Assembly: GCF_947492555.1 (NCBI RefSeq) | Contig: NZ_CANLNE010000007.1 | Span: 10,302-74,301, forward strand | Reading direction: 5' to 3' | From: an uncultured Roseobacter sp. | GTDB lineage: Bacteria; Pseudomonadota; Alphaproteobacteria; Rhodobacterales; Rhodobacteraceae | DNA length: 64,000 bases | Part shown: positions 1 to 64,000 of the stretch, one piece after another | How positions within the stretch are numbered: position 1 is the first letter of the stretch | Layout: each line of letters starts with the position of its first letter | The notes under the pieces: generated by a model | What the model saw: the letters and a program-made list of their open reading frames with translations, nothing else | What the model was told of the DNA's origin: nothing | Database searches by the model: none | Position numbers and translations under genes: made by a program

Positions 1-165
1 CACTCCGCCTCGCTGCATGAGGTCACCATGCTATCTTATTCAATCAAATGGCGAGCTTGATCGACACCTTTAGAAACCGAAAATCACACAGTATCAGCCG
101 CTTCATCGTCGAATGTATAGTATATTGCGTGGTTAAATACTCCACATCATGGCCGAGCTTCGGTC

Positions 166-378
166 ATGAATCTGAAGGAACGAGTAGGTCTAAATCTTCA
201 AGATGCCCGGCGCGCCAAGGGCATCAGCCAGGAGGAATTGGCGCATCGTGCAAGTGTGAACCGCGGCTATGTCGGCAAGATCGAAAACGCCAAGTATTCC
301 GCTTCGCTGACAACGCTCGAAAAGATCGCCCAAGCTCTGAACATCGATCCTTCGGAACTTCTCAAACCCCGCAGCTAG
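166..378 (+). CDS. XRE/Cro-C1 family helix-turn-helix transcriptional regulator (70 aa)
   Basis: Typical HTH_3 pattern: RRAKGISQEELAHRASVNRGYVGKIENAKYSASLTTLEKIAQALNI. Confidence 0.9.
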   Translation: MNLKERVGLNLQDARRAKGISQEELAHRASVNRGYVGKIENAKYSASLTTLEKIAQALNIDPSELLKPRS

Positions 379-411
379 GAGGCCGGACGACACCCTGCTC
401 CGGGATGGCGG

Positions 412-615
412 GTGGATGATCGTCCGCTCAAAGGCGTGCCCGTGCGCGAAGGCGTGGCAATCGTGAACGGGTCAGAACTTGTCGTCTGGCAAGAGCATCT
501 CTGGAACACCGGCGACCGCACGCGGGTCTGGCTCGTAAGGCCCGATGAGATTTGCGTAGTCAATATCATCGAACGAGATATCGATCTCGATCTCGATAGA
601 TCCGGACTCGCCTAG
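412..615 (+). CDS. small hypothetical protein (67 aa)
   Basis: GTG-start ORF directly downstream of the XRE gene on the same strand; no recognised motif. Confidence 0.4.
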   Translation: MDDRPLKGVPVREGVAIVNGSELVVWQEHLWNTGDRTRVWLVRPDEICVVNIIERDIDLDLDRSGLA

Positions 616-616
616 T

Positions 617-865
617 CTAGCGCGCCTTGTTCGATTGCGAGAGAACCGTTCCTGCCAACGATTTCGTGCCACTGCTGTACTTGTCGCTTTGCAGGACCTT
701 GGAGGCTTTGTCTTCCATCGCCGCCCCCGTCTGTTTACCAGTCCCAGACTGCGATAGCGCCGAGGCCGCCAGGCTCTTGGCGGTTGCGGAGGCGTTCGGG
801 TCGCTCAGTGTGGCCGCTGTCTGCGATGCGACTTTCCGCGAGGTGCGGTTCGTGTTCTTGCCCAT
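617..865 (-). CDS. small Ser/Ala/Lys-rich hypothetical protein with an internal repeat (82 aa)
   Basis: ATG at 865 preceded by GGAG; repeated motif KSLAASALSQS / KSLAGTVLSQS. Confidence 0.65.
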   Translation of the reverse strand: MGKNTNRTSRKVASQTAATLSDPNASATAKSLAASALSQSGTGKQTGAAMEDKASKVLQSDKYSSGTKSLAGTVLSQSNKAR

Positions 866-1023
866 GATACTGCTCCACAAGGCGATTCTGTTCCTGTTTT
901 GTTTACACTCGATGGCGCGACCCGTCCATCAAAATCGTTACACTTATTTCACTTATTCCGTTTATTTCTCTTGCATGCGTGACTCCCTGGGTACATCTAA
1001 GGGGTGAACCGAGGAGAAATACC

Positions 1024-1488
1024 ATGGCCGATACTGCGGAAAGACCAGCCCAGAGCGGGCTTATGGAGCGCCCGCCGACCCGGGAAGAAATCGACAGTGC
1101 CGCGCATGCCGCAACGGCCATCGCCGTGGCTATGGAGCTGGACGGAGGCTTGAAAGTCTCGGGAGAAAACGGCGATCCGGTCTCCATCGCGCCAGAGGTT
1201 GGAAAACTGATTATCGAACTGCTCGGCCACGTGAGCAACGGGAATATGGTCACGCTGGTTCCGGTCGGCACCATGCTCACAACCCAACAAGCCGCCGACA
1301 TGCTGAACGTGTCCCGCCCTCATCTCACGAAGTTGCTCAAGGAGGGGAAGATCCGATTTGAAGAGGTGGGCAAGCACCGGCGCGTGCCTCTAACGGCGCT
1401 CATGCAGTACCGGGAAGAGAAAGAGCGGCGCCAGGAGCAGGCGATGCGCGACCTTGCGCGATTGGGTCAGGAGTTCGACAACGCATGA
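1024..1488 (+). CDS. excisionase-family (MerR-like wHTH) DNA-binding protein, putative antitoxin
   Basis: GAGGAG RBS before ATG 1024; LTTQQAADMLNVSRPHLTKLLKEGKIRFEEVGKHRRV excisionase HTH; ATGA overlap with the PIN gene. Confidence 0.85.
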   Translation: MADTAERPAQSGLMERPPTREEIDSAAHAATAIAVAMELDGGLKVSGENGDPVSIAPEVGKLIIELLGHVSNGNMVTLVPVGTMLTTQQAADMLNVSRPHLTKLLKEGKIRFEEVGKHRRVPLTALMQYREEKERRQEQAMRDLARLGQEFDNA

Positions 1489-2063
1489 GTTTTGTGGCCA
1501 ACCCCTTCGTGGTTGTCCTCGATGCCAACGTCCTGTTTCCGTTCCGGGTTCGGGACGTCCTCTTGACGTTCACACAAGAAGGCCTGTTTCGGGCCAGAGT
1601 CACCGATGAAATCCTCGACGAATGGACACGCAACCTGATCGCGCTCAAGCCACATCTAGAAGAGAGCGTTCGCCAGCAGGAAGCCGCGATCAGAGAGACT
1701 TTCGAAGAATGCTTCGTGACCGGTTACCAGCCCCTGATCGCCGGTCTGGACCTGCCGGACCCGGACGACAGGCACGTTCTCGCGGCGGCGATCCGATGCT
1801 CAGCACAGGTTATTGTGACAGAAAACCATCGAGACTTCCCAAGCGGAGTTCTCGACGATTATGGCGTCGAAACGCTCGGCGCGGATGACATGCTCGCCAA
1901 TACCTACGACCTGTATCCATCTGGCGGCGCCCGTGCACTCCGCCGCGTTAGAAAAAGGTATGAAAACCCGCCGATGACACCGTCCGAGTTCCTGCTCGAC
2001 CTGACCCGGCATGGCTTATCGAAACTGGCGGCGCAAGCCCGTGCCGATATCGAATACCTGTAG
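1485..2063 (+). CDS. PIN-domain protein, putative toxin
   Basis: PIN motifs VVLDANVL, EILDEW, PDPDDRHVLAAA, IVTEN..DF; translationally coupled to the upstream HTH gene. Confidence 0.88.
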   Translation: MSFVANPFVVVLDANVLFPFRVRDVLLTFTQEGLFRARVTDEILDEWTRNLIALKPHLEESVRQQEAAIRETFEECFVTGYQPLIAGLDLPDPDDRHVLAAAIRCSAQVIVTENHRDFPSGVLDDYGVETLGADDMLANTYDLYPSGGARALRRVRKRYENPPMTPSEFLLDLTRHGLSKLAAQARADIEYL

Positions 2064-2078
2064 TTGCCGAACAACGCC

Positions 2079-2657
2079 TCAGTATCTGACCCATTCGGTG
2101 TAATCCATGGCGCCGTCGTAATCGCCATACTCCATCATGACGGCCCGGCTATAGAAGGTCCAAAGCCCACCCGAACCGGGTGTCGGGATGTCCTGGCCGT
2201 TTTCAGAAGCGAACGTAGCTGGCCAAGGCGAATGTGAGCCGTAGACGCGCACGATATAATGACAGTTCTTGTTTTCATGATCGCAGGATCTGATGGACCA
2301 GTCCCACTGACGTGGTTCATCACGCGGTTCATAGGATCGACCGCGCCACCAAAGCACGCGCGTTCGGCGTAGCCATTCGTAGTCGGGAGTCGAAACATCG
2401 AGGGCATCCTCTCCACCCGGGCCACCCAAAGCAACCGGAACGGCGGCATAGGTGCAGACCCCAAAGGGTGGCCGCCTCGGCCAGGGCGTAATCCGCCGGA
2501 TCATTTCGGCATAGGCGGCGGAGCACACAGCACTCGATGGAAATCCACCGGCCATACAGAGCATGATGGCGCAATCCATATCGTAGGCATGGGCTTTCTG
2601 GGCGTCGACCGTCAGCCCGGCTGCCAGAACCAGTGACGCAAGGCGGGTGTGTCTCAT
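2079..2657 (-). CDS. exported Cys-containing protein, possibly TrbM/KikA-like, divergent from virB
   Basis: Signal peptide ending AHA; DCAIMLCMAGGFPSSAVCSAAY resembles the C..LC..G...C pattern of TrbM/KikA; family call is tentative. Confidence 0.55.
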   Translation of the reverse strand: MRHTRLASLVLAAGLTVDAQKAHAYDMDCAIMLCMAGGFPSSAVCSAAYAEMIRRITPWPRRPPFGVCTYAAVPVALGGPGGEDALDVSTPDYEWLRRTRVLWWRGRSYEPRDEPRQWDWSIRSCDHENKNCHYIVRVYGSHSPWPATFASENGQDIPTPGSGGLWTFYSRAVMMEYGDYDGAMDYTEWVRY

Positions 2658-2695
2658 ATCGGCCTCCTGGAGTGATTAGGCCAATTCTCGCTCAA

Positions 2696-2724
2696 AATAC
2701 GTATTGCGCAATATTATATATTGC
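2696..2724. promoter_or_regulatory. AT-rich cluster of overlapping palindromes in the divergent virB promoter region
   Basis: AATACGTATT (2696-2705), TATTGCGCAATA (2702-2713), GCAATAT-tat-ATATTGC (2708-2724). Confidence 0.55.
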
Positions 2725-2785
2725 AGAGTGATGGCTTTCTGCGGAATGCTGCCGATTGTAGAAGGACTCCCAGTGGGGGAGTCCG

Positions 2786-3142
2786 GTGCCGATCGCAAGA
2801 GACCAAATCTTGATTACTATTGATGGGGTGAAGGACCTCATCGGGTCGGGAGTCGACTTCCGCTGTCGGTACGAGCTTGTCGAGTTCACGGACGATGGGA
2901 AGCCCCGCTATCAGTGTGTCTACCTGCGCGAAGGAGAGCCCGAGGCGATCCTGGTCTCGACACGGTTCGGACCCTACGGACCAGAACCCCGCCTCTTCAA
3001 CATCTGGCCCGGCCTCTTCAAACATCACCACGAGTTCGGCGATGGTCGCACTCTGTGTTTTGACAGCGACTACTCTATCCCCTTCGACGCTCCCGGCGGA
3101 GGCGATGATCTTCGGAGCGGACGGAAGCGTCAGAACAACTGA
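2786..3142 (+). CDS. hypothetical protein, first gene of the virB operon (118 aa)
   Basis: ORF between the promoter region and virB1; globular composition; no recognised motif. Confidence 0.65.
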   Translation: MPIARDQILITIDGVKDLIGSGVDFRCRYELVEFTDDGKPRYQCVYLREGEPEAILVSTRFGPYGPEPRLFNIWPGLFKHHHEFGDGRTLCFDSDYSIPFDAPGGGDDLRSGRKRQNN

Positions 3143-3707
3143 CGGCTGGACGGTTCACGGCCGGGAAGACAAGAACCCCCCGCCCACACACTCTCAGAAC
3201 TTTACAACCACGGCCCCGTCAGATGTGCTGGCAGCCATTGAAGCGACAGCTTCAAGGCATGAACGCAACCGGGCCCTACGAGCACTTGAGCTCAGTTCCG
3301 ATGACTGGCTGGCTCTGTTCCGCGCCCTGATCGAAGCTGAAAGCGCTTATCGCCCTGACGCCATAAGTGACAAAGGCGCTTATGGTCTCGGCCAACTCAT
3401 GGCCGCCACCGCACGCGACCTTGGCGTAGACAGAACCGATATCGCGCAGAACCTCGACGGGTCAGCACGGTATCTTTTGGCGCAGCTGGCATCCTTCAAC
3501 GACATCGACCTTGCGCTGGCCGCCTACAACGCCGGTCCGAATCGCGTCGTAGAATACGGGGGCGTGCCACCCTTCACGGAAACACGCGACTACATCGCCC
3601 GGGTGCATCGCATCCGCGCGCGCCTTTCCAGCGCAGCCACGCAAGACCTGACCGGACCGACGATGCGCGACGCCACGCGTCCCGTCGTCGTGCTCGACCT
3701 GAAGTAA
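3042..3707 (+). CDS. virB1: lytic transglycosylase, VirB1-like
   Basis: SLT motifs IEAESAY, GAYGLGQLM, ALAAYNAGP, ETRDY; start 3042 gives signal peptide MVALCVLTATTLSPSTLPAEA (alternative start 3105). Confidence 0.88.
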   Translation: MVALCVLTATTLSPSTLPAEAMIFGADGSVRTTDGWTVHGREDKNPPPTHSQNFTTTAPSDVLAAIEATASRHERNRALRALELSSDDWLALFRALIEAESAYRPDAISDKGAYGLGQLMAATARDLGVDRTDIAQNLDGSARYLLAQLASFNDIDLALAAYNAGPNRVVEYGGVPPFTETRDYIARVHRIRARLSSAATQDLTGPTMRDATRPVVVLDLK

Positions 3708-3728
3708 GACTTGAAACGAGGGAAACCG

Positions 3729-4010
3729 ATGCGAAGATTGCCCCCAGGATACCTGCCTCCACTCGTTGGCCTTCTGGCCTTATGGGCCTCCCCTGCCCTC
3801 GCCCAGGACCTCTCCCCCATCCAGACGATGCTCGAGACAATCGAAGCGGCGCTCACCGGCCCAATCGGCATCGCGGTCGCGACGCTCGCCGTCATCGGCA
3901 CTGGCTTCATGTGCATGATGGGGCGGCTCAACTGGGGATGGTTCGCCTCCGTGGTGATCGGGATCGTCTTGATCTTCTCCGCGGGCACCATCGTTGACGG
4001 GTTTACCTGA
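3729..4010 (+). CDS. virB2: TrbC/VirB2 family pilin
   Basis: Signal peptide ending ALAQ followed by two hydrophobic helices; position upstream of virB3. Confidence 0.88.
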   Translation: MRRLPPGYLPPLVGLLALWASPALAQDLSPIQTMLETIEAALTGPIGIAVATLAVIGTGFMCMMGRLNWGWFASVVIGIVLIFSAGTIVDGFT

Positions 4011-4288
4011 TGGCCATGCGATCCCCTCTCTTTCTCGGGTTGGCCCGTCCGCCGAAATATCTCGGCTTGCCGGTCGGATATCTCGTCGTGCTCACGCTTG
4101 GCGTGGTCCTGCCCTTTATCTGGACGAAGTCACTGGTCTTCTTTCTGGTCGGTGCGCTCGCCTATCCTGTCCTCTGGTTTGTTGCCGACAAGGAGCCGCA
4201 TTTCTTCGAAGTCCTGCGCGTCTCCTACGGCACGGTGCGCGGTACGCGCAATCGAGCGCTTCACGGCGGAGACAGCTATGGCGCTTGA
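4010..4288 (+). CDS. virB3: VirB3 family T4SS membrane protein
   Basis: LFLGLARPPKYLGLP motif, two TM segments, 92 aa, between virB2 and virB4. Confidence 0.88.
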   Translation: MAMRSPLFLGLARPPKYLGLPVGYLVVLTLGVVLPFIWTKSLVFFLVGALAYPVLWFVADKEPHFFEVLRVSYGTVRGTRNRALHGGDSYGA

Positions 4289-6659
4289 CGGGATGAAATA
4301 CGCAAAGCCCAGCCCGGCGGTCATTGAAACCAGCGGCACCGCCCTGGCACGCGAAAGCCATCTCGCCGAGCATTTGCCCTACGTCGCCTTCGCCAAACGC
4401 GACGTCATGGTCTTGCGGGAGGGCGATCTGATGGCCACCCTCCGTCTTGAGGGTCTATCAGCAGCGACAACGCCGGACGCCGATCTTGATGCCGTGAAAC
4501 GCGCGGTCGCGGCGGTCATCGCGCAAACGGGCAATCTCTACGGCTTCTATGTCCATCGCATATTTGTCCCTCAGAAGCTCGCGATGCGTCCTGTACAAGG
4601 CGACGGCTTTGCAGCGGAGATCGACCGACGCTGGCAAGATCACATCGCGCAACTCGCGCCCAAAAAGCCGCAACTCTATCTCAGCATCTTGCGACGTCCG
4701 GAGATCGGGGCACGGGTCCCGCTGCTCAACGCCTTTGCCAAGCGAACCTGGATGAAAGACCGCGCGGGCCGTGCGCGGGAACTCGATGAAGTGGCCGGGT
4801 TTTTTGAGACTGCGCTTGGGCCTGCAAAACCCGTTCGTCTCGACAACACATCCGGCGAATGGCTCGGGTTTCTTGCGACGCTGCTCACCGGCCAATACGC
4901 CCCGATTGCCCGACCGAACGCCCCCCTGCCCCTGGCCTACGCGCTTGGGTCCTGCCGAGCGACTTTTGACGGAGATACGGCTCGGATCACATGTGGCACG
5001 ACGGGCGAGACACGGTATGGGGCCCTCTTCAGCATCAAGAGCTATCCTGCACTCACCGATGTCTCTCTGTTTGACGGTCTCGACCTTCCGCTTGATGTCG
5101 TGCTGACGAATTCCTTCACGCCGATCCCCACCAATATCATGGCGGAACGGATTCAACGGATCGTTCGGCAGATGCGGGCCGCCGATGACGCGGCAGTCTC
5201 CTTGCGGGATCAACTCATGGAAGCGGCCGATGACCAGGAAGCCGGGCGCATTGCGTTCGGCGATCATCACCTGTCCATCGCTGTCTACGCGCCCGATCAA
5301 CCGACGCTCGAACAGGCCGCAGCCGAGATCAAACGTCTGGGGCAGGAAATCATGGCCGTGATCGTGCGAGCGAATATGGCGCTCAAGGCAACCTATTTTG
5401 GGCAGGCTCCCGGTAACTACGGCTACCGTGCCCGAAAGACACCGATCTCCACGATCAACTTTGCGGATTTCTCGGCGCTGCATGGATGCGTCGAAGGACG
5501 TTCGGATCGAGAGACGCCGTGGGGATCGCGCGTGACAGTCTTCCCGACGACGGGCACCTCTGCCTACGGCTTCAACTTCCACGAATCCGGATCGCCCGAG
5601 CGCGAACCGACCGTTGGCCACACGCTTGTTCTGGGTCGCACGGGCAGTGGCAAGACCCTCACGACTGCTTTTCTCGCCGCCCAAGCGCAGCGGGTCGGCG
5701 CTCGGCTGTTTTTCTTCGACAAGGATCGCGGGCTCGAGATGGCGGTGCGCGCCCTGGGCGGTCACTACAATACGATCCTTGCCGGTATCCCAACCGGCCT
5801 CAATCCGCTGCAGACAGAAACGGATGAACGCGGACGGGCCTGGCTGTCGGACTGGCTGGCGACGCTTCTGGCGCAGGCAGGCGATCTGTCCGGAGAGCAG
5901 TCTCGGCACATTCAGAGCGCGGTGTCGCAGAATGCGGATGCCGGCCCCTCGCTGCAACAGTTTGTCTCGTTCCAGACCTTGTTCCAATCGCTCGACGATG
6001 ATGGTGAGTTGCAGGCGCGTGTTGGGGAATGGGCACCGGGCGGTCGTTATGGCTGGGTCTTCGATATGCCGCAGGACAACGATGCCTTGCACATGGACGG
6101 CGACATTGTCGGATTCGACATGACCGAGATCCTCGACATGTCGACCGAGCGTATGGCTGTCTTGTCCTACATCCTGCGCCGGATCGAGCGGGTCGTGGAA
6201 GATCGCCAACCGACAGTGATTGTTCTGGACGAAGCCTGGAAGCTTCTCGACGATCCCTATTTCGCGGCGAGGCTCGAAAACTGGCTCGTCACCCTCCGCA
6301 AGATGAACTGCGTCGTCGTGATGATGACCCAATACCCCAGTCAATTGCGAGAGGCTCGGGTCGGCAAGACCATCATCGAGACGGTACCCACGCAGATACT
6401 CTTCCCCAACGAGCGGGCGACCCCCTCCGACTACGACTTCCTGCGCGTGAACGAAAAGGAGGCCGAGCTGCTGACAAGGCCCACAGCAGGTCAGCGTATC
6501 GCGCTGGTGCGATCCGCAGGTGACAGCGTCTTTGTCGATGCAGACCTCTCAGCGCTTGGGCCGCTTCTTAACATTTTGGGAGGAGGTCGATCCGCTGAGG
6601 CGCAGCTTGGCAACAACTGGCGCAGCTCTCCTGAATTCTGGAGGCAGCTATGCGATTAG
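4278..6659 (+). CDS. virB4: VirB4 family T4SS ATPase
   Basis: Walker A GRTGSGKT, FDKDRG, Walker B IVLDEAW; ~790 aa. Confidence 0.95.
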   Translation: MALDGMKYAKPSPAVIETSGTALARESHLAEHLPYVAFAKRDVMVLREGDLMATLRLEGLSAATTPDADLDAVKRAVAAVIAQTGNLYGFYVHRIFVPQKLAMRPVQGDGFAAEIDRRWQDHIAQLAPKKPQLYLSILRRPEIGARVPLLNAFAKRTWMKDRAGRARELDEVAGFFETALGPAKPVRLDNTSGEWLGFLATLLTGQYAPIARPNAPLPLAYALGSCRATFDGDTARITCGTTGETRYGALFSIKSYPALTDVSLFDGLDLPLDVVLTNSFTPIPTNIMAERIQRIVRQMRAADDAAVSLRDQLMEAADDQEAGRIAFGDHHLSIAVYAPDQPTLEQAAAEIKRLGQEIMAVIVRANMALKATYFGQAPGNYGYRARKTPISTINFADFSALHGCVEGRSDRETPWGSRVTVFPTTGTSAYGFNFHESGSPEREPTVGHTLVLGRTGSGKTLTTAFLAAQAQRVGARLFFFDKDRGLEMAVRALGGHYNTILAGIPTGLNPLQTETDERGRAWLSDWLATLLAQAGDLSGEQSRHIQSAVSQNADAGPSLQQFVSFQTLFQSLDDDGELQARVGEWAPGGRYGWVFDMPQDNDALHMDGDIVGFDMTEILDMSTERMAVLSYILRRIERVVEDRQPTVIVLDEAWKLLDDPYFAARLENWLVTLRKMNCVVVMMTQYPSQLREARVGKTIIETVPTQILFPNERATPSDYDFLRVNEKEAELLTRPTAGQRIALVRSAGDSVFVDADLSALGPLLNILGGGRSAEAQLGNNWRSSPEFWRQLCD

Positions 6660-6835
6660 CTCTGATCTTTTTGGCGACGATGCTTGCCGCCTGTGAACGC
6701 TATACGGATGCCACCTCGCCATGCTTTGGCCGCGACGGCGCGCCTGCCGTGAGCAGAGCCAGTACAGAAGTTTTCTCCTTTGCGGCGCAAGGCACCAAGG
6801 ACTGCGACTTCGAAGCGATCGGGCGCAGCCCATGA
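6650..6835 (+). CDS. small lipoprotein, VirB7-like
   Basis: Lipobox LAAC after a hydrophobic N-terminus; 61 aa; overlaps both neighbours. Confidence 0.65.
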   Translation: MRLALIFLATMLAACERYTDATSPCFGRDGAPAVSRASTEVFSFAAQGTKDCDFEAIGRSP

Positions 6836-7938
6836 AACCGGCGGCCTCTCTCATTGCCATTCTGGTCTGCTCGACGCCCCTCGCCCAAGCGCAAGGCGTG
6901 CCAACGCAAGACAACACAGGGCTTGGGCAACTTTTCACCATCCTCTCGAAACTGGGGGACGATATGGAGGCACAGCGCGACCAACTGAACACGGGAGAAA
7001 CGCTCTCATCGGTTCAATCCGATCAGCTTCGGGTGCTGGAGGCGATGTCAGCCGCGCTCACCGGCCCGGGGCTCGACATTCGCGCGCTGGAAGGAAACGC
7101 GGACTTCCCTGCGGGCGATGTCTACCCCGTTGCCGCAAATCATCCCATGGACAACCGCCTCTTCGGGGAGGGACGCGAGACCGTCGAGATGATGATTGTG
7201 CGGGTGGCCGATGAATATGCCGGATCAGCGGGTGTGCGGCGGGCCGGTCTTTCGTCCACCCAGTGGCGTTGCCTTTTCCAGGCGCTGATCAAACAGGAAA
7301 GCCGGTTCAGCGTCACCGCGCAAAGCCCCGTGGGCGCCTATGGCCTGACGCAGCTCATGCCGGGAACAGCGTCTGACATGGGTGTTGATCGATACGATGT
7401 TATGGACAACCTCCGCGGCGGCGCGAGGTACATTACGACGCAGCTGAATACCTTCGGGAACATCCCGCATGCACTTGCCGCCTATAATGCCGGACCCGGA
7501 CGGGTCCATGAATATGGCGGCGTGCCACCCTTTGCCGAAACCCAGGGCTATGTCCGGAATATCTCGCGGTTCTACAACGAATACCTCGCCGTTGTCGGTG
7601 GAGCGGATGCGCTCGGCACGCTTTCACCGTCGGACATGGCGCTTGCGGAGTACAGCAGCATCTCAGAAGCCAGTGTATACTACGCCGCCGATAGCCACGC
7701 CACGACCGAGCAAGTCATCAATCGGCTCGCCTCGATCATCCGGCAGATCGACGAGACGCCGGATATCAAGCGGGCCTTCGAACTCAATACCTACGCCAAG
7801 GCCGAAATCGGCCGCATTCTCAACCTTCGCGTTCGTCTGATGGCTGCCAACCGTCAGCGCGAGGCAGCCCATGGCCAACATCTGGCCGCGGACCGGCTCT
7901 CTGAGCGCGACTTCATGCGCATGGGAGCAATCAGATGA
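6832..7938 (+). CDS. second lytic transglycosylase with VirB5-like N- and C-terminal helical regions
   Basis: Signal peptide then QGVPTQD (VirB5-like start); central SLT motifs IKQESRF, GAYGLTQLMP, ALAAYNAGP, ETQGY. Confidence 0.85.
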   Translation: MKPAASLIAILVCSTPLAQAQGVPTQDNTGLGQLFTILSKLGDDMEAQRDQLNTGETLSSVQSDQLRVLEAMSAALTGPGLDIRALEGNADFPAGDVYPVAANHPMDNRLFGEGRETVEMMIVRVADEYAGSAGVRRAGLSSTQWRCLFQALIKQESRFSVTAQSPVGAYGLTQLMPGTASDMGVDRYDVMDNLRGGARYITTQLNTFGNIPHALAAYNAGPGRVHEYGGVPPFAETQGYVRNISRFYNEYLAVVGGADALGTLSPSDMALAEYSSISEASVYYAADSHATTEQVINRLASIIRQIDETPDIKRAFELNTYAKAEIGRILNLRVRLMAANRQREAAHGQHLAADRLSERDFMRMGAIR

Positions 7939-8708
7939 AAGGAAAGACCTTCGGCACCGCCTTCGCCACCCTTCTCGCCGTCACACCCGCAGATCAAGCC
8001 GATGCCCAAGGTGTCCCGACATTCGACAATTCGAACCTTCGACAATTGGTCTTGCAGCTCGAACACATGGCGGAGGATCTGAATGTCCAGCTGCAACAGC
8101 TCGCGACGATGCGGCAGGAGTTGGAAACGCAATTGAGCCAGCTTCTGAACCTCGAGGACCAACTGGCCTCTCTCATCGATGGCAATGAATTGGGCCAACT
8201 CTTTGCGACCGTCGAAGAGTTCGAGAGGGTCCGTGGCAAGCTGACAGCACCACTCGCGACAGCTGAAGCCATTTCGAGCGGTGACTTTCTGAGCGGCTTT
8301 CGACCGGGGGCGGAGCTGGATGCTGCCGTTGAACGGGTTCTGTCCGGTAGCGGGTTCACACAAGAGCGCCTGACATCCCTGGCGACCAGCGATGAGCCCG
8401 CAGACAATCGGATCGCAACGCAAGCCGGGTCCAGCGCGATGCTGTCGGTTGCCGCCCAAGAAAGCCATGTCGAAGCCGGGGAAAGCCTTGGCCGTCTTGA
8501 GACCATGGTGGGGCTGATCGACGACCAAGGCGGTCTGAAAGCGGCGGTCGATCTCAACACGCGCGTGACCGCCGAACTCGGCATCATCCTCACGCAGATC
8601 TGGCGTCTGGAAGCCGCCGCCGGCGTCAATGGCGGGCAGTTGGGTGTCGTTGACGCCGCGACCCTCGCCGAGGAGCGAAAATTCCGCTCAATGGAGGTGC
8701 CAAAATGA
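7935..8708 (+). CDS. virB5: VirB5 family minor pilin
   Basis: Signal peptide, QGVPTFD, coiled-coil QQL repeats, KAAVDLNTRV motif. Confidence 0.85.
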   Translation: MKGKTFGTAFATLLAVTPADQADAQGVPTFDNSNLRQLVLQLEHMAEDLNVQLQQLATMRQELETQLSQLLNLEDQLASLIDGNELGQLFATVEEFERVRGKLTAPLATAEAISSGDFLSGFRPGAELDAAVERVLSGSGFTQERLTSLATSDEPADNRIATQAGSSAMLSVAAQESHVEAGESLGRLETMVGLIDDQGGLKAAVDLNTRVTAELGIILTQIWRLEAAAGVNGGQLGVVDAATLAEERKFRSMEVPK

Positions 8709-9103
8709 TCCGAGTGGCTCCCATTTCCCTGACCGCGCTTACGCTGGTCTGCATGCCGCTGACGCTGAGCGCTCAAACCTCCCAAGGTGGGTTCGAAACC
8801 ATGGTGCAACCGACCGATGACCAAACAGAATGCAAAGCTCCGCGGCCGCCGAAGGACCTTGCGGAAACCGCATACATTCGTAACGGCTACCGCGCGATTT
8901 TGCGCATCATCGCTACAGAACATTGGAGGGAAACGGGTGGCTGCGACTGCCAGATCGCGGAGTTTTCGTGGCGGGAGGTCGTTGAACGTTCCGAAGAATT
9001 TGTCATCTCTGGCAACCCGCGCTTGCCGTTTGACGTCGTTAAATTGGACGAAATGGCAACTGAGTTCGAGGAAGCCCGCACTGCGGCATGCTCGGCAGAC
9101 TGA
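8705..9103 (+). CDS. exported hypothetical protein between virB5 and virB6 (132 aa)
   Basis: Signal peptide, four Cys in the mature region, overlapping start/stop codons on both sides. Confidence 0.7.
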   Translation: MIRVAPISLTALTLVCMPLTLSAQTSQGGFETMVQPTDDQTECKAPRPPKDLAETAYIRNGYRAILRIIATEHWRETGGCDCQIAEFSWREVVERSEEFVISGNPRLPFDVVKLDEMATEFEEARTAACSAD

Positions 9104-10116
9104 TGGGAATAATAAGGGACATACTCGAACAAGTCGATGACGCCATCGATACGGTTTCGCAGGATGGATTTGTCTCTTCTGCAGGTGCCGTCGGTGATGT
9201 TCTTTCGATTGGGTCAGCTGTCTTGCTCATCTTGATCGGCATCAATGTAGTGATGCAAATCAGACCGATGACCTTTGGAAGTGGTTTTGCTTTTGGAATA
9301 AAGATCGCTTTGATTGGAATATTTGCCCAGAGTTGGGACAACTTCCAAGTCGTGTACACGATTGTCACAGAAGTCCCAGAAAGTATTGGTGCATCGATTC
9401 TCGCGCTTACGGATTCCGGGAATGAAGCAGGGGTCTACGAAAGCCTCGACAGCATGGTGAACCGGATCACCGCCTATGGTGACGCCATCGGCGACCGTGC
9501 AGGCTGGGTGTTTGGCGCAGTGCTCGGAGCGATTTTCTTCGTTCTGTCCGCCATCTTCGCAGCCGTCACCGCCGGGATCATCGCCTATGCGCGTATCGTT
9601 TTCACACTGATGATCGTCATCGCGCCCTTCATGATCCTGACGTCGCTCTTCAAACCGACCCAATCGCTTTTCGAAGCCTGGACCCGTGCCACCATCGGCT
9701 ATGCCTTGATGCCAGTGGCCGCCGCCGGGGCCGCCGGGATCATCGTCGCCATCGCTGAGTCTATTGGCGACGCCTCCGCCGACCCGGACAACGTCGAAAC
9801 GGTCAGCCTTATCCTGCCGTTCCTCGTGATCTTGCTCCTGTCAGCTGGCGTGATGGCCGCCGTCCCGTTCATCGCATCCAACCTCACAGGTGTCATGGGC
9901 ATCGCCTCGAATGCGATCGGCCTGACGGGATTGGCGCGACGCGGCGTGGTCAACGCTGGAGAGTATGGCGCGGGTGGTGCCGGACGCATCTTGACCGGCA
10001 GGACACCCTACGAACTCCGGCGCGGTGTCAGCGGCGCGGCCACGAAGAGCAACGAATTGATCCGACGTACGCCTGCCGCCGCGCTCGCTCTGACAAAATC
10101 CTTTCGCAAGACATGA
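9103..10116 (+). CDS. virB6: VirB6/TrbL family inner membrane protein
   Basis: Multi-TM profile; PFMILTSLFKPTQSLFEAW motif; operon position. Confidence 0.88.
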   Translation: MGIIRDILEQVDDAIDTVSQDGFVSSAGAVGDVLSIGSAVLLILIGINVVMQIRPMTFGSGFAFGIKIALIGIFAQSWDNFQVVYTIVTEVPESIGASILALTDSGNEAGVYESLDSMVNRITAYGDAIGDRAGWVFGAVLGAIFFVLSAIFAAVTAGIIAYARIVFTLMIVIAPFMILTSLFKPTQSLFEAWTRATIGYALMPVAAAGAAGIIVAIAESIGDASADPDNVETVSLILPFLVILLLSAGVMAAVPFIASNLTGVMGIASNAIGLTGLARRGVVNAGEYGAGGAGRILTGRTPYELRRGVSGAATKSNELIRRTPAAALALTKSFRKT

Positions 10117-10778
10117 CCCGCGCGGAGTTCGATCAGGACGCCTTCGAGGCCGACTTCATCTTTGGTCCACGCAGGCGCGAGCGTTTTGCCTATTTTGTTG
10201 CCGCCGCTGGTGTGATCGTCGGTTTGGTCGGTTTCGTCGGGGCCGTTGCTTTGTTCCCGCTCAAGACGGTCGAGACCTTCGTCGTCGTCGTCGACAAGGA
10301 AACTGGCGAAATGGACCGCGTTGCCGCCGTCGAGGCGCTCAGCCTCGACGAAAGTGATGCGATCATTCAGGCCAACCTGGTCGCATACGTGGATGATCGT
10401 GAAACCTACGATCTGACCGACGGCGAAGAACGGATCAATTCGGTCCTTCAACGGTCTGACGAAGACGCCGCGCGCACTCTTCGCGATCTTTGGTCTTCGA
10501 CCAATCCTGACTATCCGATCTCAGTCTATGGACGGGACGCGAAGATCGATGTGGTCATCCGGTCTGTGAACCAGGTCGAACCCGGGGTGGCGCAGGTGCG
10601 GTTCATGAAAACGCTTCGAAAACCGCGTGACAACAGAACTGTGACACGGCCCTACGTGGCCACGCTGCGTTACGAGTTTCGCCCGGAAACCCGCCAGCGG
10701 TTGCAGCAGGTCTGGGCCAACCCGCTCGGGTTTGTCGTCACGTCTTACCGAGTCGACGCCGAAACGTTGGAGAACTGA
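10113..10778 (+). CDS. virB8: VirB8 family protein
   Basis: Single TM, PLKTVETFVVVVDKETG, YVDDRETYD, NPLGFVVTSY. Confidence 0.93.
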   Translation: MTRAEFDQDAFEADFIFGPRRRERFAYFVAAAGVIVGLVGFVGAVALFPLKTVETFVVVVDKETGEMDRVAAVEALSLDESDAIIQANLVAYVDDRETYDLTDGEERINSVLQRSDEDAARTLRDLWSSTNPDYPISVYGRDAKIDVVIRSVNQVEPGVAQVRFMKTLRKPRDNRTVTRPYVATLRYEFRPETRQRLQQVWANPLGFVVTSYRVDAETLEN

Positions 10779-10781
10779 GTG

Positions 10782-11513
10782 ATGAAGCTGCGCACCGCCC
10801 TGCCCTGTTTGCTTTTGGCTCTGGCACCTTCCCAAGTACTTTCGGAAGCCACGCCTCAGGGTGGGCCGAAAGATATCCGCATACGATATGCGGTCTACGA
10901 CGAGCAACAGGTGTTCCGTATCGAGACGGATCTGCGGCACTCGACCACGATCCAGTTTGGCGACGGGGAGCGGTTCGAGGCTGTAATCGTGGGAGACACC
11001 GAAAGCTTTCAGGTCGATCCAATTCCCGAGCTTGGCAATGTGCTGACGATCAAGCCGCATGTCCAAAATGCTTCGACCAACATGACCGTGATCACCAACC
11101 GTCGCAGCTATGCATTCCATCTCCGGGAAGGCTCGATTCCAGGTCGCACGGGCATGTTCTTCGAAGTGCGGTTTCGCTACCCGGGCGAAGAGCGCCTTGC
11201 CACACTGACGAACGCACAGCCCAAAGGGTTCGAGGCGCCGCGCAACTACAACTACAAGATCGCCGGAGAAGGCGACTTTCGCCCGGCCACGGTCTATGAC
11301 GACGGTCGGTTCACCTACTTCAGTTTTCCCGCAAGCGGACGGCAACCCGCGATCTTCAAGGCTGACAACCGCGGTCGCGAGCGCACGGTCAATTGGACCC
11401 AGAACGGCAACACCGTCCGCGTCTCCGGTGTCAACGACTTCTGGACACTGCGGCTGGGTGAAGAAGCGCTCTGCATCTACCGAGACGCCTCCGCGATATA
11501 CGTGAGCAACTGA
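10782..11513 (+). CDS. virB9: VirB9/TrbG family protein
   Basis: Signal peptide; DIRIRYAVYD, TNMTVITNRRSY, YDDGRFTYF, PAIF motifs. Confidence 0.93.
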   Translation: MKLRTALPCLLLALAPSQVLSEATPQGGPKDIRIRYAVYDEQQVFRIETDLRHSTTIQFGDGERFEAVIVGDTESFQVDPIPELGNVLTIKPHVQNASTNMTVITNRRSYAFHLREGSIPGRTGMFFEVRFRYPGEERLATLTNAQPKGFEAPRNYNYKIAGEGDFRPATVYDDGRFTYFSFPASGRQPAIFKADNRGRERTVNWTQNGNTVRVSGVNDFWTLRLGEEALCIYRDASAIYVSN

Positions 11514-11516
11514 GCC

Positions 11517-12938
11517 ATGTCGGATGATCCCAACTTTAAGAACCGGCTGGATACATTCAGCAAGGCAAAACGCTCCAAACCCAGATCGGGATTCGGTGTC
11601 ACTGCCCTGGCGCTCGCTCTCGGCCTCGGCGGTGCGGGCGTTGCGTATTTTCTGGCGACTGACTGGCAAGCGGATCCAGACCAACTAGAGACTTCGGATG
11701 TCGAGCCATTTCAGAATGACGGTATCTCAAATGGTGGTCGGCTGGAATTTCCTGCCGATGAAGCGGACCAGCGCGTGAACGATGCCCTTATCGCTGTGGA
11801 AGAAGCCCTTGAGGTCCCGGAACCGATCCCGCCCGCGGCTGAACCAAGCGCTGATATCCTCGCCGAACTGGCTGAGCTTCGCGAAGCACTCGCCGCTACT
11901 CAGCTCGAGCGAAACGCCGAGATTCAGTCAGCCGTCACCGAACTGCGCAATGCCTTCGCAGATCAAGCACAAGCCCTCGAAGCCGCTGTCGCGGAACGAG
12001 ACGACAAACTTGCGGCCCTGGAACGCGACAGCGAGACCCGGCTGAACTCTCTTCAGAGTCTTCTGGAGGCAGAACGAGCGCAACGCGAAGCCCTTGAAGC
12101 GGAACGCGCCAATGACGCCCTGATCCGCGACCAACAGCTTCTAGAGGAACGTCGCAGACAGGAAGAGGAGCAAAAGCGCCGCGAAGCCGAACAGCAGGCC
12201 GAACAACTATTGAGGGCCCAGATCCAGTCTCCTGCCGTAGTCTATTCGACAGGATCATCGGTCTCGGCACCAAACGCCAGCGGCCTGCAGAACGTCGCGC
12301 CAGGCGCAGATATCCCACTGAATGAAAACGAAGCCTATCTCAGAGGCGCGGCGCGGCCGCTTGAAATCGATGAGGCGGCGAAGATGGAGCGACCCGAACG
12401 CACTCTCGCGCAAGGGTCCGTCATACAGGCGGCACTGCAAACGGCCATCAACAGTGACCTGCCCGGAAACGTTGTCGCGGTCGTTGCGGAACCAGTTCAC
12501 GCGTTCGCCGGCGACGCAGTACTGATCCCGCGAGGCTCGCGGTTGTTTGGGCAATATCGATCGGGCGTGGAAGTGAACCAGAAACGCATCCTCATTCTAT
12601 GGACGCGCGTCCTCACGCCGGACGGTACGTCCATGCAGATCGCCTCTGTCGGGGGTGATCAACTCGGACGCTCCGGCCTGACCGGTTTGGTGGATACGAA
12701 GTTCGACGAACGCTTTGGAGGAGCTGCTCTGATATCGATTATCGGCGCGGCCCCCGCAGTCGCCGCCAATTCCACGGAAGACGAAGTGACCCGCGAGGTT
12801 CTGGAGGAGGTCGGCAATGATCTCGAAGACGCGACAAGTTCGGTGATCGCCGATCAGGTCTCGATCTCGCCAACCATCTACGTCGATCAGGGGGCCATGG
12901 TAACCGTACTGGTCGATAGGGACATCGTGATCTATTGA
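11517..12938 (+). CDS. virB10: VirB10/TrbI family protein
   Basis: N-terminal TM, coiled coil, C-terminal GSVIQAALQTAINSDLPG, IPRGSRLFG, GRSGLTG, PTIYVDQG. Confidence 0.93.
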   Translation: MSDDPNFKNRLDTFSKAKRSKPRSGFGVTALALALGLGGAGVAYFLATDWQADPDQLETSDVEPFQNDGISNGGRLEFPADEADQRVNDALIAVEEALEVPEPIPPAAEPSADILAELAELREALAATQLERNAEIQSAVTELRNAFADQAQALEAAVAERDDKLAALERDSETRLNSLQSLLEAERAQREALEAERANDALIRDQQLLEERRRQEEEQKRREAEQQAEQLLRAQIQSPAVVYSTGSSVSAPNASGLQNVAPGADIPLNENEAYLRGAARPLEIDEAAKMERPERTLAQGSVIQAALQTAINSDLPGNVVAVVAEPVHAFAGDAVLIPRGSRLFGQYRSGVEVNQKRILILWTRVLTPDGTSMQIASVGGDQLGRSGLTGLVDTKFDERFGGAALISIIGAAPAVAANSTEDEVTREVLEEVGNDLEDATSSVIADQVSISPTIYVDQGAMVTVLVDRDIVIY

Positions 12939-13921
12939 GCGAAGCGTCCCTCCCCTCCTCGTATCTCGAGCAATACCTAGAACCCTATCGCGATTTGATC
13001 CTGAAGGACGACATAATCGAGTTGGCGATCAACCCGGATGGTAATGTCTGGATCGAACGCCAAGGTGCCCACGCCATGGAGAGAATTGACCGCACTGTCG
13101 AGGTGGCCGCAGCAGCAAATCTGGCTGCCACATTGGTTGGTGATGCGCGCGCGCGAGTGTCGCAGAAGTCGCCTTTAGTTTCAGGTAAGATCGACTACCT
13201 TGAGCGCCCGCTACGCATCCAGGTTGTTGTGCCACCCGCGGTAGAACACGGCGCAGCGATCTCCATTCGGCTATTTGGCGTTGGTGGCCAGACAACCTTC
13301 GATCCTGAGTATCTGTTCGGGAAGCCGGTCTCGCTCGATGGTCGGCGGCAATCGAGACTCTCAGAAGTCGAGGAAATTGCAAAGAGCGACCTCTCCAGAG
13401 CCTTGTCGTCGCTCGTCCGCCATCGTTTGAATCTTTTGGTCAGCGGTGGGACGTCCACCGGCAAAACCACATTCGCAAGGCATTTGCTGAAATCGGTTCC
13501 GGACGACGAGAGGCTCATCACCATTGAAGACGCCTTCGAGCTTTTCCCTGGTCAGCCAAACACTGTTTGCCTGTTGTCTGAGCGTGTTCCGACATCTCAG
13601 CGGTCAACAAGTGCTCTGCTACAGGCGAGTTTGCGCATGCGCCCGGATCGCATCGTTGTGGGCGAGTTGCGCGGTGCTGAAGCGCTGACATATCTGGAAG
13701 CCATCAACACGGGTCACGGCGGATCGGTGACAACAATCCACGCCGAAACCGCTGAGCTTGCGATAGACCGGTTGGCGATCATGGTCTTGCAGGCCGGGAC
13801 ACCTTTGACCTTCGCCGAGGTACAGAGCTACATCCGACGGTCGATAGATGTCATTGTTCAGCTAGGACGCGACAGCGGTAAACGCGGCGTCTCAGAGGTC
13901 CTGGTTGTTGGGACACGCTGA
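12935..13921 (+). CDS. virB11: VirB11 family ATPase
   Basis: Walker A GGTSTGKTT, TIED, LRMRPDRIVVGELRG, NTGHGGSVTTIHA. Confidence 0.95.
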   Translation: MSEASLPSSYLEQYLEPYRDLILKDDIIELAINPDGNVWIERQGAHAMERIDRTVEVAAAANLAATLVGDARARVSQKSPLVSGKIDYLERPLRIQVVVPPAVEHGAAISIRLFGVGGQTTFDPEYLFGKPVSLDGRRQSRLSEVEEIAKSDLSRALSSLVRHRLNLLVSGGTSTGKTTFARHLLKSVPDDERLITIEDAFELFPGQPNTVCLLSERVPTSQRSTSALLQASLRMRPDRIVVGELRGAEALTYLEAINTGHGGSVTTIHAETAELAIDRLAIMVLQAGTPLTFAEVQSYIRRSIDVIVQLGRDSGKRGVSEVLVVGTR

Positions 13922-14032
13922 TTAAACCAAACTGCAAAATTTCGGAGATTCTTTTTTCACGATTGAGTTTTTCGTACGAATGTTGTCAAGCTTTCTGCGG
14001 ATGGCGAAGTGGTGAGCATGGCCTGCTATTGT

Positions 14033-14626
14033 TTAATATGCCTCAGCTAAGCTCTGGGGTGTTGACAGCGCTTTGTCTGCTTCTTTTTTCGAGAACTCAT
14101 AAGTTTCGTCCGAATGACATTCGAGCAATCCTAGAGGCCCCAGCCCTGCATCGGATGTATAGCATTCCAGAAGCTTACGTACGATGACCGGTATCATCAT
14201 GCTTTGAGGTCCAAAGTGTTTTGCATCATGCGCGCTAAGCTTCATAACCAATCCGTTTCGCAGGTCAGCAACCGAAAACTGGGTCCACATAGATCGAAAC
14301 TCGCCCATGAAAAAATGCCATGCCTCAGCGCGTTCGGGATCCGCTGTCAACTGTTGGTGAATGAACCAAAGCGTAGGCACCTTGCGGAACTCAGGGTCCT
14401 TCTCGCGAAGAACCTCTCCAAAGCGTGTCAAAACAATCGGAAATCTTAGCTCAATGACACCAGATTTATGCAGCCATGAACGATACGCGGAAGCAAATGG
14501 CGCGCCGTATCTGAAGGGCTCTGCAAGCTCTTTGTCGCGAAGCGTTGGCTGTTTGAGTGCGTTAGCCAAGATACGAGACATGCGCTCTCTGTTCAATCCA
14601 AAATTACCGTGAAAAAATACAGTCAC
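14033..14626 (-). CDS. DUF4007-family protein (SspB/BrxA-like winged helix), short form (197 aa)
   Basis: GTG at 14626 with GGAGG RBS; RSWLHKSGVIE..LTRFG..DP....TLWFIHQQL....AEAWHFF matches the DUF4007 pattern as recalled. Confidence 0.7.
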   Translation of the reverse strand: MTVFFHGNFGLNRERMSRILANALKQPTLRDKELAEPFRYGAPFASAYRSWLHKSGVIELRFPIVLTRFGEVLREKDPEFRKVPTLWFIHQQLTADPERAEAWHFFMGEFRSMWTQFSVADLRNGLVMKLSAHDAKHFGPQSMMIPVIVRKLLECYTSDAGLGPLGLLECHSDETYEFSKKEADKALSTPQSLAEAY

Positions 14627-14730
14627 CCATTGATCCTCCGTATTAAGACTTGACGACAATCGAAGCACTCAATGCCAGTGCCCAGCAACCATGCCATCGC
14701 GAAGGCGAGCATATTCAAGAGGAAGAAAAA

Positions 14731-15798
14731 ATGACAGAGGAGCAAAGTTCGCCAGAGCTTGATCTGAGCGCTCTGGCGTTCGAGCAGAACCACCAAACCT
14801 TTCGCGCCCTCAACCACCAGATGTGGCAAATTCCACTCATCTCCATGACGCTGACAGGTGGATTATGGTTCGGGGTGTCCAAAGTAGATGGTTCACCATT
14901 CTTTCAAGTTGCGCTGTTGTTCCTGGCAACTGTCGGCAATGCCTGTTTATTTTTGGTGATTCAGCGTCTGCGCTACGTGATAGAGCAGACGCTCAATTGG
15001 TTAGAAACCCGTTCACCCGCAAACTTTGTTTCAGCCAAGGGCGATTGCTGGTACAACAGACCTCTGGTTGTGCGCCGGTCATTCCAGTCGATGCTCCTCC
15101 TCGCGTGTTTTACCAGCTTTAGCCTGCTGGTCATGACATGTTTTCAAATTGATTGGTCTCGGGTCGCGAATCCTATGACGAAAACTCCGGCATCCGCATA
15201 TTATGACCAACACGCGTTGGACTTGGCCGACAGCTATGAAGGCATCTCGGCGGATGCTGCGCACCCGGGTCTCGCGAATATCCTCAAGGAAGGCTTTGCA
15301 GACGCACGGGTGGATATTCTTGATGTAGGTGCCGGAACAGGCCGAGACTCGGCTTGGCTCGCTTTGCTCGGCCATCGGGTTGTTGCAGCAGAACCGTCGA
15401 GCGCCATGCTTCAGATCGCCCGCCACGCCCACAAAGACAGCTCCATTCAATGGGTCCGCGACGCCTTGCCCGGGTTGGACATCATTAGCAGCCATACAAG
15501 GAGGTTTGATATCATCGTTCTGAGCGCAGTTTGGATGCATATCTCCGAGGAGGACCGCCCGGCCGCTGTTTCTACGATTGCTTCGTTGTTGAAGCCTAGC
15601 GGTTTTGTCTACATCACCCTCCGTCTTGGTCCGGCAGACGCGGCACGCTCAATTTTTGAAGTATCTTTGGATGAGCTGACTGAACTGGCAGGAAGTAACG
15701 GCTTCCAGATACAATACCTTGAAACACGCCCTGACCTCCTCGGCCGCGACGAGATCACCTGGCAAAGCGTCCTGCTATCGACTGAGAGCAAAACTTGA
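14731..15798 (+). CDS. 3-TM membrane domain fused to a class I SAM-dependent methyltransferase
   Basis: Three hydrophobic segments in the first ~145 aa, no stop codon, then motif I ILDVGAGTGRDS, VVAAEPS, FDIIVLSAVWMHI. Confidence 0.8.
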   Translation: MTEEQSSPELDLSALAFEQNHQTFRALNHQMWQIPLISMTLTGGLWFGVSKVDGSPFFQVALLFLATVGNACLFLVIQRLRYVIEQTLNWLETRSPANFVSAKGDCWYNRPLVVRRSFQSMLLLACFTSFSLLVMTCFQIDWSRVANPMTKTPASAYYDQHALDLADSYEGISADAAHPGLANILKEGFADARVDILDVGAGTGRDSAWLALLGHRVVAAEPSSAMLQIARHAHKDSSIQWVRDALPGLDIISSHTRRFDIIVLSAVWMHISEEDRPAAVSTIASLLKPSGFVYITLRLGPADAARSIFEVSLDELTELAGSNGFQIQYLETRPDLLGRDEITWQSVLLSTESKT

Positions 15799-15906
15799 TC
15801 AATCGGCTCTGAATAGCCCATAACGTGGCCGTGCTGGGCTAGGGAAAAAGCACAAGAAAGACACATCTGACTTCCATGTTGCGTGTGCATGTTGCACCAT
15901 CGTTTC

Positions 15907-17799
15907 ATGAGCAAGTCTTTAAGATCTCTGACCTTTCCTTCAGATGTGGATACATCTCTAGATGACATCGATCAGGTGTTAATGAATCCATGCCTTGCTC
16001 ACTCAGTGTTCTATGATCGAGGTGTCGGGTACTTTACGTCGAGTTGGCTTCAACGTGTTTCAAGCGGCATAGCAGAGTTTGCGGGGAACGGCGGCAAGAT
16101 GCGGCTGATCACCAGTCCAAAGCTCAAGCCCGAAGATTGGGCAGCGATCAAACAGGGTGCGGACGCAATCCAAGACGACGTCCTGCTTCAGGCACTTAGA
16201 GACGAAGTTGATGAGCTCGAAAAAAGCGCAAGTTCCAAGCCTGTTCAGACACTATCATACATGATCGCGGAAAAGCTTCTGACCATCCGTATTGCTATAA
16301 CGACAGGCAAGTTGAGTGGAGACTACCATCCCAAACTTGGCATATTTCGTGATAGTGAGGATGAAGCGGTTGTCTTCCACGGTTCTCAGAACGAAACCGA
16401 GCAAGGCAGGCGCAATTTCGAGAGCTTAGATGTTTTCTTGAGTTGGGCTGACGCGCGCGACGCGTCACGTGTTCAGTCCCATCGAAACCGCTTTGAAAGA
16501 CTGTGGAACAACATTGATCCGAATGTCCAATGCTTCGATATCCCCGAGGCTATACGTCGGAATATCGCTCAGTTCTACCGGCCAAAAAGCGATTCGAAAG
16601 CAAAGGTCCTCAAAGACACAAGATGGCGCCACCAAGATGAGGCAGTTGAAAGGTTTCTAGCAGAGAAGAACGGCGTGCTCGAAATGGCAACCGGCACCGG
16701 TAAAACCCGGACAGCACTACGGATCATAGACAAGCTCACAACTCGCGATCTGGTCGATACTGTCATCGTGACCATGCGCGGCAACGACCTCCTAGAACAA
16801 TGGTTTCAGGCGCTTGTCACGGACTGCAACTGCAGGGTCTATCGGCAATTTGGCTCGCATCACGAAGGAGCGCGGTTTGTTGCGAGCCGCGGCAGAAGGC
16901 TACTCCTTGTTTCGCAGCACCACTTGCCGGAGTTTCTTTCGAGTGTTGAAGGGACAGCAGAGAGAACGCTGATTGTATGTGATGAAGTTCATGGATTTGG
17001 ATCGCCGGCACAGGTGACCACGCTTTCTGGTCTGGTGTCACCACTCAGCTACCGGTTAGGGCTGAGTGCGACCCCTGAAAGGGAGTATGATCAAGCTGGA
17101 AACGATTTCATTGAGAACGAAGTCGGCCCCATCATTTTCAAGTTTGAAATTGAAGATGCTATTCAACGCGGTATTTTGTGCGAATTTGATTACACGGCAT
17201 TAGAGTATGAATTGTCGGATGACGATCGGGCCGAAATCCGGAAAATCATCAAGCGCCACCATGCCCGTAGGGCGTCAGGTGAAGTCGTGAGCGACGAAGC
17301 ACTCTATCGTGACATTTCTCGTGTGCGAAAGGTTACGATAGAGAAGTTGGAACCTTTCAATGAGCATCTCACGAGCAAACCAGAGCTCTATGAACGCTCC
17401 CTGATCTTTGTAGAAACACGCAAATACGGTGAGCTTGTGCAAAGACTTCTTATGGATGCAGGAATTGTGTTCGGAACATATTACGAAGGTGATGAAGCGC
17501 AGCGCTTGTTGGATTTTGCGAACGGGCGACTGGACTGTCTGGTAAGTTGCCACCGGCTATCAGAAGGCATTGACATTAAGTCCGTCAAGAACATCGTTCT
17601 GTTTTCTTCAGCCCGGGCGAAACTGGAAACAATTCAGAGGCTTGGTCGTTGCCTGCGTACAGATCCCAACAACGAGGAGAAACGCGCGCATGTGCTAGAC
17701 TTTGTAGACTTTGGCTGTGATGACGATAGCGACAGCACAGACGTAAAGCGATATGACTGGCTGCGGAGCCTTAGCGCAACGCGAAAGGAAGAACAGTGA
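15907..17799 (+). CDS. pbeA: PLD-like nuclease + SF2 DEAD/DEAH helicase; PbeA-like (Dnd-associated restriction helicase)
   Basis: HPKLGIF...GSQNET PLD-type motif; MATGTGKT, DEVH, LSATP, QRLGRCLR; symbol assigned from architecture and synteny with dnd genes. Confidence 0.8.
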   Translation: MSKSLRSLTFPSDVDTSLDDIDQVLMNPCLAHSVFYDRGVGYFTSSWLQRVSSGIAEFAGNGGKMRLITSPKLKPEDWAAIKQGADAIQDDVLLQALRDEVDELEKSASSKPVQTLSYMIAEKLLTIRIAITTGKLSGDYHPKLGIFRDSEDEAVVFHGSQNETEQGRRNFESLDVFLSWADARDASRVQSHRNRFERLWNNIDPNVQCFDIPEAIRRNIAQFYRPKSDSKAKVLKDTRWRHQDEAVERFLAEKNGVLEMATGTGKTRTALRIIDKLTTRDLVDTVIVTMRGNDLLEQWFQALVTDCNCRVYRQFGSHHEGARFVASRGRRLLLVSQHHLPEFLSSVEGTAERTLIVCDEVHGFGSPAQVTTLSGLVSPLSYRLGLSATPEREYDQAGNDFIENEVGPIIFKFEIEDAIQRGILCEFDYTALEYELSDDDRAEIRKIIKRHHARRASGEVVSDEALYRDISRVRKVTIEKLEPFNEHLTSKPELYERSLIFVETRKYGELVQRLLMDAGIVFGTYYEGDEAQRLLDFANGRLDCLVSCHRLSEGIDIKSVKNIVLFSSARAKLETIQRLGRCLRTDPNNEEKRAHVLDFVDFGCDDDSDSTDVKRYDWLRSLSATRKEEQ

Positions 17800-18002
17800 C
17801 GAGTCCAAAAAAGAGAACCGCGAGCGAAGAAATCGCACTTGCGATTGCCGAAGCGGCGCAAGGCGTCTCGGTGAGCGTCACAGCTCAGACATCGACTGAG
17901 CGACTGCTGATTTCAACGCTGGATGTCATGCCGCCCACTCACAGGATCGAAAACACAATTGACGTCATACTTGAAGAGGACAGTTTGAGTGACAAGCAAT
18001 AA
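17796..18002 (+). CDS. small helical protein between helicase and ATPase; PbeB-like
   Basis: 68 aa, GTGA overlap with the helicase stop, overlaps the ATPase start. Confidence 0.6.
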   Translation: MTSPKKRTASEEIALAIAEAAQGVSVSVTAQTSTERLLISTLDVMPPTHRIENTIDVILEEDSLSDKQ

Positions 18003-19920
18003 CGTTCTTCTTCTTGGCTGGAATGCAAAGGGGCTTCGTGGCTATTTGCGCGATGCAAAAATTGCCCTAAAACCGGACAAGTATCGTCATGTCTTAGTTC
18101 AGATGCCAAACGGAACCGGCAAAACGACAACGATGGCTCTTTTGCGCTCAGCGCTTACGGGTCAACTAGATCCTTCGCTGTCGATCTCCTCACTTCAGGC
18201 TGACCGAACGACAAAGGAGGGACACTTTGAACTTCACTTATCAGTCTATGGCGAACGGCTATCCATTCGGCTCGAATGCGATTTCGAGATGGGGCGACAC
18301 TATTTCTACACAACCACCGTCGAAGCCGGACGGCAGAATGGGCACCTGCTGAGTACAGTCGACCCCGCATTGGCGGACGCTCTTGAGAGAAGTATCGAGC
18401 TGTTTGTGTTCGACGGCGAACTTGCGCAAAACATGCTTAAGGACGGTGCTGCTGCTGCGGACAGAGCTATTGAAGCCCTTTACAAGACCGATGCTTTTGA
18501 AGACCTGGTGAACAAAATTGGTGTCCTCAAAGAGAATCGAAAAAAGCTGAATAAGGATATCACCACCGCATCTGAGCAATCGGCGGTCAATCGGCTTGAA
18601 CGTGAGTATGAAGAGGCCAAAGAGATACTTGCGAAACTCACGCAAGAGAAGGACGGCTTGGATCGATCTCTTGCGAAGATCGACCGTCGGACCGCAGAGA
18701 TAACGGACCGCCTCGAAGAGCTCGGCCTCGAGGATCAAGCATTTAAGAATCGTCAAAAAGACATCGAAGATCGTGACCAAAAGGCGAGAAATGATATTTC
18801 GCGTTTCGCAACCGAAGCGGTTTCAAGTTTCAGATTGCCGCTAAGCCTTCATTCCCGTGTTGGAGAAAGACTTACAACACTCAACAACACATTGGAAACT
18901 AGGCGGCTTCCGCGCTCGTCAAAATCGTTCTTTGAGGAGCTCGCTACCAAGAAAAATTGTATATGCGGTGAAGAGATCGATGAGGCAAAGCGGAAATACA
19001 TTCTCTCACACGCAGACGATCATCTTGGTGATGAGCAAGTCCAAGTCATTAACGATATTAAGTACAAGCTCAAAGACGGATTCGACCGCCGTTGGTTTTC
19101 TGCCGTCGTCAATGACCTTAGTGAAGCTGAGGATCGTTTGACCAGCATAGCTCAGGAACGCGCTAGGCTGGATATCGAGAAGGCAGAAGCAGGCATGGAG
19201 GAGGTCGAAAGGCTTACATCCGAGCGAGAAGCACTTCAGGCAGAGCAAGCGCGGAAGTCTCAGGCTCTGCAATTCTTGACGGAGGTACCAATCTCGATAC
19301 ACGAGGCTGACTGGAAGAGAAACCTTCCAGCATGCAAGGAAGAGGAAGGCAAGCGCCGTAAGGCTTTCGAAATGGCTAGCGGCAATAACCGATACTTCAC
19401 AGCCGCGGACAAGTTAATTCGTGCAACTCAACGTGCTCGCAAGCTCGCGAAAGAACGGCTACAAGTGTTCGTGAAAGACCGAACAAACTCCCAACTCGAA
19501 AAAATCTTGGATAGCGAGATCATTCGTGTTTCCAGGATCGATGGCCGCCTTCATTTGGTGAATGAAGAAAACCTCCCGAAAGACAGCGCCAGCGAGGGCC
19601 AAAAACTTGCGGTGTGCTACGCATTTCTGACAGCCCTTTTGGCAGAAGCCCCGGCGCGCTTGCCGTTCATTGTAGATTCCCCTGCAGTCTCTCTGGACCT
19701 TGTTCTCCGGCAAAACGTTGGGGCTCTCATTCCCAAGATATTCGATCAATTAATTGTCTTCGTTATCTCCAGTGAGCGTGAAGGTTTCGCAGACTCGTTT
19801 GAGAAACGAACAGACACGCAGTTTGTCACTGCCTCAATCAATCAAGCTGACGGATCCGTTCTCATAGATGAAAGCAAGAGCACCTTCTTCCAATTCCAAA
19901 GCGGAGCGGTGTCCTCATGA
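17989..19920 (+). CDS. pbeC: Rad50/SbcC-like ABC ATPase with CxC hook; PbeC-like
   Basis: Walker A MPNGTGKTT, long coiled coils with central CICG, signature ASEGQK, Walker B FIVDSP; symbol assigned from synteny. Confidence 0.8.
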   Translation: MTSNNVLLLGWNAKGLRGYLRDAKIALKPDKYRHVLVQMPNGTGKTTTMALLRSALTGQLDPSLSISSLQADRTTKEGHFELHLSVYGERLSIRLECDFEMGRHYFYTTTVEAGRQNGHLLSTVDPALADALERSIELFVFDGELAQNMLKDGAAAADRAIEALYKTDAFEDLVNKIGVLKENRKKLNKDITTASEQSAVNRLEREYEEAKEILAKLTQEKDGLDRSLAKIDRRTAEITDRLEELGLEDQAFKNRQKDIEDRDQKARNDISRFATEAVSSFRLPLSLHSRVGERLTTLNNTLETRRLPRSSKSFFEELATKKNCICGEEIDEAKRKYILSHADDHLGDEQVQVINDIKYKLKDGFDRRWFSAVVNDLSEAEDRLTSIAQERARLDIEKAEAGMEEVERLTSEREALQAEQARKSQALQFLTEVPISIHEADWKRNLPACKEEEGKRRKAFEMASGNNRYFTAADKLIRATQRARKLAKERLQVFVKDRTNSQLEKILDSEIIRVSRIDGRLHLVNEENLPKDSASEGQKLAVCYAFLTALLAEAPARLPFIVDSPAVSLDLVLRQNVGALIPKIFDQLIVFVISSEREGFADSFEKRTDTQFVTASINQADGSVLIDESKSTFFQFQSGAVSS

Positions 19921-20441
19921 GTTCTGAACTGGTCACACGTGCACGTGGGTTTGTGCTCCACGAAGCCGCACGCGGCTACTTTGGCTACATCGATCAAAGA
20001 ATGTTCAGCAGAACCAGATCGTCAGATGCAGCGCGCGGTTCGCTTATTCTCTTTGATGCCTATTATGCAGGACTCATGCTGGGCCTCACCTACAGGAAAA
20101 CAGGTACTCCTGAGATGCTTGATCGGGCGGGCATATTCATTCAGACCTATCCGAATGAATATGAGCCGTACCGCGAGTACATTGCAGGCTTGCTCGTTGA
20201 TGCAGAGGTTACTGCTCTTCATTCTGAAGATTACTCCGAACAACAGCTTGAGAAGTCGATCGCGAAGCTTCTTCAAGTCGCCTCTCCTACGCGCTTGTCC
20301 CCGGAAGGCATGCACATCCTGAATCTGTATGCCGCGGGAGGCTTTGAGCTTCTTCGTAGCAATATGGGCGCCAAGCCGTCTGATCCGTCAAATTTCTTAA
20401 TTCGCTACCAAGCTTTACTCGAAAATGAAACTGGGCAGTAA
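19917..20441 (+). CDS. hypothetical protein with DndE-like character; PbeD-like (174 aa)
   Basis: ATGA overlap with the ATPase; C-terminal NLYAAGGFELL resembles the YAxGGxExL motif of dnd-associated DndE-like proteins. Confidence 0.65.
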   Translation: MSSELVTRARGFVLHEAARGYFGYIDQRMFSRTRSSDAARGSLILFDAYYAGLMLGLTYRKTGTPEMLDRAGIFIQTYPNEYEPYREYIAGLLVDAEVTALHSEDYSEQQLEKSIAKLLQVASPTRLSPEGMHILNLYAAGGFELLRSNMGAKPSDPSNFLIRYQALLENETGQ

Positions 20442-20447
20442 CTTTTG

Positions 20448-22274
20448 ATGGAACGAGTCTCGGACCTACTCTGCCAGCGCGCGACACCGACTACCGTATC
20501 TGGTCTTTTTGGCGGAATGACTCTCTTTCGCGTGCCAGCGTACCAACGTGCATATGAGTGGACGGATGAGCAGATAGACGCCTTCATCGACGATGTTCGC
20601 AGGTGTTGGCAAAAGCGTATCAACGGTGAACGTGAGCGACACTTTTTTGGATCCGTGGTAACCGCGCCTCGAGACCCTGGCGGTCTGGTTCGCCCACGAC
20701 GGGATGTGATAGACGGGCAGCAGCGGTTTGCCACTTTTCTCCTTTTCGTGGCGGCGCTACGGCAACACTGTTTGCTGGCAGCGGCCGAGTTTGGTGCGGA
20801 TGATGCACAGCGCGGAACCGCCTTGAGCACAATGGCGGAAACTCTCCAGTTCCGTTTCATCATGAGCAGAGATCTCGATTTCATGGAGGCCAGGGACGTT
20901 TATCCCCTGACCTTGAATGAGACCGATGACGCCTATTTCAAAGCATTGTTGCGAGGCGATCATGTAGAAGAAGTAGCTCAATCTCACTACCTGCTAAAGG
21001 CTGCGTTTGACGCATGTTTTGCAATGCTTCAGGGGCATCGCGAGGCGACCGGGTCCACCGCGCTTGAATTCAATGCGCTGAACCAATTCTACGCCAGTGC
21101 TCTCGAAGACTGGGAAGTCGTTCATATTGAGGCTAATGCACCGGAGCACGCCAGCCTCATTTTCAGGGTGTTGAACAACAGAGGTCTTCCCGTCAGCGAT
21201 TGTGATCTTCTCCGGGCAACCACCATGGAACGGGCAGAACAAAGGCTGGAACCAGCAGAGCGAGATGAGCTATCTGATGCTTGGAAGGAAATCGGTGGCA
21301 TTGCCGAAAACCCCGACACCTATCTTCAATTGGCATATCAGACTCGTACGGGAAAACGCTTCAACACAGCGAGGACATCAACAGAGTTTGAAGCGATGCA
21401 TTTTGAGGAGCTTTCAAGCGGTGATCTTCTCGGTGCAGCAGAGGCAAGGTCACTTCTTCAGAGTGTGCAAACCCTGAAGACCGACATGGTAATGATGAAG
21501 GCTTTGACCGGTGGCGACATCGCCGGTGGGGGTCTGCAATTGACACCGGTCATGGCTCATCGACTGGCATTCACCCTAGGAGACCTAAAGCAGCACTGGA
21601 TACTCCCCCTGGTCTGCGCATCGCGAAGCCTCAATGCCGATCATCGCGAGCGACTGCTTTGTGTTTTGGAGCGGTTTGCATTCCGGTATGGGGTCTTGGC
21701 GCGCGCGCGGATTGCGGAATACGATCGCAGGATGGGGCCCATTATTACACTTCTGAACACATCGCCAGCTGACTATCGATTGCCCGAAGTCGAAGCGATT
21801 TTGACGGATCTTCTAGATAGATACGCGACCAGAGAGGCGATGGAGCGTCAATTAGATGGGCTCGAGTACGAGCGACACAAGAAAGAGTTGAAGTACATTC
21901 TAGCCATGAGCGAATTCATGTCGGCGTGGTATGATGGCCAGGCGAACGGTCGACCAACCGTTCATGCGCCCAATGTACCGATCGATATCCGCGCAATGAC
22001 CCTGGAGCATATCAGTCCGCAGAACCCTGAAGAGGCAGGGGCAGAAATGCTACCTCACTTGCATAAACTTGGAAACCTTACCTTGCTCAGCCAAGATGAG
22101 AATGATCGTGCCGGAAACAGGCCTTTCGTTGACAAGAAGCCGGTCCTTCAAGGTTCTCGCCTGTCGATCAATCAGAACATCGCCGAGGAGGATAAATGGG
22201 GGGCCGAACAGGCCATCGCGCGACAAGACGCATTGCGAGATCAAGCGATGAGAGTATTTGATTTAACGTTTTGA
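20448..22274 (+). CDS. DUF262 (DGQQR) + DUF1524 HNH nuclease; GmrSD/SspE-like
   Basis: VPAYQRAYEW, IDGQQR, FRVLNNRG; C-terminal LEHISPQ...LGNLTLL..EN. Confidence 0.88.
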   Translation: MERVSDLLCQRATPTTVSGLFGGMTLFRVPAYQRAYEWTDEQIDAFIDDVRRCWQKRINGERERHFFGSVVTAPRDPGGLVRPRRDVIDGQQRFATFLLFVAALRQHCLLAAAEFGADDAQRGTALSTMAETLQFRFIMSRDLDFMEARDVYPLTLNETDDAYFKALLRGDHVEEVAQSHYLLKAAFDACFAMLQGHREATGSTALEFNALNQFYASALEDWEVVHIEANAPEHASLIFRVLNNRGLPVSDCDLLRATTMERAEQRLEPAERDELSDAWKEIGGIAENPDTYLQLAYQTRTGKRFNTARTSTEFEAMHFEELSSGDLLGAAEARSLLQSVQTLKTDMVMMKALTGGDIAGGGLQLTPVMAHRLAFTLGDLKQHWILPLVCASRSLNADHRERLLCVLERFAFRYGVLARARIAEYDRRMGPIITLLNTSPADYRLPEVEAILTDLLDRYATREAMERQLDGLEYERHKKELKYILAMSEFMSAWYDGQANGRPTVHAPNVPIDIRAMTLEHISPQNPEEAGAEMLPHLHKLGNLTLLSQDENDRAGNRPFVDKKPVLQGSRLSINQNIAEEDKWGAEQAIARQDALRDQAMRVFDLTF

Positions 22275-22276
22275 GT

Positions 22277-23449
22277 TCAGGCCGCGCTGCCAACGCGGCC
22301 CCGCCTGATGTCAGCAACCGCTTGAATGAACAGTTCAGCCGTTGTCTCAATCTGTTCGTCGGTCGTGCCATAGCCCAAGCCCAGTCGAAACGCGTTTTTT
22401 GTACGCTCCGTTCCTGCACCAAACATGGCCTCAAGGACATGAGAGTCCTCTACTGATTGCGTCGAACAAGCGCTGGAGCTTGAAAAGGTGATCTGGTCGG
22501 TCAGACGTCGCATCAGCGCAAAGGGCTCAACCGATGGGATCGAAAGATTCAGAGAATTGGGAATTCGAGATGCTTCATTCCCATTCACCCATGCCCCCGT
22601 TTCTTCTACAAGTCGGCGCTCCAGCTTATCCCTCAGGTCATTGATGCTCTCAGCATCGCCGAGGCGGGATTGTCGCAATTCAAAAGCCGCCCCAAGCCCA
22701 ACAATCCCGGCTGTGTTGAGCGTTCCAGAGCGAAGTCCTCGCTCCTGACCCCCTCCCCGGTTGATCGGCTCAAGCGCCACATGCGGGCGGCGCCGACGAC
22801 AATAGAGGACCCCAATTCCCTTGGGACCATACATTTTGTGACCAGATAGGCTTGCAAGGTGGATGTTTGCGTCTTGAACGTCGATCTTCTCGTAGGCTAT
22901 CAACTGTGTCAGATCGCTGTGAAACAGAGCACCGTATCGCTCACACAAATACCCAATTTCTGAAAGCGGGTGGCGCACGCCGGTCTCGTTGTTGGCGGCC
23001 ATACAGCTTACGAGTGCCACCCCTTTTTTGAGTTCTGCCTCGAGCCGGTCCAAATCAATCCTGCCCTGTACGTCCACTGAAAGGACGATCACGTCTTCGG
23101 CTGGACTTGAATGTTTTGCCGCTTCAAGCACAGAAGGGTGTTCTGTTGCGACCGTGATAATGCGTTGGTTGTCCGATCGGCGCGGACTGGCGACCACACC
23201 TTTGATGGCGAGATTGTTCGCCTCGGTTGCGCCGCTTACAAAGACTATGTCGGCCGGTCTTGCGCCAATTCCCTTCGCGATATGTTCGCGCGCGCGTTCG
23301 ATGGCTGCGGCTGCGGCGGCGCCATCAGGGTGGTCTATTGCCGAGGGGTTGCCTGTCAATTCGCGCATGGCGTCAACAACACGATCAATCACCATCTCAT
23401 CGACTGGCGTTGAGGCGTTGTGATCAAGATAAATTGACCCGGGAGTCAT
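22277..23449 (-). CDS. dndA: cysteine desulfurase DndA (IscS family)
   Basis: YLDHNASTP, SGHKMYGPKGIG (PLP lysine), SSSSACS (catalytic Cys); last gene of the dnd operon. Confidence 0.92.
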   Translation of the reverse strand: MTPGSIYLDHNASTPVDEMVIDRVVDAMRELTGNPSAIDHPDGAAAAAAIERAREHIAKGIGARPADIVFVSGATEANNLAIKGVVASPRRSDNQRIITVATEHPSVLEAAKHSSPAEDVIVLSVDVQGRIDLDRLEAELKKGVALVSCMAANNETGVRHPLSEIGYLCERYGALFHSDLTQLIAYEKIDVQDANIHLASLSGHKMYGPKGIGVLYCRRRRPHVALEPINRGGGQERGLRSGTLNTAGIVGLGAAFELRQSRLGDAESINDLRDKLERRLVEETGAWVNGNEASRIPNSLNLSIPSVEPFALMRRLTDQITFSSSSACSTQSVEDSHVLEAMFGAGTERTKNAFRLGLGYGTTDEQIETTAELFIQAVADIRRGRVGSAA

Positions 23450-23823
23450 GCCGCATCTCCTGCCAGAAGCCTTGCTGCATCAGCTGGCGAGTTTATGCGA
23501 ATTGCGATGTAACCAATGCCGCGGTCGATATGGCATCTCAGGCGTCGCATTAGGTCTTCGTCATCTAATTCTGCTCCGCTTTGCCCTTGCTCGACAAGTA
23601 TCAGCATTGAAAGGAATATCGGTTGGTCGGATCCAAAGAGCGTATAGGCGTTAAATTCCTGCCCATTTTCCTCCGGTGGAACCATGTCGCCAACTGGTCC
23701 TGTCTCGAGTGAGGCGGTCAGAGCCATCCGGCACAGGAGGTTCGGTGTGAGGCCGCTGCGTTGACGCAACATACGGAGACGGCCAGTTGCCTCAGTTGAT
23801 ACTCTGAGCTTTGTAAAATGCAT
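23446..23823 (-). CDS. dndE: DNA phosphorothioation protein DndE
   Basis: LRVSTEATGRLRMLRQRSGLTPNLLCRMAL, RCHIDRG; downstream of dndD. Confidence 0.9.
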   Translation of the reverse strand: MHFTKLRVSTEATGRLRMLRQRSGLTPNLLCRMALTASLETGPVGDMVPPEENGQEFNAYTLFGSDQPIFLSMLILVEQGQSGAELDDEDLMRRLRCHIDRGIGYIAIRINSPADAARLLAGDAA

Positions 23824-25763
23824 CAGACTAGTTCCGCTGAAAGATCGCCAACCGGAAAAAGTGTCGTGCGTCTTGCTTCCGCGGTCGCCTCAAGCTTGTA
23901 GGTCCGTGCTACATGCGCTCCGAGGGACTTGGCTAGGGAGGGTGTCATTTCCGTATCGGTGCAAAGCAAGATTACCTGATGGCTTGCAGTTGGCAGATAG
24001 TCTCGAACAATTGCCAATCGGTGGCTTTGGTCAAGCCTTGAGAAAGGGGTGTCGATCACGATCGGCAGTTGACGGCCGCTTGTCTTTCCCAAAGCCCAAA
24101 GCATGGAAATCGCATAAATCTGCCGTTCTCCTGCAGATAAGCTGTTCTTCTCGATTGTTATTCCATCACTGCCAATCAGGCTCACGCTAAAATCCGCCGG
24201 GTCGATTTCGACGCTAGAAACCAATGATTTCTTGCGGCTCAATCGGTTGAAACAGTCAACGAACTCGGCCTTTAATCTGCTGATCCTGTCCTCGAGGAGC
24301 GCAACTCCAAAAGAAGAAAGTGCGGTTTGCGCGCGCACCGCGAGAGCGATCCCGCGCTCTTCTTGAGCCAATTTCTTCAGAGCAGCTTCCTCCGACCTGA
24401 ACTTGCGCTCTATCGCTTCAATATCACGCAAAAGCCGATCTATTCCTTCGTCGCAGAACTGCAGATCACGTTCCAAACCCCCAAGAGTGCGCTCAGCCTC
24501 TTTCAAAGCGGAAAGCGCTTGTTCGGCTTGTCCCGTGTCGAACCCCTCGAGCTCCCTTTTTAACTTGGCGCGAAGCTCTCTGTTTCTGTCAAACCTGTCG
24601 GCCAAGCTTGTTACTTCTTCCTGCCGCCCATCAGTCAGACAGTCCAGACGCCGCAAAATCCAATCTGGTTCTGCCAACAGACGTGGTCCCTGCCCTCCTG
24701 CATCTCCCTTCGTCACAGCACGCAAATCATCAAAATGCTGACTGGACCAGATGTTGCCTTTCTCGTTGGGTATGCTTGATTGCCGCTCAAACGCATCAAT
24801 GAAGGCGCGAATCGCGATCGCGTGAGTGCCCTGCCGCGCCTCAGTACAGGTTTGGTAAAAATGCTGTACCAATGTGGGCGCTAAACCTAGCGGCAACAGA
24901 TCGTTGGCCGCGCGCTTCAGTTGCGTGCTCAACTCGGACTGGTCTATCTCTGCGCTTCGAAGTTTGGTCAGGACGTCTTCGCGCGACAGTGCCTGCCGAC
25001 CACCTTCGTTGCGATAAGCGGCCTCGGATCGCTCCACCCGTCGCGCGGCTTGATCGCATTTGCTTTGCAGTTCGGCGCGAAGATCCTGTTGGGTTGCAAG
25101 CTCTTGTCTGAGGCGCTCCTGCTCGGACAGGAGGCGATCAATATTACCAGATGAATCCTGGTCTGCTCGCCGACTAGTATAGACAGTCAGGTCTGTCTGC
25201 AGCTGGTCGATAATGTCCAATCCCAGAAGCGATCGGATCGCATCTCTCAGCCCGAGGCTGCCATCGTCATCCGCGATCTCTTGTATCTTCTCGCCATCAA
25301 AAAAGAACAACTGTGAAAGACCGGGAGGCACAAGTTCTTCGACGTATTGCGCATATTCAGCCCGTTCCAGGTCAGAGATCGGGTGGCCTTCCCTAATAAG
25401 GTCAAGTGTTTCGACCACGGATTTTCCGCGGGATGACCAAGCGCGTTTGACCGTGTAGTTGACTTGCTGACCATTCTCCACGCGAACGAATGACAGCGTG
25501 ATGGCGGCCTCGCGCGTTGCCGCTGTCGCACTGATTTTTCTTAACAGATGCTCTTCATATGTTGATTGTGCAGTGCGTGGGCCAAGCGCTCTGCGACCGT
25601 ACAATACGAGCCGGATTGCATCGAGGAAGGTGGTTTTTCCGCCGCCATTATGCCCCAAGATGGCAACCACATTGGCACCCTCAGCCGGCACCGTCTCAAG
25701 GTCGAACGTGTGGCAACCGTCATACAGACCGACGTTCTCAAGGACTAACTCACGAAATCTCAT
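23823..25763 (-). CDS. dndD: DNA phosphorothioation ATPase DndD
   Basis: LENVGLYDG, Walker A GHNGGGKTT, LFFFDGEKI, LSAGERQ, IVIDTPFSRLD. Confidence 0.93.
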   Translation of the reverse strand: MRFRELVLENVGLYDGCHTFDLETVPAEGANVVAILGHNGGGKTTFLDAIRLVLYGRRALGPRTAQSTYEEHLLRKISATAATREAAITLSFVRVENGQQVNYTVKRAWSSRGKSVVETLDLIREGHPISDLERAEYAQYVEELVPPGLSQLFFFDGEKIQEIADDDGSLGLRDAIRSLLGLDIIDQLQTDLTVYTSRRADQDSSGNIDRLLSEQERLRQELATQQDLRAELQSKCDQAARRVERSEAAYRNEGGRQALSREDVLTKLRSAEIDQSELSTQLKRAANDLLPLGLAPTLVQHFYQTCTEARQGTHAIAIRAFIDAFERQSSIPNEKGNIWSSQHFDDLRAVTKGDAGGQGPRLLAEPDWILRRLDCLTDGRQEEVTSLADRFDRNRELRAKLKRELEGFDTGQAEQALSALKEAERTLGGLERDLQFCDEGIDRLLRDIEAIERKFRSEEAALKKLAQEERGIALAVRAQTALSSFGVALLEDRISRLKAEFVDCFNRLSRKKSLVSSVEIDPADFSVSLIGSDGITIEKNSLSAGERQIYAISMLWALGKTSGRQLPIVIDTPFSRLDQSHRLAIVRDYLPTASHQVILLCTDTEMTPSLAKSLGAHVARTYKLEATAEARRTTLFPVGDLSAELV

Positions 25764-27208
25764 AAGTTCGGCGCCTCGTTTGCCGCGCCCTCTTCTTCCA
25801 GCTCGGCAGCCAAATTTGCCAGAACTTCGTCCTCCGAGCGCCATTCCTTTTCAAGGATGCTTGCAATGCGCGTGTGGATCGATGACCTGCGACGCATGCC
25901 CTGAACCGAACGTTCGGCATCCAGCAGTTCGCCCATCATTTGGATTGGAAGGTCGTGTTCCTGGCAAACTTGGCGCAAAATGTCGCCATCGGCGGACGAA
26001 AACTCGAAGTCGTCGGCTTCGTGCGCATGGAGTTCTTTACCGAGCACATCCTTTACAATCTGATAGGCACTATTGGCCCAATCACCCAACTCACGTCGCC
26101 AAATGCGCTGAATCTCGTGGATTTCTGCTTCATGGATCAGCGTCGGAGCAGGCTCATCTGTGACGAGATTCGCCGCCTCCCTCTGTGCTTCCAACAACCT
26201 TTTGAGCACCTCTTGGCGGAAATCGCGTTTGTAGGGCCCGGGTATCAACCCATCGCCTGAGCGATTGAGCGTTATCTTCCCAGTGCGCCTGCGGAAATCT
26301 CGCACGACTTTCTTGCGCTCTGGATCCAGCGTCTCCGCCAGGAAGTCTCTAACGTCCAAGAGCGGTTCGAGCCATTCCTCGCCGTTGTCGACCATCGCCT
26401 CCATTGCTTTGTCCTTTGTGACGACAGTGCATACCCAGCAACCAAACCGGGAGTTGCCGCAGCTTTCGGTGTTTTTATCGACCACCAGCGGGCACTCACC
26501 CGCCTGAGCGTTGCGATACATCTTGAGAAGCTGACGATTGTCAGCTCCCCACGGTGACGGCGTTTGCAGGATATAGTCCCAAACGTCATCAACCGAGAGC
26601 GCCTCAATCGGTGTGAAAACATACGCACCCAAGAGCGACGAATGCCGCGAAAACAGACTCCCCTCCAGCCGGTGAAGCGCCATTACTTGCGCGCGTGTTG
26701 CGCTTTCAGCGCTGCGAACACCAAGCACCATAACAACTTCGCCAAACTCTGCGACGCGGCTTTTTATGAATGCATTGGCAGGGTCTATCTTAAGTCGTTC
26801 AGTGCACCACCGGAAGCGACGTGATGGAGCCGGATAGCCGCGTCCTATTAGGTTGACCCAGAAGCTATCATTTACATCAGGCACAACCTTGTGAGCCGAA
26901 ACCGGCATGCCCTGTGCTTTCGCTGCGTCGTTTATGCGCGTGAGTGCACTATCGATATAGTCCACAATAACGGGTGTTTCGACCAGCGTATCAGAGCTCA
27001 AGACATAGATTGGTTTTTCGCGTTCGGATTTCGGTAGTGCCTGCAGTGCGCGCCATATCATCTGCAATGCGCAGGTCGAGTCCTTTCCACCACTGTAGCC
27101 GATCACCCAAGGGCGCTTGTCGTTGCAATAGGCAACGCGAATCCGTTCTTCGAGTGCATCGAACGTAAGCGCTGCGTCAGGTTCGGTCGCCTTTTTTTCT
27201 CTACTCAT
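25760..27208 (-). CDS. dndC: DNA phosphorothioation sulfurtransferase DndC (PAPS reductase family)
   Basis: WVIGYSGGKDS, RWCTERLKI, SCGNSRFGCWVCTVV. Confidence 0.95.
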   Translation of the reverse strand: MSREKKATEPDAALTFDALEERIRVAYCNDKRPWVIGYSGGKDSTCALQMIWRALQALPKSEREKPIYVLSSDTLVETPVIVDYIDSALTRINDAAKAQGMPVSAHKVVPDVNDSFWVNLIGRGYPAPSRRFRWCTERLKIDPANAFIKSRVAEFGEVVMVLGVRSAESATRAQVMALHRLEGSLFSRHSSLLGAYVFTPIEALSVDDVWDYILQTPSPWGADNRQLLKMYRNAQAGECPLVVDKNTESCGNSRFGCWVCTVVTKDKAMEAMVDNGEEWLEPLLDVRDFLAETLDPERKKVVRDFRRRTGKITLNRSGDGLIPGPYKRDFRQEVLKRLLEAQREAANLVTDEPAPTLIHEAEIHEIQRIWRRELGDWANSAYQIVKDVLGKELHAHEADDFEFSSADGDILRQVCQEHDLPIQMMGELLDAERSVQGMRRRSSIHTRIASILEKEWRSEDEVLANLAAELEEEGAANEAPNL

Positions 27209-28290
27209 GCCGCGACCTGACCTTGCGCTTCCATGGCCGCCTTCATTCTTGCTTCCAATGGCAATCCAATAGTTTCGAACAAGACAGCCGCTCCAAGAAG
27301 AACGCTCCTGCGCTGGCCATTCATGCGTGCGTCGTTCATGACTTTGCCTTCCCAGAGTTCCGCATTTCGTCTCGACCAATCCAAGGAAGAAAGCGACTTT
27401 AGCTTCTCAGGCCATTCCTGAGGATAGGCATCAATCAGGGTTCCCCCGAGGACGCCGAAGGCTTGAAGCAAAACGCCGTGGGAGTGCACCGTGTTTTGCC
27501 GAAGATCATGCGCGTTCAAGCTTCCGCCATCCAGTCTTTGCCAGTCGTCCAAAACGTCGTAGAGCGCATTCCAGAATTGTACCACGAGATCGAGCGTTTC
27601 CTCGCCAAATCTGTCTCCTGCTGGACCAACCATCCATTCATGTGCCTGCTGCAAACTGGACAATGTGTAGAGCTTGGTTGTTCGGTTTGAGAGTGATTTT
27701 TTCTCAAGCTCTAAAAACCGATTGAAGAATGGCACAATTCGAAACACGTCGACGGATAGTCCGGCGAGCGGATCCCTTTTGTCGTATAGAATATTCAGCG
27801 AATTTGATGGGCGAACGGCGTTCATATTTAAATCTGCAAACATCTGTTGACTTCGCTCAAGTCCACGGTCCGCAAAGATCACAACTGATATCGTTTCATT
27901 TTCCAAGGCTGGCCTTGTCTTCAACGCATCTTCAATTGCCGCTCTGCGGTGTTGGCCGTCATTTAGAATGATCCGCGCATCCATCGCAAAGCTGAGCGTA
28001 CCAACATTCTTCAGTGCCCCATCGTTGCCCGCTGCGGTGAATGTCAGGTCCCCATCAACTGAAGCGCAAAGCGAGGAAAGGATGTAATTGTCCCAATTCT
28101 CAGCAAGGTAATTTGCGATCTGAGGTACCCTTGCCTTTGAAAGCACCCGTTGGGCACGCAGGTCAGGCGGCAGATCATCGCCGTCGAAAATGAACAGCCT
28201 CGGCACCATTTTCATGGGGACCATAACAGTGTAGTACGCAGTACGAGACTGAACGCCCCGGATCGCCTCGAATGTCAGCTCGTTTGCCAT
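27205..28290 (-). CDS. dndB: DGQHR-domain regulator DndB
   Basis: RAQRVLSKAR, ILNDGQHRRAAI, QQMFADLN; first gene of the dnd operon with GGAGG RBS. Confidence 0.92.
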   Translation of the reverse strand: MANELTFEAIRGVQSRTAYYTVMVPMKMVPRLFIFDGDDLPPDLRAQRVLSKARVPQIANYLAENWDNYILSSLCASVDGDLTFTAAGNDGALKNVGTLSFAMDARIILNDGQHRRAAIEDALKTRPALENETISVVIFADRGLERSQQMFADLNMNAVRPSNSLNILYDKRDPLAGLSVDVFRIVPFFNRFLELEKKSLSNRTTKLYTLSSLQQAHEWMVGPAGDRFGEETLDLVVQFWNALYDVLDDWQRLDGGSLNAHDLRQNTVHSHGVLLQAFGVLGGTLIDAYPQEWPEKLKSLSSLDWSRRNAELWEGKVMNDARMNGQRRSVLLGAAVLFETIGLPLEARMKAAMEAQGQVAA

Positions 28291-28486
28291 CGCTACCTCC
28301 TAGGCTGGAAGTTAACGGACGTTAGTGTGGAAGTCTATACGCAGGTCTAAATCGTGAGCTCTGCGAGCCTAAGAAGGGTAGTTTTCTTGCCGCATCACAT
28401 GGCATCATGAGCATGCAACGGGGATCATTTCCGATACAGAAGTGCAGTTGGCTACTCTGACTGATGAGCGATGCATTTATCAGAGG

Positions 28487-30409
28487 CTATTGTCCAATTT
28501 CGTCCCCGAGCAGTTCGTCGATGAAGTCACCTTGCTCGCGGAAGACTTGCTCCCACTTTTCTGGGATCGGGTCCTCCCGATCCAAGGTTTCCGGACGCAG
28601 CTCACCGGCAGCGTATTCATTCATTTGCGTCTGCATGGACCGCGATTGCCGTCGGCGTGCACGCTCGCTTGTTGCAGTGGATTCGAAAGACTCGGGATGG
28701 GGTGCAGGAGGAGCGGGATTCGGGTCTTCTAACCAGGGCCCTACGCCATCAACACGTGGGGGATATGGAAAATCGCGGCCCGCCTGACGATCTGACAGAT
28801 TGATGAAAAAGGAATCCTCGAAGTATTTGATGCGCTGTGCACGGATCGGGTGCTGCGGTGAGGCCAGGATGATCACCTCATCGGGATCCATGGTGCGTGC
28901 CTCGGTCTCGGAGAGAAGTGGACGTTCCTCAAGACGAGAAGTCGTCGAGGTCGCGCCCAAAATGCCCTTGTTGCGACCATACATGCGGGTCACCGCCTCC
29001 CGGGTGGTGCTGCCGACGGCCGCCGAGACCTCGCGAACGGTACGCTGGTCGCGAGGCGTTATGTAGAGCTTGAGCCCTGCGCCGTTCTCAAGGCTTTCGC
29101 GCCCCTCGGGTCCGTAGATGCGATCGAGCGAGGCCAACGACTGCGCAATTATCGCGACGCGCCCGCCATAGGCGGCGAGCGAATGGATCGCCCGCTCGAG
29201 ATAAGGCATCGCGCCCATTTGCTGGAACTCGTCGATCATCATCATGACCGGCCACGGCTCGTAGGGACCCGGCTCGTTCTGCCGCAAACTGGCAATGAGA
29301 TCCGCGAACATGAGCCGCAGGAGCGGTGCCAGCGTCGCGATGTGATCTTCTGACACCACGATGTAGAGCGCGTGCGGTTTTTTCCTGAAGTTCGCGAACT
29401 CGAAGTCGCTTGCATCAGTTGCCGTCCGGACGGCAGGGTTGTCCCACTGCTTCAGACCGGCCGTCATCAAAGCCTGGATGTTGGACGTCAGCAGCCGCGA
29501 CGACGCGCTGGCCGCGTTGATCCAGAGCTCGCGCACCGTCGCTTCCTTCGCCTCTTCGGCATAAGCACTGTACTGTGCATTCTTGTAGTCCCCGCCGGTG
29601 ACGATCTTGTTGACCTCACCGAGCGTCGGTCGGCCGCGTTGGATCGCCAGAAGGCAAGCCGCGACGAATATCGATTTGCCCGCCTCGGAGAAGGTGTCGA
29701 GTGTCCTGTTGTCCTTGTCGAGGAAGAGGTCCGCCAGAATCGAGACTTCTGTGAACTGCTGGGCGAAGCTGGGGGCGGCCGCGATCCGCGCGAGCGGGTT
29801 GTAGCGATGCGAACTATTCGCCCAATCGAACGGGCTGAAGCGAAAGACCTCATCGCCGTTGAGCGCCCTCAGCCTTGCCGTCTTCTCGAAATTCTCGCCC
29901 TTCACATCCAGAACCACGACCGAACCTGCGAAAGACAAAAGGTTCGGGATCACGAAGCCCACGCCCTTCCCGGCCCGGGTCGGGGCCACCATCATCACAT
30001 GCGGTATGTCGCTCGCAGAGATGTAGGGCGCCTTTGACGCGGGCTTTCCCAGCTTGCCGCAGACAAACCCGGATCCCGGTGTCTGGAGCATGCCGTTCGC
30101 CTTGAGTTCACGTCTGGTCTGCCAATGTGCGGACCCGTAATCATCCCGGTCCTGCGCCCAGGTCCAGCTGAAGGCCAGAACCGCCAGTCCAATGGCCCCG
30201 AAGCCAACGGCGCCGAACGCAACCTTGAATGCCTCGGGATGCGCCGCGCGCAGACCCGCGCTCGCCGTCCAGACGGCAAACATGTCAAACTCGGCAAACC
30301 CCGTTCTCAACGCCAGTGCGAGATAGAAGCTCGCCGCGATCGTGCCGAGTGCCGTTCCACAGAGAGTCCCGACTGGCACGGCAGCCCAGAGAGGAAGCCG
30401 GGTGCTCAT
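28487..30409 (-). CDS. virD4: type IV coupling protein VirD4/TraG
   Basis: Two N-terminal TM segments, YGSAHW, Walker A APTRAGKG, LDVKGEN, MMIDEF. Confidence 0.95.
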   Translation of the reverse strand: MSTRLPLWAAVPVGTLCGTALGTIAASFYLALALRTGFAEFDMFAVWTASAGLRAAHPEAFKVAFGAVGFGAIGLAVLAFSWTWAQDRDDYGSAHWQTRRELKANGMLQTPGSGFVCGKLGKPASKAPYISASDIPHVMMVAPTRAGKGVGFVIPNLLSFAGSVVVLDVKGENFEKTARLRALNGDEVFRFSPFDWANSSHRYNPLARIAAAPSFAQQFTEVSILADLFLDKDNRTLDTFSEAGKSIFVAACLLAIQRGRPTLGEVNKIVTGGDYKNAQYSAYAEEAKEATVRELWINAASASSRLLTSNIQALMTAGLKQWDNPAVRTATDASDFEFANFRKKPHALYIVVSEDHIATLAPLLRLMFADLIASLRQNEPGPYEPWPVMMMIDEFQQMGAMPYLERAIHSLAAYGGRVAIIAQSLASLDRIYGPEGRESLENGAGLKLYITPRDQRTVREVSAAVGSTTREAVTRMYGRNKGILGATSTTSRLEERPLLSETEARTMDPDEVIILASPQHPIRAQRIKYFEDSFFINLSDRQAGRDFPYPPRVDGVGPWLEDPNPAPPAPHPESFESTATSERARRRQSRSMQTQMNEYAAGELRPETLDREDPIPEKWEQVFREQGDFIDELLGDEIGQ

Positions 30410-32316
30410 CAGAAGCTGATCTCATCGTCGAGATCGCGCGATAGCCCCCTGCCCCGCTGCATCTCGAGATGGGTGTCCCGGGCCAACGCCTCGACCTTGT
30501 CCTGCTGCAAGGCGGAGGCACGGTCGGTAAAGACCTGATCACCGGTCTCTTCATGGGTCAGCTCGAGGAATTCCTGCGTGACCGTGATCTGATCGATCCG
30601 GTTGGGAAGCACCTCTGCCAAAACCTCATAATTTCCCCGCCGCAGCTCCCCCAGACCTTCCTCGCCCAACTCCTTGAAGAGTTCGGCTCTGAGGGTACGT
30701 TCGACGGTCTCTTCCTGAGCCTCTGACAGGCTTCCGTCGCGCAACATGTCCGCGAGGTCCTGCAGATACGGGTTTGGCCCACGGTCCTCGTCATCGATCA
30801 CCTGCAAATCGTCCGATGCGCGCGACAGACCCGTCGCTATGCCGAGCTCCTTCGCGCGCTCCAGCAATCGGTCCATGAACCGATCGACTGTTTCCAACGC
30901 GCGATCTTGTTGATCGTCGCTGGCCTGAGCGAGATCGATGCCATCCTTGGCCAGAACCGCCGCCATGTCGCGGTCCACCCAATCCTGAGCAAGCCCATAG
31001 TTCATCGTCCCACCGGCTTCGATCCGGGCAGCCATCTCTTGCGGATCGAGACCGGCCCTTGCGGCATCCGCCTTCAGGGCCTCGAGGACAGGGTCCTTGC
31101 CCGATGAGAACGCAGCACTCAAGCGCCCGTCTCCGGCTCCTGGCGGATAGGACTCGGTCAAGTCACGCCCGAACCGGGCGCGCAGATCAGGGTCCGGCAC
31201 CATCTGCGAGAGATCACGAACGACACCCGCCGCCTTGGTCTCAAATCCCGGGCGTTCGGTGGCATCAAGTTCTTCTGCCTTGAGCCGTAGCGCTTCGATG
31301 GTTTTCTCGGCATAGTCGATGGCCTCACCGACCGTTCGAATTGTCTCCATATCGATCTCTCCTGCGGTGAATCTGTAGGTCGTGTCCGAGCCGATTGAGG
31401 CCGCCATGCGGCGCATCGCGTAGGCCAGGTGTTTCTGATCCATGCGATCCAGCACATCGGCCAGATTGCGGTAGTCCTTGGCAAACCCTATCACCTGCGC
31501 CTTGGCTATGGCCCGCTCTTCGGGCGACAGTGCGATCTCGCGCGGCAGGCGCGCCTCGTCCTTTGCCCGGTAGATTTCTGCGATACCTGGGGCCTTCTCG
31601 AAGATGCCGCGCTCGAGCCGGGTCGTGGCCTCCAGTATCACACCGTAGCGTTCGGCGATCTCCGCCTGCTTTTCCCGCATCAACTGCGGCGACATCACGC
31701 CCTCCGCCCAACAGGAGAACCAGGTGCTGTTGGCGAGGCCCCGGTTGTTTAGAAGGATATGCGCATGCTTGTGGGCCCGGTCATCATGCACCGAGAGCAC
31801 GTAGTCCCACTGATCGCCGTAATCCCCGCTTTCGAAGAAATGCTCCGCCCAATCGAGTGTGATCTCGCGTACCTGATCCACCGTGACGTCGGTCGGGAAC
31901 GACAGCAGCATATGCGAGGTAAACCCGAGCTTCGTCGTGCCCCTCCAGGATTGCGCCCAGGCCTCCACGATCTCCGCCTTCTGCGCCTCGGTCATCACGG
32001 CCTCAGCCGTCAGCGGGTTGGTCATCGTCGCGTAGGTGTAAACCGCCTTGTCGTTCACGTAAGACAGCTGGTTGCCAAGGCTCTGCTTCGTCTTGCACCC
32101 CCCTGCCCTGATCCGCTTGAACACCGCGGCGCGGCTCTCCGGCATAACCGACTTCAGCAGATTGCGCGGCGAGGCCCGGCCCACGCGCTGGTAACTGCGA
32201 CCCTGCCGCCGCACTGCCAGCCGCGTGTCTATGCGCGCCTGACGCTGACCCTGGATGCGCTCCGTCTCCCAGAGCTTGCCCATGACGGCGTGATAGAGGG
32301 CGAGCGGCTCAGACAT
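30409..32316 (-). CDS. virD2: VirD2-like MOBP relaxase
   Basis: Motif I Tyr (NQLSYVNDK), SHMLLSFP, 3H motif HDDRAHKHAHILLN. Confidence 0.9.
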   Translation of the reverse strand: MSEPLALYHAVMGKLWETERIQGQRQARIDTRLAVRRQGRSYQRVGRASPRNLLKSVMPESRAAVFKRIRAGGCKTKQSLGNQLSYVNDKAVYTYATMTNPLTAEAVMTEAQKAEIVEAWAQSWRGTTKLGFTSHMLLSFPTDVTVDQVREITLDWAEHFFESGDYGDQWDYVLSVHDDRAHKHAHILLNNRGLANSTWFSCWAEGVMSPQLMREKQAEIAERYGVILEATTRLERGIFEKAPGIAEIYRAKDEARLPREIALSPEERAIAKAQVIGFAKDYRNLADVLDRMDQKHLAYAMRRMAASIGSDTTYRFTAGEIDMETIRTVGEAIDYAEKTIEALRLKAEELDATERPGFETKAAGVVRDLSQMVPDPDLRARFGRDLTESYPPGAGDGRLSAAFSSGKDPVLEALKADAARAGLDPQEMAARIEAGGTMNYGLAQDWVDRDMAAVLAKDGIDLAQASDDQQDRALETVDRFMDRLLERAKELGIATGLSRASDDLQVIDDEDRGPNPYLQDLADMLRDGSLSEAQEETVERTLRAELFKELGEEGLGELRRGNYEVLAEVLPNRIDQITVTQEFLELTHEETGDQVFTDRASALQQDKVEALARDTHLEMQRGRGLSRDLDDEISF

Positions 32317-32893
32317 GGTCCACCAACTCCTCATGCACGTCTGACGCCTCGGGTTCCGCCGCGTCCCACCCCACGCCCCGTCGCTGACAGGCCGACGCTT
32401 TCAGCGCGGCCAGATCGCGATAGGTGCGCTGCGCGAGATCATGCAGCGCGACAAGCGTCGCACGGTTCTCCGGCGACAGCGTCAGCTTTCCGCGTTGCAC
32501 CGCCTTCGCCAGAATGCGGCCGCTGTCTGCAACGTCTTGTGCCTGCCGCAACGTCTCCGAGAACGCCCGGAGATCTTCTCGCATCAGATCAAGCAGCCCA
32601 CACCGCGCCCGCACAACCGCCTGCAAGGCCTGGCTGCGGCTCGTAAAGCCACGGGCGTGCCAAGCCGTATCGAAGTCGGCCATCTCTGAACGCGCCGCGC
32701 GGAAACTCACCGTGACCGAAGGGTCTCGAACCTCCTGTCCTTCGCCCCGCTCCTCTTTGGCAAGCCGGGTCACGTGTCGTCGCGACACACCGTAGGCCTC
32801 TGCCAGAACCTTCGGCGTTTCCCCGGCATGATAGCGCCGCGCGAGTTCGATCCGCTCTTCAAGTTTCAGGCGTTTTGGGCGTCCCGATTTCAC
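32309..32893 (-). CDS. relaxosome accessory protein (N-terminal HTH plus MobC-like region)
   Basis: HTH-like ERIELARRYHAGETPKVLAEAYGVSRRHV; VTVSFR segment; lies between nic site and relaxase and overlaps the relaxase start. Confidence 0.7.
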   Translation of the reverse strand: MKSGRPKRLKLEERIELARRYHAGETPKVLAEAYGVSRRHVTRLAKEERGEGQEVRDPSVTVSFRAARSEMADFDTAWHARGFTSRSQALQAVVRARCGLLDLMREDLRAFSETLRQAQDVADSGRILAKAVQRGKLTLSPENRATLVALHDLAQRTYRDLAALKASACQRRGVGWDAAEPEASDVHEELVDHV

Positions 32894-32926
32894 GTCTCAG
32901 ACCCCTCGGACAAAAGTCGCAGACAT

Positions 32927-32943
32927 TTGGCATATCCTGCCAA
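32927..32943 (+). other. predicted oriT nic site (TATCCTG^C), MOBP/T-DNA-border type
   Basis: CATATCCTGCCA matches the IncP/T-DNA border core; flanked by TTGGCA/TGCCAA inverted repeat; about 40 bp upstream of the mob genes. Confidence 0.75.
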
Positions 32944-33233
32944 CGTCCCTCTCATTTCATCTTCTGGGATACATCAGTTCGTGAATCTGCGCAATTTGTC
33001 TTTTTGCGCATCGTGTCACTACGCAAAATGCTGCCGAGTCGTCGGGATCAGTTTAGCACGGCTCGGAGCTCAGACCCTTGATGAGTCGAGATGCGAAGGG
33101 CCCGTACAGCTTTGCCATCGATGCGGGGCCACCGTGGGAAGAGGAAATGCTGGCGACACGCGTCTATTTAGGAAAAAGTCCGGCGTGTCGCGCTGATGCT
33201 TGGCGGGCCAGCGGAGCGGCCCGCAAGACAAAG

Positions 33234-33461
33234 TCAGGCCGGTCTTCCCCTTTGGTCGGTGACCACCATCCTGTCGGTCACGCTGACGAAGAGCGGCGTG
33301 ATGACATATTCGCCGCTCGCATCTTCAGGTGCTGTTACTGCGACGATAGCCGAGGCCGGCGCACCGTCCACGAAACAGGAGAAGAGCGCGAAGTTCTCGA
33401 AACGACCGGACGTCAGCGCCTCGAAGGCGCTGACGTGATCTCTGCGGATATTGGTGCTCAT
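33234..33461 (-). CDS. conserved plasmid hypothetical protein (75 aa), leading region
   Basis: NFALFSCFVDG..YVITPLFV; ATGA-coupled to the DUF2958 gene. Confidence 0.7.
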   Translation of the reverse strand: MSTNIRRDHVSAFEALTSGRFENFALFSCFVDGAPASAIVAVTAPEDASGEYVITPLFVSVTDRMVVTDQRGRPA

Positions 33462-33817
33462 GCGACGATCCCTCCGGCTTTGCGAGCGCTCTCGGCATAG
33501 GCGCTGAGGGTGCCGTCTGCCTTGAAGTGGAGGTCACGTTCGACGGGTAATCCGAGACGACTGCGGACGGCTCGAATTTCACTGAGGCGGACCGATCCGA
33601 TTTCGGGAAAGCCAAGCCCGAGGTCGCAGAGGCCGTGCGCGATATCCGGGTCTTCCGGATCGGTTTCGGAAAGCAGCCAGGTCGCTCCGGCATCGGGGGT
33701 GAAGAGTTTGACCACAGGATCGAAGTCGAGGGTGTCTTCGCCTGCTTCGATGCGGTCCTGGTTGGTGCGCCCGTTCGCAGCGAGCTGGTCGAGGATGGAT
33801 TGTGGCAGAAGGTCCAT
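33458..33817 (-). CDS. DUF2958 domain protein
   Basis: PVVKLFTPDAGATWLLSE, GLCDLGLGFPEIGSV, LPVERDLHF. Confidence 0.85.
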   Translation of the reverse strand: MDLLPQSILDQLAANGRTNQDRIEAGEDTLDFDPVVKLFTPDAGATWLLSETDPEDPDIAHGLCDLGLGFPEIGSVRLSEIRAVRSRLGLPVERDLHFKADGTLSAYAESARKAGGIVA

Positions 33818-33842
33818 GAGGTGTCTCCTAGATGTCGGTGTG

Positions 33843-33873
33843 AAAAAGGCCGGGACGGCAGGCACCGTCCCGG
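33843..33873 (-). terminator. intrinsic terminator
   Basis: Stem CCGGGACGG/CCGTCCCGG followed by a T-run on the minus strand, just after the 68-aa gene. Confidence 0.7.
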
Positions 33874-33881
33874 AGGACAGC

Positions 33882-34088
33882 TCATTCGACGAGGTCCGGG
33901 GCATCGCCCTGCCCGTCTGGCTTCGGCTCGAAGAGAACGAGCTGGCCGGTCACGGGCGTGGCGAAGAGCTGGATGGTGAGGAAGGATTTCGCGTCGGGCT
34001 TTTGCGGGAAGGCGACACCGATCTTGTGGAAGCGGGTCTTGCCGTCTTTTCCTTCGTCGGGTGTGGTGACGGTGTAGTAGCGGGTCAT
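33882..34088 (-). CDS. small beta-rich protein (68 aa), possibly ssDNA-binding
   Basis: GAGGAG RBS; GKTRFHKIGVAFP..LTIQLFATP pattern seen in small MGE proteins; function is inference. Confidence 0.7.
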   Translation of the reverse strand: MTRYYTVTTPDEGKDGKTRFHKIGVAFPQKPDAKSFLTIQLFATPVTGQLVLFEPKPDGQGDAPDLVE

Positions 34089-34509
34089 GTCGATCTCCTC
34101 TCGTTTTCGATGCAAGAAGAGACCGGGACCGTCCGGACAGGCTGTCAGGCGGAACTTTGCTGCGCGAGGAATGGCCGCGTCAGCGGACAGGGGAAAGTTC
34201 TGCTTGAAGAGAGCAAGCCGCGCGCGCAACCGTCAGTCGGGCCAGGTTCCGGAGATTGCATCCGGAAGAAAACGCGGGGAGATCGACCGGTCCCCTTCGT
34301 GGCGTGACATGCCAAGATGGAAGTGCGGCAGGGACGCAGCCCAAAGATGCGTCTGTGCTGAAGGACAGACCGCAGCTTAACTCCAACGGATCTGGCCTTG
34401 CCGCAAAAGGCGGGCTCGTCTTCTTCGGCTTCAGCCTAACGAGGTAGATTCGTGCGTCACTTTTGTGCCCTCTCAGGCTCTGGCCGACCTCGACATTGAT
34501 GGCATGGCG

Positions 34510-35364
34510 TTATTGGTCCGGCACCGGCTGCTCTCCCAAATCAGCCCGCGCGTCGCGAATAATTGCCCAGGACGAGTACAGGAACAGCGCCGCGATACCG
34601 AAGGCGACGATCAGGTCCGGCCAGCCACTGCCGAACCAGGCGACAAGTCCGGCCGCGATCACCACAGCGACGTTGCCGATGGCGTCGTTGCGCGAGAACA
34701 GCCAGACCGCCCGCATGTTGGCGTCTCCCTTCCGGTGCTTCAGAAGCGGCAGGACGGCGAGGATATTGACGATCAGCGCACCCACGGCGAAGGCACCCAT
34801 CAGCCCCGCCTCGGGGGCGGCCTGATTCAGGACGCGCCAGAACGTGCCAGCCACAACCCCAAGTCCCAGAAGGCCAAGGAACACGCCCTGGATCATGGCG
34901 GACCGGGCGCGCCACGTCAGGCTCCAGCCGATGGCGAGCAAGCCTAGAAACGTGATCGCCCCATCGCCAAGGAAATCGAGGGCATCCGCCTTCAGCGCCT
35001 GAGAGTCGGACAGGAAGCCGCCCGCCATTTCCACAACGCCGTATCCGAGATTCAGCGCAACCACGATCCAGAGCGCCCGACGGTAGGACGGGTCTTGGTG
35101 GGCTGGATCGGTCGAGGCGTCGTCGCCCTCAATCCGTTCGAATCCGTAGCCTGTCGCCTCTAGGGCCGGACGCACCTGCGGAAGATCGTTTTCCGCGATG
35201 CGCAGCGTCATTATGTGGGTTGCCGCCGAGACCTTGACGTTCTCCGCCGCGACGCCAGCCGACCGCGCAGCGCGCTCGATCTCGGCCGCGTCCTTCGCAC
35301 AATCCATCCCTTGCACCCGCATCCGGATCGGCGCGTTCTGCTCACTGGTTCCGGGCGTGTTCAT
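34510..35364 (-). CDS. CDF-family cation transporter with N-terminal HMA-like domain
   Basis: MRVQGMDCAKD HMA-like motif; SQALKADALDFLGD and WLFSRNDAIGN CDF motifs. Confidence 0.88.
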   Translation of the reverse strand: MNTPGTSEQNAPIRMRVQGMDCAKDAAEIERAARSAGVAAENVKVSAATHIMTLRIAENDLPQVRPALEATGYGFERIEGDDASTDPAHQDPSYRRALWIVVALNLGYGVVEMAGGFLSDSQALKADALDFLGDGAITFLGLLAIGWSLTWRARSAMIQGVFLGLLGLGVVAGTFWRVLNQAAPEAGLMGAFAVGALIVNILAVLPLLKHRKGDANMRAVWLFSRNDAIGNVAVVIAAGLVAWFGSGWPDLIVAFGIAALFLYSSWAIIRDARADLGEQPVPDQ

Positions 35365-36290
35365 GAGATCGCCTCACCATGCCCGCGCCCGCCGAACTCG
35401 GAAGGGTCGCCACAGGCGTGTCGCGCACATTCAAGCTCCAACGTCGTGTGCTCGATGTCGAACCTGTCGGAGAGGACGGACTTGATCCGCTCCTTGATCG
35501 CGTCGGCGTCATTCCAGCGGCCCTCCTCGATCACCACATGGGCGTCGAGCGCGGCGCAATGCTCGTCCATCTGCCAGAAATGCGCGTGGTGGATGCCGGT
35601 CACGCCGGGCACCCCGCGCACGGCGTCGAGAACGCCGCGCGTCTCGATATCTGGCGGCGATCCGAGCATCAGGATGCGGATGACCGGGCCGATCTCCCGG
35701 AAGGATTGCCAGAGGATATAGCCCGCAATCATGACCGTCACGATAGGATCGATCAGCCGCCAGTCGTAGAGCAGGATCAGTGTTCCGGCGAGGATCACGG
35801 CGATGGAGCCAAGCGCGTCAGCGACGTTGTGCAGGAACGCCGCGCGTATGTTCACGCTGGATTTGGACATGCGATAAGTCAGCAGTGCGGTAGCCGCGTC
35901 CACGATCAGCGCGATTCCCGCGATGATCACGATCAGCCATCCCTCGACAGGCTGCGGATCGACAAAGCGCATCGCTGCCTCGTAAAGCAGGTAGAGACCG
36001 ATCACGATAAGGGTCGTGTAGTTGATGAGCGCTGCAACCACCTCCACCCGGCCGTAGCCGAAGGTCATGTCCGCATCCCTCGGTCGCCGTGCGATCTTGC
36101 GCGCTGCAAAGGCAATGATGAGCGAAATCGCGTCTGAGAAGTTGTGCAGCGCATCGGCGATCAGTGCGAGAGAGCCGGAGACGATCCCGCCAATGATCTG
36201 CGCGACCGTCAGTCCAAGATTGACGGCAATCGCAGCGAACACCCTCCGGTCGCCCGCCTCGGGGTCTATGTGGACGTGGTCATGCGGCAT
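35361..36290 (-). CDS. CDF-family Co/Zn/Cd efflux transporter (CzcD-like)
   Basis: SLALIADALHNFSD, TFGYGR, AAFLHNVADALGS, C-terminal HAHFW/HVV/HTTLELE. Confidence 0.92.
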   Translation of the reverse strand: MPHDHVHIDPEAGDRRVFAAIAVNLGLTVAQIIGGIVSGSLALIADALHNFSDAISLIIAFAARKIARRPRDADMTFGYGRVEVVAALINYTTLIVIGLYLLYEAAMRFVDPQPVEGWLIVIIAGIALIVDAATALLTYRMSKSSVNIRAAFLHNVADALGSIAVILAGTLILLYDWRLIDPIVTVMIAGYILWQSFREIGPVIRILMLGSPPDIETRGVLDAVRGVPGVTGIHHAHFWQMDEHCAALDAHVVIEEGRWNDADAIKERIKSVLSDRFDIEHTTLELECARHACGDPSEFGGRGHGEAIS

Positions 36291-37035
36291 TAGGTGTGCC
36301 CCCATGCGAATGTGTTGAAACTGCTTGTGGCTTCAAGCGACCCGAACGAAATGCTCGAACTCGACGGTTCATCCAATGACGAATGATGTTTCGATAGAGG
36401 AAGCCCCGAACCCAACCGAACTCCTGGGCATGTTTTTCGTAGACGTCGTCAGGGGTCTCAAAGAGGCCAAAATCCTGAACGATCCCAGACTTTTGAATGT
36501 AGGTGCCGTCGCCTTTCCATTCGACCGGCGGCGCGCTTAAGCAATCCGTGCCGACACCGTAGCCACACAGGCTTTCCCGTCCATCGAAGGCGGTCTGCAA
36601 AGCTGACAGAAACCGGCTGTCCAGGATGAACCCCTCAAGGTCGATCCAACGTCCATCCATTTCGACCTCCACCCAGGAGTGCAGGATTTCCAAAGGCGCG
36701 ATGGGATAGACAAGCTCGGGCACCACGCCGCGCTGAAGGCCCTTGTGGATCGTAAAGCCGTGAAGCCGACACCGGACTCCGAGTGCGCGCAGGAGCGCCA
36801 TGAGCAGCGTGCCTTTCGTGTTGCACTGTCCGTACCCGTCAGACAGCACTTCGGTGGCCGGAATGTCATCCGCGCGATTGTAGCCGAACAGGATTTCGTT
36901 GCGGACAAAATCATAGACGACCCCGATCCGGTCATGGGTCGCGAGGGCAGACCAACCACGCGCGGCAATCAGCCCTTGAATGGACTGCGCTCCAAAGTCG
37001 AGAAGCGGAGTTGCGAAGAGATGTTCACGGGACAT
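36280..37035 (-). CDS. transglutaminase-like (papain-fold) protein
   Basis: GYGQCNTKGTLLMALLRALG, HSWVEV, WIDLEG: Cys-His-Asp triad present. Confidence 0.85.
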   Translation of the reverse strand: MSREHLFATPLLDFGAQSIQGLIAARGWSALATHDRIGVVYDFVRNEILFGYNRADDIPATEVLSDGYGQCNTKGTLLMALLRALGVRCRLHGFTIHKGLQRGVVPELVYPIAPLEILHSWVEVEMDGRWIDLEGFILDSRFLSALQTAFDGRESLCGYGVGTDCLSAPPVEWKGDGTYIQKSGIVQDFGLFETPDDVYEKHAQEFGWVRGFLYRNIIRHWMNRRVRAFRSGRLKPQAVSTHSHGGTPNAA

Positions 37036-37064
37036 GGCGAGCCTCTGGATTCGTTGTCCCAGAC

Positions 37065-37095
37065 AACATAGTATCTCTAGCGACTAGAGGTTCAA
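37065..37095 (-). promoter_or_regulatory. MerR-type promoter with 19-bp spacer and dyad, driving the transglutaminase-CDF-CDF operon
   Basis: Minus strand TTGAAC-N19-TATGTT; dyad CTCTAG-cga-CTAGAG at 37075-37089. Confidence 0.8.
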
Positions 37096-37106
37096 GGAAT
37101 ATTCTG

Positions 37107-37523
37107 ATGTTCTCCATCGGCGAGCTTTCACGACGCACCAAGGTCAAGGTTCCGACCATCCGCTATTATGAGACTGTCGGCCTGCTGACCGCGCCCGAGC
37201 GCACCGAAGGCAACCAGAGACGGTACGACCAGGCGGGTCTGGAGAGGTTGAGCTTCATCAAGCACGCACGGGACCTAGGTTTCTCGATTGAAGCGATCTC
37301 GTCGCTGATCGAGCTGCAAGACCATCCCGACCGGTCATGCCAGGCGGCAACCGATATCGCGACCGCGCAGCTCTCGGATGTTCGGGCGAAAATCAAAAAG
37401 CTCCGCGCCTTGGAAAAAGAGCTTCTGCGTATTGCCAATGGGTGTGACGGCGATGGCGTGCCGGAAGACTGCTATGTGTTGGCGTCCCTTGCCAATCACG
37501 ATCTGTGCCAACAGGAGCATTAA
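37107..37523 (+). CDS. MerR-family metal-responsive regulator (ZntR/CadR-like)
   Basis: FSIGELS...TIRYYE, GNQRRY, DRSC and GCDGDGVPEDC Cys ligands, His-containing tail. Confidence 0.9.
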   Translation: MFSIGELSRRTKVKVPTIRYYETVGLLTAPERTEGNQRRYDQAGLERLSFIKHARDLGFSIEAISSLIELQDHPDRSCQAATDIATAQLSDVRAKIKKLRALEKELLRIANGCDGDGVPEDCYVLASLANHDLCQQEH

Positions 37524-37713
37524 TGGGCCAAGATCGGATGTTTCTGTAAACGCCGGTTTCATTTGATCACAGAGGTTTCTGTGTGACATTCCTGCCTTGG
37601 CACGTCTTGCCGCGAGCGTCCGGCAAGAGCCCAAACCCCTGGCTGTCAGCGGGGCGTTGAATGGCTGCTTCTGCGCAGTTCGCGGATCTGGCATTTTTGA
37701 ATCTAAAGTGGGG

Positions 37714-38127
37714 CTAAGCTTCCAGAAGCGCATCGATCACTGCGCATTCAGGGGCGGCATCACCGGTGCAACGGGCGACCGTCTCTGACAGAACACGTTC
37801 AATCCGCGTAAGATCGGCGATCTTTTCCTGGACATCTTCAAGATGTGCTTCGGCAACGGTTTGAACCTGGGCGCAGGTCTGCGTCCGGTTATCGACCAAA
37901 CCGAGCAAATCCCGGATTTCCTCCAGCGAGAAGCCGAGGTCGCGCGACCGCATGACGAATTTCAGCCGCCTGACGTGGGTGTCATCATAGCTTCGATACC
38001 CTTTCGCGGTGCGCGGCGGGTCCGGCATGATCCCAACCGTCTCGTAGTACCGGATTGTTTCCAAGTTGCAGCCGGTCACACGCGCAAGTTCGCCCCGACT
38101 GATAGGCTTCACGCTTCTGTTATCCAT
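37714..38127 (-). CDS. merR: Hg(II)-responsive MerR regulator
   Basis: ETIRYYE, GYRSY; three Cys (TC, RC, EC) at MerR positions; divergent from merT. Confidence 0.85.
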   Translation of the reverse strand: MDNRSVKPISRGELARVTGCNLETIRYYETVGIMPDPPRTAKGYRSYDDTHVRRLKFVMRSRDLGFSLEEIRDLLGLVDNRTQTCAQVQTVAEAHLEDVQEKIADLTRIERVLSETVARCTGDAAPECAVIDALLEA

Positions 38128-38147
38128 TTCTCTCAAAAAAAAACCTC

Positions 38148-38178
38148 TTGAGCCTGTATCAACTACAGACCGTAGAAC
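38148..38178 (+). promoter_or_regulatory. mer operator/promoter
   Basis: TTGAGC-N19-TAGAAC with dyad CTGTA-tcaac-TACAG at 38154-38168. Confidence 0.75.
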
Positions 38179-38207
38179 GTGAGAAATATCCGAGCAAGGA
38201 CGAATCT

Positions 38208-38615
38208 ATGGAACAGAGTTTTACGGCGCAGACATCCGAACAAGTGCGCGAAGTTGGCGATGACACCGCAAAAGCCTGGGGCGCGACCGGGTTCGGCGTT
38301 CTGGGTGCTCTGGCGATGACGTCCTGCTGCATCCTGCCGCTCGTGCTGGTGAGTTTCGGCGTGACGGGCGTGTTCATCGCACAGCTTGGCGCGCTCTACG
38401 CATACAAATGGTACACCTTTGCGCTGAGTGCCGCGTTTCTCGGATACGGGTTTTACAAGGCCTATAAGCCCGTGGCTGCCGAGGCCTGTGCGGATGGCAC
38501 CTGTTCCCGCCCGATCAACCGCAGGGTCATGCGCGCGACCCTCTGGATTGCCACCGCCATCGTCGCCGTGGCGATGGCCTTTCCCTACATCACCCCTTTC
38601 ATCCTGAAATTCTGA
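38208..38615 (+). CDS. merT: mercuric ion transporter MerT
   Basis: TSCCILPLVL Cys pair in TM1; ACADGTC loop; three TM segments. Confidence 0.9.
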   Translation: MEQSFTAQTSEQVREVGDDTAKAWGATGFGVLGALAMTSCCILPLVLVSFGVTGVFIAQLGALYAYKWYTFALSAAFLGYGFYKAYKPVAAEACADGTCSRPINRRVMRATLWIATAIVAVAMAFPYITPFILKF

Positions 38616-38630
38616 GCAAGGATCAAACCC

Positions 38631-38936
38631 ATGAAACACATACTGCTATCATCGGTACTGGCTGTAACCGCATTTGCCTCAGCCGCCTTTGCAGAAGAGC
38701 GCACCGTCGAGATCGCCGTCAGCGAGCTGACTTGCCCCTCCTGCTCCTTCATAGTTGCCAGTTCAATGCGCGGTGTCCCGTCTGTCCAGATCAACGACTT
38801 CGTGGACGGTCCGGAGTTTGGACATGGTATTTACAACGTGACCTTCGATGATACCCAAGCCACCGTTGAAAGCATCTTAGAGGCGGTGAAGGCGAACGGT
38901 TATCCCGCACAGGTTCTCCCTGACACAGCGTCCTGA
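38631..38936 (+). CDS. merP: periplasmic mercury-binding protein MerP
   Basis: Signal peptide ending AFA; HMA motif LTCPSC; ANGYPA. Confidence 0.85.
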   Translation: MKHILLSSVLAVTAFASAAFAEERTVEIAVSELTCPSCSFIVASSMRGVPSVQINDFVDGPEFGHGIYNVTFDDTQATVESILEAVKANGYPAQVLPDTAS

Positions 38937-38953
38937 CGCGGGAGGGCGATGCG

Positions 38954-39205
38954 ATGCGCGATAACCTGATGGGCGGGCTGCTTGCCATTGGTGTTGCGGC
39001 ACCGGTCATGATCGTCTGTTGCGGAGGTGGCGCGGCTCTGATCGCAGCGCTGTTTGGCGGGATTGGGGCCTGGCTGTCCGGTCTCGGCGGTCTTTCCATC
39101 GCGCTGGTGGTCGCGCTTGCGTTTCTGATCGTTCGCGAAGTCCGGCGCGCCAGCAAACGACCGGCAGAAACCAATCGCTCTCCAGACAGAAAGAACGCGA
39201 CTTGA
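38954..39205 (+). CDS. small membrane protein with Cys-Cys pair in the mer operon (83 aa)
   Basis: GGGAGG RBS; MIVCCGGG and hydrophobic helices; overlaps the next gene. Confidence 0.7.
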   Translation: MRDNLMGGLLAIGVAAPVMIVCCGGGAALIAALFGGIGAWLSGLGGLSIALVVALAFLIVREVRRASKRPAETNRSPDRKNAT

Positions 39206-39588
39206 CCCAAGCAACTAAGAACCCCGACCGCTTGCTGAAATGGGGGCTGGGCGGCGCGTTGTTCGCGGCCCTGTGCTGCTTCACACCCCTGTTGGTCGTC
39301 GTTATCGCCGGAGTTGGCCTTTCGGCCCTCACCGGCTGGCTCGACTACGGGCTGTTTCCGCTCATGTTTTTTAGCCTCGCTGTCGTCGTTCAGGCGCTCT
39401 GGCTGCGGGCAGGCAGTCAGGGGCCAAGCCCGAAACTCTGGGCGACGGCCCTCGCGGCTCTGCTGTCGGTCCTCATCATCTGGATCGAGTTCCGCTTTGC
39501 CGTCCGCATCACCATCGGTGCTTTCGCGGCTGTCGGCCTCTACGCCATTTTGCTCAATCGAATGAAATCCAAAGGAGCCTCGCAATGA
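39202..39588 (+). CDS. merF: MerF-like mercury transporter with C-terminal TM extension
   Basis: AALCCFTPLLVVVIAGVGLSALTGWLDY is the MerF signature; TTG start inferred. Confidence 0.8.
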   Translation: MTQATKNPDRLLKWGLGGALFAALCCFTPLLVVVIAGVGLSALTGWLDYGLFPLMFFSLAVVVQALWLRAGSQGPSPKLWATALAALLSVLIIWIEFRFAVRITIGAFAAVGLYAILLNRMKSKGASQ

Positions 39589-39722
39589 TGATGGGAGCCT
39601 GTACGGGCCTCGGCACGGTCTTCGGAATGCTTGGTATGCTGACACCGCTGATCGCCATCGGCGCGATCCTCTATCTGGTCTTGGCAAATCGGCAGACCCC
39701 GGAAATGCAAGAGGCGCATTAA
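39585..39722 (+). CDS. 45-aa single-TM peptide (below the ORF track cutoff)
   Basis: AAAGGAG RBS; MMMGACTGLGTVFGMLGMLTPLIAIGAILYLVLANRQTPEMQEAH; fills the gap between merF and merA exactly. Confidence 0.6.
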   Translation: MMMGACTGLGTVFGMLGMLTPLIAIGAILYLVLANRQTPEMQEAH

Positions 39723-39723
39723 C

Positions 39724-41154
39724 ATGAAAGACTTTGGCAATAATGATGATGGAAACGGCGGATACGACCTGATCGTCATAGGTGCTGGATCGGCGGGCTT
39801 CTCGGCCGCGATCACAGCGGCGGACGCTGGCAAGCGGGTTGCTCTCGTTGGGTATGGTACCATCGGCGGCACCTGCGTGAACGTTGGCTGCGTGCCGTCC
39901 AAGACGATGATCCGCGCAGCCGAGGCGATCCACGGCGCTTATGCGGCCAAGCGGTTTCCCGGCCTGTCCGGTCACGCCAAGGTTGAGGAATGGAAAGTGC
40001 TGATCCAGTCCAAGGACGATCTGGTGGCGACCCTGCGCCAGAAGAAATACGCCGACCTGTTGCCGGAATATGCCGGAGTTGACTACATCGACGCCGGTCC
40101 CGCGCGGCTGGTCGAAGGTGGCGTCATCGTTGGCGGTCGCACTCTGACCGCACCGAAACTGATCATCGCCACAGGCGGGCGTCCGGTTCTGCCGACCATT
40201 GACGGGATCGAGGAGATCGGCGCACTCGACAGCACCAGCCTGCTGGAGCTTGAAACCCTGCCAGACAGCCTGATCTTCATCGGCGCAGGCTACATCGGAG
40301 CCGAACTGGCCCAGATGATAAGCCGGATGGGCGTGAAGGTCACGCTGGTGGCGCGGTCACGCCTGCTGCCCGGTGCCGAACCGGAGGTATCCGAGGCACT
40401 TGCCGATGCCTTCACGGCCGAGGGGATCACTCTTCTGACGGGTTTGAGCTACGACAGTGTGCTCCGTGACGAGGCGGACGTAACCTTGCGGGTGATCCGG
40501 GACGGCGAAGCTATCGAGGTTACGGCGGATCATCTTGTTTCGACCGCTGGCAGACGCGCCAATACTGAAGGAATGGGCCTGGAAGAGATCGGCGTGGAGA
40601 CCAACGCGCGCGGCGCCATCGTCATTGGCGACGATATGCAGACTACGGTGCCGGGCATCTTTGCGGCAGGCGACGTCACCGACCGGGACCAGTTCGTTTA
40701 CATGGCAGCCTATGGCGCGAAGCTGGCCGTGAAAAACGCCGTTCTCGGCGAGGCGCACCACTATGACAACTCCGTCATGCCCTGGGTCGTCTTCTCCGAT
40801 CCGCAGGTGGCCGGGGTCGGACTGAGCGAGCAACATGCGCGGGATGCCGGGTTCGACGTGAAGACCTCCATCGTGCCGCTCGATCAGGTGCCGCGCGCCT
40901 TGGCCGCCCGTGACACGCGCGGATTGATCAAGCTGGTGGCGGACAGGAAGACCGACAGGCTGCTGGGTGGTCAGATCATCGCGCCCGAAGGGTCTGATGC
41001 GATCCAGACGCTGGTGATGGCGCTGAAGTTCGGCATGACGACGCAGGCTTTGGGGGAGACGATCTTTCCCTATCTCACAACCGTGGAGGGGCTGAAGCTG
41101 GCGGCGCAGACCTTCGATATGGACGTGGCCAAGCTTAGCTGCTGCGCCGGATAA
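39724..41154 (+). CDS. merA: mercuric reductase MerA (no N-terminal HMA domain)
   Basis: GAGSAG, GGTCVNVGCVPSK, C-terminal LSCCAG. Confidence 0.95.
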   Translation: MKDFGNNDDGNGGYDLIVIGAGSAGFSAAITAADAGKRVALVGYGTIGGTCVNVGCVPSKTMIRAAEAIHGAYAAKRFPGLSGHAKVEEWKVLIQSKDDLVATLRQKKYADLLPEYAGVDYIDAGPARLVEGGVIVGGRTLTAPKLIIATGGRPVLPTIDGIEEIGALDSTSLLELETLPDSLIFIGAGYIGAELAQMISRMGVKVTLVARSRLLPGAEPEVSEALADAFTAEGITLLTGLSYDSVLRDEADVTLRVIRDGEAIEVTADHLVSTAGRRANTEGMGLEEIGVETNARGAIVIGDDMQTTVPGIFAAGDVTDRDQFVYMAAYGAKLAVKNAVLGEAHHYDNSVMPWVVFSDPQVAGVGLSEQHARDAGFDVKTSIVPLDQVPRALAARDTRGLIKLVADRKTDRLLGGQIIAPEGSDAIQTLVMALKFGMTTQALGETIFPYLTTVEGLKLAAQTFDMDVAKLSCCAG

Positions 41155-41177
41155 AAGATCGAAGCAAGGACCGGTCT

Positions 41178-42530
41178 ATGAGCAACATGTATGACCTGAT
41201 CGTCATCGGCGCGGGCATGGCCGGAGTGGCGGCTGCGAACAAGTGCGGCGCGGCGGGCTGGCACGTGGCCATTGTTGATGCGCTGCCCTATGGCGGCACC
41301 TGTGCCCTGCGCGGCTGCGATCCCAAGAAAATCCTCCGGCGTGGAGCGGAAATCGTCGATGCCGCGCGGCTGTTGGATGGCAAGGGGATAGACCCGGCCG
41401 GGCTGTCGATCAACTGGTCCGATCTGATGGCCCACAAGCGCGGCTTTACCGATCCAGTGCCGGGCAAGATGGAGAAGGGCCTGAAAGACAACGGCGTTGA
41501 GACGTTGTACGGTGCAGCGCGGTTCACCGGACCAAACACGCTCGAGACCGACGGGCATACCTACGAGTCACGCCGCTTTCTAGTTGCTGCCGGAGCGATC
41601 CCGAGACCCCTGAGCTTCGCCGGGGCCGATCTGATGATCGACAGTACGGAGTTTCTGAACCTTGAGGCTCTGCCCAAACGCATCCTGTTTGTCGGCGGCG
41701 GGTTCGTGTCTTTCGAATTTGCCCACATCGCGGCACGGGCCGGTGCCGCGCCGATCATCGTGGATCGCGGCGCGAGACCGCTAGAAGGCTTCGACCCTGA
41801 TCTCGTGGAGATGCAGATCGAGCGCGGCGCAGAAGTCGGCGTGAAGTTGCAACGCGAAACCGAGATTGTCTCGATTTCGAAGTCCGGTGCTGCCTTCGCT
41901 GTCGAAGTGACGTCGGGCGGCGAGACCAGGGCCGTCGAGACCGATCTGGTTGTTCATGGCGCGGGACGCACAGCAGCGCTCACCGATCTGAATCTTGAAG
42001 CCGCCGGTGTCGACTATGGCGACAAGGGCATTGTCGTGACACCTCATCTGCAAAGCACGACCAACAGCGCGATCTTCGCCGCCGGGGATTCCGCCGATAC
42101 CGAAGGTATGCCGCTGACGCCTGTTGCCGTGATCGAGGGCAAGGTCGCGGCCTCCAACATGCTCAAGGATGCCCAGACAGCGCCGGACTATGCGGGCATC
42201 CCGACGGCGGTGTTCACCGTGCCTGAACTGGCCCGGGTCGGAATGTTGGAAGAAGAGGCCACAAATGCCGGGCATGATGTCGAATTTCGTTTCACCGACA
42301 CAAGCGGCTGGTATTCGAACTATCGGATCGGTGAGAAGTCCGCCGCCGCGAAGGTGCTGGTGGGTAAGTCTGATGGCAAAATCCTCGGCGCGCATCTGTT
42401 CGGCACGGAGTATGGCGAGTTGATCAACTTCTTCGGATTGGCAATCAAGCTGGGGCTGACCGCGAAACAACTCAAGTCGATGACTGCCGCCTATCCGAGC
42501 GTTGGATCGGATTTGGGATCTCTCTTGTAG
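41178..42530 (+). CDS. pyridine nucleotide-disulfide oxidoreductase (glutathione reductase/LpdA family)
   Basis: GAGMAG, GGTCALRGCDPKK, GGGFVSFE; lacks the C-terminal CC of MerA. Confidence 0.9.
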   Translation: MSNMYDLIVIGAGMAGVAAANKCGAAGWHVAIVDALPYGGTCALRGCDPKKILRRGAEIVDAARLLDGKGIDPAGLSINWSDLMAHKRGFTDPVPGKMEKGLKDNGVETLYGAARFTGPNTLETDGHTYESRRFLVAAGAIPRPLSFAGADLMIDSTEFLNLEALPKRILFVGGGFVSFEFAHIAARAGAAPIIVDRGARPLEGFDPDLVEMQIERGAEVGVKLQRETEIVSISKSGAAFAVEVTSGGETRAVETDLVVHGAGRTAALTDLNLEAAGVDYGDKGIVVTPHLQSTTNSAIFAAGDSADTEGMPLTPVAVIEGKVAASNMLKDAQTAPDYAGIPTAVFTVPELARVGMLEEEATNAGHDVEFRFTDTSGWYSNYRIGEKSAAAKVLVGKSDGKILGAHLFGTEYGELINFFGLAIKLGLTAKQLKSMTAAYPSVGSDLGSLL

Positions 42531-42593
42531 GCCAATAACCGAAGTATTTGGCTTGGCGAACCGCATTCGGAGCATCGCTTTCATTGAGGCCCC

Positions 42594-43493
42594 CTAATCG
42601 GCGGCTTCGTTCTGATCCGGTTGCAGACCGTGCAGAAAATCCACCGCACGCTGCGCATGGGCCGCGGCCTGGAAGATGTATCGCGTGTCGCTCCGAAGAC
42701 CGCAAAGCCAATGATCGATATAGGCGGCATGCTCCGGGCGCGGATCCGGCGACAATCCCAGATCGGCGGCCAGAAATGCAGCGCCCAGTTCCGCGACAAG
42801 CTCCTCTTGCGCATAGCCTTCATCGCCCCAGCGTTTTCGACCGAAACTCCGGTCCAGGCGATCGGGATGGCGGGTCCAGTGGGTGATCTCGTGACCGAGC
42901 GTCGCGTAGTAACTCTCAGGATCTTCGAAGGTCTCGAAGGGCGGCATCTGCACGTAGTCCGGCTCAACGGCGTAGTAGGCCTGGGGTCCCCCGTGACGAA
43001 TGTCGGCCCCTGTCGCGGCAAAGAAGGAGTCTGTAGCCGCATCGCGCGCGACTGTGTCGAGTATCGGCTCCGGGACCGCGTAGAACGCCTCGGGAAGGCC
43101 CTCGATCTGATCGACGTTGAAGACCGTGTAGCCTTTCATGAAGGGGATCGCGACTTCGCGGTCTTGACCGGCGGCGTCGGTTTCGGTCTTGCGAAAGGTG
43201 TCTGCATAGACGACCAACTCGCCCTTCGCGCCCTTGCGCACCTGGCCGCCGAGTTCTGACGCCTGACGATAGGTCATCCAGGTCGGCGCGGCGAAGCCTT
43301 TGGCGACCGAGGCGATCCAGAGCAGGACGATGTTGAGACCGCGATAGGCGACCCCGTTGTGCCGCAAGGGTCGGGAAACCCGCCCCGCAAGATGCTCGGT
43401 GCTCCAAGGCTTGTGCCAGGGTTGGGTCCCGGCTTCGAGATCGGCGATGATCTTCGCGGTGACGCGGGTGTAGATGTCGGGTCGTTTTGCCAT
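42594..43493 (-). CDS. ardC: ArdC-like antirestriction ssDNA-binding protein with zincin domain
   Basis: PWHKPW, YRGLN, WMTYRQA, VRKGAKG, YTVFNVDQ, HEITHWT, YAQEELVAE. Confidence 0.92.
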   Translation of the reverse strand: MAKRPDIYTRVTAKIIADLEAGTQPWHKPWSTEHLAGRVSRPLRHNGVAYRGLNIVLLWIASVAKGFAAPTWMTYRQASELGGQVRKGAKGELVVYADTFRKTETDAAGQDREVAIPFMKGYTVFNVDQIEGLPEAFYAVPEPILDTVARDAATDSFFAATGADIRHGGPQAYYAVEPDYVQMPPFETFEDPESYYATLGHEITHWTRHPDRLDRSFGRKRWGDEGYAQEELVAELGAAFLAADLGLSPDPRPEHAAYIDHWLCGLRSDTRYIFQAAAHAQRAVDFLHGLQPDQNEAAD

Positions 43494-43764
43494 GATGTCC
43501 TCCTTTCGGCAGGTCCCTCGTGCGGGACGCGAAAAGGCAGGACGGACGCAGTAAGCCGACGGCGCATGGTCAACACGGGGGAGCGTCCGCGACCGGCGCG
43601 GGCAGGCCATTGCGCTGGCGGCGGCGTCTGTCAGGCCCGCGCTCCCCTGCTCGCACGGGGGACCTGACGGGAGGCGCAGCTGGCGGGCGGGTCCGAGGAT
43701 TGATCAGCCCCGTGTCATCGGAACAAGGCTGCGGATTGGCGGAGAGCCAGGCGGAGAGGCGCTC

Positions 43765-44937
43765 CTAGAGCGCGCGCAGCCGGTCGATTGCGGCCGAGAG
43801 CGGCATGGCACGGAGCCTGCCCTGCCCCGGCACTTCGCGGGTCTCGGCATAGACCAGAAGCCGCTCCGCCACGTCGAGATCGTCAGCGGCGATATGGAAC
43901 CCGCGGGTGACCTTGGGGCTGGTCGTGCGTTTGACCTCTATGGCCCAAAGCGCGCCGCTGGGCAGTTTCAGGATCAGGTCGATCTCGGCCCCGGCTGAGG
44001 AGCGGTAGAAACTGGCTTCCGTGCCACGCGGGGCCGCCGCGATCAGGTTTTCGATGCAGAAACCTTCCCAGGAGCCGCCGACCACCGGATGACCGAGCAG
44101 CGCTTCCGCGGTCTCGATCCCCAAGAGCGCGTGGGTCAGGCCCGCATCACGGATGTAGACCTTGGGCGATTTCACCAGCCGCTTGCCGGTATTCGCGTGC
44201 CAGGGCGGGAGCCGTCGCACCAGCATCAGGTCCACCAGCAGATCGAGATAGCGCGCAATGCTTTGGCCGGAGACACCGAGGCCCGCCGCCAGCTTCGCCG
44301 CATTCAAGAGCCCGCCCTGCTCATGGGCCAGCATGGTCCAGAACCGCCGCAGGGTTTCGGCCGGGATGCGCAGGCCGAAGCTCGGGATGTCCCGCTCGAG
44401 ATAGGTCCGGATGAAATCCTCGCGCCAGCTCAGGCTGGCCCGGTCCGACTGGGCCAGGAAGCTCTCTGGAAAGCCGCCGCGCAGCCAGAGCCTTTGCAAG
44501 GCCCCCTGCCCCACTTCATCCAGCGTGAACGGCGTCAGTTCGTGATAGCTGACCCGGCCTGCCAGCGATTCCGCGCTTTGCTGCAACAGCGTATTGGAGG
44601 CCGACCCCAGGAGCAGGAATTGCCCGGTGCGGTGCCCGGCCCGGCGACGGCGGTCGATCTGCCCCCGAAGTGCACCGAACAGCCCCGGCATCAGCTGCAC
44701 CTCGTCAATCACCACCAGCTTGCCCATCTGCGCATCGAGATAGAGATCGGGCTCCTCGAGGATCTGCCGGTCCGCGGTCCGCTCCATGTCGAGATAGATC
44801 GCCTCGCGGGTCTCCGCGATGTCCTGGGCGAGCGTGGTCTTGCCGACCTGACGCGGCCCGAGAAGGACGACCCCCGCCTGGGCATCGAGGGCGTCTTCGA
44901 CCCGTTTGAGGTGATTACGAACGATCATACCTTGCAT
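43765..44937 (-). CDS. AAA_14 + DUF4143 ATP-binding protein
   Basis: GPRQVGKTT, IDEVQ, LLGSAS, ESLAGR, RGGFPE, KSPKVY, EIDL..AIEVK. Confidence 0.88.
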   Translation of the reverse strand: MQGMIVRNHLKRVEDALDAQAGVVLLGPRQVGKTTLAQDIAETREAIYLDMERTADRQILEEPDLYLDAQMGKLVVIDEVQLMPGLFGALRGQIDRRRRAGHRTGQFLLLGSASNTLLQQSAESLAGRVSYHELTPFTLDEVGQGALQRLWLRGGFPESFLAQSDRASLSWREDFIRTYLERDIPSFGLRIPAETLRRFWTMLAHEQGGLLNAAKLAAGLGVSGQSIARYLDLLVDLMLVRRLPPWHANTGKRLVKSPKVYIRDAGLTHALLGIETAEALLGHPVVGGSWEGFCIENLIAAAPRGTEASFYRSSAGAEIDLILKLPSGALWAIEVKRTTSPKVTRGFHIAADDLDVAERLLVYAETREVPGQGRLRAMPLSAAIDRLRAL

Positions 44938-44989
44938 TTATTCCATCACGTGGAAGATTTGCAAGGATTTCGAGAGGTGAAGCCCCGTC

Positions 44990-46255
44990 TCACGCCGCCA
45001 TCTCACTCAGCCGACCGAAGAAGCTACGCTCCAGATGCAGCTCCCCTGCCCCGGCCTTTTCGACCATGCCCCGCAGATATCCGCCCGGCGAGTTGACCTC
45101 GCCTGAATGGACCTTCTCGAAGACCAAGGCAAATGCAGCCGCAGCGGCGGGTTTGCCCATCTGCTCCTGTGCGGCGATCCAGGCATGTTCCGAAATGCCG
45201 ATCATCGGCCGCAACTCACCGGCGACCCGCACGAAATCGCGCCAATCACGGATGTAGCCGCCCAGATTGCGCCCCCAGGAGGTGAATTCCGGGCAGGCTT
45301 GCAATATCGTTCCCAACTCGATCCCGACCTGCGGTCTGTTCGCCTCCCCTGCCCCACTGTCCGACGCTGTCCGTGCCACAGGCGCTGGCGTTGCCGGTCC
45401 GGGCGGTTCGGCTGCCGCTTCCTCATTTTCTGAGGAATTACGAATTACAGGATGAAGTTTTTTTGTAATTGGTATGTGAGGTCCGGAACTGACCTCCCTG
45501 GGGTCCATATTTCCTCTTTCTTCGGTCATCTCTGCGCTTTGACCCACAGGTTTTGCCTCCCGCAGAAACACCTTCTCGACCCGCGACAGCAGATCAGCGA
45601 AGCGACCAACCAGTCGCTGAAGCATGTCGGCCCCCGCACGCGGGCCTGGCAGACACGTCAGAAGCGCCTCAAAGGCCTGTTGCAGGCTCCGGAGCCCCGG
45701 CATGTGTTCCTGGCACTCCAGCGCCGCCTCGAGACGCGCCCGGATACTGCGCCGGGCAATTGTGATCTGACGCCGAAGACGCTGGCAGAGCGCCCGCTCC
45801 GCTGCCAGATCAGCCGCCAGTGCCTCGAACTCCGCGGCCCGGGCGCTCAAGGGGGCGAGATCGAACCCGTAGGCCTCGAGAATCACACCATCGGCATCGC
45901 GGCGGCCCCAGCGTTTGCCATTCGGGCTGTCCCGGAAGGTGATCACGCCGACCTCCGCCAGGCGCCGGGCGTGGCGTTTGAGCGTCGACAGGGAAAACCC
46001 GGTCCGCTCCATCAGATAGGCGTTCGACGCCCAGACGATGGGCCGTCGCCCCTCTTCCCAATCCTGGGGCTGGGTAAAGGCCGCAAGCGTATCGAGCAGC
46101 AGAAGATCCGCCGCTTTCAGCCCGATATGGGCCCCCACACGTTTCGCCGCGACAACACTGCGTGTCTTGGCAATGGAAATCTGTTCGCCGTCTCGGGCCA
46201 GCTGATCCGCGGTCCCGAGAGCCGGCGTCGGCTTGCGCCAACCGCTCTGTGTCAT
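44990..46255 (-). CDS. repC: repABC replication initiator RepC
   Basis: IVWASNAYL, DSPNGKRWGRR, YGFDLAPL, SPGGYLRGM; AT-rich internal stretch near 45425-45485 consistent with the intragenic origin. Confidence 0.95.
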   Translation of the reverse strand: MTQSGWRKPTPALGTADQLARDGEQISIAKTRSVVAAKRVGAHIGLKAADLLLLDTLAAFTQPQDWEEGRRPIVWASNAYLMERTGFSLSTLKRHARRLAEVGVITFRDSPNGKRWGRRDADGVILEAYGFDLAPLSARAAEFEALAADLAAERALCQRLRRQITIARRSIRARLEAALECQEHMPGLRSLQQAFEALLTCLPGPRAGADMLQRLVGRFADLLSRVEKVFLREAKPVGQSAEMTEERGNMDPREVSSGPHIPITKKLHPVIRNSSENEEAAAEPPGPATPAPVARTASDSGAGEANRPQVGIELGTILQACPEFTSWGRNLGGYIRDWRDFVRVAGELRPMIGISEHAWIAAQEQMGKPAAAAAFALVFEKVHSGEVNSPGGYLRGMVEKAGAGELHLERSFFGRLSEMAA

Positions 46256-46355
46256 GCCTGTATCTCACCTCCGGTTTTGTGGAGGCAAAAGAGTCCCGTG
46301 CGCCAAAACGACGTTCTTTCGTTGACAGTGATTCGCGGGAGCGGTATCCAGAAGG

Positions 46356-46411
46356 TGTCTAATCTATTTGGATAAGCTCTCGGGCCGGATCGGCTTGGGG
46401 GCTTTTCTTTT
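46356..46411 (+). ncRNA. repABC counter-transcribed antisense RNA (ctRNA); ends approximate
   Basis: TTGACA (46322)-N17-TATCCA promoter antisense to repC; hairpin 46374-46404 followed by a T-run; canonical repB-repC position. Confidence 0.8.
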
Positions 46412-46419
46412 GCCTCAGG

Positions 46420-47415
46420 TCATGATGTCGATGTCTCCTCCGATTGAGACAGATACTCCGCATAGAGCTGGTCGAGGTTCTCCGAGAGAAACTCTCCAAA
46501 GCCTGCGGAATCCTTGGATGTCAGCGAGATGGTATAGGCGCGGCCCGCGCGTCCGATGACGCCCTTGATCCGGCCCTCTCCGGCGGTCCAGGTGCGCTTG
46601 GCCGGGGTGGCTTTCGCCGCCCGGCGCCGGGGTGCCCTGCCCGCCTCGGTCACCTTGCTGTGCAGAATTTCGAACTTTGTGTCGCTATCGAGCTGGTCAA
46701 ACCCCTCCGTGGCCAGGATACGGTCGGCCACCGTGACATTGCTTTTGACTGCCATCAGCTTCTTGAAATCTTCCCAACGGTCGCGCCCGATCTGCTTGGC
46801 GGGTCCGATCGCGGCGATGACATGGCCGGGCACCGTCCCCGCGACCGACAGCATGCGAGACAAGAGCGTCCCGTCGATGGTCAGCGCCTGCTGGATCACC
46901 TCCTTGGCCTGGCCGAGATCATGCAGGTTCCTGGCAAAAAGCGCCTTCTCGATGAAGGAAAGATCGGCCCGGGCCGTGTTCTCCTGGCCCTGCGCCAGCA
47001 CATGGGCGACATCGTCCATCTCCTTGACCACGGCGCGGACCGGCCGTCCGAGCGCCCGCGCGACACGCACCCGGCGATGCCCGAAGACGACCATGTAGCG
47101 ATTAGCGGCCTCCGGATGCGGCCTGAGCAGGACCGGCGTGTCCTGCCCGCTTGATGCGATCGAGGCTTTCAACTCATCGAAGGCCTCGTCATCACCGCTG
47201 AGCCGGTCATTGACGAAGGAGGCATCGATCAGGGCGGGATCGATCTCGACGATGGTTTCGCCTTCGAGGAGGCGCTTAGAGTTTTCGGCGAGACTGTCGA
47301 TCGAGACCTTCATGGACTTCGAAGCACCCCGCATCGCATAGCTCGAGCGGCCCCCATCGACCGGCGGGTCGGTCGGCTGCCCGATCACGGATTTCAACAG
47401 GTCTTTTCTGGCCAT
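46420..47415 (-). CDS. repB: plasmid partitioning protein RepB (ParB family)
   Basis: GQDTPVLLRP, VVFGHRRVR, GQENTARADLSFIEKA. Confidence 0.95.
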   Translation of the reverse strand: MARKDLLKSVIGQPTDPPVDGGRSSYAMRGASKSMKVSIDSLAENSKRLLEGETIVEIDPALIDASFVNDRLSGDDEAFDELKASIASSGQDTPVLLRPHPEAANRYMVVFGHRRVRVARALGRPVRAVVKEMDDVAHVLAQGQENTARADLSFIEKALFARNLHDLGQAKEVIQQALTIDGTLLSRMLSVAGTVPGHVIAAIGPAKQIGRDRWEDFKKLMAVKSNVTVADRILATEGFDQLDSDTKFEILHSKVTEAGRAPRRRAAKATPAKRTWTAGEGRIKGVIGRAGRAYTISLTSKDSAGFGEFLSENLDQLYAEYLSQSEETSTS

Positions 47416-47448
47416 GATGCCCTCCTTTCCGGCGCACGGCGCCCCCTG

Positions 47449-47487
47449 TCTGCACGGCTGTCAAAACGCATCTGCACGGCTGTCAAA
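47449..47487. repeat. tandem parS-like sites between repA and repB
   Basis: TCTGCACGGCTGTCAAA at 47449-47465 and 47471-47487. Confidence 0.75.
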
Positions 47488-47488
47488 C

Positions 47489-48706
47489 TCATGGGCCTTC
47501 TCGCCCCCAGGCTTGATGCACGAGACCGGCGATCTCGTCGTTGACGGCATTCAGAGAGGTGATCGCGCGGTCATAGGTCGACCGCACGAACTGCGCCCGC
47601 TCGACCTCGTAAAGCGTCTGCTTGGTGATCCCGGCATCCGAGATCGCCGTCGATTTCACCATCTGCGCTTCGAGCATCTGGTTGGGAAACATTGCCTGCA
47701 GGAAGCCGACCATCTGCTTTTGCGGCCCATCGGTGGGTTCGAACCGCGTGACGAGATAGCGGAACCATTTGAGCCGCATCTCGGCCCCTGCTTCGCGGAT
47801 GGTGCGCAGGATACCGCCCAGCATCAGGAGGAACTGGCTCATCGACATCACGTCGAGCATCTGGGGATGCACGGTGATCAGCACCGAACTCGAGGCTGTC
47901 AGCGCCGTTAGGGTCAGATATCCAAGCTGGGGCGGGCAATCGATCACCACTACGTCGTAGCGATCTTCGACCTCTTCCAGCGCTTTTGAGATGCGCGTGA
48001 AGAAGGCGCGGCCTTCGGACGGGTCACGGCTCGTGAGGGCCACCGGCGTGTCGTATTCGTATTCCTGAAGATCGAGGCTGGCTGGGACGATATCCAGGTT
48101 CGGGAAATTCGTGGGCCGGATCACCGCGCTGATCGGCTGGCGCTCGGCGTCATAGCGCAGGGTCTCGTAAAGCGAGGAAACAGAGTCTAATTCAGGCTGA
48201 ATCCCGTGCAATGCGGTGAGCGAGGCCTGGGGATCGAGATCGACCGCCAGCACCCGATGGCCCTTGAGTGCCAGGTGCTGCGCCAGATGGGCAGCGGTCG
48301 TTGTCTTGCCGCTGCCCCCCTTGAAGTTGACGACGGAGATGACATGCAGCTCTTCGCCTTCGGTGCGGTGGGGCAGGTAACGCCGCTTGCCCGGACGGCC
48401 ATGGGCATCGAGATAGGCGCGCAGCTCCAGCATTTGTGCTGCGGAATAGGATCGCCGCCCAGAGGCCGAGGTTTGTGGCTCCGGCCCTTTGCCCTCCAGA
48501 TGAAGCTTCTTGATCGTCGACTGCGTGACGCCGAGGAAATAGGCCACCTCGGCGAGAGAAAACTGCCGCAGACCCTTCTGGGCATCGGGGGGGTATTGTT
48601 CCTGACGCAAGATATTGAGTCGGTCGGAAATCAGTTCTCCTTGCTGGAGAATGATTTCATCGAAGGCCAACTCGCCTGTATCTTGCCGGAATGGTGCTGT
48701 CGCCAT
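47489..48706 (-). CDS. repA: plasmid partitioning ATPase RepA (ParA family)
   Basis: NFKGGSGKTT, DLDPQASL, IDCPPQLGYLT, KSTAISDAG. Confidence 0.96.
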   Translation of the reverse strand: MATAPFRQDTGELAFDEIILQQGELISDRLNILRQEQYPPDAQKGLRQFSLAEVAYFLGVTQSTIKKLHLEGKGPEPQTSASGRRSYSAAQMLELRAYLDAHGRPGKRRYLPHRTEGEELHVISVVNFKGGSGKTTTAAHLAQHLALKGHRVLAVDLDPQASLTALHGIQPELDSVSSLYETLRYDAERQPISAVIRPTNFPNLDIVPASLDLQEYEYDTPVALTSRDPSEGRAFFTRISKALEEVEDRYDVVVIDCPPQLGYLTLTALTASSSVLITVHPQMLDVMSMSQFLLMLGGILRTIREAGAEMRLKWFRYLVTRFEPTDGPQKQMVGFLQAMFPNQMLEAQMVKSTAISDAGITKQTLYEVERAQFVRSTYDRAITSLNAVNDEIAGLVHQAWGREGP

Positions 48707-48975
48707 CCTGCCGCCTCGCCTAATATCGCTTTTATCGCGATTTCTTTCGTTAAACTGTGACTACAGCGGAAGTGGGTTATCCACAACGATTTTTTCAGCG
48801 GGCGGCAAAGCACTGCCGGATCATGGCAGAGATCGGGGAGACCACAAGACACCGCAGATAGGGCAAAAGGGACCGCTATATCTGGTAGGGTGCAATACCG
48901 GTCCAGTCCTTACGTCTTTGCGCAGAAGGCGGCGGAATTACTATAATTTATTGTTTTTAATAATCTTTCCCGATT

Positions 48976-48990
48976 TGCACGGCTGTCAAA
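48976..48990. repeat. third parS-like copy upstream of repA
   Basis: TGCACGGCTGTCAAA identical to the core of the repA-repB copies. Confidence 0.7.
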
Positions 48991-49221
48991 AAAGGCAAAT
49001 CACGATCCGAGCATATGGGCCGTGGCGCCAGATGGCAGTTGCCTGCGACCACCCGTGCAGGCTTGCGCCACAATCACGGTCGTCCGCACGGAGCGCACCG
49101 GGGTCTCGCTCGGAGGACCCCGGCAAGAAACACCCCCAGCCCACCCATTGGAGAGAATCGGGCCCCGATTCCCAGGCCCAAGCCCGGGTGGGTTGGCCGG
49201 GAGTCCCGGCCAACCGCGGGC

Positions 49222-49560
49222 TCACGCGGCCTCTTTCGGGCCCCAGGGGATCACCGCCTGCAGGGTCGGGTCGTCCTGATGCGCCGCCTGGCCGAGATTG
49301 GCATTGAACCCGTAGTCCCGGATCGTCAGCGTGAAATAGTCCGCGCCGGTCTCCCGGTTCTGTTTGCGCCAGATGCCGCCGCATTCGACGAGACGGCCGC
49401 GGGGCGAGCGGCCGAGCACCCGGTGGGTGGGTGCCATCGGATTGTCGCTGGTCACGGGTTCCACGGAGATGTCGAGATCGAAGGTCAGGGTCGAGATCGA
49501 CCCGGTGCCTTTGGCGGTGCCGATCTCGGCGGCGTCAAATTTGATGCAGTTCGGTGTCAT
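49222..49560 (-). CDS. DUF736 family protein
   Basis: GTGSISTLTFDLDI, APTHRV, ECGGIWRK, YFTLTI; real start at ATG 49560 with AAGGAG RBS. Confidence 0.85.
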   Translation of the reverse strand: MTPNCIKFDAAEIGTAKGTGSISTLTFDLDISVEPVTSDNPMAPTHRVLGRSPRGRLVECGGIWRKQNRETGADYFTLTIRDYGFNANLGQAAHQDDPTLQAVIPWGPKEAA

Positions 49561-50331
49561 TGCGTGTCTCCTTGTCTGGTGTTGCAATGCCGGTGACCAA
49601 AGCAGGGAGCCCTGGGGCAGCACCGCAGGCGCAGCGCAGCGGAGAAGGGCAGGGGGGCGCACTTTTTGACCCGCGCGGAATGCCCGGCACGGGCAGGGGA
49701 AAAAGACGGGCCCCAACCTTTGCGGCTCCCAGGGTGCCCTGCCACCGGCAACGCTCAGCAACACCGGTCGGAGACGGGCCGGACCCCCGGACAACAACAG
49801 GTGCCCGCCACGATCAGCGCCAATGGCTTGGACAAGATCTGCGCCTCGGCAACGCATGTCGCCGGAACGCAAGGACAGCACGCCATCCCGCCTCTCGCCC
49901 GGGAACTTGCTAGCCTGGCTCCGGCACCGGTCATCGCCATGGGCCCGATGCCGCAAACCTTGGAGGCCGCTGCACTCAGGCTTAGCGCCAAGGCGATCCC
50001 GTGAGATATCAATCAGGGTTTCGGCACAGGTCGCAGCGGGCAGGCCACCTGTCTCAGCGCCATGCCCGGCGCGCGGGGTGCGACGCTCCCGCCCCGCCTC
50101 ATGGGCCACCGGGGCGATCCACTGGCTGCAACGGCACGCCCCGGAGCTGCCGCAAGTGGCCACTCCACGCCCAACGGGCCTGACGACCCCCACTGAGTGT
50201 TTCCCCGGCACCTCCCGTCGCGCAGCGACCCCCGCGCGGGCAGCGCCGGTCCGGCGGCGGGGCAGGGGGCATTCCTCTGCCCCGCCGCCGGACAATTTTG
50301 GGCCATCCCGTACCCGTGCTGGCCGGAGCAC

Positions 50332-50357
50332 AAAAAAGACCCCGCCGGAGCGGGGCC
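50332..50357 (-). terminator. intrinsic terminator after the ParB-like gene
   Basis: Minus strand GGCCCCGC-tccg-GCGGGGTC followed by TTTTTT. Confidence 0.7.
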
Positions 50358-50382
50358 AGGTGGTCTTCCCACGAAGGAAGGC

Positions 50383-52239
50383 TCAGAGACAATCCGGGAC
50401 CCAGATCGCCAGCTTGTCTTTCTGCTCTGAGGTCAGCCCCATGAGTTTCTGCGTGGTCGCATCGCCGATCAGCTTTTCCAGCTTCTCGGCCTTCTCCGCC
50501 TTCTTGAGTTTGCCGAAGGCCACCACACGCGCGTCGCGGGTATCGCAGTCGAGAAAGGTGCAGAGAAGGTCGGTCAGCACCCCGGCGGAGACGCGCGAAA
50601 AGAAATTCTCCGCCGTGGGCGTCCAGTGGGCTCGAATATCGGCCTTGGCCTCGGCGGCGATGGCTGCAAAGAAACCTTCGGACCCGGCCTGATCCGGCAG
50701 GGCGCGCGCGAAAGCTTCGGTGAGGACCGCGTTGCGGGCCTTCTTGCCGCTGGCCCGAAAGGCGGCGAAGGCCTCCTCCAGATCATCGACGCGGGTGCCG
50801 GTCTGCCAACCAGTGGTCGGGTCGAGACCGTGATCAAGCCGCGGCTCGTGGTCAAACCCATCCTCGATGCTCGGGACGTTGTTGGGACGTCCGAGGCGCA
50901 GATCAAAGAGGCTTTCGAACGACCCGGAGGCTTCCGACAGGCCGAAGGCCAGAAGATCGAGCACAAGGTCCGGCTTGGCCAGAAGGGCCGATTGCACTGC
51001 CGCCAGCCGGATCGCTTGCATGTCGGTCCTCAGTTTCTGGGAGTAGGGCGATTTCGGCGCGGGGGCAGGGCGGTCGGGGGCTGTAAGAACGCCCGCCGCG
51101 AGGGCCACGTCCTTGTCCTCGGGGCGCACCAGACCGGCGGTGATCTCCACCTTACCCGATTGATTTACAAGGATAAGACAACCCGAGACGCGCTTCTGGT
51201 CGTCGGTGTATGAGCCGTCGAGAGTGGCCTGCAGATCGGCCAGTCGCGCCTCACCGTCCGCGTCGAGCACACCCGCCTCGCACATCTCGGCCAGCCGGTC
51301 GTAATCCTCGGCCTCCGCGTCGCTCAGATCGCCCTCGACCGGGTAGAGACGTGTCAGCTTGGCTTGGTCGATTTCATAGTAGTTGAGCCATGGCTCGCGC
51401 TTGGCCTCGGCCCAGAGCCAGCCCGCATCTGCCACCAGCGCGGCACGCGCCGCCTCGAGCCGTTCGTCAAAGAGGTCATCCAGCAGAGCCGGATCGGTGA
51501 AATAGACCGCCTGCGAAAACAGGTCCCGCGTAATCGCACCGCCTGCGGCCTCATAGGCCTCTTGGCCGACAAAGAGCGCGCGGCGGTCACTGCCGGTCAC
51601 CGCTTCGGGGGTGAGCGCGGATTTCAGTTGCGCCTCCGAGATCGGCTGCCCCTTGATCTGCTCGAGAAGCGTGAGCGACAGCGCCGCATCCTGCGACAGG
51701 GTGAAGGCCTTGGCCGCGCCGAGGGTGATCTCGCCTGCGGCAAGCGCGTCAATGACCGGAGCGGGCAAGGCGGCAAGGGCCAACCGCTGGTAGACCCGGG
51801 CCTCGCTGGTGGCGAAGGCCAGCGCGATATCGGGCACCGTCGCGCCCTTGGCCGTCATTGCACCGAAGGCGCGGATTTCATCCGCAGGGGTCAGGGCTTC
51901 ACGCGCGGCATTTTCGGCATTGGCCCAGATGGCGGCTTCCTCGGCATCCTCGGTGATGCGCACCGGGACGGTGACCGGGGCAGGGGTTTCGGCCTCGGCG
52001 GCGATCTTCTGCAATGCCCGCAGGCGGCATCCGCCCGCGACGATTTCGACGCGGCCTTTCTTTGTGCGCAGGCCTGCAAGGTTCTGGATCAGTCCGAAGC
52101 GGGCGATACTGGCCGCCAGCGTATCGATATGGACATCCGAGACGCTCTTGCGCGGATTGAGGTCCGAGAGCGTGAGGGCGTCGAGCGGCACCAGTTCGAT
52201 GCTGCCCGTGTCGGTGAGGATCGGGTCTTGCTTGGTCAT
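50383..52239 (-). CDS. large ParB/Spo0J N-terminal-domain protein of the plasmid leading region
   Basis: LSDLNPRK, GLIQNL, VAGGCRLRAL, ENAAREALTPADE; second Gly of the usual GGRR motif followed by C. Confidence 0.88.
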   Translation of the reverse strand: MTKQDPILTDTGSIELVPLDALTLSDLNPRKSVSDVHIDTLAASIARFGLIQNLAGLRTKKGRVEIVAGGCRLRALQKIAAEAETPAPVTVPVRITEDAEEAAIWANAENAAREALTPADEIRAFGAMTAKGATVPDIALAFATSEARVYQRLALAALPAPVIDALAAGEITLGAAKAFTLSQDAALSLTLLEQIKGQPISEAQLKSALTPEAVTGSDRRALFVGQEAYEAAGGAITRDLFSQAVYFTDPALLDDLFDERLEAARAALVADAGWLWAEAKREPWLNYYEIDQAKLTRLYPVEGDLSDAEAEDYDRLAEMCEAGVLDADGEARLADLQATLDGSYTDDQKRVSGCLILVNQSGKVEITAGLVRPEDKDVALAAGVLTAPDRPAPAPKSPYSQKLRTDMQAIRLAAVQSALLAKPDLVLDLLAFGLSEASGSFESLFDLRLGRPNNVPSIEDGFDHEPRLDHGLDPTTGWQTGTRVDDLEEAFAAFRASGKKARNAVLTEAFARALPDQAGSEGFFAAIAAEAKADIRAHWTPTAENFFSRVSAGVLTDLLCTFLDCDTRDARVVAFGKLKKAEKAEKLEKLIGDATTQKLMGLTSEQKDKLAIWVPDCL

Positions 52240-52374
52240 GGGGAAGTCTCCTTGAGTTTGTGGGTGGGATGTGGCGCCTACCGCGCCGTGGCGGCGCAGG
52301 AGGACGATGGAAGGGGAATAGCAGGGGAGAAGGCCCCCAAAAGACGCTCAGGGCGTCTCTGAGGCGCTGTCGGG

Positions 52375-52743
52375 TTACCACCAGCAGGAATAGACCACGG
52401 TCGATCCGGCCTGCATTTCGGCCCGCGCCCAAGCGCAGAAGTCCAGGTCGTAGGTGCGGCAGTCGGCAGCCTGTTCGTCCTGGAACTGGTGGCCGTAGAA
52501 AAAGCCGCCCTCGCATTGGGGCAGGGTGCCGTCGGTGACGGCCCGTTCCAGGCGGTCGATGTCCTCCGGCGCGAGGATCAACTCGCCGCAGTTGAGGTCG
52601 CTGGCCGAGAGGCCGGTGCGGGCGACATAGAGGGTTTCCATGAATGTCTGCAGCTTGGAATGCTTGCGCCAGACAAAGGCGGGCACTTCCCCTTCGTCTC
52701 CGCTTTCGGGTGTCTTGAGATAGGCATATTGATCGAGGCCCAT
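52375..52743 (-). CDS. conserved MGE/phage-type hypothetical protein (122 aa)
   Basis: AAGGAG RBS; MGLDQY..WRKHSKLQTFM..GFFYG..VVYSCWW pattern. Confidence 0.78.
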   Translation of the reverse strand: MGLDQYAYLKTPESGDEGEVPAFVWRKHSKLQTFMETLYVARTGLSASDLNCGELILAPEDIDRLERAVTDGTLPQCEGGFFYGHQFQDEQAADCRTYDLDFCAWARAEMQAGSTVVYSCWW

Positions 52744-53272
52744 GGTCTCGCTCCTTTCCTTCGTGGTTGGCGCGGCATGGGTTTCTTGTGCATTGGCCCA
52801 TTGTCCGCCTTGGGCGCGGGCCATCCCTGTCTCTGACGTTCGGAAGACCCCCGCGTCTTCCGAAGGGCAGAGCAGGGAAGGGCACAGCCCGACCTGCGGC
52901 CGGGCGGCGGCGGGACACAGGGGGCCGAAGCGGTGAAATCGGGAGGGACCCGGCGGCATCAGCCGACGGGAGGCACCGGATTTCTCCGGCGGAGGCTGAC
53001 GCGCCAGCGGCACCCGAGCCCCTGTTGGCGCCGTCGTTCGGATGTCAGGCGGAGGAAAAATGCAAAACCGTCGGGGGTGCCAAAGCAGAGCGGCGGCACC
53101 CCCGACGATTGACCGCGTGATCGCGGGCAGGCCCGCGATTGCCTTTGTCTTGTGCCCGAAGGATCGTTACCCGGAAGGGCGGAGACAGTATTGGCTCCGG
53201 GGCATCTTGTGCCCTAGAGCCTGCCCAGCCGTGCGGTTGGCGGGCCAGTCAAGATGACAACGCCGCATGCGC

Positions 53273-53830
53273 CTAACCGAGCGTCAGCACCATGTTGTCG
53301 GACAGGGCCAGAGGTGGAATGTGCAGGTTCTCCGGCGCAGGCCCTTTGCGAATACGACCCGCGGTATCGTAGTGCGACCCGTGGCAGGGACAGAACCACC
53401 CTCCAAAATCGCCCGCGCCATCGCCAAGCGGGACACATCCCAAATGCGTGCAGACACCGATCATCACCAGATAGGCGTCATGGCCCGGAATGGCCCGGTT
53501 CTCATCCTGCGCTGTGGCCTCGCCGGGAAGATTGGGATTGCGCGCATCGGTGTCCGGCAAGGTGGAGACCGCCTCTTCACGCGCCTGGGCCATCTCCGCT
53601 TGCGTCCGGTGGCGAATGAAGACGGGCTTTCCGCGCCAATTGACGGTCAGTTGGGTGCCTTCCGCGAGCCCGGAGATATCCACCGAGATCGTCGCCAGGG
53701 CGCGCACATCCGCCGATGGGTTCATTTGATTGATCAGCGGCCAGAGCGCCGCACCGGACGCGACCACGCCCGCGCCAGCAGTGGCATAATACAGGAAATC
53801 TCTGCGTTCAGTGTCGTCGGTGGCATCCAT
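53273..53830 (-). CDS. Rieske [2Fe-2S] protein, PetA-like, without petB/petC
   Basis: Tat motif RRDFLYY, MNPSADV, CTHLGC, CPCHGS, GPAPENL. Confidence 0.92.
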
Positions 53831-53938
53831 AGCACAGCGAGTGTGCAACCTTCCCGCCCCGGAACGTCAACGCGGGTTTTGTAATGTTTTGTCTGCAACC
53901 CGGGGGCTGGCGGAGGGAAACTGTGGCGGATCTTCAGC

Positions 53939-54463
53939 TCAATGGTGGGGCGGTTCGCCTTTTGCCATCATGAGGTGATGCTCCTGGTGATGCGCGCCGA
54001 TGGTCATCAGCCCGAAGAACCCAAGACCCTGTATCTGGTCGGAATCGCCATCGACGAGGAGGGCAACACCATCCCCGAGATCCTCTGTCGTGACCTCCCA
54101 ACCCGTCTCGGCAGCCAGGAACGGCGCATGGGCAGGCACCATGGAGCGAATGGCCTCGAGAACGCGCGGTGCTCCGCGGATTTCGAACCGGATACCGGCG
54201 GGCCGCACACTGCGGGTAACCTCGGCCTCCATCGTCACAAGCTCCATGTCCACCAGATGTCGCCTGAGAGCTGCGATATCGACATTTGCCCAATCGGTAG
54301 CGGGATCGGCGCGTAGGAGCGCCACGATCTCGGCCATGGCGGCAAAGGCAGATTGCCCGGTTTCCTGCGGACCCGGCATCGCATGCCCGGTCGCGGAATG
54401 GCTGTGCTGGGCCGCGACGGGTCCAGACAATGACAGGGCAAGCAGGAGAGCAACAAGGCGCAT
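53939..54463 (-). CDS. exported His/Met-rich hypothetical protein (probable metal binding)
   Basis: Signal peptide ending AAQ; HSHSATGHAM, HLVDM, GAHHQEHHLMM. Confidence 0.78.
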   Translation of the reverse strand: MRLVALLLALSLSGPVAAQHSHSATGHAMPGPQETGQSAFAAMAEIVALLRADPATDWANVDIAALRRHLVDMELVTMEAEVTRSVRPAGIRFEIRGAPRVLEAIRSMVPAHAPFLAAETGWEVTTEDLGDGVALLVDGDSDQIQGLGFFGLMTIGAHHQEHHLMMAKGEPPHH

Positions 54464-54523
54464 GGGGGGATCCTTTTGAACGGCACGATACCCGTTTTTC
54501 GTAGCACGCAGGCCTGCTCTGGA

Positions 54524-54541
54524 ATATGATTTCAATCATAT
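54524..54541. promoter_or_regulatory. FNR/CRP-like inverted repeat overlapping the regulator start codon
   Basis: ATATGAT-ttca-ATCATAT (TGAT-N4-ATCA core). Confidence 0.65.
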
Positions 54542-55103
54542 GCTGCCAGAGCCCTACGACCTTCTCCCGACAACTGCGCGTCAGTCGCACACAATTGCGG
54601 CTGGCGACGTGCTCTTCCAACAGGGTGCAAGGACCCGGGGCCTCTATGTGCTGATAACCGGGCGTGTGCATCTCGAACGGGTTGGTCCGAATGGCGAGCG
54701 GCTCATCATTCACCGGGCGACATCCGGGACCAGCTTTGCCGAAGCCTCGGTCTTTTCGGAGCGCTATCATTGCGATGCCATCGTGATGGATGCAGGTGAG
54801 TTGGTCCGGATCGACAAGTCCGCGGTTCTCGCCGCCTTCGCGAACCCGGATTTTGCGCGGGCCTATGGACGCCATGCGGCCCAACAGGTTCAGGCGCACC
54901 GGCAGATCATGGAAATTGTCGGCATCCGACGCGCCGAGGATCGGGTGATGGCGGGGATCGTTGCGGGTCTTCTGGATGGCACCGTCATCGACTTTGCCGC
55001 GCGCCTCCAGCTGACGCATGAGGCGACCTACCGTGCGCTGCGGGCGCTTGTCGAAGCGGGCCGGGTTACAAACCCGTCCCGTGGGACCTACCGATTGGCC
55101 TAG
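54540..55103 (+). CDS. Crp/Fnr family transcriptional regulator
   Basis: GDVLFQQG, GTSFAEAS cNMP-binding fold; C-terminal LTHEATYRAL HTH. Confidence 0.88.
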   Translation: MLPEPYDLLPTTARQSHTIAAGDVLFQQGARTRGLYVLITGRVHLERVGPNGERLIIHRATSGTSFAEASVFSERYHCDAIVMDAGELVRIDKSAVLAAFANPDFARAYGRHAAQQVQAHRQIMEIVGIRRAEDRVMAGIVAGLLDGTVIDFAARLQLTHEATYRALRALVEAGRVTNPSRGTYRLA

Positions 55104-55549
55104 CTATGACTGGCAAAGACCGATGTCGCGCCATCGGGCCCGACAAGCAGCGTATCAAACGTATCGCCGGCACCGGGACCGCCCATGCCGGGGGAACTCA
55201 TCGGCATACCCGGTACGCTCAGCCCGCGCGCCGCCGGTTGCTCTGAAAGAAGCCGGGCGATGTCCTCAGCCGGCACATGGCCCTCAATGAAATAATCGCC
55301 CACCACGGCGGTGTGGCAACCGGCCAGTTCCGGCGCGATCCGGAGCCTGTCTTTCAGCGCATAGAGGGCGTCCTGATCGACATCCTGGGCCTCGACCAGA
55401 AATCCGGCTTGCCGGACATGATCGACCCAGGCCGTGCAGCATCCGCAGGTCGGGGTTTTGACAACCTTGATGATGGGCCCGGCATCAGCCATGGCCGGGA
55501 GCGCGATTGTGGCGGCAGCGCCGGTCAGCAGAAAGCTACGTCGTTTCAT
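55100..55549 (-). CDS. DUF411 family metal-binding protein
   Basis: RRSFLL Tat-like leader; KTPTCGCCTAWVDH, GCHTA, IEGHVPA, GLSVPGMP. Confidence 0.88.
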   Translation of the reverse strand: MKRRSFLLTGAAATIALPAMADAGPIIKVVKTPTCGCCTAWVDHVRQAGFLVEAQDVDQDALYALKDRLRIAPELAGCHTAVVGDYFIEGHVPAEDIARLLSEQPAARGLSVPGMPMSSPGMGGPGAGDTFDTLLVGPDGATSVFASHS

Positions 55550-56559
55550 GTGTCGTTTCCTTTTGAATTGCGTTCGAGATTAGCATCCGGAGCGGCACTG
55601 TCGAGGTGATCGCGGTGCGCAGGTGGTTCATGAAGCTCTGCCTGCGGCCCCATCGATTGCGTGACGTCCAAATCGTCCGCGTGGCGCTCGTCGAGGCAGT
55701 CCGTTTCAAGCTGCAGGGTCACCATGTGAAACCGGTGATGCTTGGTCAGGTGCGTATAGGCGGTCTCAAGGATGCGCGCGGCATCGGCAGGTTCTGCATG
55801 GCGCAGATGGGCCGAGAAGGCGTGCTTGCCGCTGGTCAGGGTCCAGGCGTGGACATGGTGGACATCGAGAACGCCGTCCTGCGCGCGCAGATCAGCGGTC
55901 ACGGCCGAGAGATCAGTATCTTCCGGGGTCCCTTCCAACAGAATATGCACCGCCTCGCGGATAACTCCGATCGAGGCCCAGAGGAGCACGACCCCGAAGG
56001 CCATACCAAGGATCGGATCGATCGCCAGAAAGCCGGTGAACTCGATGACGAGCGCGGTCACGATGATCAACAGGCTGCCGACGAAGGTCTGGATGATGTG
56101 CCAGAGGGCCCCGCGGGAATTCAGATCATCCTGGCTGGATTTCCACATCAGGCCGAGCGAGATCACCTCAGTGACCAAGCCACCGAAGGCCACCCAGAGC
56201 ATCGGTCCCGTGGGCAGATGGATCGGATTTCCGAGCCGCATCGCCCCCATCCAGATCACCAGAAGCGCCATGCCGAGAAGAAAGCCTCCATTCACCAGCG
56301 CGCCAATGATCTCTGCGCGATACCACCCGTAACTGCGCGCCATATCCGCCGGGCGGCGCGCGATCCGCTGCGCGATGATGGCGACGAGCACGCCCCCGAC
56401 GGCGGACAACGTGTGAAACGCATCTGACAGCACCGCGATCGAGCCGGTCCAGAGCCCGACGGCCAGTTCGATCACGAAGTAGATGCCGGTCAGCCAGGCG
56501 GATATGACCAGAGCTTTTCCCGACGACGGCATATGTCCCGCATGTGAATGAGTGGCCAT
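55546..56559 (-). CDS. CDF-family cation efflux transporter
   Basis: SIAVLSDAFH, SYGWYRAE, GALWHIIQT, HHVHAW; His-rich N-terminus. Confidence 0.9.
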   Translation of the reverse strand: MATHSHAGHMPSSGKALVISAWLTGIYFVIELAVGLWTGSIAVLSDAFHTLSAVGGVLVAIIAQRIARRPADMARSYGWYRAEIIGALVNGGFLLGMALLVIWMGAMRLGNPIHLPTGPMLWVAFGGLVTEVISLGLMWKSSQDDLNSRGALWHIIQTFVGSLLIIVTALVIEFTGFLAIDPILGMAFGVVLLWASIGVIREAVHILLEGTPEDTDLSAVTADLRAQDGVLDVHHVHAWTLTSGKHAFSAHLRHAEPADAARILETAYTHLTKHHRFHMVTLQLETDCLDERHADDLDVTQSMGPQAELHEPPAHRDHLDSAAPDANLERNSKGNDT

Positions 56560-56560
56560 G

Positions 56561-57220
56561 TCAGATCTCCTTCTTTGGAGTGCGGCGGTCGCGCCAGACC
56601 GCAAAGAGGACGGAAAGGGCGGTAAATGCGCCAAGCGCCAGCGCCGTCCAGGTGGCGGTTTGCACGTCCCCATTCATGGCTTCGCTGCCGAGATGGGCCA
56701 GCAAGAAGCTGGCCGGTATGATCCCCGCGAGTGTCGCCAGGGCAAACCGCCAAAGGTGCAGGGCGCTCAACCCAGCCGCGTAGCTGACCATGTCGAAGGA
56801 CAGGAACGGCAGCAGTCGGCTTCCGAACACCAGAAACGTCAGTGTATTCTGTGACCCCAGAAGTCCACGCCCGATCGTCTCGCCGACATGGCGTTCCACG
56901 AAAGAGCGTCCCAGCCTGCGCGCGAGCAGAAACGCGGCAAGCGCGCCGATCTCTGCGCCGAGCACGACGAGCAGTGTTCCGTAGGTGTGACCATAGGCGG
57001 CCCCGGCAGCCAGCGCGATCGGCGCCGAGGGCAGGGGACTGGCCACGATCGCCAGCGTCATCAGCGCCACGACCAGAAGCGGACCAAGAAGACCAGCCGC
57101 CTCGATCCAAAGGCGCAGGTCGTCGCGCTCCGGCAGATCGGCATCGAGCCCCGCAAGGTCCGGACGCGCCAGGACGAGAAGCAAGAGCCCCAGAAGGACA
57201 AGAACAACGACACGCACCAT
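56561..57220 (-). CDS. TVP38/TMEM64 (DedA superfamily) membrane protein
   Basis: PSAPIALAAGAAYG, FLLARRLGR, RLLPFLSFDMVSYAAG, LAGIIP. Confidence 0.88.
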   Translation of the reverse strand: MVRVVVLVLLGLLLLVLARPDLAGLDADLPERDDLRLWIEAAGLLGPLLVVALMTLAIVASPLPSAPIALAAGAAYGHTYGTLLVVLGAEIGALAAFLLARRLGRSFVERHVGETIGRGLLGSQNTLTFLVFGSRLLPFLSFDMVSYAAGLSALHLWRFALATLAGIIPASFLLAHLGSEAMNGDVQTATWTALALGAFTALSVLFAVWRDRRTPKKEI

Positions 57221-57223
57221 GGC

Positions 57224-57670
57224 CTACCTCGTATAAAGCAGCACAAGAAAGGCTGCCGCCATCAGGTCAAAGACGACGCAAAACGGGATGTACCAGTGTG
57301 GGACCCGGGCAAGGCGGACCGCATTGTGATGGGCAAGATCCCACAGTGCATGGAGCGCGAGACCCAGAGGCAAGGCTGCCCAATGCCAAAGGAGACCCGC
57401 TACGGCCGCCGCACCAAAGACGAGAGCAACTGCCAGCTCAGACCAGAACACGGAGCGACGGCCATCGGCGGCACCGAACCCGATATAGGCCCCGCCGATC
57501 AGGGCCAGTGTGACCGCTGCCAAGGCAAGCGAGTCTGCCTGTTCCAGGAGGAGGTGGGCGGGCATTGTGACCACAAAAAGCGCAAATCCGATCCACGCGG
57601 GCGCCGCCATGGTCCGGTGCGCTGATTGGGCGGGATGTTGTCCCGATATGTCTGGTCTTGCGCCTGTCAT
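57224..57670 (-). CDS. multi-pass membrane hypothetical protein
   Basis: IGGAYIGF, LHALWDLAHH, WYIPFCVVFD; start may be ATG 57610. Confidence 0.72.
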   Translation of the reverse strand: MTGARPDISGQHPAQSAHRTMAAPAWIGFALFVVTMPAHLLLEQADSLALAAVTLALIGGAYIGFGAADGRRSVFWSELAVALVFGAAAVAGLLWHWAALPLGLALHALWDLAHHNAVRLARVPHWYIPFCVVFDLMAAAFLVLLYTR

Positions 57671-57723
57671 GCCGCGTCAGATGGGACTTCCAGCAGCTGG
57701 AGGGTCAAGACATGTCAGGTCTA

Positions 57724-57743
57724 TTGATACATATTGCGACAAA
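57724..57743 (+). promoter_or_regulatory. putative OmpR-family tandem binding box
   Basis: TTGATACATA-ttgcg-ACAAA; same frame recurs at 60057-60076. Confidence 0.6.
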
Positions 57744-57855
57744 CGAGGTGCGGGTCTTTCCCGAAAGAACAATCTATTCTGGGTGTTATGGAACTCAATC
57801 TATTGAACAGTAGGCCGATCGGCCAGACGTGCCGATGTGTGGGACCCGATCGCTG

Positions 57856-58584
57856 ATGGCGGCATCGGCGCATATTCTGGTCGTCGATGATCATGCCGAG
57901 ATCCGGCACTCCGTGACGCGCTACCTGGAGAAAAACGGGCTGCGCGCGACGGGAGCCAAAAGTGCGGGCGAGATGGATGCACGGTTGGGCGAGGACAAAT
58001 TCGATCTGATCGTGCTTGATATCATGATGCCAGGAGAGGACGGGCTCGCGGCCTGCGCACGGCTGCGCCGGGAGCAGCAGCAAACGCCGATTCTCATGCT
58101 AACGGCGCTCGGCGACGATGACGCTCGGATCAAGGGGCTCGACACCGGTGCAGATGACTATCTGGCCAAGCCCTTCAATCCGCGCGAGCTTCTGGCACGG
58201 ATCAATGCGATCCTGCGCCGTGCGGGAGACGGATATGCGCCCCATGGCGGAACATTTGCGGGCAAGCGGGCCGTATTTGCCGGGATCACATTCGATCACG
58301 ACGCCAGCCATGTCATTTGCCCCGATGGCACGGTCAATACATTGACCACGGCCGAAGCAAAGCTGCTGACGGTCTTACTTGAGCGTCCTCGGGCGGTGAT
58401 CGGCCGGGATGAGCTTCTGGAATTGAGCGCCGGCCGTGTCGCCGGACCATTTGACCGGACGATCGACAATCAAGTTTCGCGCCTGCGCCGGAAAATCGAA
58501 CCCGATGTGCTTCGCCCCCGGATCATATCGACCGTGCGCAATGGTGGATATTGCCTGAACTGTGATGTGGAGGTCGAGGCCTGA
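57856..58584 (+). CDS. OmpR-family response regulator
   Basis: HILVVDD, LDIMMPG (phospho-Asp), DDYLAKPF, RTIDNQVSRLRRKI. Confidence 0.95.
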   Translation: MAASAHILVVDDHAEIRHSVTRYLEKNGLRATGAKSAGEMDARLGEDKFDLIVLDIMMPGEDGLAACARLRREQQQTPILMLTALGDDDARIKGLDTGADDYLAKPFNPRELLARINAILRRAGDGYAPHGGTFAGKRAVFAGITFDHDASHVICPDGTVNTLTTAEAKLLTVLLERPRAVIGRDELLELSAGRVAGPFDRTIDNQVSRLRRKIEPDVLRPRIISTVRNGGYCLNCDVEVEA

Positions 58585-60035
58585 TGCGAATGGGGTTCCG
58601 CTCACAGATCGCCCTTTTGGTGGTGGTGGTCCTGTTCGTGGCGCAGGTCGTGGGTTTGTGGCTTTTCGTCGATGAACGGTCGCTTGCCGTGCAGGCGGCC
58701 ATCGGCAGCGAGGCAGCCGGACGCGCAGCAAACGTCGCCCGTCTGATCGAGGAAGCACCGCCGACGTTGCATGAGGATATCGTGGCGGCGGCAAACTCGC
58801 CCCTTGTACGCTTCGATCTCGGCGACACGCCTGCCGTAACGCACACCCACCATGATGAGAACGGAGCGATCGAAGCGCGCGTGCGTGCGCTTTTGAACGA
58901 TGGCTACACCCGCGATATTCGGGTCGAAGTGCATGAGATTGAACAGGGGCTGTTGCCGCTGCCGAACCTCTCTCCGGAAATGGCGGAAATGCACGCCGAG
59001 ATGATGCAGGGCACCCTGGCGGCCCTCGAGATGGAGGTCTCGATCGCCATTGCCGGAGGCCAATGGCTGAACGTCGCCACCCGGTTCGAGCGGCCGCCCA
59101 TACAATGGTCCTGGGCCTCCACCCTCTCTTTCGTGTTGACGGCCGCCGTGTTGCTGCTTGCGATCTTCTGGTTTCTGCTGACGCGCCTGACGCGGCCACT
59201 GAATGATCTCGCCGCGGCAGCCGAGGAGTTCGGGCGCGGTGGCCGGCAAGGACCCCTCACGCCGGTCGGCCCAAATGAAGTGCGGAACCTGACGACGGCC
59301 TTCAATGACATGCAAACGCGCCTGGCTCGCTTCGTCACGGACAGGACGCAAATGCTGGCCGCCCTGGCCCATGACTTGAGATCGCCACTCACCGCGCTCA
59401 GGGTTCATGCCGAGATGGTGGAGGATGCGGAGACCAAGACCGGCATCACGGCCTCTCTTGACGAGATGCAGGATATGGTGGAAGCCACGCTGGCCTATGC
59501 GCGCGGTGTGGGACAGGACGAGGCCCTGCAACGGACCGAGATTGGCGCGTTCCTGACCGACATTCGGGACGCAACCCACGGTGCGTTGGACGTGCGCCCG
59601 GGACCCGAGGCAACGGTGCAGATCAAGCCGAAGGCACTGCGTCGTGCTTTGCGCAATCTCATCGACAATGCGGGGCGCTACGGGCGCAACCCGACCCTAA
59701 CCTGGGGCGTCTCTGACGAGAGCATCGAGATTTTGGTCGAGGACGATGGGCCGGGGATCCCCGATGACCGGTTGCGCGATGTCTTCCAGCCCTTCCTGCG
59801 CCTTGAGGGATCGCGCTCCCGCGAAACCGGAGGCCATGGGCTAGGCCTTTCAATCGCCCGCAGCATCGTTTTGCAACACGGCGGCGCGATCACCCTGTCG
59901 AACCGTGCAGAGGGTGGACTCCGTGCGCGCATCGTCTTGCCCGTGACTGCGCATCAAGCTGCAATGACATCTCCGTCAGAGCATCCCGAAGCGCGCGCCG
60001 AAACCGGATTTTCGGCTCGGACCAAAAAAGTGTAG
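58584..60035 (+). CDS. sensor histidine kinase (HAMP, HisKA, HATPase)
   Basis: LAHDLRSPL, RNLIDNA, DDGPGIP, GHGLGLSI; His/Met-rich periplasmic domain (THTHHDE, EMAEMHAEMM). Confidence 0.95.
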   Translation: MRMGFRSQIALLVVVVLFVAQVVGLWLFVDERSLAVQAAIGSEAAGRAANVARLIEEAPPTLHEDIVAAANSPLVRFDLGDTPAVTHTHHDENGAIEARVRALLNDGYTRDIRVEVHEIEQGLLPLPNLSPEMAEMHAEMMQGTLAALEMEVSIAIAGGQWLNVATRFERPPIQWSWASTLSFVLTAAVLLLAIFWFLLTRLTRPLNDLAAAAEEFGRGGRQGPLTPVGPNEVRNLTTAFNDMQTRLARFVTDRTQMLAALAHDLRSPLTALRVHAEMVEDAETKTGITASLDEMQDMVEATLAYARGVGQDEALQRTEIGAFLTDIRDATHGALDVRPGPEATVQIKPKALRRALRNLIDNAGRYGRNPTLTWGVSDESIEILVEDDGPGIPDDRLRDVFQPFLRLEGSRSRETGGHGLGLSIARSIVLQHGGAITLSNRAEGGLRARIVLPVTAHQAAMTSPSEHPEARAETGFSARTKKV

Positions 60036-60056
60036 CGCCGCCGTCCAACCGGCGGG

Positions 60057-60076
60057 TTGATACATAACCTTACAAA
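60057..60076 (+). promoter_or_regulatory. putative OmpR-family tandem binding box upstream of the cop operon
   Basis: TTGATACATA-acctt-ACAAA. Confidence 0.6.
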
Positions 60077-60156
60077 ATTCCGGGCCTTCCTGCGTTCCGT
60101 CGCTCACTGATCTTCGATAGAAAACAAAGCGTTCGACATGGAAACGAGGCAGAGCC

Positions 60157-60726
60157 ATGCAGGCAAGAAATCGATCCTTTTGGTCGCGTCGTCATTTTGT
60201 CGGCGGCGTCGGCGCGGCGCTCCTGTTTGCGCCTTCGGTGCTGCGCGCAGAACCACGCGCACCGGTTCGGCGCAACGCTTCGAGCTTCAGAACCCACGAT
60301 TGGCAAGACCACTTCGATCATCTGGGCAAAGGCATCATTATCGCGGACACCAATTCCCGTGCGCTTCAGCAATGGACAGGCGACGGTGAAATGTTTCTTT
60401 ATCCGACATCGGTTCCAATGACGGATGAGCTGACGCGGCGGGGCTATACAGAGATCGTTTTCAAAGATCCTGAGCCGGATTGGACGCCCACGCCATCCAT
60501 GCGCGAGCGCGATCCGTCCTTGCCGGCCTATATGCCGCCAGGTCCAGACAATCCGCTCGGGGTGCGGTCGCTGCATTTGACCTGGCAATATTATCGCATT
60601 CACGGGACACACGATACGCGCAAGATTGGTCGTCGTTCGTCGAGCGGCTGCATCGGCCTCTACAACGAACATATCATTGAGGTTTACAATCGGACACCGG
60701 TCGGAACGCAGGTCAAATTGATCTGA
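60157..60726 (+). CDS. L,D-transpeptidase (YkuD family), Tat-exported
   Basis: SRRHFV Tat motif; NPLGVR, YRIHGT, SSGCIGL. Confidence 0.92.
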   Translation: MQARNRSFWSRRHFVGGVGAALLFAPSVLRAEPRAPVRRNASSFRTHDWQDHFDHLGKGIIIADTNSRALQQWTGDGEMFLYPTSVPMTDELTRRGYTEIVFKDPEPDWTPTPSMRERDPSLPAYMPPGPDNPLGVRSLHLTWQYYRIHGTHDTRKIGRRSSSGCIGLYNEHIIEVYNRTPVGTQVKLI

Positions 60727-61166
60727 TGGGGCGTTACACGATCTTATCCGTCGCCCTTGCGGTGGTTCTTGGCATTGGCTTCTGGTGGACAGGACCAACT
60801 GACGATGACGTGGCAACGACCACGGACGACGCGTCTCGCGCCAACGGGCCCATGGTCGATGTCGCCTTGCCGGAAGCGCTGTCGGCCAACGCGGAGGTCG
60901 GCAAACTGGCCTACGATGCGAAATGTGCAGCCTGTCACGGCGCAAATGCGGCCGGGCAGGACGGTGTGGCGCCCCCTCTTGTGCATAAAATCTACGAACC
61001 CAGCCACCATGGGGATGCCGCCTTCCTTCTGGCGGCCAAGAATGGTGTCCGTGCGCATCATTGGCGCTTTGGGAACATGCCGCCGGTCGAAGGTGTCACC
61101 GATGGCGATGTGAAAATGATCGTGGCCTACGTGCGTGAGTTGCAACGCGCGAATGGTATAAACTGA
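60726..61166 (+). CDS. membrane-anchored cytochrome c
   Basis: CAACHG haem motif; HWRFGNMP. Confidence 0.9.
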   Translation: MGRYTILSVALAVVLGIGFWWTGPTDDDVATTTDDASRANGPMVDVALPEALSANAEVGKLAYDAKCAACHGANAAGQDGVAPPLVHKIYEPSHHGDAAFLLAAKNGVRAHHWRFGNMPPVEGVTDGDVKMIVAYVRELQRANGIN

Positions 61167-61192
61167 CTGAAGAAACCGACGAAGGACGATCC

Positions 61193-61537
61193 GTGATATA
61201 CAGAGTCGCACTGACAATTTTTTTGGCGCTGACCAGCGCGCAAGCCCTCGCCCATTCTGAAAAGGAAAGCATGACGCCTGCAGACGGAGCCATTCTTGAC
61301 GCCGTACCAGAGACGATTGGATTGCGCTTCAACGATGGGATGCGATTGACGAAAGTCGAAATGACCCATGCTGAGACGCACACCGAGGCTCTGGATCTCG
61401 GCACCCAATCCGGTTTTGTCAAAGAATTCTCGCTTCCTCTCACACCCATGGGGCCGGGCATGTATCACATTGAATGGCGCGGGCTTGGTGTTGATGGGCA
61501 CCCGATGACCGGTGTCTTCTCGTTTGAAGTGAAGTGA
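61193..61537 (+). CDS. copC: copper resistance protein CopC
   Basis: Signal peptide ending ALA-H; PADG, DGHPMTG. Confidence 0.88.
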   Translation: MIYRVALTIFLALTSAQALAHSEKESMTPADGAILDAVPETIGLRFNDGMRLTKVEMTHAETHTEALDLGTQSGFVKEFSLPLTPMGPGMYHIEWRGLGVDGHPMTGVFSFEVK

Positions 61538-61540
61538 GCG

Positions 61541-62407
61541 GTGCCGGATATCTGGGGACAGGCTGCGGTTGCCACAAAGTTTTTGCTCTATCTCGGCGTC
61601 CTCACGAGTGCCGGGCTGATACTCTGTCGCCAAGTCTTTTCCGAGCAGTTGGCTGGGCTCGACCGTTTTCTACGGGCCTGGGCCGTCTTCTTTGCTCTTT
61701 TGGCGGCTGCAATGTCATTCCTCGGCTTTGCCGTGCGGGGCGCAGTGCTCATGGATGATGCTTCAGGCATGACTGATCTGGCGATCCTGGCGTTGCTCTG
61801 GGAAACGCCGCCCGGAGACGCCCTGCTGTTGCGGCTACTGGGCCTGGGGGCACTCCTGACCGGTGTGGTCTTGGGGGGGCGGTGGCTATGGGTCGCGCTC
61901 TTGGGCAGTTTCTTGGCAATCTGGAGTTTTTGCGAGATCGGTCATGTCGCCAGCGAAGATCGCCTGTGGTTTCAGAGCGTCTTGTTCGGTCATCTGATCG
62001 TTGCCGCATTCTGGATCGGCGTCCTTCTTCCGCTCCATAAGCTTGCGGGGTCTGCGGACACATTGCGAGTTGCTGCCGTGCTTGGACATCGCTTTGGACA
62101 GGTCGCATCTGTTGCGGTCCCACTCCTACTACTCGCTGGCGTGGTAATGACCTGGCGACTGGTGGGTTCGTTTTCCGCGCTTCTCGGCACTGCCTATGGT
62201 TTGACACTTCTGGCAAAGATTGCCGTCGTGACGCTGCTTCTGGCCCTTGCCGCCATCAACAAAACACGGATTGTGCCCGCTTTGCAGAGCGGTGATCCCA
62301 AAGCTGGGCCGCACCTTGCAAGATCGATTTCTGTCGAATGGGTTTGTATCAGTGTCATCTTGCTTGCCACGGCTGTCTTCACCTCAATCCTAACGGTGCC
62401 ATCATGA
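61541..62407 (+). CDS. copD: copper resistance protein CopD
   Basis: Multi-TM; GH, HLIVAAFWIG, YGLTLLAK; follows copC. Confidence 0.85.
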   Translation: MPDIWGQAAVATKFLLYLGVLTSAGLILCRQVFSEQLAGLDRFLRAWAVFFALLAAAMSFLGFAVRGAVLMDDASGMTDLAILALLWETPPGDALLLRLLGLGALLTGVVLGGRWLWVALLGSFLAIWSFCEIGHVASEDRLWFQSVLFGHLIVAAFWIGVLLPLHKLAGSADTLRVAAVLGHRFGQVASVAVPLLLLAGVVMTWRLVGSFSALLGTAYGLTLLAKIAVVTLLLALAAINKTRIVPALQSGDPKAGPHLARSISVEWVCISVILLATAVFTSILTVPS

Positions 62408-63789
62408 AACTTTCAAAACGCGATTTTCTTCGCATGAGTGCTGCCGGTTTGGCGTGCATGCCGAATTCACTGTTCGCGCAGACAGACATGCGCGCGGTGA
62501 CAGCCCGGGTCGCAGATATACAGCTTTTGCCTGATGACTATGGAAAAACGCAGATCTGGGGGTTCGATGGTATCGCGCCGGGCCCGGAAATCCGGGTTAC
62601 GCAAGGCGCGCGGGTACAGAGACGTATTATCAATGAGTTACCCGATCCGACATCGACCCATTGGCACGGGATCCGCATCGACAATGCGATGGACGGGGTG
62701 GCCGGTCTGACGCAGGACGCCATTCGCCCTGGGGACAGCTTTGACTACGATTTCGTTGTCCCCGACGCGGGCACCTACTGGTATCACGCGCACAACCGCT
62801 CGTTCGAGCAGGTCGCACGTGGTCTTCAGGGTGCGCTGATCGTCGAAGAGCCGGAGCCGATCGATATCGATCGGGAAGAGGTCCTGATCCTTGACGATTG
62901 GCGCATCGATCCGGAAACAGCTCAGATTGCGGATACCTTCGGGGCGATGCATGACCTCAGCCATGCCGGGCGCCTTGGGAACTACATCACAACGAACGGC
63001 GTCTACAATCTCGCGAAGAATGTGAAACGGCATGAGCGTCTACGCCTGCGGCTGATCAATGCATCGAACGCCCGGATTTTCCAACTCGCGCTGGAGGGGC
63101 TCGAAGGCTGGATTGTGGCCATGGACGGGATGCCGCTGGCCGTGCCGCAACCCGTGGAAGGTTCATTCCTGCTGTCGTCGGCACAACGGGTGGACCTGAT
63201 CGTCGACGTGACCGCAGAGGTCGGCAGCGCGGGCCATATCGTGCAATTGAGCCGCGATGAAAGCTTTTCTCAGGTGGCTTTCGGGGTGACAGGCGACGGT
63301 ACAAGCGCGCGGCGCGGAACGCCTCAACCCTTGCCGCCGAATGCCCATGCCATGCCCGATCTGGGATCGGCAAGGGACATCGCATTGCTGATGGAAGGGG
63401 GGGCCATGGGCGGCATGCGCGGTGCCATGATGGGCGGTCGGATGTCTTCGATGCGCGACATGATGGAGACAGGAAACTTCTGGGCCTTCAATGGCGCGGT
63501 GGGTGGCATGGATGGTCCAGCACTGGCGGAGTTGTCGCGTGGCGAAACCGTTCGGCTGAAGATCACCAATGACACATCGTTTCCGCATGCCATGCATCTT
63601 CATGGCATGCATTTTCACGAGATCGCACCCGATGGCAGCCTCGGCGCGCTGCGCGACACCACGCTGCTCGACCGGGGCGAAGTGCGCGACATTGCCTTCG
63701 TGGCAGACAACCCAGGAAAATGGCTGCTGCATTGCCATATGCTGTCACACGCAGCGTCCGGCATGATGACATGGGTCAATGTGGCATGA
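62404..63789 (+). CDS. multicopper oxidase (CopA/CueO-like), Tat-exported
   Basis: KRDFL leader; HWHG, WYHAH, HAMHLHG, HCHMLSHAASGM. Confidence 0.95.
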   Translation: MKLSKRDFLRMSAAGLACMPNSLFAQTDMRAVTARVADIQLLPDDYGKTQIWGFDGIAPGPEIRVTQGARVQRRIINELPDPTSTHWHGIRIDNAMDGVAGLTQDAIRPGDSFDYDFVVPDAGTYWYHAHNRSFEQVARGLQGALIVEEPEPIDIDREEVLILDDWRIDPETAQIADTFGAMHDLSHAGRLGNYITTNGVYNLAKNVKRHERLRLRLINASNARIFQLALEGLEGWIVAMDGMPLAVPQPVEGSFLLSSAQRVDLIVDVTAEVGSAGHIVQLSRDESFSQVAFGVTGDGTSARRGTPQPLPPNAHAMPDLGSARDIALLMEGGAMGGMRGAMMGGRMSSMRDMMETGNFWAFNGAVGGMDGPALAELSRGETVRLKITNDTSFPHAMHLHGMHFHEIAPDGSLGALRDTTLLDRGEVRDIAFVADNPGKWLLHCHMLSHAASGMMTWVNVA

Positions 63790-64000
63790 GAGCGATGGCT
63801 GCCATCCTCGGGATTGGTGTCCTGACGGCGCTCGGGGCGGCAGCCTATGTCTGGACCGGGTCTGCCGAAGATGTCCAAAGCGGGGTGATGCCGGAAAGCG
63901 TCGATCTCGTGGTCGGCAAAGCGCTCTACGCCGAGACCTGTGCTGCGTGCCATGGGGCCAATCTGGAGGGTCAGGAGAACTGGCGGAGTCCGGGCGCGGA
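63786..64000 (+). CDS. cytochrome c, truncated by the window edge
   Basis: ATGA overlap with the oxidase; N-terminal TM; ETCAACHG motif. Confidence 0.82.
   Translation, partial: MRAMAAILGIGVLTALGAAAYVWTGSAEDVQSGVMPESVDLVVGKALYAETCAACHGANLEGQENWRSPGA

Follow-up and report, generated by a model that had tools for sequence, protein, structure and literature searches.

A putative phosphorothioate defence island combining dnd, Pbe-type and dndI genes in the transfer region of a Roseobacter conjugative plasmid

The region spanning positions 14033-28290 of the analysed window, a stretch of 64,000 nucleotides from an uncultured Roseobacter sp., is likely to be a phosphorothioate (PT) defence island that was gained by horizontal transfer and travels as cargo among the transfer genes of a conjugative plasmid. 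In this island, Dnd proteins would write the PT mark, a Pbe-type system and a DndI homolog would read it and further genes would be optional accessories. In the proposed mechanism, DndA, DndC, DndD and DndE would put PT into host and plasmid DNA, with DndB as regulator, and the facing operon would provide two PT readers from a single transcript, namely a PbeABCD-type CxC ABC ATPase system including an HKD nuclease-helicase, and a DndI-type NTPase-nickase. DndI would let PT-marked self DNA go and nick unmarked DNA, Pbe would stop the replication of unmarked invaders or cleave them, and a membrane methyltransferase and a short DUF4007 protein would form an optional accessory block heading the effector operon.

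Gene content and plasmid setting

The contig is a circular plasmid of 83,662 bp (terminal overlap of 77 bp), on which the island sits between virB11 and virD4. VirB4, VirB6, VirB9, VirB10 and VirB11 flank it on one side, VirD4 and a relaxase on the other, the gene next to VirD4 encoding a MobA/VirD2 relaxase domain. The GC content is 0.50-0.55 in the island vs about 0.58-0.62 in its flanks, and the island sequence was found in DNA metagenome runs only. All the ORFs of the original prediction (12/12) were found at its coordinates, and the boundaries were then refined (Table 1).

Table 1. Genes of the island and of its plasmid boundaries (positions in the window)
Feature	Position	Strand	Basis and remarks
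VirB11 ATPase	12935..13921	+	NCBIfam VirB11 1.1e-70; island's left boundary on plasmid backbone
Short DUF4007-family protein, 197 aa	14033-14626	-	Pfam DUF4007 1.7e-10; divergent from methyltransferase gene
3-TM N-terminal domain + class I SAM methyltransferase, 355 aa	14731-15798	+	Pfam Methyltransf_25/11/12/23
PbeA, PLD/HKD-type nuclease domain + SF2 (DEVH) helicase fusion	15883-17799	+	PADLOC PbeA 3.5e-199 over 15-616
PbeB-position small protein, 68 aa	17796-18002	+	Position and size fit PbeB
CxC ABC ATPase (PbeC)	17989-19920	+	PADLOC PbeC 3.2e-21; Walker A NGTGKT
PbeD-position protein, 174 aa	19917-20441	+	Position and size fit PbeD
DndI homolog, DUF262 NTPase (DGQQR) + DUF1524 HNH nuclease	20448-22274	+	Fifth gene of pbe operon
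DndA-type cysteine desulfurase	22277-23449	-	PADLOC DndA 6e-124; final gene of dnd operon
DndE	23446-23823	-	TIGR03184 88 bits, cutoff 72; Pfam DndE
DndD ABC ATPase	23823-25763	-	TIGR03185 481 bits, cutoff 246; 646 aa counted from M28
DndC sulfurtransferase	25760-27208	-	TIGR03183 549 bits, cutoff 290; Pfam PAPS_reduct
DndB (DGQHR) regulator	27205-28290	-	TIGR03233 404 bits, cutoff 328; DGQHR at residue 111
VirD4 coupling protein	28487..30409	-	NCBIfam VirD4 5.5e-115; island's right boundary on plasmid backbone

The effector operon (pbeA-B-C-D-dndI) and the dnd operon (dndB-C-D-E-A) are convergent, the stop codons of dndI and dndA lying 2 bp apart, and within both operons the genes overlap or are spaced by gaps of 1-6 bp. 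DndB, DndC, DndD and DndE all score above the NCBIfam equivalog cutoffs and their ORFs are translationally coupled in one operon, where the start of dndC overlaps the stop of dndB (ATGA). The C-terminus of DndC is an Sp-DndD small-protein module (Pfam Sp-DndD, 28.5 bits vs a cutoff of 27.2). DndA has its best NCBIfam match in TIGR03235 at a score below the equivalog cutoff (357 vs 480), and its PADLOC score for SspA nearly equals that for DndA; its operon position fits DndA. No dndFGH genes were found in the locus, and a whole-genome search for DndH, run without a positive control, returned no match. The layout set out in the original prediction is the one observed, that is, a complete dndBCDEA operon, with DndA below its own cutoff, a facing coupled operon of five genes (PLD-helicase, small protein, CxC ABC ATPase, 174-aa protein and DUF262-DUF1524 protein) containing a Pbe-like CxC ABC ATPase module with intact motifs, two further genes to the left of that operon (for the DUF4007 protein and the TM-methyltransferase) and no dndFGH at the locus.

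The Pbe-type cassette and its recurrence

PbeA matches ResIII and Helicase_C in Pfam, with a weak match to PLDc_2, and its H149-x-K151...G167-S-x-N170, GTGKT and DEVH motifs are kept in homologs down to 29% identity. PbeC bears at mid-length the sequence C324-I-C326-G, a CxC zinc hook kept in all homologs, five divergent ones among them, and which DndD, unlike PbeC, does not have. The 68-aa protein encoded between them has no family match in Pfam or PADLOC, the Sp-CxC and PbeB models included. It evolves fast, with 53-71% identity where the adjoining genes have 68-83%, and the protein at the PbeB position of locus L023 gives a strong match to Pfam Sp-CxC (6.7e-24). At the PbeD position a DndE cognate with two RHH domains is expected after PbeC. 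The 174-aa protein found there has homologs of 157-176 aa with 27-82% identity, encoded after the CxC ATPase in loci L003-L009, L014, L016, L018, L023 and L030; it has no Pfam or PADLOC match, 24 members of its family likewise have none in PADLOC, its hhalign probability against DndE is 0.1, a PDB profile search gave no DndE match and its AF2 model has a pLDDT of 41.

The same 10-gene layout is present in seven other Rhodobacteraceae species, in chromosomal as well as plasmid copies, at 69-83% identity. Furthermore, pbeA-B-C-D-dndI is found next to dnd genes in lineages of 29-45% identity, the distant loci having DndI identities of 29% (L023), 37-39% (L029/L030) and 43-44% (L104-L106). The arrangement is far beyond chance, because its synteny is conserved in at least 12 other loci.

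PMC10853773 makes the case that CxC systems are able to function without Dnd, in which case the Pbe arm might not be a reader of PT; CxC systems lacking Dnd are described there, and Pbe is doubted as a restriction partner of Dnd. The locus would then be a stack of independent systems, with Dnd and DndI based on PT, the CxC/Pbe cassette not reading it, and the methyltransferase and the DUF4007 protein as unrelated cargo. Such a stack would agree with a Pbe-like cassette that has no dnd genes within 8 kb (L011), with Pbe-Dnd loci lacking dndI (L014, L016, L018, L034 and L074) and with the weak co-evolution signal between DndCD and PbeAC (rho 0.107; Xiong et al.). With the ATG at 20448 as start codon, however, dndI begins 6 bp past the stop of the PbeD-position gene, and it has this place in all homolog contexts where the upstream side is visible, at DndI identities of 29-83%; moreover, Xiong et al. 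demonstrated by experiment that Pbe defence is PT-dependent, and we regard the stack as unlikely.

Accessory genes and the DndI homolog

The methyltransferase belongs to a family of 361 full-length homologs in which the TM motif is near-invariant, and which adjoins PT-type systems in 7/7 genome contexts and in 33 of the 38 metagenome loci that span 10 kb or more. The gene is present in five of the 11 pbe-dndI loci and missing from six, and the methyltransferase is a recurrent but optional accessory of PT-type systems. The extra genes had been expected to co-occur with dnd and pbe elsewhere, which applies to the DUF262-DUF1524 gene in every related locus and only partly to the methyltransferase. 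The TM domain of this family also occurs alone, beside PAPS-reductase, desulfurase and ABC genes.

As for its substrate, the match of the methyltransferase to Pfam TehB exceeds the cutoff, and its profile matches in Pfam and NCBIfam are of generic class I, TehB, TPMT or UbiG type only. The AF2 model has a pLDDT of 85, and the 50 PDB matches listed for its fold comprise small-molecule, lipid, peptide or tRNA MTases, including cg3271, CypM, NmbA, TehB and TPMT; no DNA-MTase was matched among the Pfam and NCBIfam families or these 50 folds. Judging from the predicted fold, the substrate of the enzyme is most likely something other than DNA. It has to be weighed whether it methylates DNA bases and so adds a second self-mark for the Pbe arm to read, on the model of published CxC systems coupled to cytosine methylases: pbeA begins 85 bp downstream of the gene and has the same orientation, a link to DNA methylases is frequent among CxC systems (PMC10853773), and in 105 PbeAC loci both DndCD and an "MTase" were counted at a distance of up to 10 kb (Xiong et al.). 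Nevertheless, the profile and fold results, the highly conserved 3-TM domain and the absence of the gene from most pbe-dndI loci make a second self-mark very improbable.

The short DUF4007 protein starts at a GTG codon preceded by a GGAGGA ribosome-binding site, spans profile positions 43-150 of 288 only, gives weak matches to SspB in PADLOC and has none in a PDB sequence search. Homologs with the same divergent placement are limited to L002, L006, L011/L012 and L024, and the protein occurs in five records, two of which are the plasmid studied here. An identity as SspB was rejected in view of the partial domain, the neighbouring VirB11 and methyltransferase genes, the lack of sspC and sspD and the few relatives that carry the gene; the protein is a sporadic accessory that probably binds DNA. 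Since 6/11 pbe-dndI loci lack the methyltransferase and most lack the DUF4007 protein, neither is needed for the core function.

The last gene of the effector operon had been taken for an SspE/GmrSD-like, Ssp-like effector and proved instead to be a homolog of DndI. It matches PADLOC Orf5 with E=0 and 1093 bits over 585/585 positions, Orf5 being ORF5 of the Salmonella dpt/dnd cluster (PMC2978375), since renamed DndI and endowed with ATPase, nickase and PT-sensing activity (PMC11662687). The closest solved structure is Salmonella DndI 9JFL, aligned by HMMER at full length (E 1.6e-37, residues 20-606 vs 12-594). SspE (771 aa; 6JIV/7DRS) aligns over about 100 N-terminal residues only (24-122, E 8e-7), and an SspE identity was rejected; DndI is a characterised Dnd effector, and there is therefore no Ssp graft. 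Y33, D90GQQR and E521H...N...N are conserved, the motifs being kept down to 29% identity. A GmrSD/BrxU-like type IV enzyme that cuts modified-base phage DNA with no PT sensing is the least probable reading, as the matches to Pfam GmrSD_N and GmrSD_C and to PADLOC HEC-06 and type IV mREase (190 bits) are set against the far higher Orf5/DndI score, the full-length 9JFL alignment, the position of the gene beside dnd genes in every examined locus and the conserved PT-sensing Tyr (Y25 in DndI, Y33 here), a residue that is, however, common across DUF262 proteins.

Going further than a Dnd island with two readers, the methyltransferase, PbeABCD and DndI could conceivably be a single effector machine, in which DndI would be the PT-gated nickase missing from the "non-cleaving" Pbe and the 3-TM methyltransferase family a dedicated, undescribed PT-type component; this we offer as a tentative and rather doubtful extension. 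The substrate of the 3-TM methyltransferase might contain sulfur or be part of the membrane, or else the protein might position the machinery at the membrane, the entry site of foreign DNA.

Significance and comparison with known systems

In the usual picture of PT immunity, one modification module is joined to one effector module (DndFGH, PbeABCD, DndI or SspE). The locus and its relatives present a stable and widespread architecture in which two effectors, predicted to share one transcript, face the modification operon. The locus is a clean genetic system for asking whether Pbe and DndI cooperate, back each other up or split their targets, and it also suits the questions of whether Pbe is really non-nucleolytic and of the role of a PT-tracking methyltransferase family that does not resemble a DNA methylase. 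Its placement among the transfer genes of conjugative Roseobacter plasmids is also relevant to the spread of PT systems and to their possible action as plasmid addiction or exclusion modules.

Defence by Dnd with Pbe (PMC6459918) and by Dnd with DndI (PMC11662687) has been published, as have mixed nuclease neighbourhoods of Dnd (PMC10853773). The novelty claimed for the 12-gene unit holds in part: each pairing is published and the nuclease clade was already in PADLOC as Orf5, whereas the specific combination, pbeABCD-dndI facing dnd with a linked membrane methyltransferase, is undescribed in the literature searched.

The multi-nuclease Dnd neighbourhoods broadly resemble the island, as DndDE and CxC-DndE systems there lie in tandem with extra nucleases; in the accessible text of PMC10853773, a ParB/DUF262-HNH protein as a constant fifth member of the CxC cassette and a TM class I methyltransferase are not mentioned. 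SspABCD-SspE shares the DUF262-DUF1524 domain plan (SspE) and a DUF4007 protein (SspB), but the island has no sspB, sspC or sspD gene and its DUF4007 protein is a 197-aa partial-domain relative. The IscS-DndBCDE-DndI system of Salmonella enterica Cerro 87 (Tang 2024, PMC11662687; PDB 9JFL; Xu 2010, PMC2978375) shares full-length DUF262(DGQQR)-DUF1524(HNH) homology and the vicinity of dndBCDE; there, dndI is co-transcribed with dndFGH, whereas here dndFGH was not detected and dndI is last in the pbe operon. As in the Dnd and Pbe system, a PT-writing type of dnd operon lies beside a four-gene cassette of the same order, i.e., HKD-SF2 helicase, protein of about 66 aa, CxC ABC ATPase and protein of about 150-175 aa. 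In contrast to that system, neither Pbe nor Sp-CxC models pick up the small proteins, and the locus is bacterial, plasmid-borne and provided with dndB, with dndI added as a fifth co-operonic gene.

Gene content and plasmid setting of the island

The original prediction placed Dnd, Pbe-like and Ssp-like genes in a single twelve-gene unit, and the twelve-gene content itself was borne out by the ORF listing and the family scans. The dnd and pbe-dndI operons face each other, with their stop codons 2 bp apart, and the window composition shows a GC content of 0.50-0.55 across the 14.3-kb island versus about 0.60 outside. According to the family scans, VirB4, VirB6, VirB9, VirB10 and VirB11 flank the island on one side, while VirD4 and a MobA/VirD2-type relaxase flank it on the opposite side. 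The window is carried by a contig of 83,662 bp (C7) whose ends overlap by 77 bp; C7 is therefore circular, a plasmid of about 83.6 kb belonging to a genome of 4.44 Mb. Another assembly from the same genus contains a nearly identical plasmid (L002, a contig of 83,670 bp), with 96-100% amino-acid identity over the 16 genes compared. A megablast search of the PLSDB plasmids with the island gave no match. No tRNA genes were found within the window, nor any repeat longer than 20 nt at either island edge, each edge being taken separately. Furthermore, the promoter and terminator scan yielded no signal above shuffled expectation, and no RNA run with a match to the locus was found among the sequencing runs. 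A pair of adjacent cation-efflux genes is located beyond the relaxase.

Features of the island and its surroundings (window positions)
Feature	Position	Strand	Description
DUF4007-family protein	GTG start at 14626	minus	197 aa; GGAGGA RBS
TM-methyltransferase	about 104 bp from the DUF4007 gene	divergent from the DUF4007 gene	355 aa; three predicted TM helices and class I SAM methyltransferase
pbeA-B-C-D-dndI	15883-22274	plus	five coupled genes; ORF listing and family scans
DUF262-DUF1524 protein (DndI homolog)		plus	last gene of the pbe operon
dndB-C-D-E-A	28290 down to 22277	minus	operon; ORF listing and family scans
12-nt direct repeats	28301-28334		two copies, 22 nt apart, immediately upstream of the dndB start
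Cation-efflux gene pair	34510-36305		CDF, zinc-transporter type

Proposed writing and reading of the phosphorothioate mark

The modification proteins DndB, DndC, DndD and DndE score above the NCBIfam equivalog cutoffs (404 versus 328, 549 versus 290, 481 versus 246 and 88 versus 72 bits, respectively); DndA has TIGR03235 as its top match, yet its 357 bits fall below the cutoff of 480. Once the starts are revised, all five genes are translationally coupled: the dndC start, ATG 27208, overlaps the stop codon of dndB (ATGA), and dndD begins at ATG 25763. The Pfam small-protein module Sp-DndD, whose usual partner is DndD, is here joined to the C-terminus of DndC (ORF residues 466-510; window 25760-27208) and also matches the PADLOC PbeB model; by virtue of this fusion, the modification arm (DndC::SP-DndD-DndE) mirrors the effector arm (PbeA-SP-PbeC-PbeD). 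The repeats preceding dndB, TAGGCTGGAAGT and TAGTGTGGAAGT, are a candidate operator, although repeats of such a size may arise by chance. A search for DndH in the whole genome, run without a positive control, found none.

The pbeABCD genes were defined as encoding a PLD-helicase, a 66-aa protein, an ATPase and a 152-aa protein (PMC6459918). PMC10853773 recasts them as a CxC ABC ATPase system in which PbeB is a fast-evolving small protein and PbeD a DndE cognate, and reports 936 bacterial taxa where this system and DndDE systems stand in tandem. The defining features of the Pbe system are present in PbeA and PbeC of the window. PbeA matches the PADLOC PbeA model (3.5e-199) and carries the motifs HxK...GSxN, GTGKT and DEVH, while PbeC is a CxC ABC ATPase with the Walker A NGTGKT and, at mid-length, C324-I-C326; the CxC is absent from DndD, unlike PbeC. 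The 68-aa protein between PbeA and PbeC and the 174-aa protein after PbeC agree with PbeB and PbeD, respectively, in position and size only, and in the family scans neither gave an Sp-CxC, PbeB, PbeD or DndE match. For the 68-aa protein, the positional equivalence to PbeB is supported by its counterpart in the divergent locus L023, which strongly matches Sp-CxC (6.7e-24). For the 174-aa protein, hhalign gave a probability of 0.1 against DndE on a shallow alignment, and its AF2 model (pLDDT 41) was too poor for a fold search; no link to DndE emerged from the PDB profile search or from a PADLOC scan of 24 family members.

The last gene of the pbe operon had been described as SspE/GmrSD-like, an assignment that did not survive the comparison with DndI. 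In fact, the PADLOC model Orf5 (PDLC02697), which stands for the DndI clade, covers this protein over 585/585 positions with 1093 bits, whereas no SspE model scores above 72 bits. The top solved-structure match is Salmonella DndI (9JFL; residues 20-606 versus 12-594, E 1.6e-37); in the same structure comparison, the alignment to SspE is restricted to about 100 N-terminal residues. Moreover, Y33, equivalent to the PT-sensing Y25 of DndI, is retained together with D90GQQR and the nuclease motif E521H...N...N, and all three are kept in homologs down to 29% identity. The end-to-end Orf5 and 9JFL matches, the low SspE scores and the conserved PT-sensing and nuclease motifs make the label "Ssp-like" unwarranted. 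ORF5 adjoins dptFGH in Salmonella Cerro 87 (PMC2978375) and was renamed DndI when it was characterized as a PT-sensing defence protein acting with IscS-DndBCDE (Tang et al., PMC11662687): PT boosts its ATPase activity and frees it from self DNA, and DNA that lacks the mark is nicked. With functions taken from the published homologs, the best-supported reading is that DndACDE would write PT under the control of DndB, and that Pbe and DndI would act as two co-expressed PT readers on a conjugative plasmid.

The TM-methyltransferase family and a possible accessory slot

The TM-methyltransferase has 361 homologs in the database, of about 350 aa each; conservation of their TM domain is striking, the motif MWQIPL..MTLTGGLWFG being invariant. 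Matches in 400 genomes, an even sample of the class, were to the C-terminal domain only, which makes this sample useless for a neighbourhood census; the census consisted of database-homolog look-ups and a metagenome scan. All seven homologs with retrievable genomic context (45-75% identity by tblastn; hosts including Ruegeria, Seohaeicola, Agrobacterium, Sphingobium, Paragemmobacter and Mesorhizobium) adjoin Dnd, CxC/Pbe or DndC-like/ABC/DndE-HerA cassettes, in differing positions and orientations. Of the 80 metagenome loci fetched, 38 span at least 10 kb; in 20 of these 38 a core marker was detectable by tblastn, and in 33 some PT-associated marker. One metagenome-census locus, L091, was scored only as "DndA + HIT"; Pfam shows that, besides HIT, it encodes a PAPS_reduct protein, a cysteine desulfurase, an ABC ATPase and the TM domain on its own. 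The TM domain forms a stand-alone 148-aa protein (L091 10010-10456) between the cysteine desulfurase and HIT, with PAPS_reduct upstream and the ABC ATPase downstream.

The AF2 model (pLDDT 85) consists of three long helices and a Rossmann methyltransferase domain. The 50 PDB fold matches listed comprise methyltransferases of small molecules, lipids, peptides or tRNA (including cg3271, CypM, NmbA, TehB, TPMT, UbiG and PmtA), with no DNA methylase among them. A non-DNA substrate is favoured. A match to MADS "mad2" was rejected as a sign of system membership, since it involves the generic methyltransferase domain only.

A compact cassette also recurs (L013, L017, L019, L026-L028, L031 and L042-L043), made of a PAPS-reductase-like protein (about 386 aa), a 66-aa protein, an ABC ATPase (about 690 aa), a DndE-HerA fusion (about 510 aa) and the TM-methyltransferase. 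Integrases flank this cassette in the annotated genome loci, and it appears to be a separate variant of a Dnd-like system.

The DUF4007 profile is matched over positions 43-150 of 288 only, and no SspC or SspD partner was found at the locus. Outside the window, the protein is confined to the twin plasmid L002, Roseicyclus (L006), Ruegeria (L011/L012) and a metagenome contig (L024), its gene being divergent from the methyltransferase wherever present. In other loci its place is taken by an HNH, HNH-HIT or DndB-like gene, which suggests an interchangeable accessory slot. Another gene pair is found repeatedly at the margins of Dnd/Pbe loci (L005 3202-5018; L014 6012-7933; L018 12290-14036): one product has about 170-210 aa, the other is DndB-like (PF14072) and has about 410-430 aa. 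In Sulfitobacter this pair stands where the window has the methyltransferase/DUF4007 pair.

Recurrence of the pbe-dndI and dnd combination

A synteny survey, already proposed with the original prediction, showed that pbe-dndI recurs beside dnd in other genomes, at 29-83% DndI identity. When one genome was scanned for each species, pbeA-B-C-D-dndI was seen to face dndA-E-D-C-B in seven Rhodobacteraceae (Jannaschia, Aliiroseovarius, Sulfitobacter, Roseicyclus, Pseudorhodobacter, Celeribacter and Pseudaestuariivita; 69-83% DndI identity), and among 400 sampled Rhodobacterales genomes four others, about 1%, carry Orf5-type genes. The unit is chromosomal in Aliiroseovarius and Celeribacter, adjoining dapF and a radical-SAM (UPF0004) gene, and adjoins virB11 in Jannaschia, Sulfitobacter and Pseudorhodobacter. 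In these three the dndB side is toward virB11, while in the window it is the pbe side. In Jannaschia and Sulfitobacter the cargo, with virB11 at one end and virD4 at the other, is thus turned round with respect to the T4SS backbone (L003, L005 and L007 versus window 12935-30409); the Pseudorhodobacter locus ends before any virD4. This opposite orientation points to a possible hotspot for cargo or to an inversion.

At greater divergence, L023, from the same genus, has five coupled ORFs (PbeA 40%, PbeC 28% and DndI 29% identity), and the TARA contigs L029/L030 show 52% identity in PbeA and 37-39% in DndI; L030 repeats the order of the window, with HNH, TM-methyltransferase, pbeABCD-dndI and then the facing dnd operon. 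In a clade at 43-44% DndI identity, all three sampled members (L104-L106) have the five-gene operon (helicase, 66-aa protein, 641-aa ATPase, 174-aa protein, DndI) adjoining dndBCDE(A). The PbeD-position gene directly precedes dndI in every locus with a visible upstream side; the TM-methyltransferase, present in 5 of 11 such pbe-dndI loci, is optional. Pbe-Dnd loci lacking dndI also exist (L014, L016, L018, L034 and L074). Since the layout recurs, even at deep divergence, pbe-dndI with dnd is a distinct and stable subtype rather than a chance juxtaposition. No paper treating DndI and Pbe together was found in the literature searched; the island thus consists of known modules in a recurrent combination undescribed in that literature, together with an unrecognised accessory family.

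What the first reader, a model, noticed from the sequence alone, without database searches (positions are those of the whole stretch)
14731..15798. 3-TM membrane domain fused in frame to an intact SAM-dependent methyltransferase at the head of the defence operon
Seen: ~145 aa with three hydrophobic segments run without a stop into a class I MTase with intact SAM-binding motifs; an in-frame ATG at 15175 marks the domain junction. PT modification does not use SAM. Inference: this may be a sensor-effector, with the SAM-binding domain detecting SAM depletion (phages encode SAM lyases) or a phage product and gating a membrane-disrupting domain. It could also be a membrane-tethered small-molecule or protein methylase.
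Basis: partly seen in the sequence, partly recalled or inferred. Interest (0 to 1): 0.72.

Follow-up and report, generated by a model that had tools for sequence, protein, structure and literature searches.

The report
Membrane-methyltransferase module tied to DNA phosphorothioation
The gene encodes an undescribed, highly conserved three-helix membrane domain fused to an intact SAM methyltransferase, and this pair (fused or as two adjacent genes) turns out to be a recurrent, so far unnamed companion of every main type of DNA phosphorothioation system, although its substrate is still unknown.

Summary
ORF 14731-15798 (+) encodes 355 aa: three hydrophobic helices (residues 31-50, 56-77, 117-139), then a class I SAM methyltransferase (MTase) with an intact GxGxG motif. 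ATG 15175 (M149) sits at the junction.

The fusion is not a recent stop loss. About 50 of 80 species-level loci carry the fused form, which traces to roughly one ancient fusion. Deeper clades have the membrane (TM) gene and the MTase gene adjacent or overlapping.

The new result is the context. About 71 of 80 loci lie within 10 kb of phosphorothioation (PT) genes, at a median of 118 bp. These are dndBCDEA/pbe, a compact dndC-dndD-dndE/FtsK cluster, or sspABCD/sspFGH. In one clade the two genes sit inside the operon, between sspC and sspD.

The TM domain matches no Pfam or NCBIfam family and no PDB fold. It is more conserved than the MTase. It also pairs with HIT hydrolases and an RNase T domain.

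The MTase looks like a small-molecule enzyme, not a DNA methylase.

Best reading: a facultative PT-system accessory enzyme working at the membrane. The substrate is inferred only. The predicted membrane topology conflicts with a cytoplasmic MTase and remains unresolved.

The parts
14731..15798 (+). TM-MTase gene (355 aa), the finding itself
   Evidence: Translation. Pfam hits. 674 homologues, the 120 best listed mostly about 350 aa long and covering 93-100% of the query.
14731..15174 (+). N-terminal conserved membrane domain, residues 1-148. It is an unnamed family with the signature FRxLNxxMWQIPxIxMTLTGGLWFG.
   Evidence: No Pfam or NCBIfam match. In the 51-sequence alignment A1 the invariant residues are R25, N28, M31-L36 and M39-F47 apart from T42, then R79, R81 and S129. 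The wider 38-sequence alignment A2, which includes the split forms, keeps R25, N28, P35, M39, L41-W46, R79, R81 and S129. AF2 pLDDT is 85 and no PDB fold matches; the best Foldseek E-value is 0.23.
14821..14880 (+). Hydrophobic helix 1 (residues 31-50). It is weakly hydrophobic and carries the invariant polar/Gly motif.
14896..14961 (+). Hydrophobic helix 2 (residues 56-77), with invariant N70
14962..15078 (+). Basic loop (residues 78-116; family mean of 6.3 K+R). It begins with the invariant R79-x-R81.
15079..15147 (+). Hydrophobic helix 3 (residues 117-139)
15175..15177 (+). In-frame ATG (M149) at the domain junction. It aligns with the start region of the separate MTase genes in the split forms.
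   Evidence: A Met is kept at -8/-9 from the YYD motif in 26 of 44 fused genes, and GTG/TTG in 9 more. The window's own copy has no good SD.
15175..15798 (+). Class I SAM-dependent methyltransferase domain. Motif I lies at 15322-15348.
   Evidence: Pfam. Foldseek best hit 3h2b, E 2.8e-12. Alignment to 3h2b across motif I. Positions kept in at least 90% of the 65 partners.
14033..14668 (-). Short DUF4007/SspB-like gene, divergent from the TM-MTase gene
   Evidence: Pfam DUF4007 2.1e-10 and PADLOC SspB 1.5e-7. The same neighbour occurs in L001 and L015.
15883..22274 (+). Pbe-like/CxC-ATPase arm downstream. It comprises a PbeA PLD-helicase (15883-17799), a 68-aa ORF (17796-18002), a PbeC-like ATPase (17989-19920), a 174-aa gene (19917-20441) and a GmrSD/'Orf5' nuclease (20445-22274).
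   Evidence: PADLOC PbeA 3.5e-199, PbeC 3.2e-21, Orf5 1093 bits
22277..28290 (-). dndA, dndE, dndD, dndC and dndB phosphorothioate modification genes
   Evidence: PADLOC DndA 6e-124, DndE 3e-43, DndD 3.2e-185, DndC 4.9e-195. TIGR03233 DndB 4.4e-121.

Best explanation
The gene encodes an inner-membrane protein built from two partners that belong together. One is a previously unnamed three-helix membrane domain. The other is a catalytically competent class I SAM-dependent methyltransferase of the small-molecule/peptide type.

Shown here: the pair is an old module, fused once and otherwise encoded as adjacent, often overlapping genes. It is a facultative accessory of DNA phosphorothioation systems of every main type: dndBCDEA with or without pbe, dndC-dndD-dndE/FtsK, and sspABCD with or without sspFGH. 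In this window it sits at the head of the pbe-like arm of a dnd island carried by a conjugative element.

Inferred, odds roughly 1 in 3 for this specific step: the enzyme methylates a PT-related, probably anionic, substrate at the membrane. Candidates are a sulfur-bearing nucleotide or by-product such as nucleoside 5'-phosphorothioates, PT dinucleotides, thiophosphate or sulfide. That would make it a housekeeping or safeguard function for cells that keep sulfur in their DNA, not an abortive-infection pore. The membrane domain would then supply or remove the substrate or product, or place the enzyme where DNA crosses the membrane. In other loci HIT hydrolases take the methyltransferase's place. 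HIT enzymes are known to desulfurate nucleoside phosphorothioates, which fits a shared nucleotide-thiophosphate substrate class.
For: Fusion conserved:
- There are 674 homologues. The best 120 are nearly all 334-410 aa at 45-78% identity with at least 93% coverage.
- 49-50 of 80 genome loci are fused.
- On the TM-domain tree the fused forms make one clade (SH-aLRT 89), and the fused/split label needs only 2 changes.

Split forms:
- They have overlapping or adjacent TM and MTase genes.

PT linkage:
- All 6 loci looked up by identity lie next to PT genes.
- About 71 of 80 loci have PT genes within 10 kb. The median distance to the nearest is 118 bp; 53 loci are within 500 bp. PADLOC confirmed SspA/B/C/D/F/G/H.
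- The PT-type label needs 4 changes on the tree, against about 24 to 28 when the labels are shuffled.
- In L076 (Rhodophyticola porphyridii) the order is sspB, sspC, TM, MTase, sspD, sspFGH. The TM gene overlaps sspC and the MTase gene overlaps the TM gene; sspD starts 17 nt after the MTase stop. Ten further loci have the TM gene 26-75 bp downstream of sspC with sspD following, about 840-900 bp after the TM-domain match in most.
- In Rhizobium phaseoli pRphaN831b the gene overlaps the stop of the 'DNA phosphorothioation-associated DGQHR protein 1' gene.

Active enzyme:
- Pfam and fold hits support a class I MTase.
- Y158, D198, G200, G202, G204, R205, D206, H270, R306 and W344 are kept in at least 60 of 65 partners.

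HIT pairing:
- It is seen in L070, L071, L006, L089 and L113.
- HINT1 converts dGMPS to dGMP with release of H2S (PMC8775712).

Not a phage gene.
Against: - No substrate was tested. The sulfur-nucleotide idea rests on neighbourhood and chemistry only.
- Topology conflict. The positive-inside rule puts loop 78-116 in the cytoplasm. RNase T-TM fusions need the N-terminus inside, and relatives carry Thr/Ser/Pro-rich tails after helix 3. Together these predict that a domain fused after helix 3 faces the periplasm, where SAM is not known to be available. Yet the split methyltransferases have no signal peptide.
- The module is absent from about half of the dndC-dndD-dndE/FtsK loci sampled (present in 8 of 19) and from the well-studied E. 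coli, Salmonella and Vibrio systems (my knowledge). It is therefore not needed for PT modification itself.
- The very strong conservation of polar residues in helix 1 would also suit a channel or effector.
- Methyltransferase-only homologues occur outside PT contexts, for example in Azospirillum.
- One TM+HIT pair (L113) shows no PT gene in the 13 kb held.
Confidence: 0.6

Rival explanations
1. Sensor-effector. The SAM-binding domain reports SAM depletion or a phage product, and the membrane domain then opens or disrupts the membrane as an abortive-infection effector for the PT system.
For: - The membrane domain is the most conserved part of the protein, with invariant polar and glycine residues inside helix 1 (N28, Q33, P35, T40, G43, G44, W46). 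That is more than an anchor needs.
- The domain is modular and combines with several soluble domains.
- It sits in defence islands on mobile elements.
- In the compact dndC-dndD-dndE/FtsK islands no other restriction gene is evident.
Against: - The pair is embedded between sspC and sspD in a modification operon.
- Conserved residues lie outside the SAM motif in both methyltransferase subtypes.
- The other partners (HIT, RNase T) are enzymes, not known sensors.
- The module is facultative.
- No similarity to SLATT or other described pore modules was found in Pfam or PDB.
- There are no toxicity data.
Confidence: 0.15
2. Regulator or tether. The methyltransferase methylates a PT-system protein, or the membrane domain anchors the PT machinery (the FtsK/HerA-type ATPases of DndE-FtsK or SspH, or SspC) at the membrane where foreign DNA enters.
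For: - The gene lies immediately next to SspH, DndE-FtsK/HerA or SspC in many loci.
- Structural neighbours include peptide/protein N-terminal methyltransferases (CypM, NTMT1).
- A long cytoplasmic two-helix stalk is predicted (helices 8-51 and 56-94).
Against: - The neighbour differs between clades (sspA, sspC, sspH, dndB, DGQHR-1, HNH, PbeA, DndE-FtsK), so no single protein partner is constant.
- No complex prediction could be run.
Confidence: 0.15
3. A DNA base methyltransferase that adds a second epigenetic mark beside PT. This would resemble the cytosine methylases that some DndD/CxC-DndE cores recruit.
For: - PMC10853773 reports cytosine methylases in CxC-DndE neighbourhoods.
- The PADLOC mad2 model, for the N6-methyltransferase of MADS, hits residues 190-329 at 9.3e-15.
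Against: - There is no (D/N/S)PP(Y/F/W) motif, no PCQ/ENV motif and no target-recognition domain. After strand 4 the sequence reads SAVWMH.
- All listed sequence and fold neighbours with an assigned function act on small molecules, lipids, tRNA bases or peptides; none is a DNA methyltransferase.
- The mad2 hit covers only the Rossmann core.
Confidence: 0.06
4. An unrelated cargo gene that merely travels in the same mobile islands.
For: - A few loci lack PT genes and sit among AbiE, recombinase or IS66 genes.
- Methyltransferase-only relatives occur in ordinary metabolic neighbourhoods.
Against: - About 71 of 80 loci are PT-linked, at a median of 118 bp.
- The linkage holds across three PT system families and at least 6 gene orders.
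- Subclades track the PT type, and overlapping reading frames join the genes to ssp and DGQHR genes.
Confidence: 0.04

Closest known systems
Generic class I small-molecule SAM methyltransferases (Pfam Methyltransf_25/11/12/23; e.g. Cg3271 PDB 3h2b, TehB, glycine-sarcosine and phosphoethanolamine N-methyltransferases)
   Same: Rossmann fold, GxGxG motif I, an acidic residue after strand 2, and an N-terminal 'YYDxxA' lid helix. Foldseek E-values are 1e-12 to 1e-10.
   Different: It is preceded by a dedicated, conserved three-helix membrane domain. It has its own set of conserved residues (Y158, H270, R306, W344). Its genomic context is restricted to PT systems. It reaches no NCBIfam equivalog cut-off.
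'DNA phosphorothioation-associated putative methyltransferase' (an NCBI family name, annotated after dndA-E in Rhodococcus qingshengii RL1; PMC8416521)
   Same: The concept is the same: a putative methyltransferase that recurs beside dnd genes.
   Different: No significant NCBIfam hit other than generic methyltransferase models was obtained for the window protein or for split partners. It therefore appears to be a different family. I could not fetch a member of the named family to compare directly, and I do not know whether that family has a membrane partner.
Known accessory and restriction partners of PT systems (DndB, DndFGH, SspE, SspFGH, PbeABCD, DndI)
   Same: Encoded next to the modification genes, facultative, and exchanged between system types.
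   Different: None of these is a membrane protein plus SAM methyltransferase. The module is not mentioned in the main text of the 2024 reappraisal of Dnd neighbourhoods or of the SspFGH paper.
Membrane-anchored thiol S-methyltransferases (human TMT1/METTL7; also TPMT and TehB). This is an analogy recalled from memory, apart from the listed hits.
   Same: A class I methyltransferase held at a membrane by N-terminal hydrophobic helices, acting on sulfur, selenium or tellurium nucleophiles. There are weak hits to TehB (27.7 bits, above Pfam's 20.4), TPMT (24.9 bits, below 26) and PDB 9h0d 'thiol methyltransferase 1' (8e-5).
   Different: These are Rossmann-core similarities only. The anchor is unrelated and S-methylation is not shown.
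Transmembrane effector modules of conflict systems (e.g. SLATT)
   Same: A small, modular, helical membrane domain that occurs alone or fused to varied soluble domains in defence islands.
   Different: No sequence or fold match. The partners here are enzymes. In one clade it is embedded in a modification operon.

Membership tests
Class I (Rossmann-fold) SAM-dependent methyltransferase | Motif I GxGxG, with an acidic residue ending strand 2 | tested here: met
   LDVGAGTGRD (198-206) and VVAAEPS (E221). G200, G202 and G204 are invariant in 65 of 65 partners. Aligned with the same motif of 3h2b.
Class I (Rossmann-fold) SAM-dependent methyltransferase | Alternating beta/alpha (Rossmann-type) fold like that of solved methyltransferases | tested here: met
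   The AF2 model (pLDDT above 90 over the domain) has alternating strands and helices at residues 195-350. Foldseek gives probability 1.0 to many SAM methyltransferases.
Class I (Rossmann-fold) SAM-dependent methyltransferase | SAM binding and methyl transfer | not testable with these tools
   Needs a biochemical assay.
DNA methyltransferases (N6A/N4C or C5) | Catalytic motif IV, (D/N/S)PP(Y/F/W) or PCQ plus ENV, and a target-recognition domain | tested here: not met
   None of these motifs is in the sequence. The region after strand 4 reads SAVWMH. No extra domain follows the Rossmann core. No DNA methyltransferase appears among the listed sequence or fold neighbours.
NCBI 'DNA phosphorothioation-associated putative methyltransferase' | Match to that NCBIfam model above its cut-off | tested here: not met
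   The NCBIfam scans of the whole protein (E up to 0.001) and of the MTase domain and split partners (E up to 1) list only generic methyltransferase models, all far below their cut-offs. For the window's MTase domain only the best 25 of 28 weak hits are displayed.
TehB / TPMT-type chalcogen or thiol methyltransferases | Match above curated cut-offs to the family models | tested here: inconclusive
   Pfam TehB scores 27.7 bits (cut-off 20.4) but is overlapped by stronger generic families. TPMT scores 24.9, below 26. NCBIfam TehB equivalogs score 24-33 bits against cut-offs of 218-303.
Core PT-system proteins with PADLOC models (Dnd, Ssp, Pbe) | Hit to a Dnd, Ssp or Pbe model | tested here: not met
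   The only PADLOC hit is mad2 (Rossmann core, 9.3e-15).
PT-system accessory gene (operational definition) | Conserved adjacency to PT genes across system types and lineages | tested here: met
   About 71 of 80 loci; median distance 118 bp; Dnd, DndCD-E/FtsK and Ssp contexts; located inside the operon in L076.
PT-system accessory gene (operational definition) | Genome-level co-occurrence (PT genes present whenever the module is present) | not tested
SLATT or other described TM effector domains | Sequence or fold match of the membrane domain | tested here: not met
   A Pfam scan of residues 1-150 at E up to 10 found only noise. Foldseek against the PDB gave a best E of 0.23, to generic helical bundles.

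The most novel reading that the evidence does not exclude
The module is a dedicated 'phosphorothioate sulfur handler'. The methyltransferase S-methylates phosphorothioate sulfur, either on nucleotides or dinucleotides released from PT-DNA or on the DNA backbone itself. S-alkylated phosphorothioates are labile, so this would erase or cleave PT sites or detoxify thio-nucleotides. HIT hydrolases would do the equivalent desulfuration in other loci, and the conserved membrane domain would dispose of the product. That would be the first enzyme known to act on the PT mark after it is written.
Probability: 0.15. Interest if true: 0.85.

Novelty: new variant of a known kind. Interest (0 to 1): 0.62.

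Why it matters
Phosphorothioation is the only known natural DNA backbone modification. Its systems have been dissected as writers (DndA-E, SspA-D) and readers or restrictors (DndFGH, SspE, SspFGH, Pbe).

A membrane-bound SAM methyltransferase module now follows all of these system types, and in one clade it sits between sspC and sspD. It points to an unstudied step. That step could be handling of sulfur-bearing nucleotides, turnover of the mark, a link to the membrane where foreign DNA enters, or a new effector.

The work also defines a new, sharply conserved membrane domain with a clear sequence signature that can be used to annotate several hundred proteins now labelled only 'class I SAM-dependent methyltransferase' or 'hypothetical'.

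The function is directly testable in laboratory strains with existing PT assays.

Tried and rejected
- Recent stop-loss fusion: rejected.
- Known family for the membrane domain: nothing found in Pfam at E up to 10, NCBIfam at E up to 1, the PDB profile search, or Foldseek on a domain-only AF2 model.
- DNA methyltransferase: rejected on motifs and neighbours. The PADLOC mad2 hit covers the Rossmann core only.
- Obligate fourth component of the compact dndC-dndD-dndE/FtsK system: rejected. It is present in 8 of 19 loci, some of which have short flanks.
- Phage-borne counter-defence gene: rejected. Only methyltransferase-only partial hits occur in 6 phage records, and there is one hit among viral contigs.
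- Other fusion partners in the 195-621 aa range: essentially all are methyltransferases. RNase T and unknown N-terminal domains are rare.
- Literature: no description was found in the 2024 Dnd reappraisal (main text and the one supplement held), the SspFGH paper, or full-text searches.
- Loci without PT genes: examined. They lie in rearranged mobile islands, and in one an IS66 transposase gene lies directly downstream, where the methyltransferase gene sits in related loci.
- Membrane topology: could not be settled from sequence. AF2 coordinates are not exposed, so the relative placement of the two domains could not be read.
There is therefore no genome-wide co-occurrence count and no RNA evidence for the operon structure.
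Full report
**1. What is in the window**

The + strand ORF ending at 15798 reads through from 14731 without a stop and gives 355 residues. The frame is open back to a TTG at 14650. ATG 14731 is the better start: it is preceded by GAGGA at a suitable distance, and homologues start at the same residue.

Residues 31-50, 56-77 and 117-139 are hydrophobic. AlphaFold2, run on a 51-sequence alignment, gives mean pLDDT 88. It models helices 8-51, 56-94 and 113-139, followed by an alternating beta/alpha (Rossmann-type) domain.

Residues 190-307 hit Methyltransf_25, _11, _12 and _23 well above Pfam's cut-offs. Motif I is LDVGAGTGRD. ATG 15175 is M149, in the 13-residue linker between helix 3 and the methyltransferase.

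**2. Surroundings in the window**

- Divergent on the left is a short DUF4007/SspB-like gene (14033-14668, minus strand).
- Downstream on the same strand, 85 bp on, come:
  - a PbeA-type PLD-helicase,
  - a 68-aa ORF,
  - a PbeC/CxC-type ATPase,
  - a 174-aa gene,
  - a GmrSD-type nuclease.
- Converging from the right are dndA, dndE, dndD, dndC and dndB.
- The whole island lies between virB11-like (12935-13921) and virD4/relaxase genes (28487-32334). It is therefore cargo of a conjugative element.
- The nearest public copy is a contig of an uncultured Roseobacter isolate (L009).

**3. The fusion is old, and split forms exist**

A word-indexed search found 674 homologues. The best 120 are almost all 334-410 aa and cover 93-100% of the query at 45-78% identity.

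A scan of one genome per species, seeded only with two peptides of the membrane domain, gave 80 loci. Of these:
- 49-50 carry the fused gene.
- At least 19 carry a membrane-protein gene of 130-230 aa followed by a separate methyltransferase gene of about 205-220 aa, usually overlapping or a few bases apart.
- A few carry the membrane gene without a methyltransferase.

On a tree of the membrane domain the fused forms make one clade (SH-aLRT 89). The fused/split label needs only two changes. The split forms show that the two parts are partners rather than a chance read-through.

A Met is kept 8-9 residues before the YYD motif that opens the methyltransferase in 26 of 44 fused genes, across both deep subclades. 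Nine further genes have GTG or TTG at some position within the 16 codons upstream. It aligns with the start region of the separate methyltransferase genes. Many relatives have GGAG/GAGG/AGGA 5-15 nt upstream, but the window's copy does not. It is either a relic of the ancestral start or a live internal start.

**4. The key new result: linkage to phosphorothioation systems**

All six homologues looked up by identity (45-76% identical) lie beside PT genes, in different arrangements.

Among the 80 loci, tblastn with Dnd, Pbe and Ssp queries found PT genes within 10 kb in about 71. The median gap to the nearest one is 118 bp, and 53 loci are within 500 bp.

- Relatives above about 45% identity sit beside dndBCDEA with or without pbe, or beside a compact dndC-small protein-dndD-dndE/FtsK cluster.
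- The fused clade at about 40% identity and the split clades sit mostly beside sspABCD and/or sspFGH. PADLOC confirmed SspA, B, C, D, F, G and H with E-values from 1e-87 to 0. Three split or TM-only loci (L060, L064, L071) lie beside dnd genes instead.
- On the tree the PT-type label needs 4 changes, against about 24 to 28 for shuffled labels.

The immediate neighbour varies: sspA (divergent), sspH (same strand, 62-113 bp), sspC and sspD, dndB, the DGQHR-1 protein, an HNH(-HIT) nuclease, PbeA, or DndE-FtsK (convergent).

The most telling case is the complete genome of Rhodophyticola porphyridii. The order there is sspB, sspC, TM gene, methyltransferase gene, sspD, sspF, sspG, sspH. The TM gene overlaps sspC and the methyltransferase gene overlaps the TM gene; sspD starts 17 nt after the methyltransferase stop. 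Ten other loci have the TM gene 26-75 bp downstream of sspC with sspD following, about 840-900 bp after the TM-domain match in most.

On Rhizobium phaseoli plasmid pRphaN831b the gene overlaps the stop of 'DNA phosphorothioation-associated DGQHR protein 1'. It faces a dndC-sp-dndD-dndE/FtsK-tusA operon.

The few loci without PT genes lie among AbiE, recombinase or IS66 genes, or on very short contigs.

The module is facultative. Of 19 loci found with the DndE-FtsK protein as query, 8 carry it.

It is essentially absent from phage records.

**5. The membrane domain**

It is the best conserved part of the protein. In the 51-sequence alignment the invariant positions include F24, R25, L27, N28, M31-L36, M39-L41, G43-F47, N70, R79, R81, F118, Q119 and S129. 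Across the wider 38-sequence set that includes the split forms, R25, N28, P35, M39, L41-W46, R79, R81 and S129 stay invariant.

It matches nothing in Pfam at E up to 10, or in NCBIfam at E up to 1. A domain-only AF2 model (pLDDT 85) finds only generic helical bundles in the PDB, best E 0.23.

An exhaustive HMMER search with residues 1-150 found 224 cluster representatives:
- many proteins of 130-190 aa, which I take to be the split form;
- the methyltransferase fusions;
- rare proteins with the domain at the C-terminus of an RNase T exonuclease (P0192) or of unknown domains (P0184, P0240).

A HIT hydrolase gene is a recurrent alternative partner:
- It follows the TM-only gene in L070 and the X-TM gene in L113.
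- It converges on the RNase T-TM gene in L089.
- It ends the dndBCDE operon in L071.
- It is fused to the HNH nuclease next to the TM-methyltransferase in L006.

**6. The methyltransferase**

All listed sequence and fold neighbours with an assigned function act on small molecules, lipids, tRNA bases or peptides. They include Cg3271, CypM, bacillithiol methyltransferase, TehB, glycine-sarcosine and phosphoethanolamine methyltransferases, and PmtA. No DNA-methyltransferase motif or target-recognition domain is present.

Across 65 fused and split partners of two subtypes ('SAVWMH' and 'WACASLLH'), these residues are kept in at least 60 of 65: Y158, A162, D198, G200, G202, G204, R205, D206, G214, A219, A266, H270, G291, G300, R306 and W344. 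I read this as a working enzyme with a defined pocket. The conserved Arg and His residues are compatible with an anionic substrate (inference).

**7. How it most likely works**

Shown: it is a PT-linked, two-part membrane/methyltransferase module.

Inferred: an active methyltransferase acting at the membrane on something that only exists, or only matters, in cells with phosphorothioated DNA. What all host systems share is the mark itself and its sulfur chemistry, not any one protein.

HIT enzymes desulfurate nucleoside 5'-phosphorothioates with release of H2S (PMC8775712). From my own knowledge, the HIT enzyme aprataxin also removes AMP from adenylated DNA ends. Their interchange with the methyltransferase beside the same membrane domain suggests a shared substrate class of thio- or adenyl-nucleotides.

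I therefore favour handling of PT-derived sulfur nucleotides or by-products, at roughly one in three for that specific step.

**8. Unresolved**

- The family-wide charge pattern has 6.3 K+R in loop 78-116.
- The RNase T-TM fusions have their soluble domain at the N-terminus.
- The four-helix split variants end in basic tails.
- Other members carry Thr/Ser/Pro-rich tails after helix 3.

Together these predict N-in, C-out for the three-helix form. That would put a fused methyltransferase in the periplasm. Yet the separate methyltransferases have no signal peptide. Either helix 3 does not span the membrane, or an internally initiated free methyltransferase matters, or the biology is stranger than assumed.

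**9. Comparison with what is known**

NCBI already names a different family 'DNA phosphorothioation-associated putative methyltransferase' (PMC8416521). The idea of a dnd-linked methyltransferase is therefore not new. But the window protein hits no such model, and I found no description of the membrane domain or of the Ssp linkage.

I rate it a new variant of a known kind: PT systems with an undescribed accessory module.

Genome-level co-occurrence and transcription are therefore untested.

Noticed in passing
window 9088-13921 and 28487-32334: The whole PT island (14033-28290) is inserted between virB-type T4SS genes (VirB11-like at 12935-13921) and the VirD4 coupling protein and relaxase genes. 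It is therefore cargo inside the transfer region of a conjugative element.
   Followed up: partly
window 14033-14668 (-): A short DUF4007/SspB-like protein (about 197-211 aa against about 290 for SspB) lies divergent from the TM-MTase, with no sspC or sspD nearby. The same short gene sits beside the orthologue in Ruegeria atlantica (L001) and in L015 (57% identity). It therefore looks like a kept gene rather than debris.
   Followed up: partly
window 15175; L010-L059 at the equivalent position: The junction Met is kept in 26 of 44 fused genes. It often has GGAG/GAGG/AGGA 5-15 nt upstream, for example AAGGAG in L019 and L044. This suggests a possible internal start that would make a free cytoplasmic methyltransferase. 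The window's own copy lacks the SD-like sequence.
   Followed up: partly
L070:10489-10845, L113:11280-11642, L089:1376-1768, L071:4557-4913, L006:11842-12261: HIT-family hydrolase genes or domains recur next to the same membrane domain or at the end of dnd operons. In L007 and its relatives the HIT part of the HNH-HIT protein has lost its HxHxH motif.
   Followed up: partly
L005, L008, L013-L018, L090-L108, L111: A compact alphaproteobacterial PT cluster consists of dndC, a small protein, dndD and a DndE-FtsK/HerA fusion. It sometimes includes a TusA-like gene and has no dndA or dndB. A DGQHR-1 protein preceded by a small membrane protein is often nearby.
   Followed up: partly
L085:10475-11953: An IS66-family transposase gene lies directly downstream of the TM-only gene and overlaps its 3' end, in the position where the methyltransferase gene lies in the related locus L083.
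   Followed up: no
window 25760-25844 and 27205-27379: The longest ORFs of dndC/dndD and of dndB/dndC overlap by 85 and 175 nt. PADLOC matches DndC only from residue about 73, so the real dndC start is probably further downstream than the longest ORF.
   Followed up: no
Escherichia phage phi458, OP434518.1:3040-3516 (hit H26): A phage 'hypothetical protein' is 41% identical to the methyltransferase domain alone (residues 197-354), with no membrane domain.
   Followed up: no

Follow-up and report, generated by a model that had tools for sequence, protein, structure and literature searches.

A DndI-family gene follows pbeABCD and converges on a dnd modification operon in an uncultured Roseobacter

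The window analysed here, a stretch of 64,000 nucleotides from an uncultured Roseobacter sp., contains an intact DndI-family gene situated between a pbeABCD operon and a dnd modification operon (Table 1). The frame is uninterrupted from ATG 20448 to the stop codon at 22272–22274; the mechanical ORF start is the in-frame TTG 20445, upstream of that ATG. The preceding pbeD-like ORF ends with TAA at 20439–20441 and is followed by CTTTTG and then by the ATG, in agreement with the preliminary description of this DNA, which had placed the start 6 bp after the PbeD-like stop and had called the gene the fifth of a Pbe-like operon. The gene follows pbeA, B, C and D and is thus the fifth, or the sixth if the upstream membrane-methyltransferase-like gene is counted. 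On its other side, it is convergent with dndA, and the two stop codons are separated by 2 nt.

Table 1. Features of the locus, in coordinates of the window
Feature	Position	Strand	Basis or remark
Membrane-methyltransferase-like gene	14650–15798	+	84-nt gap before pbeA
pbeA, HKD (PLD-like) nuclease domain and SF2 helicase	15883–17799	+	PADLOC PbeA PDLC02703, 661 bits
pbeB candidate, 68 aa	17796–18002	+	Position and size only; overlaps both flanking genes
pbeC, CxC-type DndD-like ABC ATPase	17989–19920	+	PADLOC PbeC, 73 bits
pbeD-like gene, 174 aa	19917–20441	+	Position and conserved synteny only
dndI-type gene, 608 aa	20448–22274	+	DUF262/ParB-like NTPase (DGQQR) N-terminal, DUF1524 HNH nuclease C-terminal
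Y32 codon	20541–20543	+	Equivalent of PT-sensing Y25 in Salmonella DndI (phmmer against 9JFL)
DGQQR NTPase motif, D89–R93	20712–20726	+	Invariant in 56/56 aligned sequences
HNH motif region: E520, H521, N543, N552, N557	22005–22118	+	9JFL alignment, family alignment
dndB-C-D-E-A modification operon	22277–28290	−	Pfam DndB, PAPS_reduct, AAA_23, DndE, Aminotran_5

The four genes upstream comprise an HKD-SF2 helicase, a small protein, a CxC ATPase and a second small protein, located beside dnd genes, and overlaps of 4, 14 and 4 nt are found at the pbeA/B, pbeB/C and pbeC/D junctions. In order and size, as well as in adjoining dnd genes, they match Haloterrigena jeotgali PbeABCD (Xiong et al. 2019), which is the CxC ABC ATPase-DndE system of Aravind and co-workers. 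The pbeA product matches ResIII, Helicase_C and, weakly, PLDc_2 in Pfam, with NCBIfam dnd_restrict_1 below its cut-off, and its true start is probably ATG 15907. The pbeC product carries a C-I-C motif inside KKNCICGEE and was aligned with DndD by hhalign at a probability of 99.8%, which served as a control. The pbeB candidate has no HMM match, and homologues of 55–65% identity occupy the same position at three related loci (L003–L005). For the pbeD-like gene, there was no match in Pfam, PADLOC or NCBIfam. The published equivalence of PbeD with DndE was not reproduced with shallow profiles, as a seven-sequence PbeD profile reached an hhalign probability of only 0.2% against DndE, which is not significant.

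DndA to DndE of the modification operon were all recognized by PADLOC (145–647 bits). Because this operon includes dndA, the system has no need to rely on iscS, unlike the IscS-dependent system of Salmonella. The genome from which the window derives is 99.99% complete; it contains no dndFGH and no SspE-class match at 1e-40, and DptH (TIGR03237) is absent by a search that had a positive control elsewhere. With DptH absent, Pbe and the DndI-type protein are the only recognisable PT-dependent restriction modules in this genome. The statement of the preliminary description that ssp genes are missing is correct for sspBCD, but a short DUF4007 (SspB-like) gene is present within the window at 14033–14668. 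Consensus scans for promoters and terminators across 13800–28600 returned sites that were no commoner than in shuffled sequence, so that co-transcription is neither favoured nor disfavoured by them.

The encoded protein is numbered here over 608 residues, counted from ATG 20448. Pfam identifies GmrSD_N (DUF262) at residues 19–259 (1e-28) and GmrSD_C (DUF1524) at residues 463–598 (1e-18), confirming the DUF262-DUF1524 architecture that had been assigned earlier, and the DGQQR and HNH motifs then described as intact are present as D89–R93 and as H521, N543 and N552. Residues D89–R93 align with D83–R87 of the DndI structure from Salmonella Cerro 87 (Protein Data Bank code 9JFL), R93 being the counterpart of the catalytic R87. 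In the phmmer alignment to 9JFL, H521, N543 and N552 align with H508, N532 and N541 of DndI, where H508 and N541 are catalytic, and all three are invariant in the family alignment (n = 56); the DGQQR and HNH positions generally are invariant or nearly so across these 56 members. Tyr-32 is located in the motif P30-x-Y32-Q33-R34. Its position is occupied by tyrosine in 13 of 15 members of the DndI clade described below, whereas the 38 non-dnd homologues have phenylalanine (28) or tyrosine (10), and tyrosine is also present in SspE and GmrSD-type proteins. The PT-sensing tyrosine was rejected as a discriminator of the clade, since it is enriched there yet not clade-specific. Conserved as it is, Y32 is no proof of PT sensing because non-dnd relatives carry it as well. 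The target protein is single-copy in its genome.

The ORF that lies between dptBCDE and dptFGH in Salmonella Cerro 87 was formerly called Orf5, until Tang et al. (2024, PMC11662687) renamed it DndI. The PADLOC Orf5 model PDLC02697 matches the target with 1093 bits over 585 of 585 model positions, and two other Orf5 models score lower (PDLC02695, 447 bits; PDLC02701, 268 bits). Salmonella DndI, scored as residues 12–594 rebuilt from the phmmer alignment to 9JFL, reached 927 bits on PDLC02701 and 490 bits on PDLC02695. The two proteins are in different PADLOC subfamilies, PDLC02697 for the target and PDLC02701 for the Salmonella protein, and their identity is low, at about 19–25%. NCBIfam holds no model for the target protein. 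The PADLOC SspE model gave 72 bits over residues 28–123 only, and the mREase_IV (GmrSD-type) model gave 54 bits.

A phmmer search against the Protein Data Bank returned 9JFL as the best match (E 1.6e-37), aligning residues 20–606 of the target with residues 12–594 of the chain, from end to end. SspE was matched at its N terminus only (E 8e-7), and BrxU not at all. An AlphaFold2 model of the target (pLDDT 83.4) was compared with known structures by Foldseek, which ranked 9JFL first (E 2e-22, TM 0.50), SspE 7DRS second (E 4e-14, TM 0.42/0.34) and BrxU 7P9K third (E 3e-5, TM 0.33). Like Salmonella DndI, the target is a two-domain DUF262(DGQQR)-DUF1524(HNH) protein of about 600 residues, in which Y25, R87 and N541 all have counterparts. 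SspE (6JIV/7DRS) also combines a DGQQR NTPase with a DUF1524 HNH nickase, but it is a protein of 750–820 residues with a larger C-terminal domain. An identity as SspE was rejected because the target has 608 residues, aligns with SspE models in its N-terminal region only, and has no sspBCD genes nearby.

A word-indexed homologue search retrieved 13 relatives, and an exhaustive search 167 representatives at E <= 1e-30. The main tree was calculated with IQ-TREE (LG+C20+F+G4) from 37 rows. The target, its close relatives, dnd-linked homologues at greater distance and Salmonella DndI made up the ingroup. For comparison, 19 homologues that lack nearby dnd genes (HEC-06-like by PADLOC) were included, together with two mREase_IV (GmrSD-type) proteins and one SspE; the GmrSD-type and SspE proteins were taken from other genomes. 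All 15 rows taken as dnd-linked fall into a single clade (support 100/98), which was recovered in 100% of the bootstrap trees. Nine of these rows have a verified dnd context, including the target and Salmonella DndI; the other six, close metagenomic homologues, were presumed to be linked, and the context of three of them was checked later. The two GmrSD-type proteins form a sister group on a long stem, and the non-dnd proteins and SspE fall outside the DndI clade. The tree contains long branches, with the subclade of the target on a long stem, and its outgroups were defined by HMM rather than being biochemically characterised GmrSD, BrxU or SspE proteins. Against these outgroups, the protein does not group with GmrSD and is joined to Salmonella DndI, contrary to the GmrSD add-on considered in the preliminary description. 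When further pbe-linked and dndFGH-linked members were added, the DndI clade was kept (100/99), and the target was placed in a purely pbe-linked subclade of six rows (98/95). As the backbone of this extended tree is unresolved, it indicates that the partner operon changed at least twice.

HMM scores, sequence, fold and phylogeny agree that the target is an intact DndI-family protein, neither an SspE nor a GmrSD passenger. Proteins of the GmrSD/BrxU type, which target base-modified DNA, and the stand-alone DUF262-DUF1524 proteins of PADLOC HEC-06 have the same Pfam pair and the same catalytic motifs, but they are outside the DndI clade, are not dnd-linked and are shorter (about 550–570 residues for the HEC-06 type). 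A GmrSD/BrxU identity was rejected on account of the separate clade of the HMM-defined GmrSD-type rows, the conserved dnd linkage and a resemblance limited to superfamily-level Pfam domains.

Next to dnd genes, the arrangement pbeA-(B)-C-(D)-dndI was found at loci with DndI identities of 100–77% (L002–L004) and at a metagenomic contig with 67% (L108), and the same block recurs at 41% (P0015), 34% (P0018), 32% (P0025) and 29% (G016). The contig L002, from an uncultured Roseobacter isolate, agrees with the window at 99–100% protein identity. Carriers include Sulfitobacter and Celeribacter (77% DndI identity), Pseudaestuariivita (84%; the contig ends within dndI), two other Rhodobacteraceae (29% and 33–40%) in which the gene orders relative to dnd differ, Bacteroidota (L006), with a Saprospiraceae MAG, as well as the metagenomic PbeA loci L121 and L141. 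In a Flavobacterium MAG, dndI lies adjacent, though convergent. The block beside dnd genes thus persists to about 29% DndI identity and across phyla. Elsewhere in the clade, the partner is the other restriction operon: in G516 and Microscilla marina, dndI follows dptFGH (dndFGH) and abuts a convergent dndE-D-C-(B), which is the topology of Salmonella, where dndI is likewise the last restriction-operon gene and convergent with the modification operon. The target differs from the Salmonella gene in following pbeABCD instead of dndFGH.

All six sampled representatives of the 167 adjoin dnd genes, and the same is true of all clade members examined apart from one decayed locus (L109/L110), where a pbe'BCD-dndI block is kept without adjacent dnd genes. 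Among 71 weaker homologues (112 bits or less), none has dnd genes within 10 kb. A PbeA-anchored scan of metagenome contigs found DndI after pbeD in only 2 of 35 assessable loci, or 2 of the 17 that also showed dnd genes; at other loci the slot after pbeD holds RNAP-alpha-CTD/sigma-r4 proteins, a small HNH protein or a HATPase_c_3 protein. DndI is therefore not a general Pbe component. It is a dnd-dedicated tail gene that is able to follow either restriction operon, dndFGH or pbeABCD.

Between L003 and L004, dN/dS was 0.083 for dndI, compared with 0.067 for pbeA, 0.076 for pbeC and 0.044 for pbeD, and dS was about 0.33 and similar across the block (0.47 for the short pbeD). The low dN/dS and similar dS indicate that dndI is maintained by purifying selection and travels with the block. 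Its distance from pbeD is 6 nt in the window and 0–11 nt, or an overlap, in homologues, and from these gaps we infer that dndI is expressed from the pbe operon.

Salmonella DndI is a DGQQR ATPase and HNH nickase that constitutes a defence system with IscS-DndBCDE alone and is functional in E. coli with only these proteins (PMC11662687). A hydrophobic patch containing Tyr25 mediates the stimulation of its ATPase by GpsAAC/GpsTTC DNA, and ATP hydrolysis frees DndI from self DNA. Its nickase is constitutive, and the protein is toxic without PT (PMC11662687). SspE, which also senses PT by a Tyr-containing hydrophobic patch, differs from DndI in reading single-strand CpsCA marks from SspABCD and in remaining inactive until its nuclease is activated by PT. 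Because the two switch differently, the label "SspE-like" may mislead on mechanism. The preliminary description had proposed an SspE-like reader of Dnd-made double-strand PT. Homology, fold, phylogeny and synteny favour PT reading by this protein, while its family is DndI and not SspE; that a DGQQR-HNH reader of Dnd PT marks had already been published as DndI (PMC11662687) was overlooked there.

By homology, PT sensing, ATPase and nickase activities, the direction of the switch and autonomy from PbeABCD are predicted for the target. We consider it probable that it is a DndI-family PT-sensing ATPase and HNH nickase keyed to the marks of DndBCDEA and co-expressed with PbeABCD. In such a system, dndI would be transcribed together with pbeABCD as the final gene of that operon, probably with translational coupling. 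Contact of the N-terminal domain with double-strand PT marks written by the adjacent DndBCDEA would stimulate its ATPase and release the protein from self DNA; unmarked phage or plasmid DNA would remain bound and would be nicked by the HNH domain. Two restriction arms would then be keyed to one PT mark, as with dndFGH-dndI in Salmonella. Given the low identity to Salmonella DndI and the long stem of the subclade, the nucleotide preference, the toxicity without PT and the choice between DndI- and SspE-type switching could differ.

With an SspE-type switch in a DndI-family protein, the nuclease would stay silent, and only PT in host DNA would stimulate the NTPase and thereby open the protein. 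A cell that lost PT would then come to no harm, and PT in trans would be needed for defence. We regard this as rather unlikely. The target does share its domain architecture and hydrophobic-patch residues with SspE, its clade is so far from Salmonella DndI that homology leaves the direction of regulation unconstrained, and the retention of dndI at L109/L110 is easier to explain if the protein is non-toxic without PT. However, DndI and not SspE is the nearest characterised relative on every measure, and the C-terminal domain has the size of that in DndI, the whole protein having about 600 residues and not 770–820. A nuclease that endangers its host in the absence of modification would also be expected to show the strict linkage to the modification operon that is seen here.

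More intimate relations with Pbe were also considered. H. jeotgali PbeABCD has four genes and is reported to act without degradation of viral DNA, in contrast to the window with its fifth gene for a predicted HNH nickase. It is conceivable, though in our view unlikely, that pbeABCD-dndI is a five-component restriction machine in which DndI would supply the nicking that PbeABCD reportedly lacks, and that the head-on abutment of dndI and dnd might couple the expression of restriction and modification through convergent transcription.

A stricter form, in which the target is an integral fifth Pbe subunit whose nuclease is supplied or regulated only in the PbeABCD complex, with no autonomous DndI-like function, appears quite improbable. 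The same clade has members attached to dndFGH or to neither operon, Salmonella DndI needs only IscS-DndBCDE in E. coli (PMC11662687), and in H. jeotgali PbeABCD provides defence although it has no gene of this sort (PMC6459918). PbeA moreover carries its own HKD nuclease motif, as judged from sequence and from PMC10853773, and the scarcity of DndI among PbeA loci (2 of 35) points the same way. An obligate subunit would nevertheless also be consistent with the close coupling to pbeD and with co-evolution of dndI and the pbe genes, as well as with the short or overlapping pbeD-dndI gaps, the joint inheritance of the five genes at equal dS and similar dN/dS, the exclusively pbe-linked subclade (98/95), and the persistence of pbe'BCD-dndI at L109/L110. 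That the target is a dnd-independent passenger, a GmrSD/BrxU-like type IV enzyme cutting base-modified phage DNA, is extremely improbable, since the GmrSD_N and GmrSD_C domain names, the weak mREase_IV match and the frequent gathering of unrelated systems in defence islands are outweighed by the separate long-stemmed position of GmrSD-type proteins, the third rank of BrxU by fold with no sequence match in the Protein Data Bank, and a dnd linkage that is conserved across phyla down to 27–29% identity.

The kind of protein, its Dnd dependence and its structure have already been published (Tang 2024), and the PADLOC (2023) model fits the exact subfamily of the target. A literature search for any fifth gene of Pbe with a name of its own (PbeE, pbeABCDE), or for a link between DndI and Pbe, gave only the DndI paper, and pbe is not mentioned in the searched supplements of that paper (PMC11662687). 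The pairing of DndI with pbeABCD, and DndI as the common tail gene of both types of restriction operon, thus appear to be undescribed in the searchable literature. The locus is a new setting for a known protein and not a new kind of system. It assigns an unnamed "DUF262 protein" to a family whose structure is solved and whose mechanism has been tested, and it shows DndI as a portable tail gene of both known Dnd-dependent restriction operons, head-on to the modification operon in most cases examined. It is useful for asking how one PT mark serves two effectors, and as a testable system it raises the question of whether Pbe and DndI act independently or jointly.

The target is further distinguished from Salmonella DndI by its location on a conjugative element of marine roseobacters. 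The island, at about 14.0–28.3 kb, has a lower GC content than its surroundings (0.50–0.55 against 0.58–0.64). It is embedded in type IV secretion and conjugation genes, with VirB4 and VirB8-11 upstream and a VirD4/TraG coupling protein, a relaxase and, further on, an ArdC anti-restriction gene downstream. A megablast of the whole island against PLSDB plasmids gave no match. In a sample of 400 genera of the host family, a DndI-clade match was found in only three other genomes, and a congener of the host lacked a DndI-clade gene; this sparse distribution fits a mobile island. The island is present in Sulfitobacter as well, again in the virB11-traG slot but oriented the other way round.

A type IV secretion gene set flanks the dnd-pbe-dndI island, with virB11 on one side and a traG/virD4 coupling-protein gene together with a relaxase gene on the other. 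In Sulfitobacter sp. 20_GPM-1509m (L003), the island is found in the identical virB11-traG slot, with its orientation inverted. Because the two islands share this slot and one of them is inverted, the comparison suggests that the virB11-traG/virD4 slot is a hot spot for cargo in roseobacter conjugative elements. An ArdC-type anti-restriction gene and the restriction island are borne by one element.

A short DUF4007 gene, weakly SspB-like, is divergent from a methyltransferase gene and the pbe genes. A homologue that is 52% identical is situated directly 3' of dndI in G334, a genome of another Rhodobacteraceae, and the DUF4007 gene may therefore be a recurrent companion of the pbe-dndI module. 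The first of the plus-strand genes encodes a class I SAM methyltransferase domain, preceded by an N-terminal half with no domain assignment. This gene was found in L002, a contig matching the window, and none was present upstream of pbeA in the Sulfitobacter and Celeribacter islands, whose DndI proteins are 77% identical.

Coordinates of features in the window and in related loci
Feature	Locus	Coordinates	Strand	Domains
Type IV secretion genes	window	4098-13921 and 28487-32334		
Short DUF4007 gene	window	14033-14668	-	
Methyltransferase gene	window	14650-15798	+	class I SAM methyltransferase, residues 218-334
dndC	window	25760-27379	-	
ArdC-type anti-restriction protein	window	42594-43610	-	ArdcN and zincin metallopeptidase
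DUF4007 homologue	L102 (G334)	13586-14176		
Split dndI	L102 (G334)	11630-13485		
Split dndA	L102 (G334)	5767-6935		
dnd-linked DndI homologue	L010	10001-11743		
Alpha-CTD/sigma-70 protein	L124	5119-7101		RNA-polymerase alpha-CTD and sigma-70 region 4
Alpha-CTD/sigma-70 protein	L143	9478-11484		same
Alpha-CTD/sigma-70 protein	L148	5535-7202		same
Alpha-CTD/sigma-70 protein	L199	374-1579		same

The stop codons of dndI and the convergent dndA are separated by a 2-nt gap (window 22272-22279), a spacing that leaves no room for terminators. Identical spacing is seen in the related loci L003 and L004 and in the metagenomic contig L108. Members of the dndI family typically abut dndE or dndA head-on. 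The C-terminal ~70 residues of DndC match Pfam Sp-DndD (PF20306) as well as PADLOC PbeB (32 bits), which suggests that DndC in the window carries the modification arm's small protein as a fusion.

In G334, dndI and dndA are each divided into two ORFs by a frameshift or a sequencing error, and the system there may be decaying. The DndI homologue from Geodermatophilus dictyosporus (L010) contains an internal stop codon. In two loci of metagenome ERZ25070530 (L109/L110), a truncated pbeA that retains only the C-terminal part of the helicase is followed by pbeB, C, D, dndI and an IS66 transposase gene. No dnd modification genes occur in the covered 4-10 kb downstream and 5-6 kb upstream of dndI, and this DndI-clade gene is apparently separated from its modification operon.

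The junction of the pbe and dnd operons repeatedly holds a gene for a protein of 400-670 residues that combines an RNA-polymerase alpha-CTD with a sigma-70 region 4 domain, and in one case such a gene sits a short way upstream of dndI.
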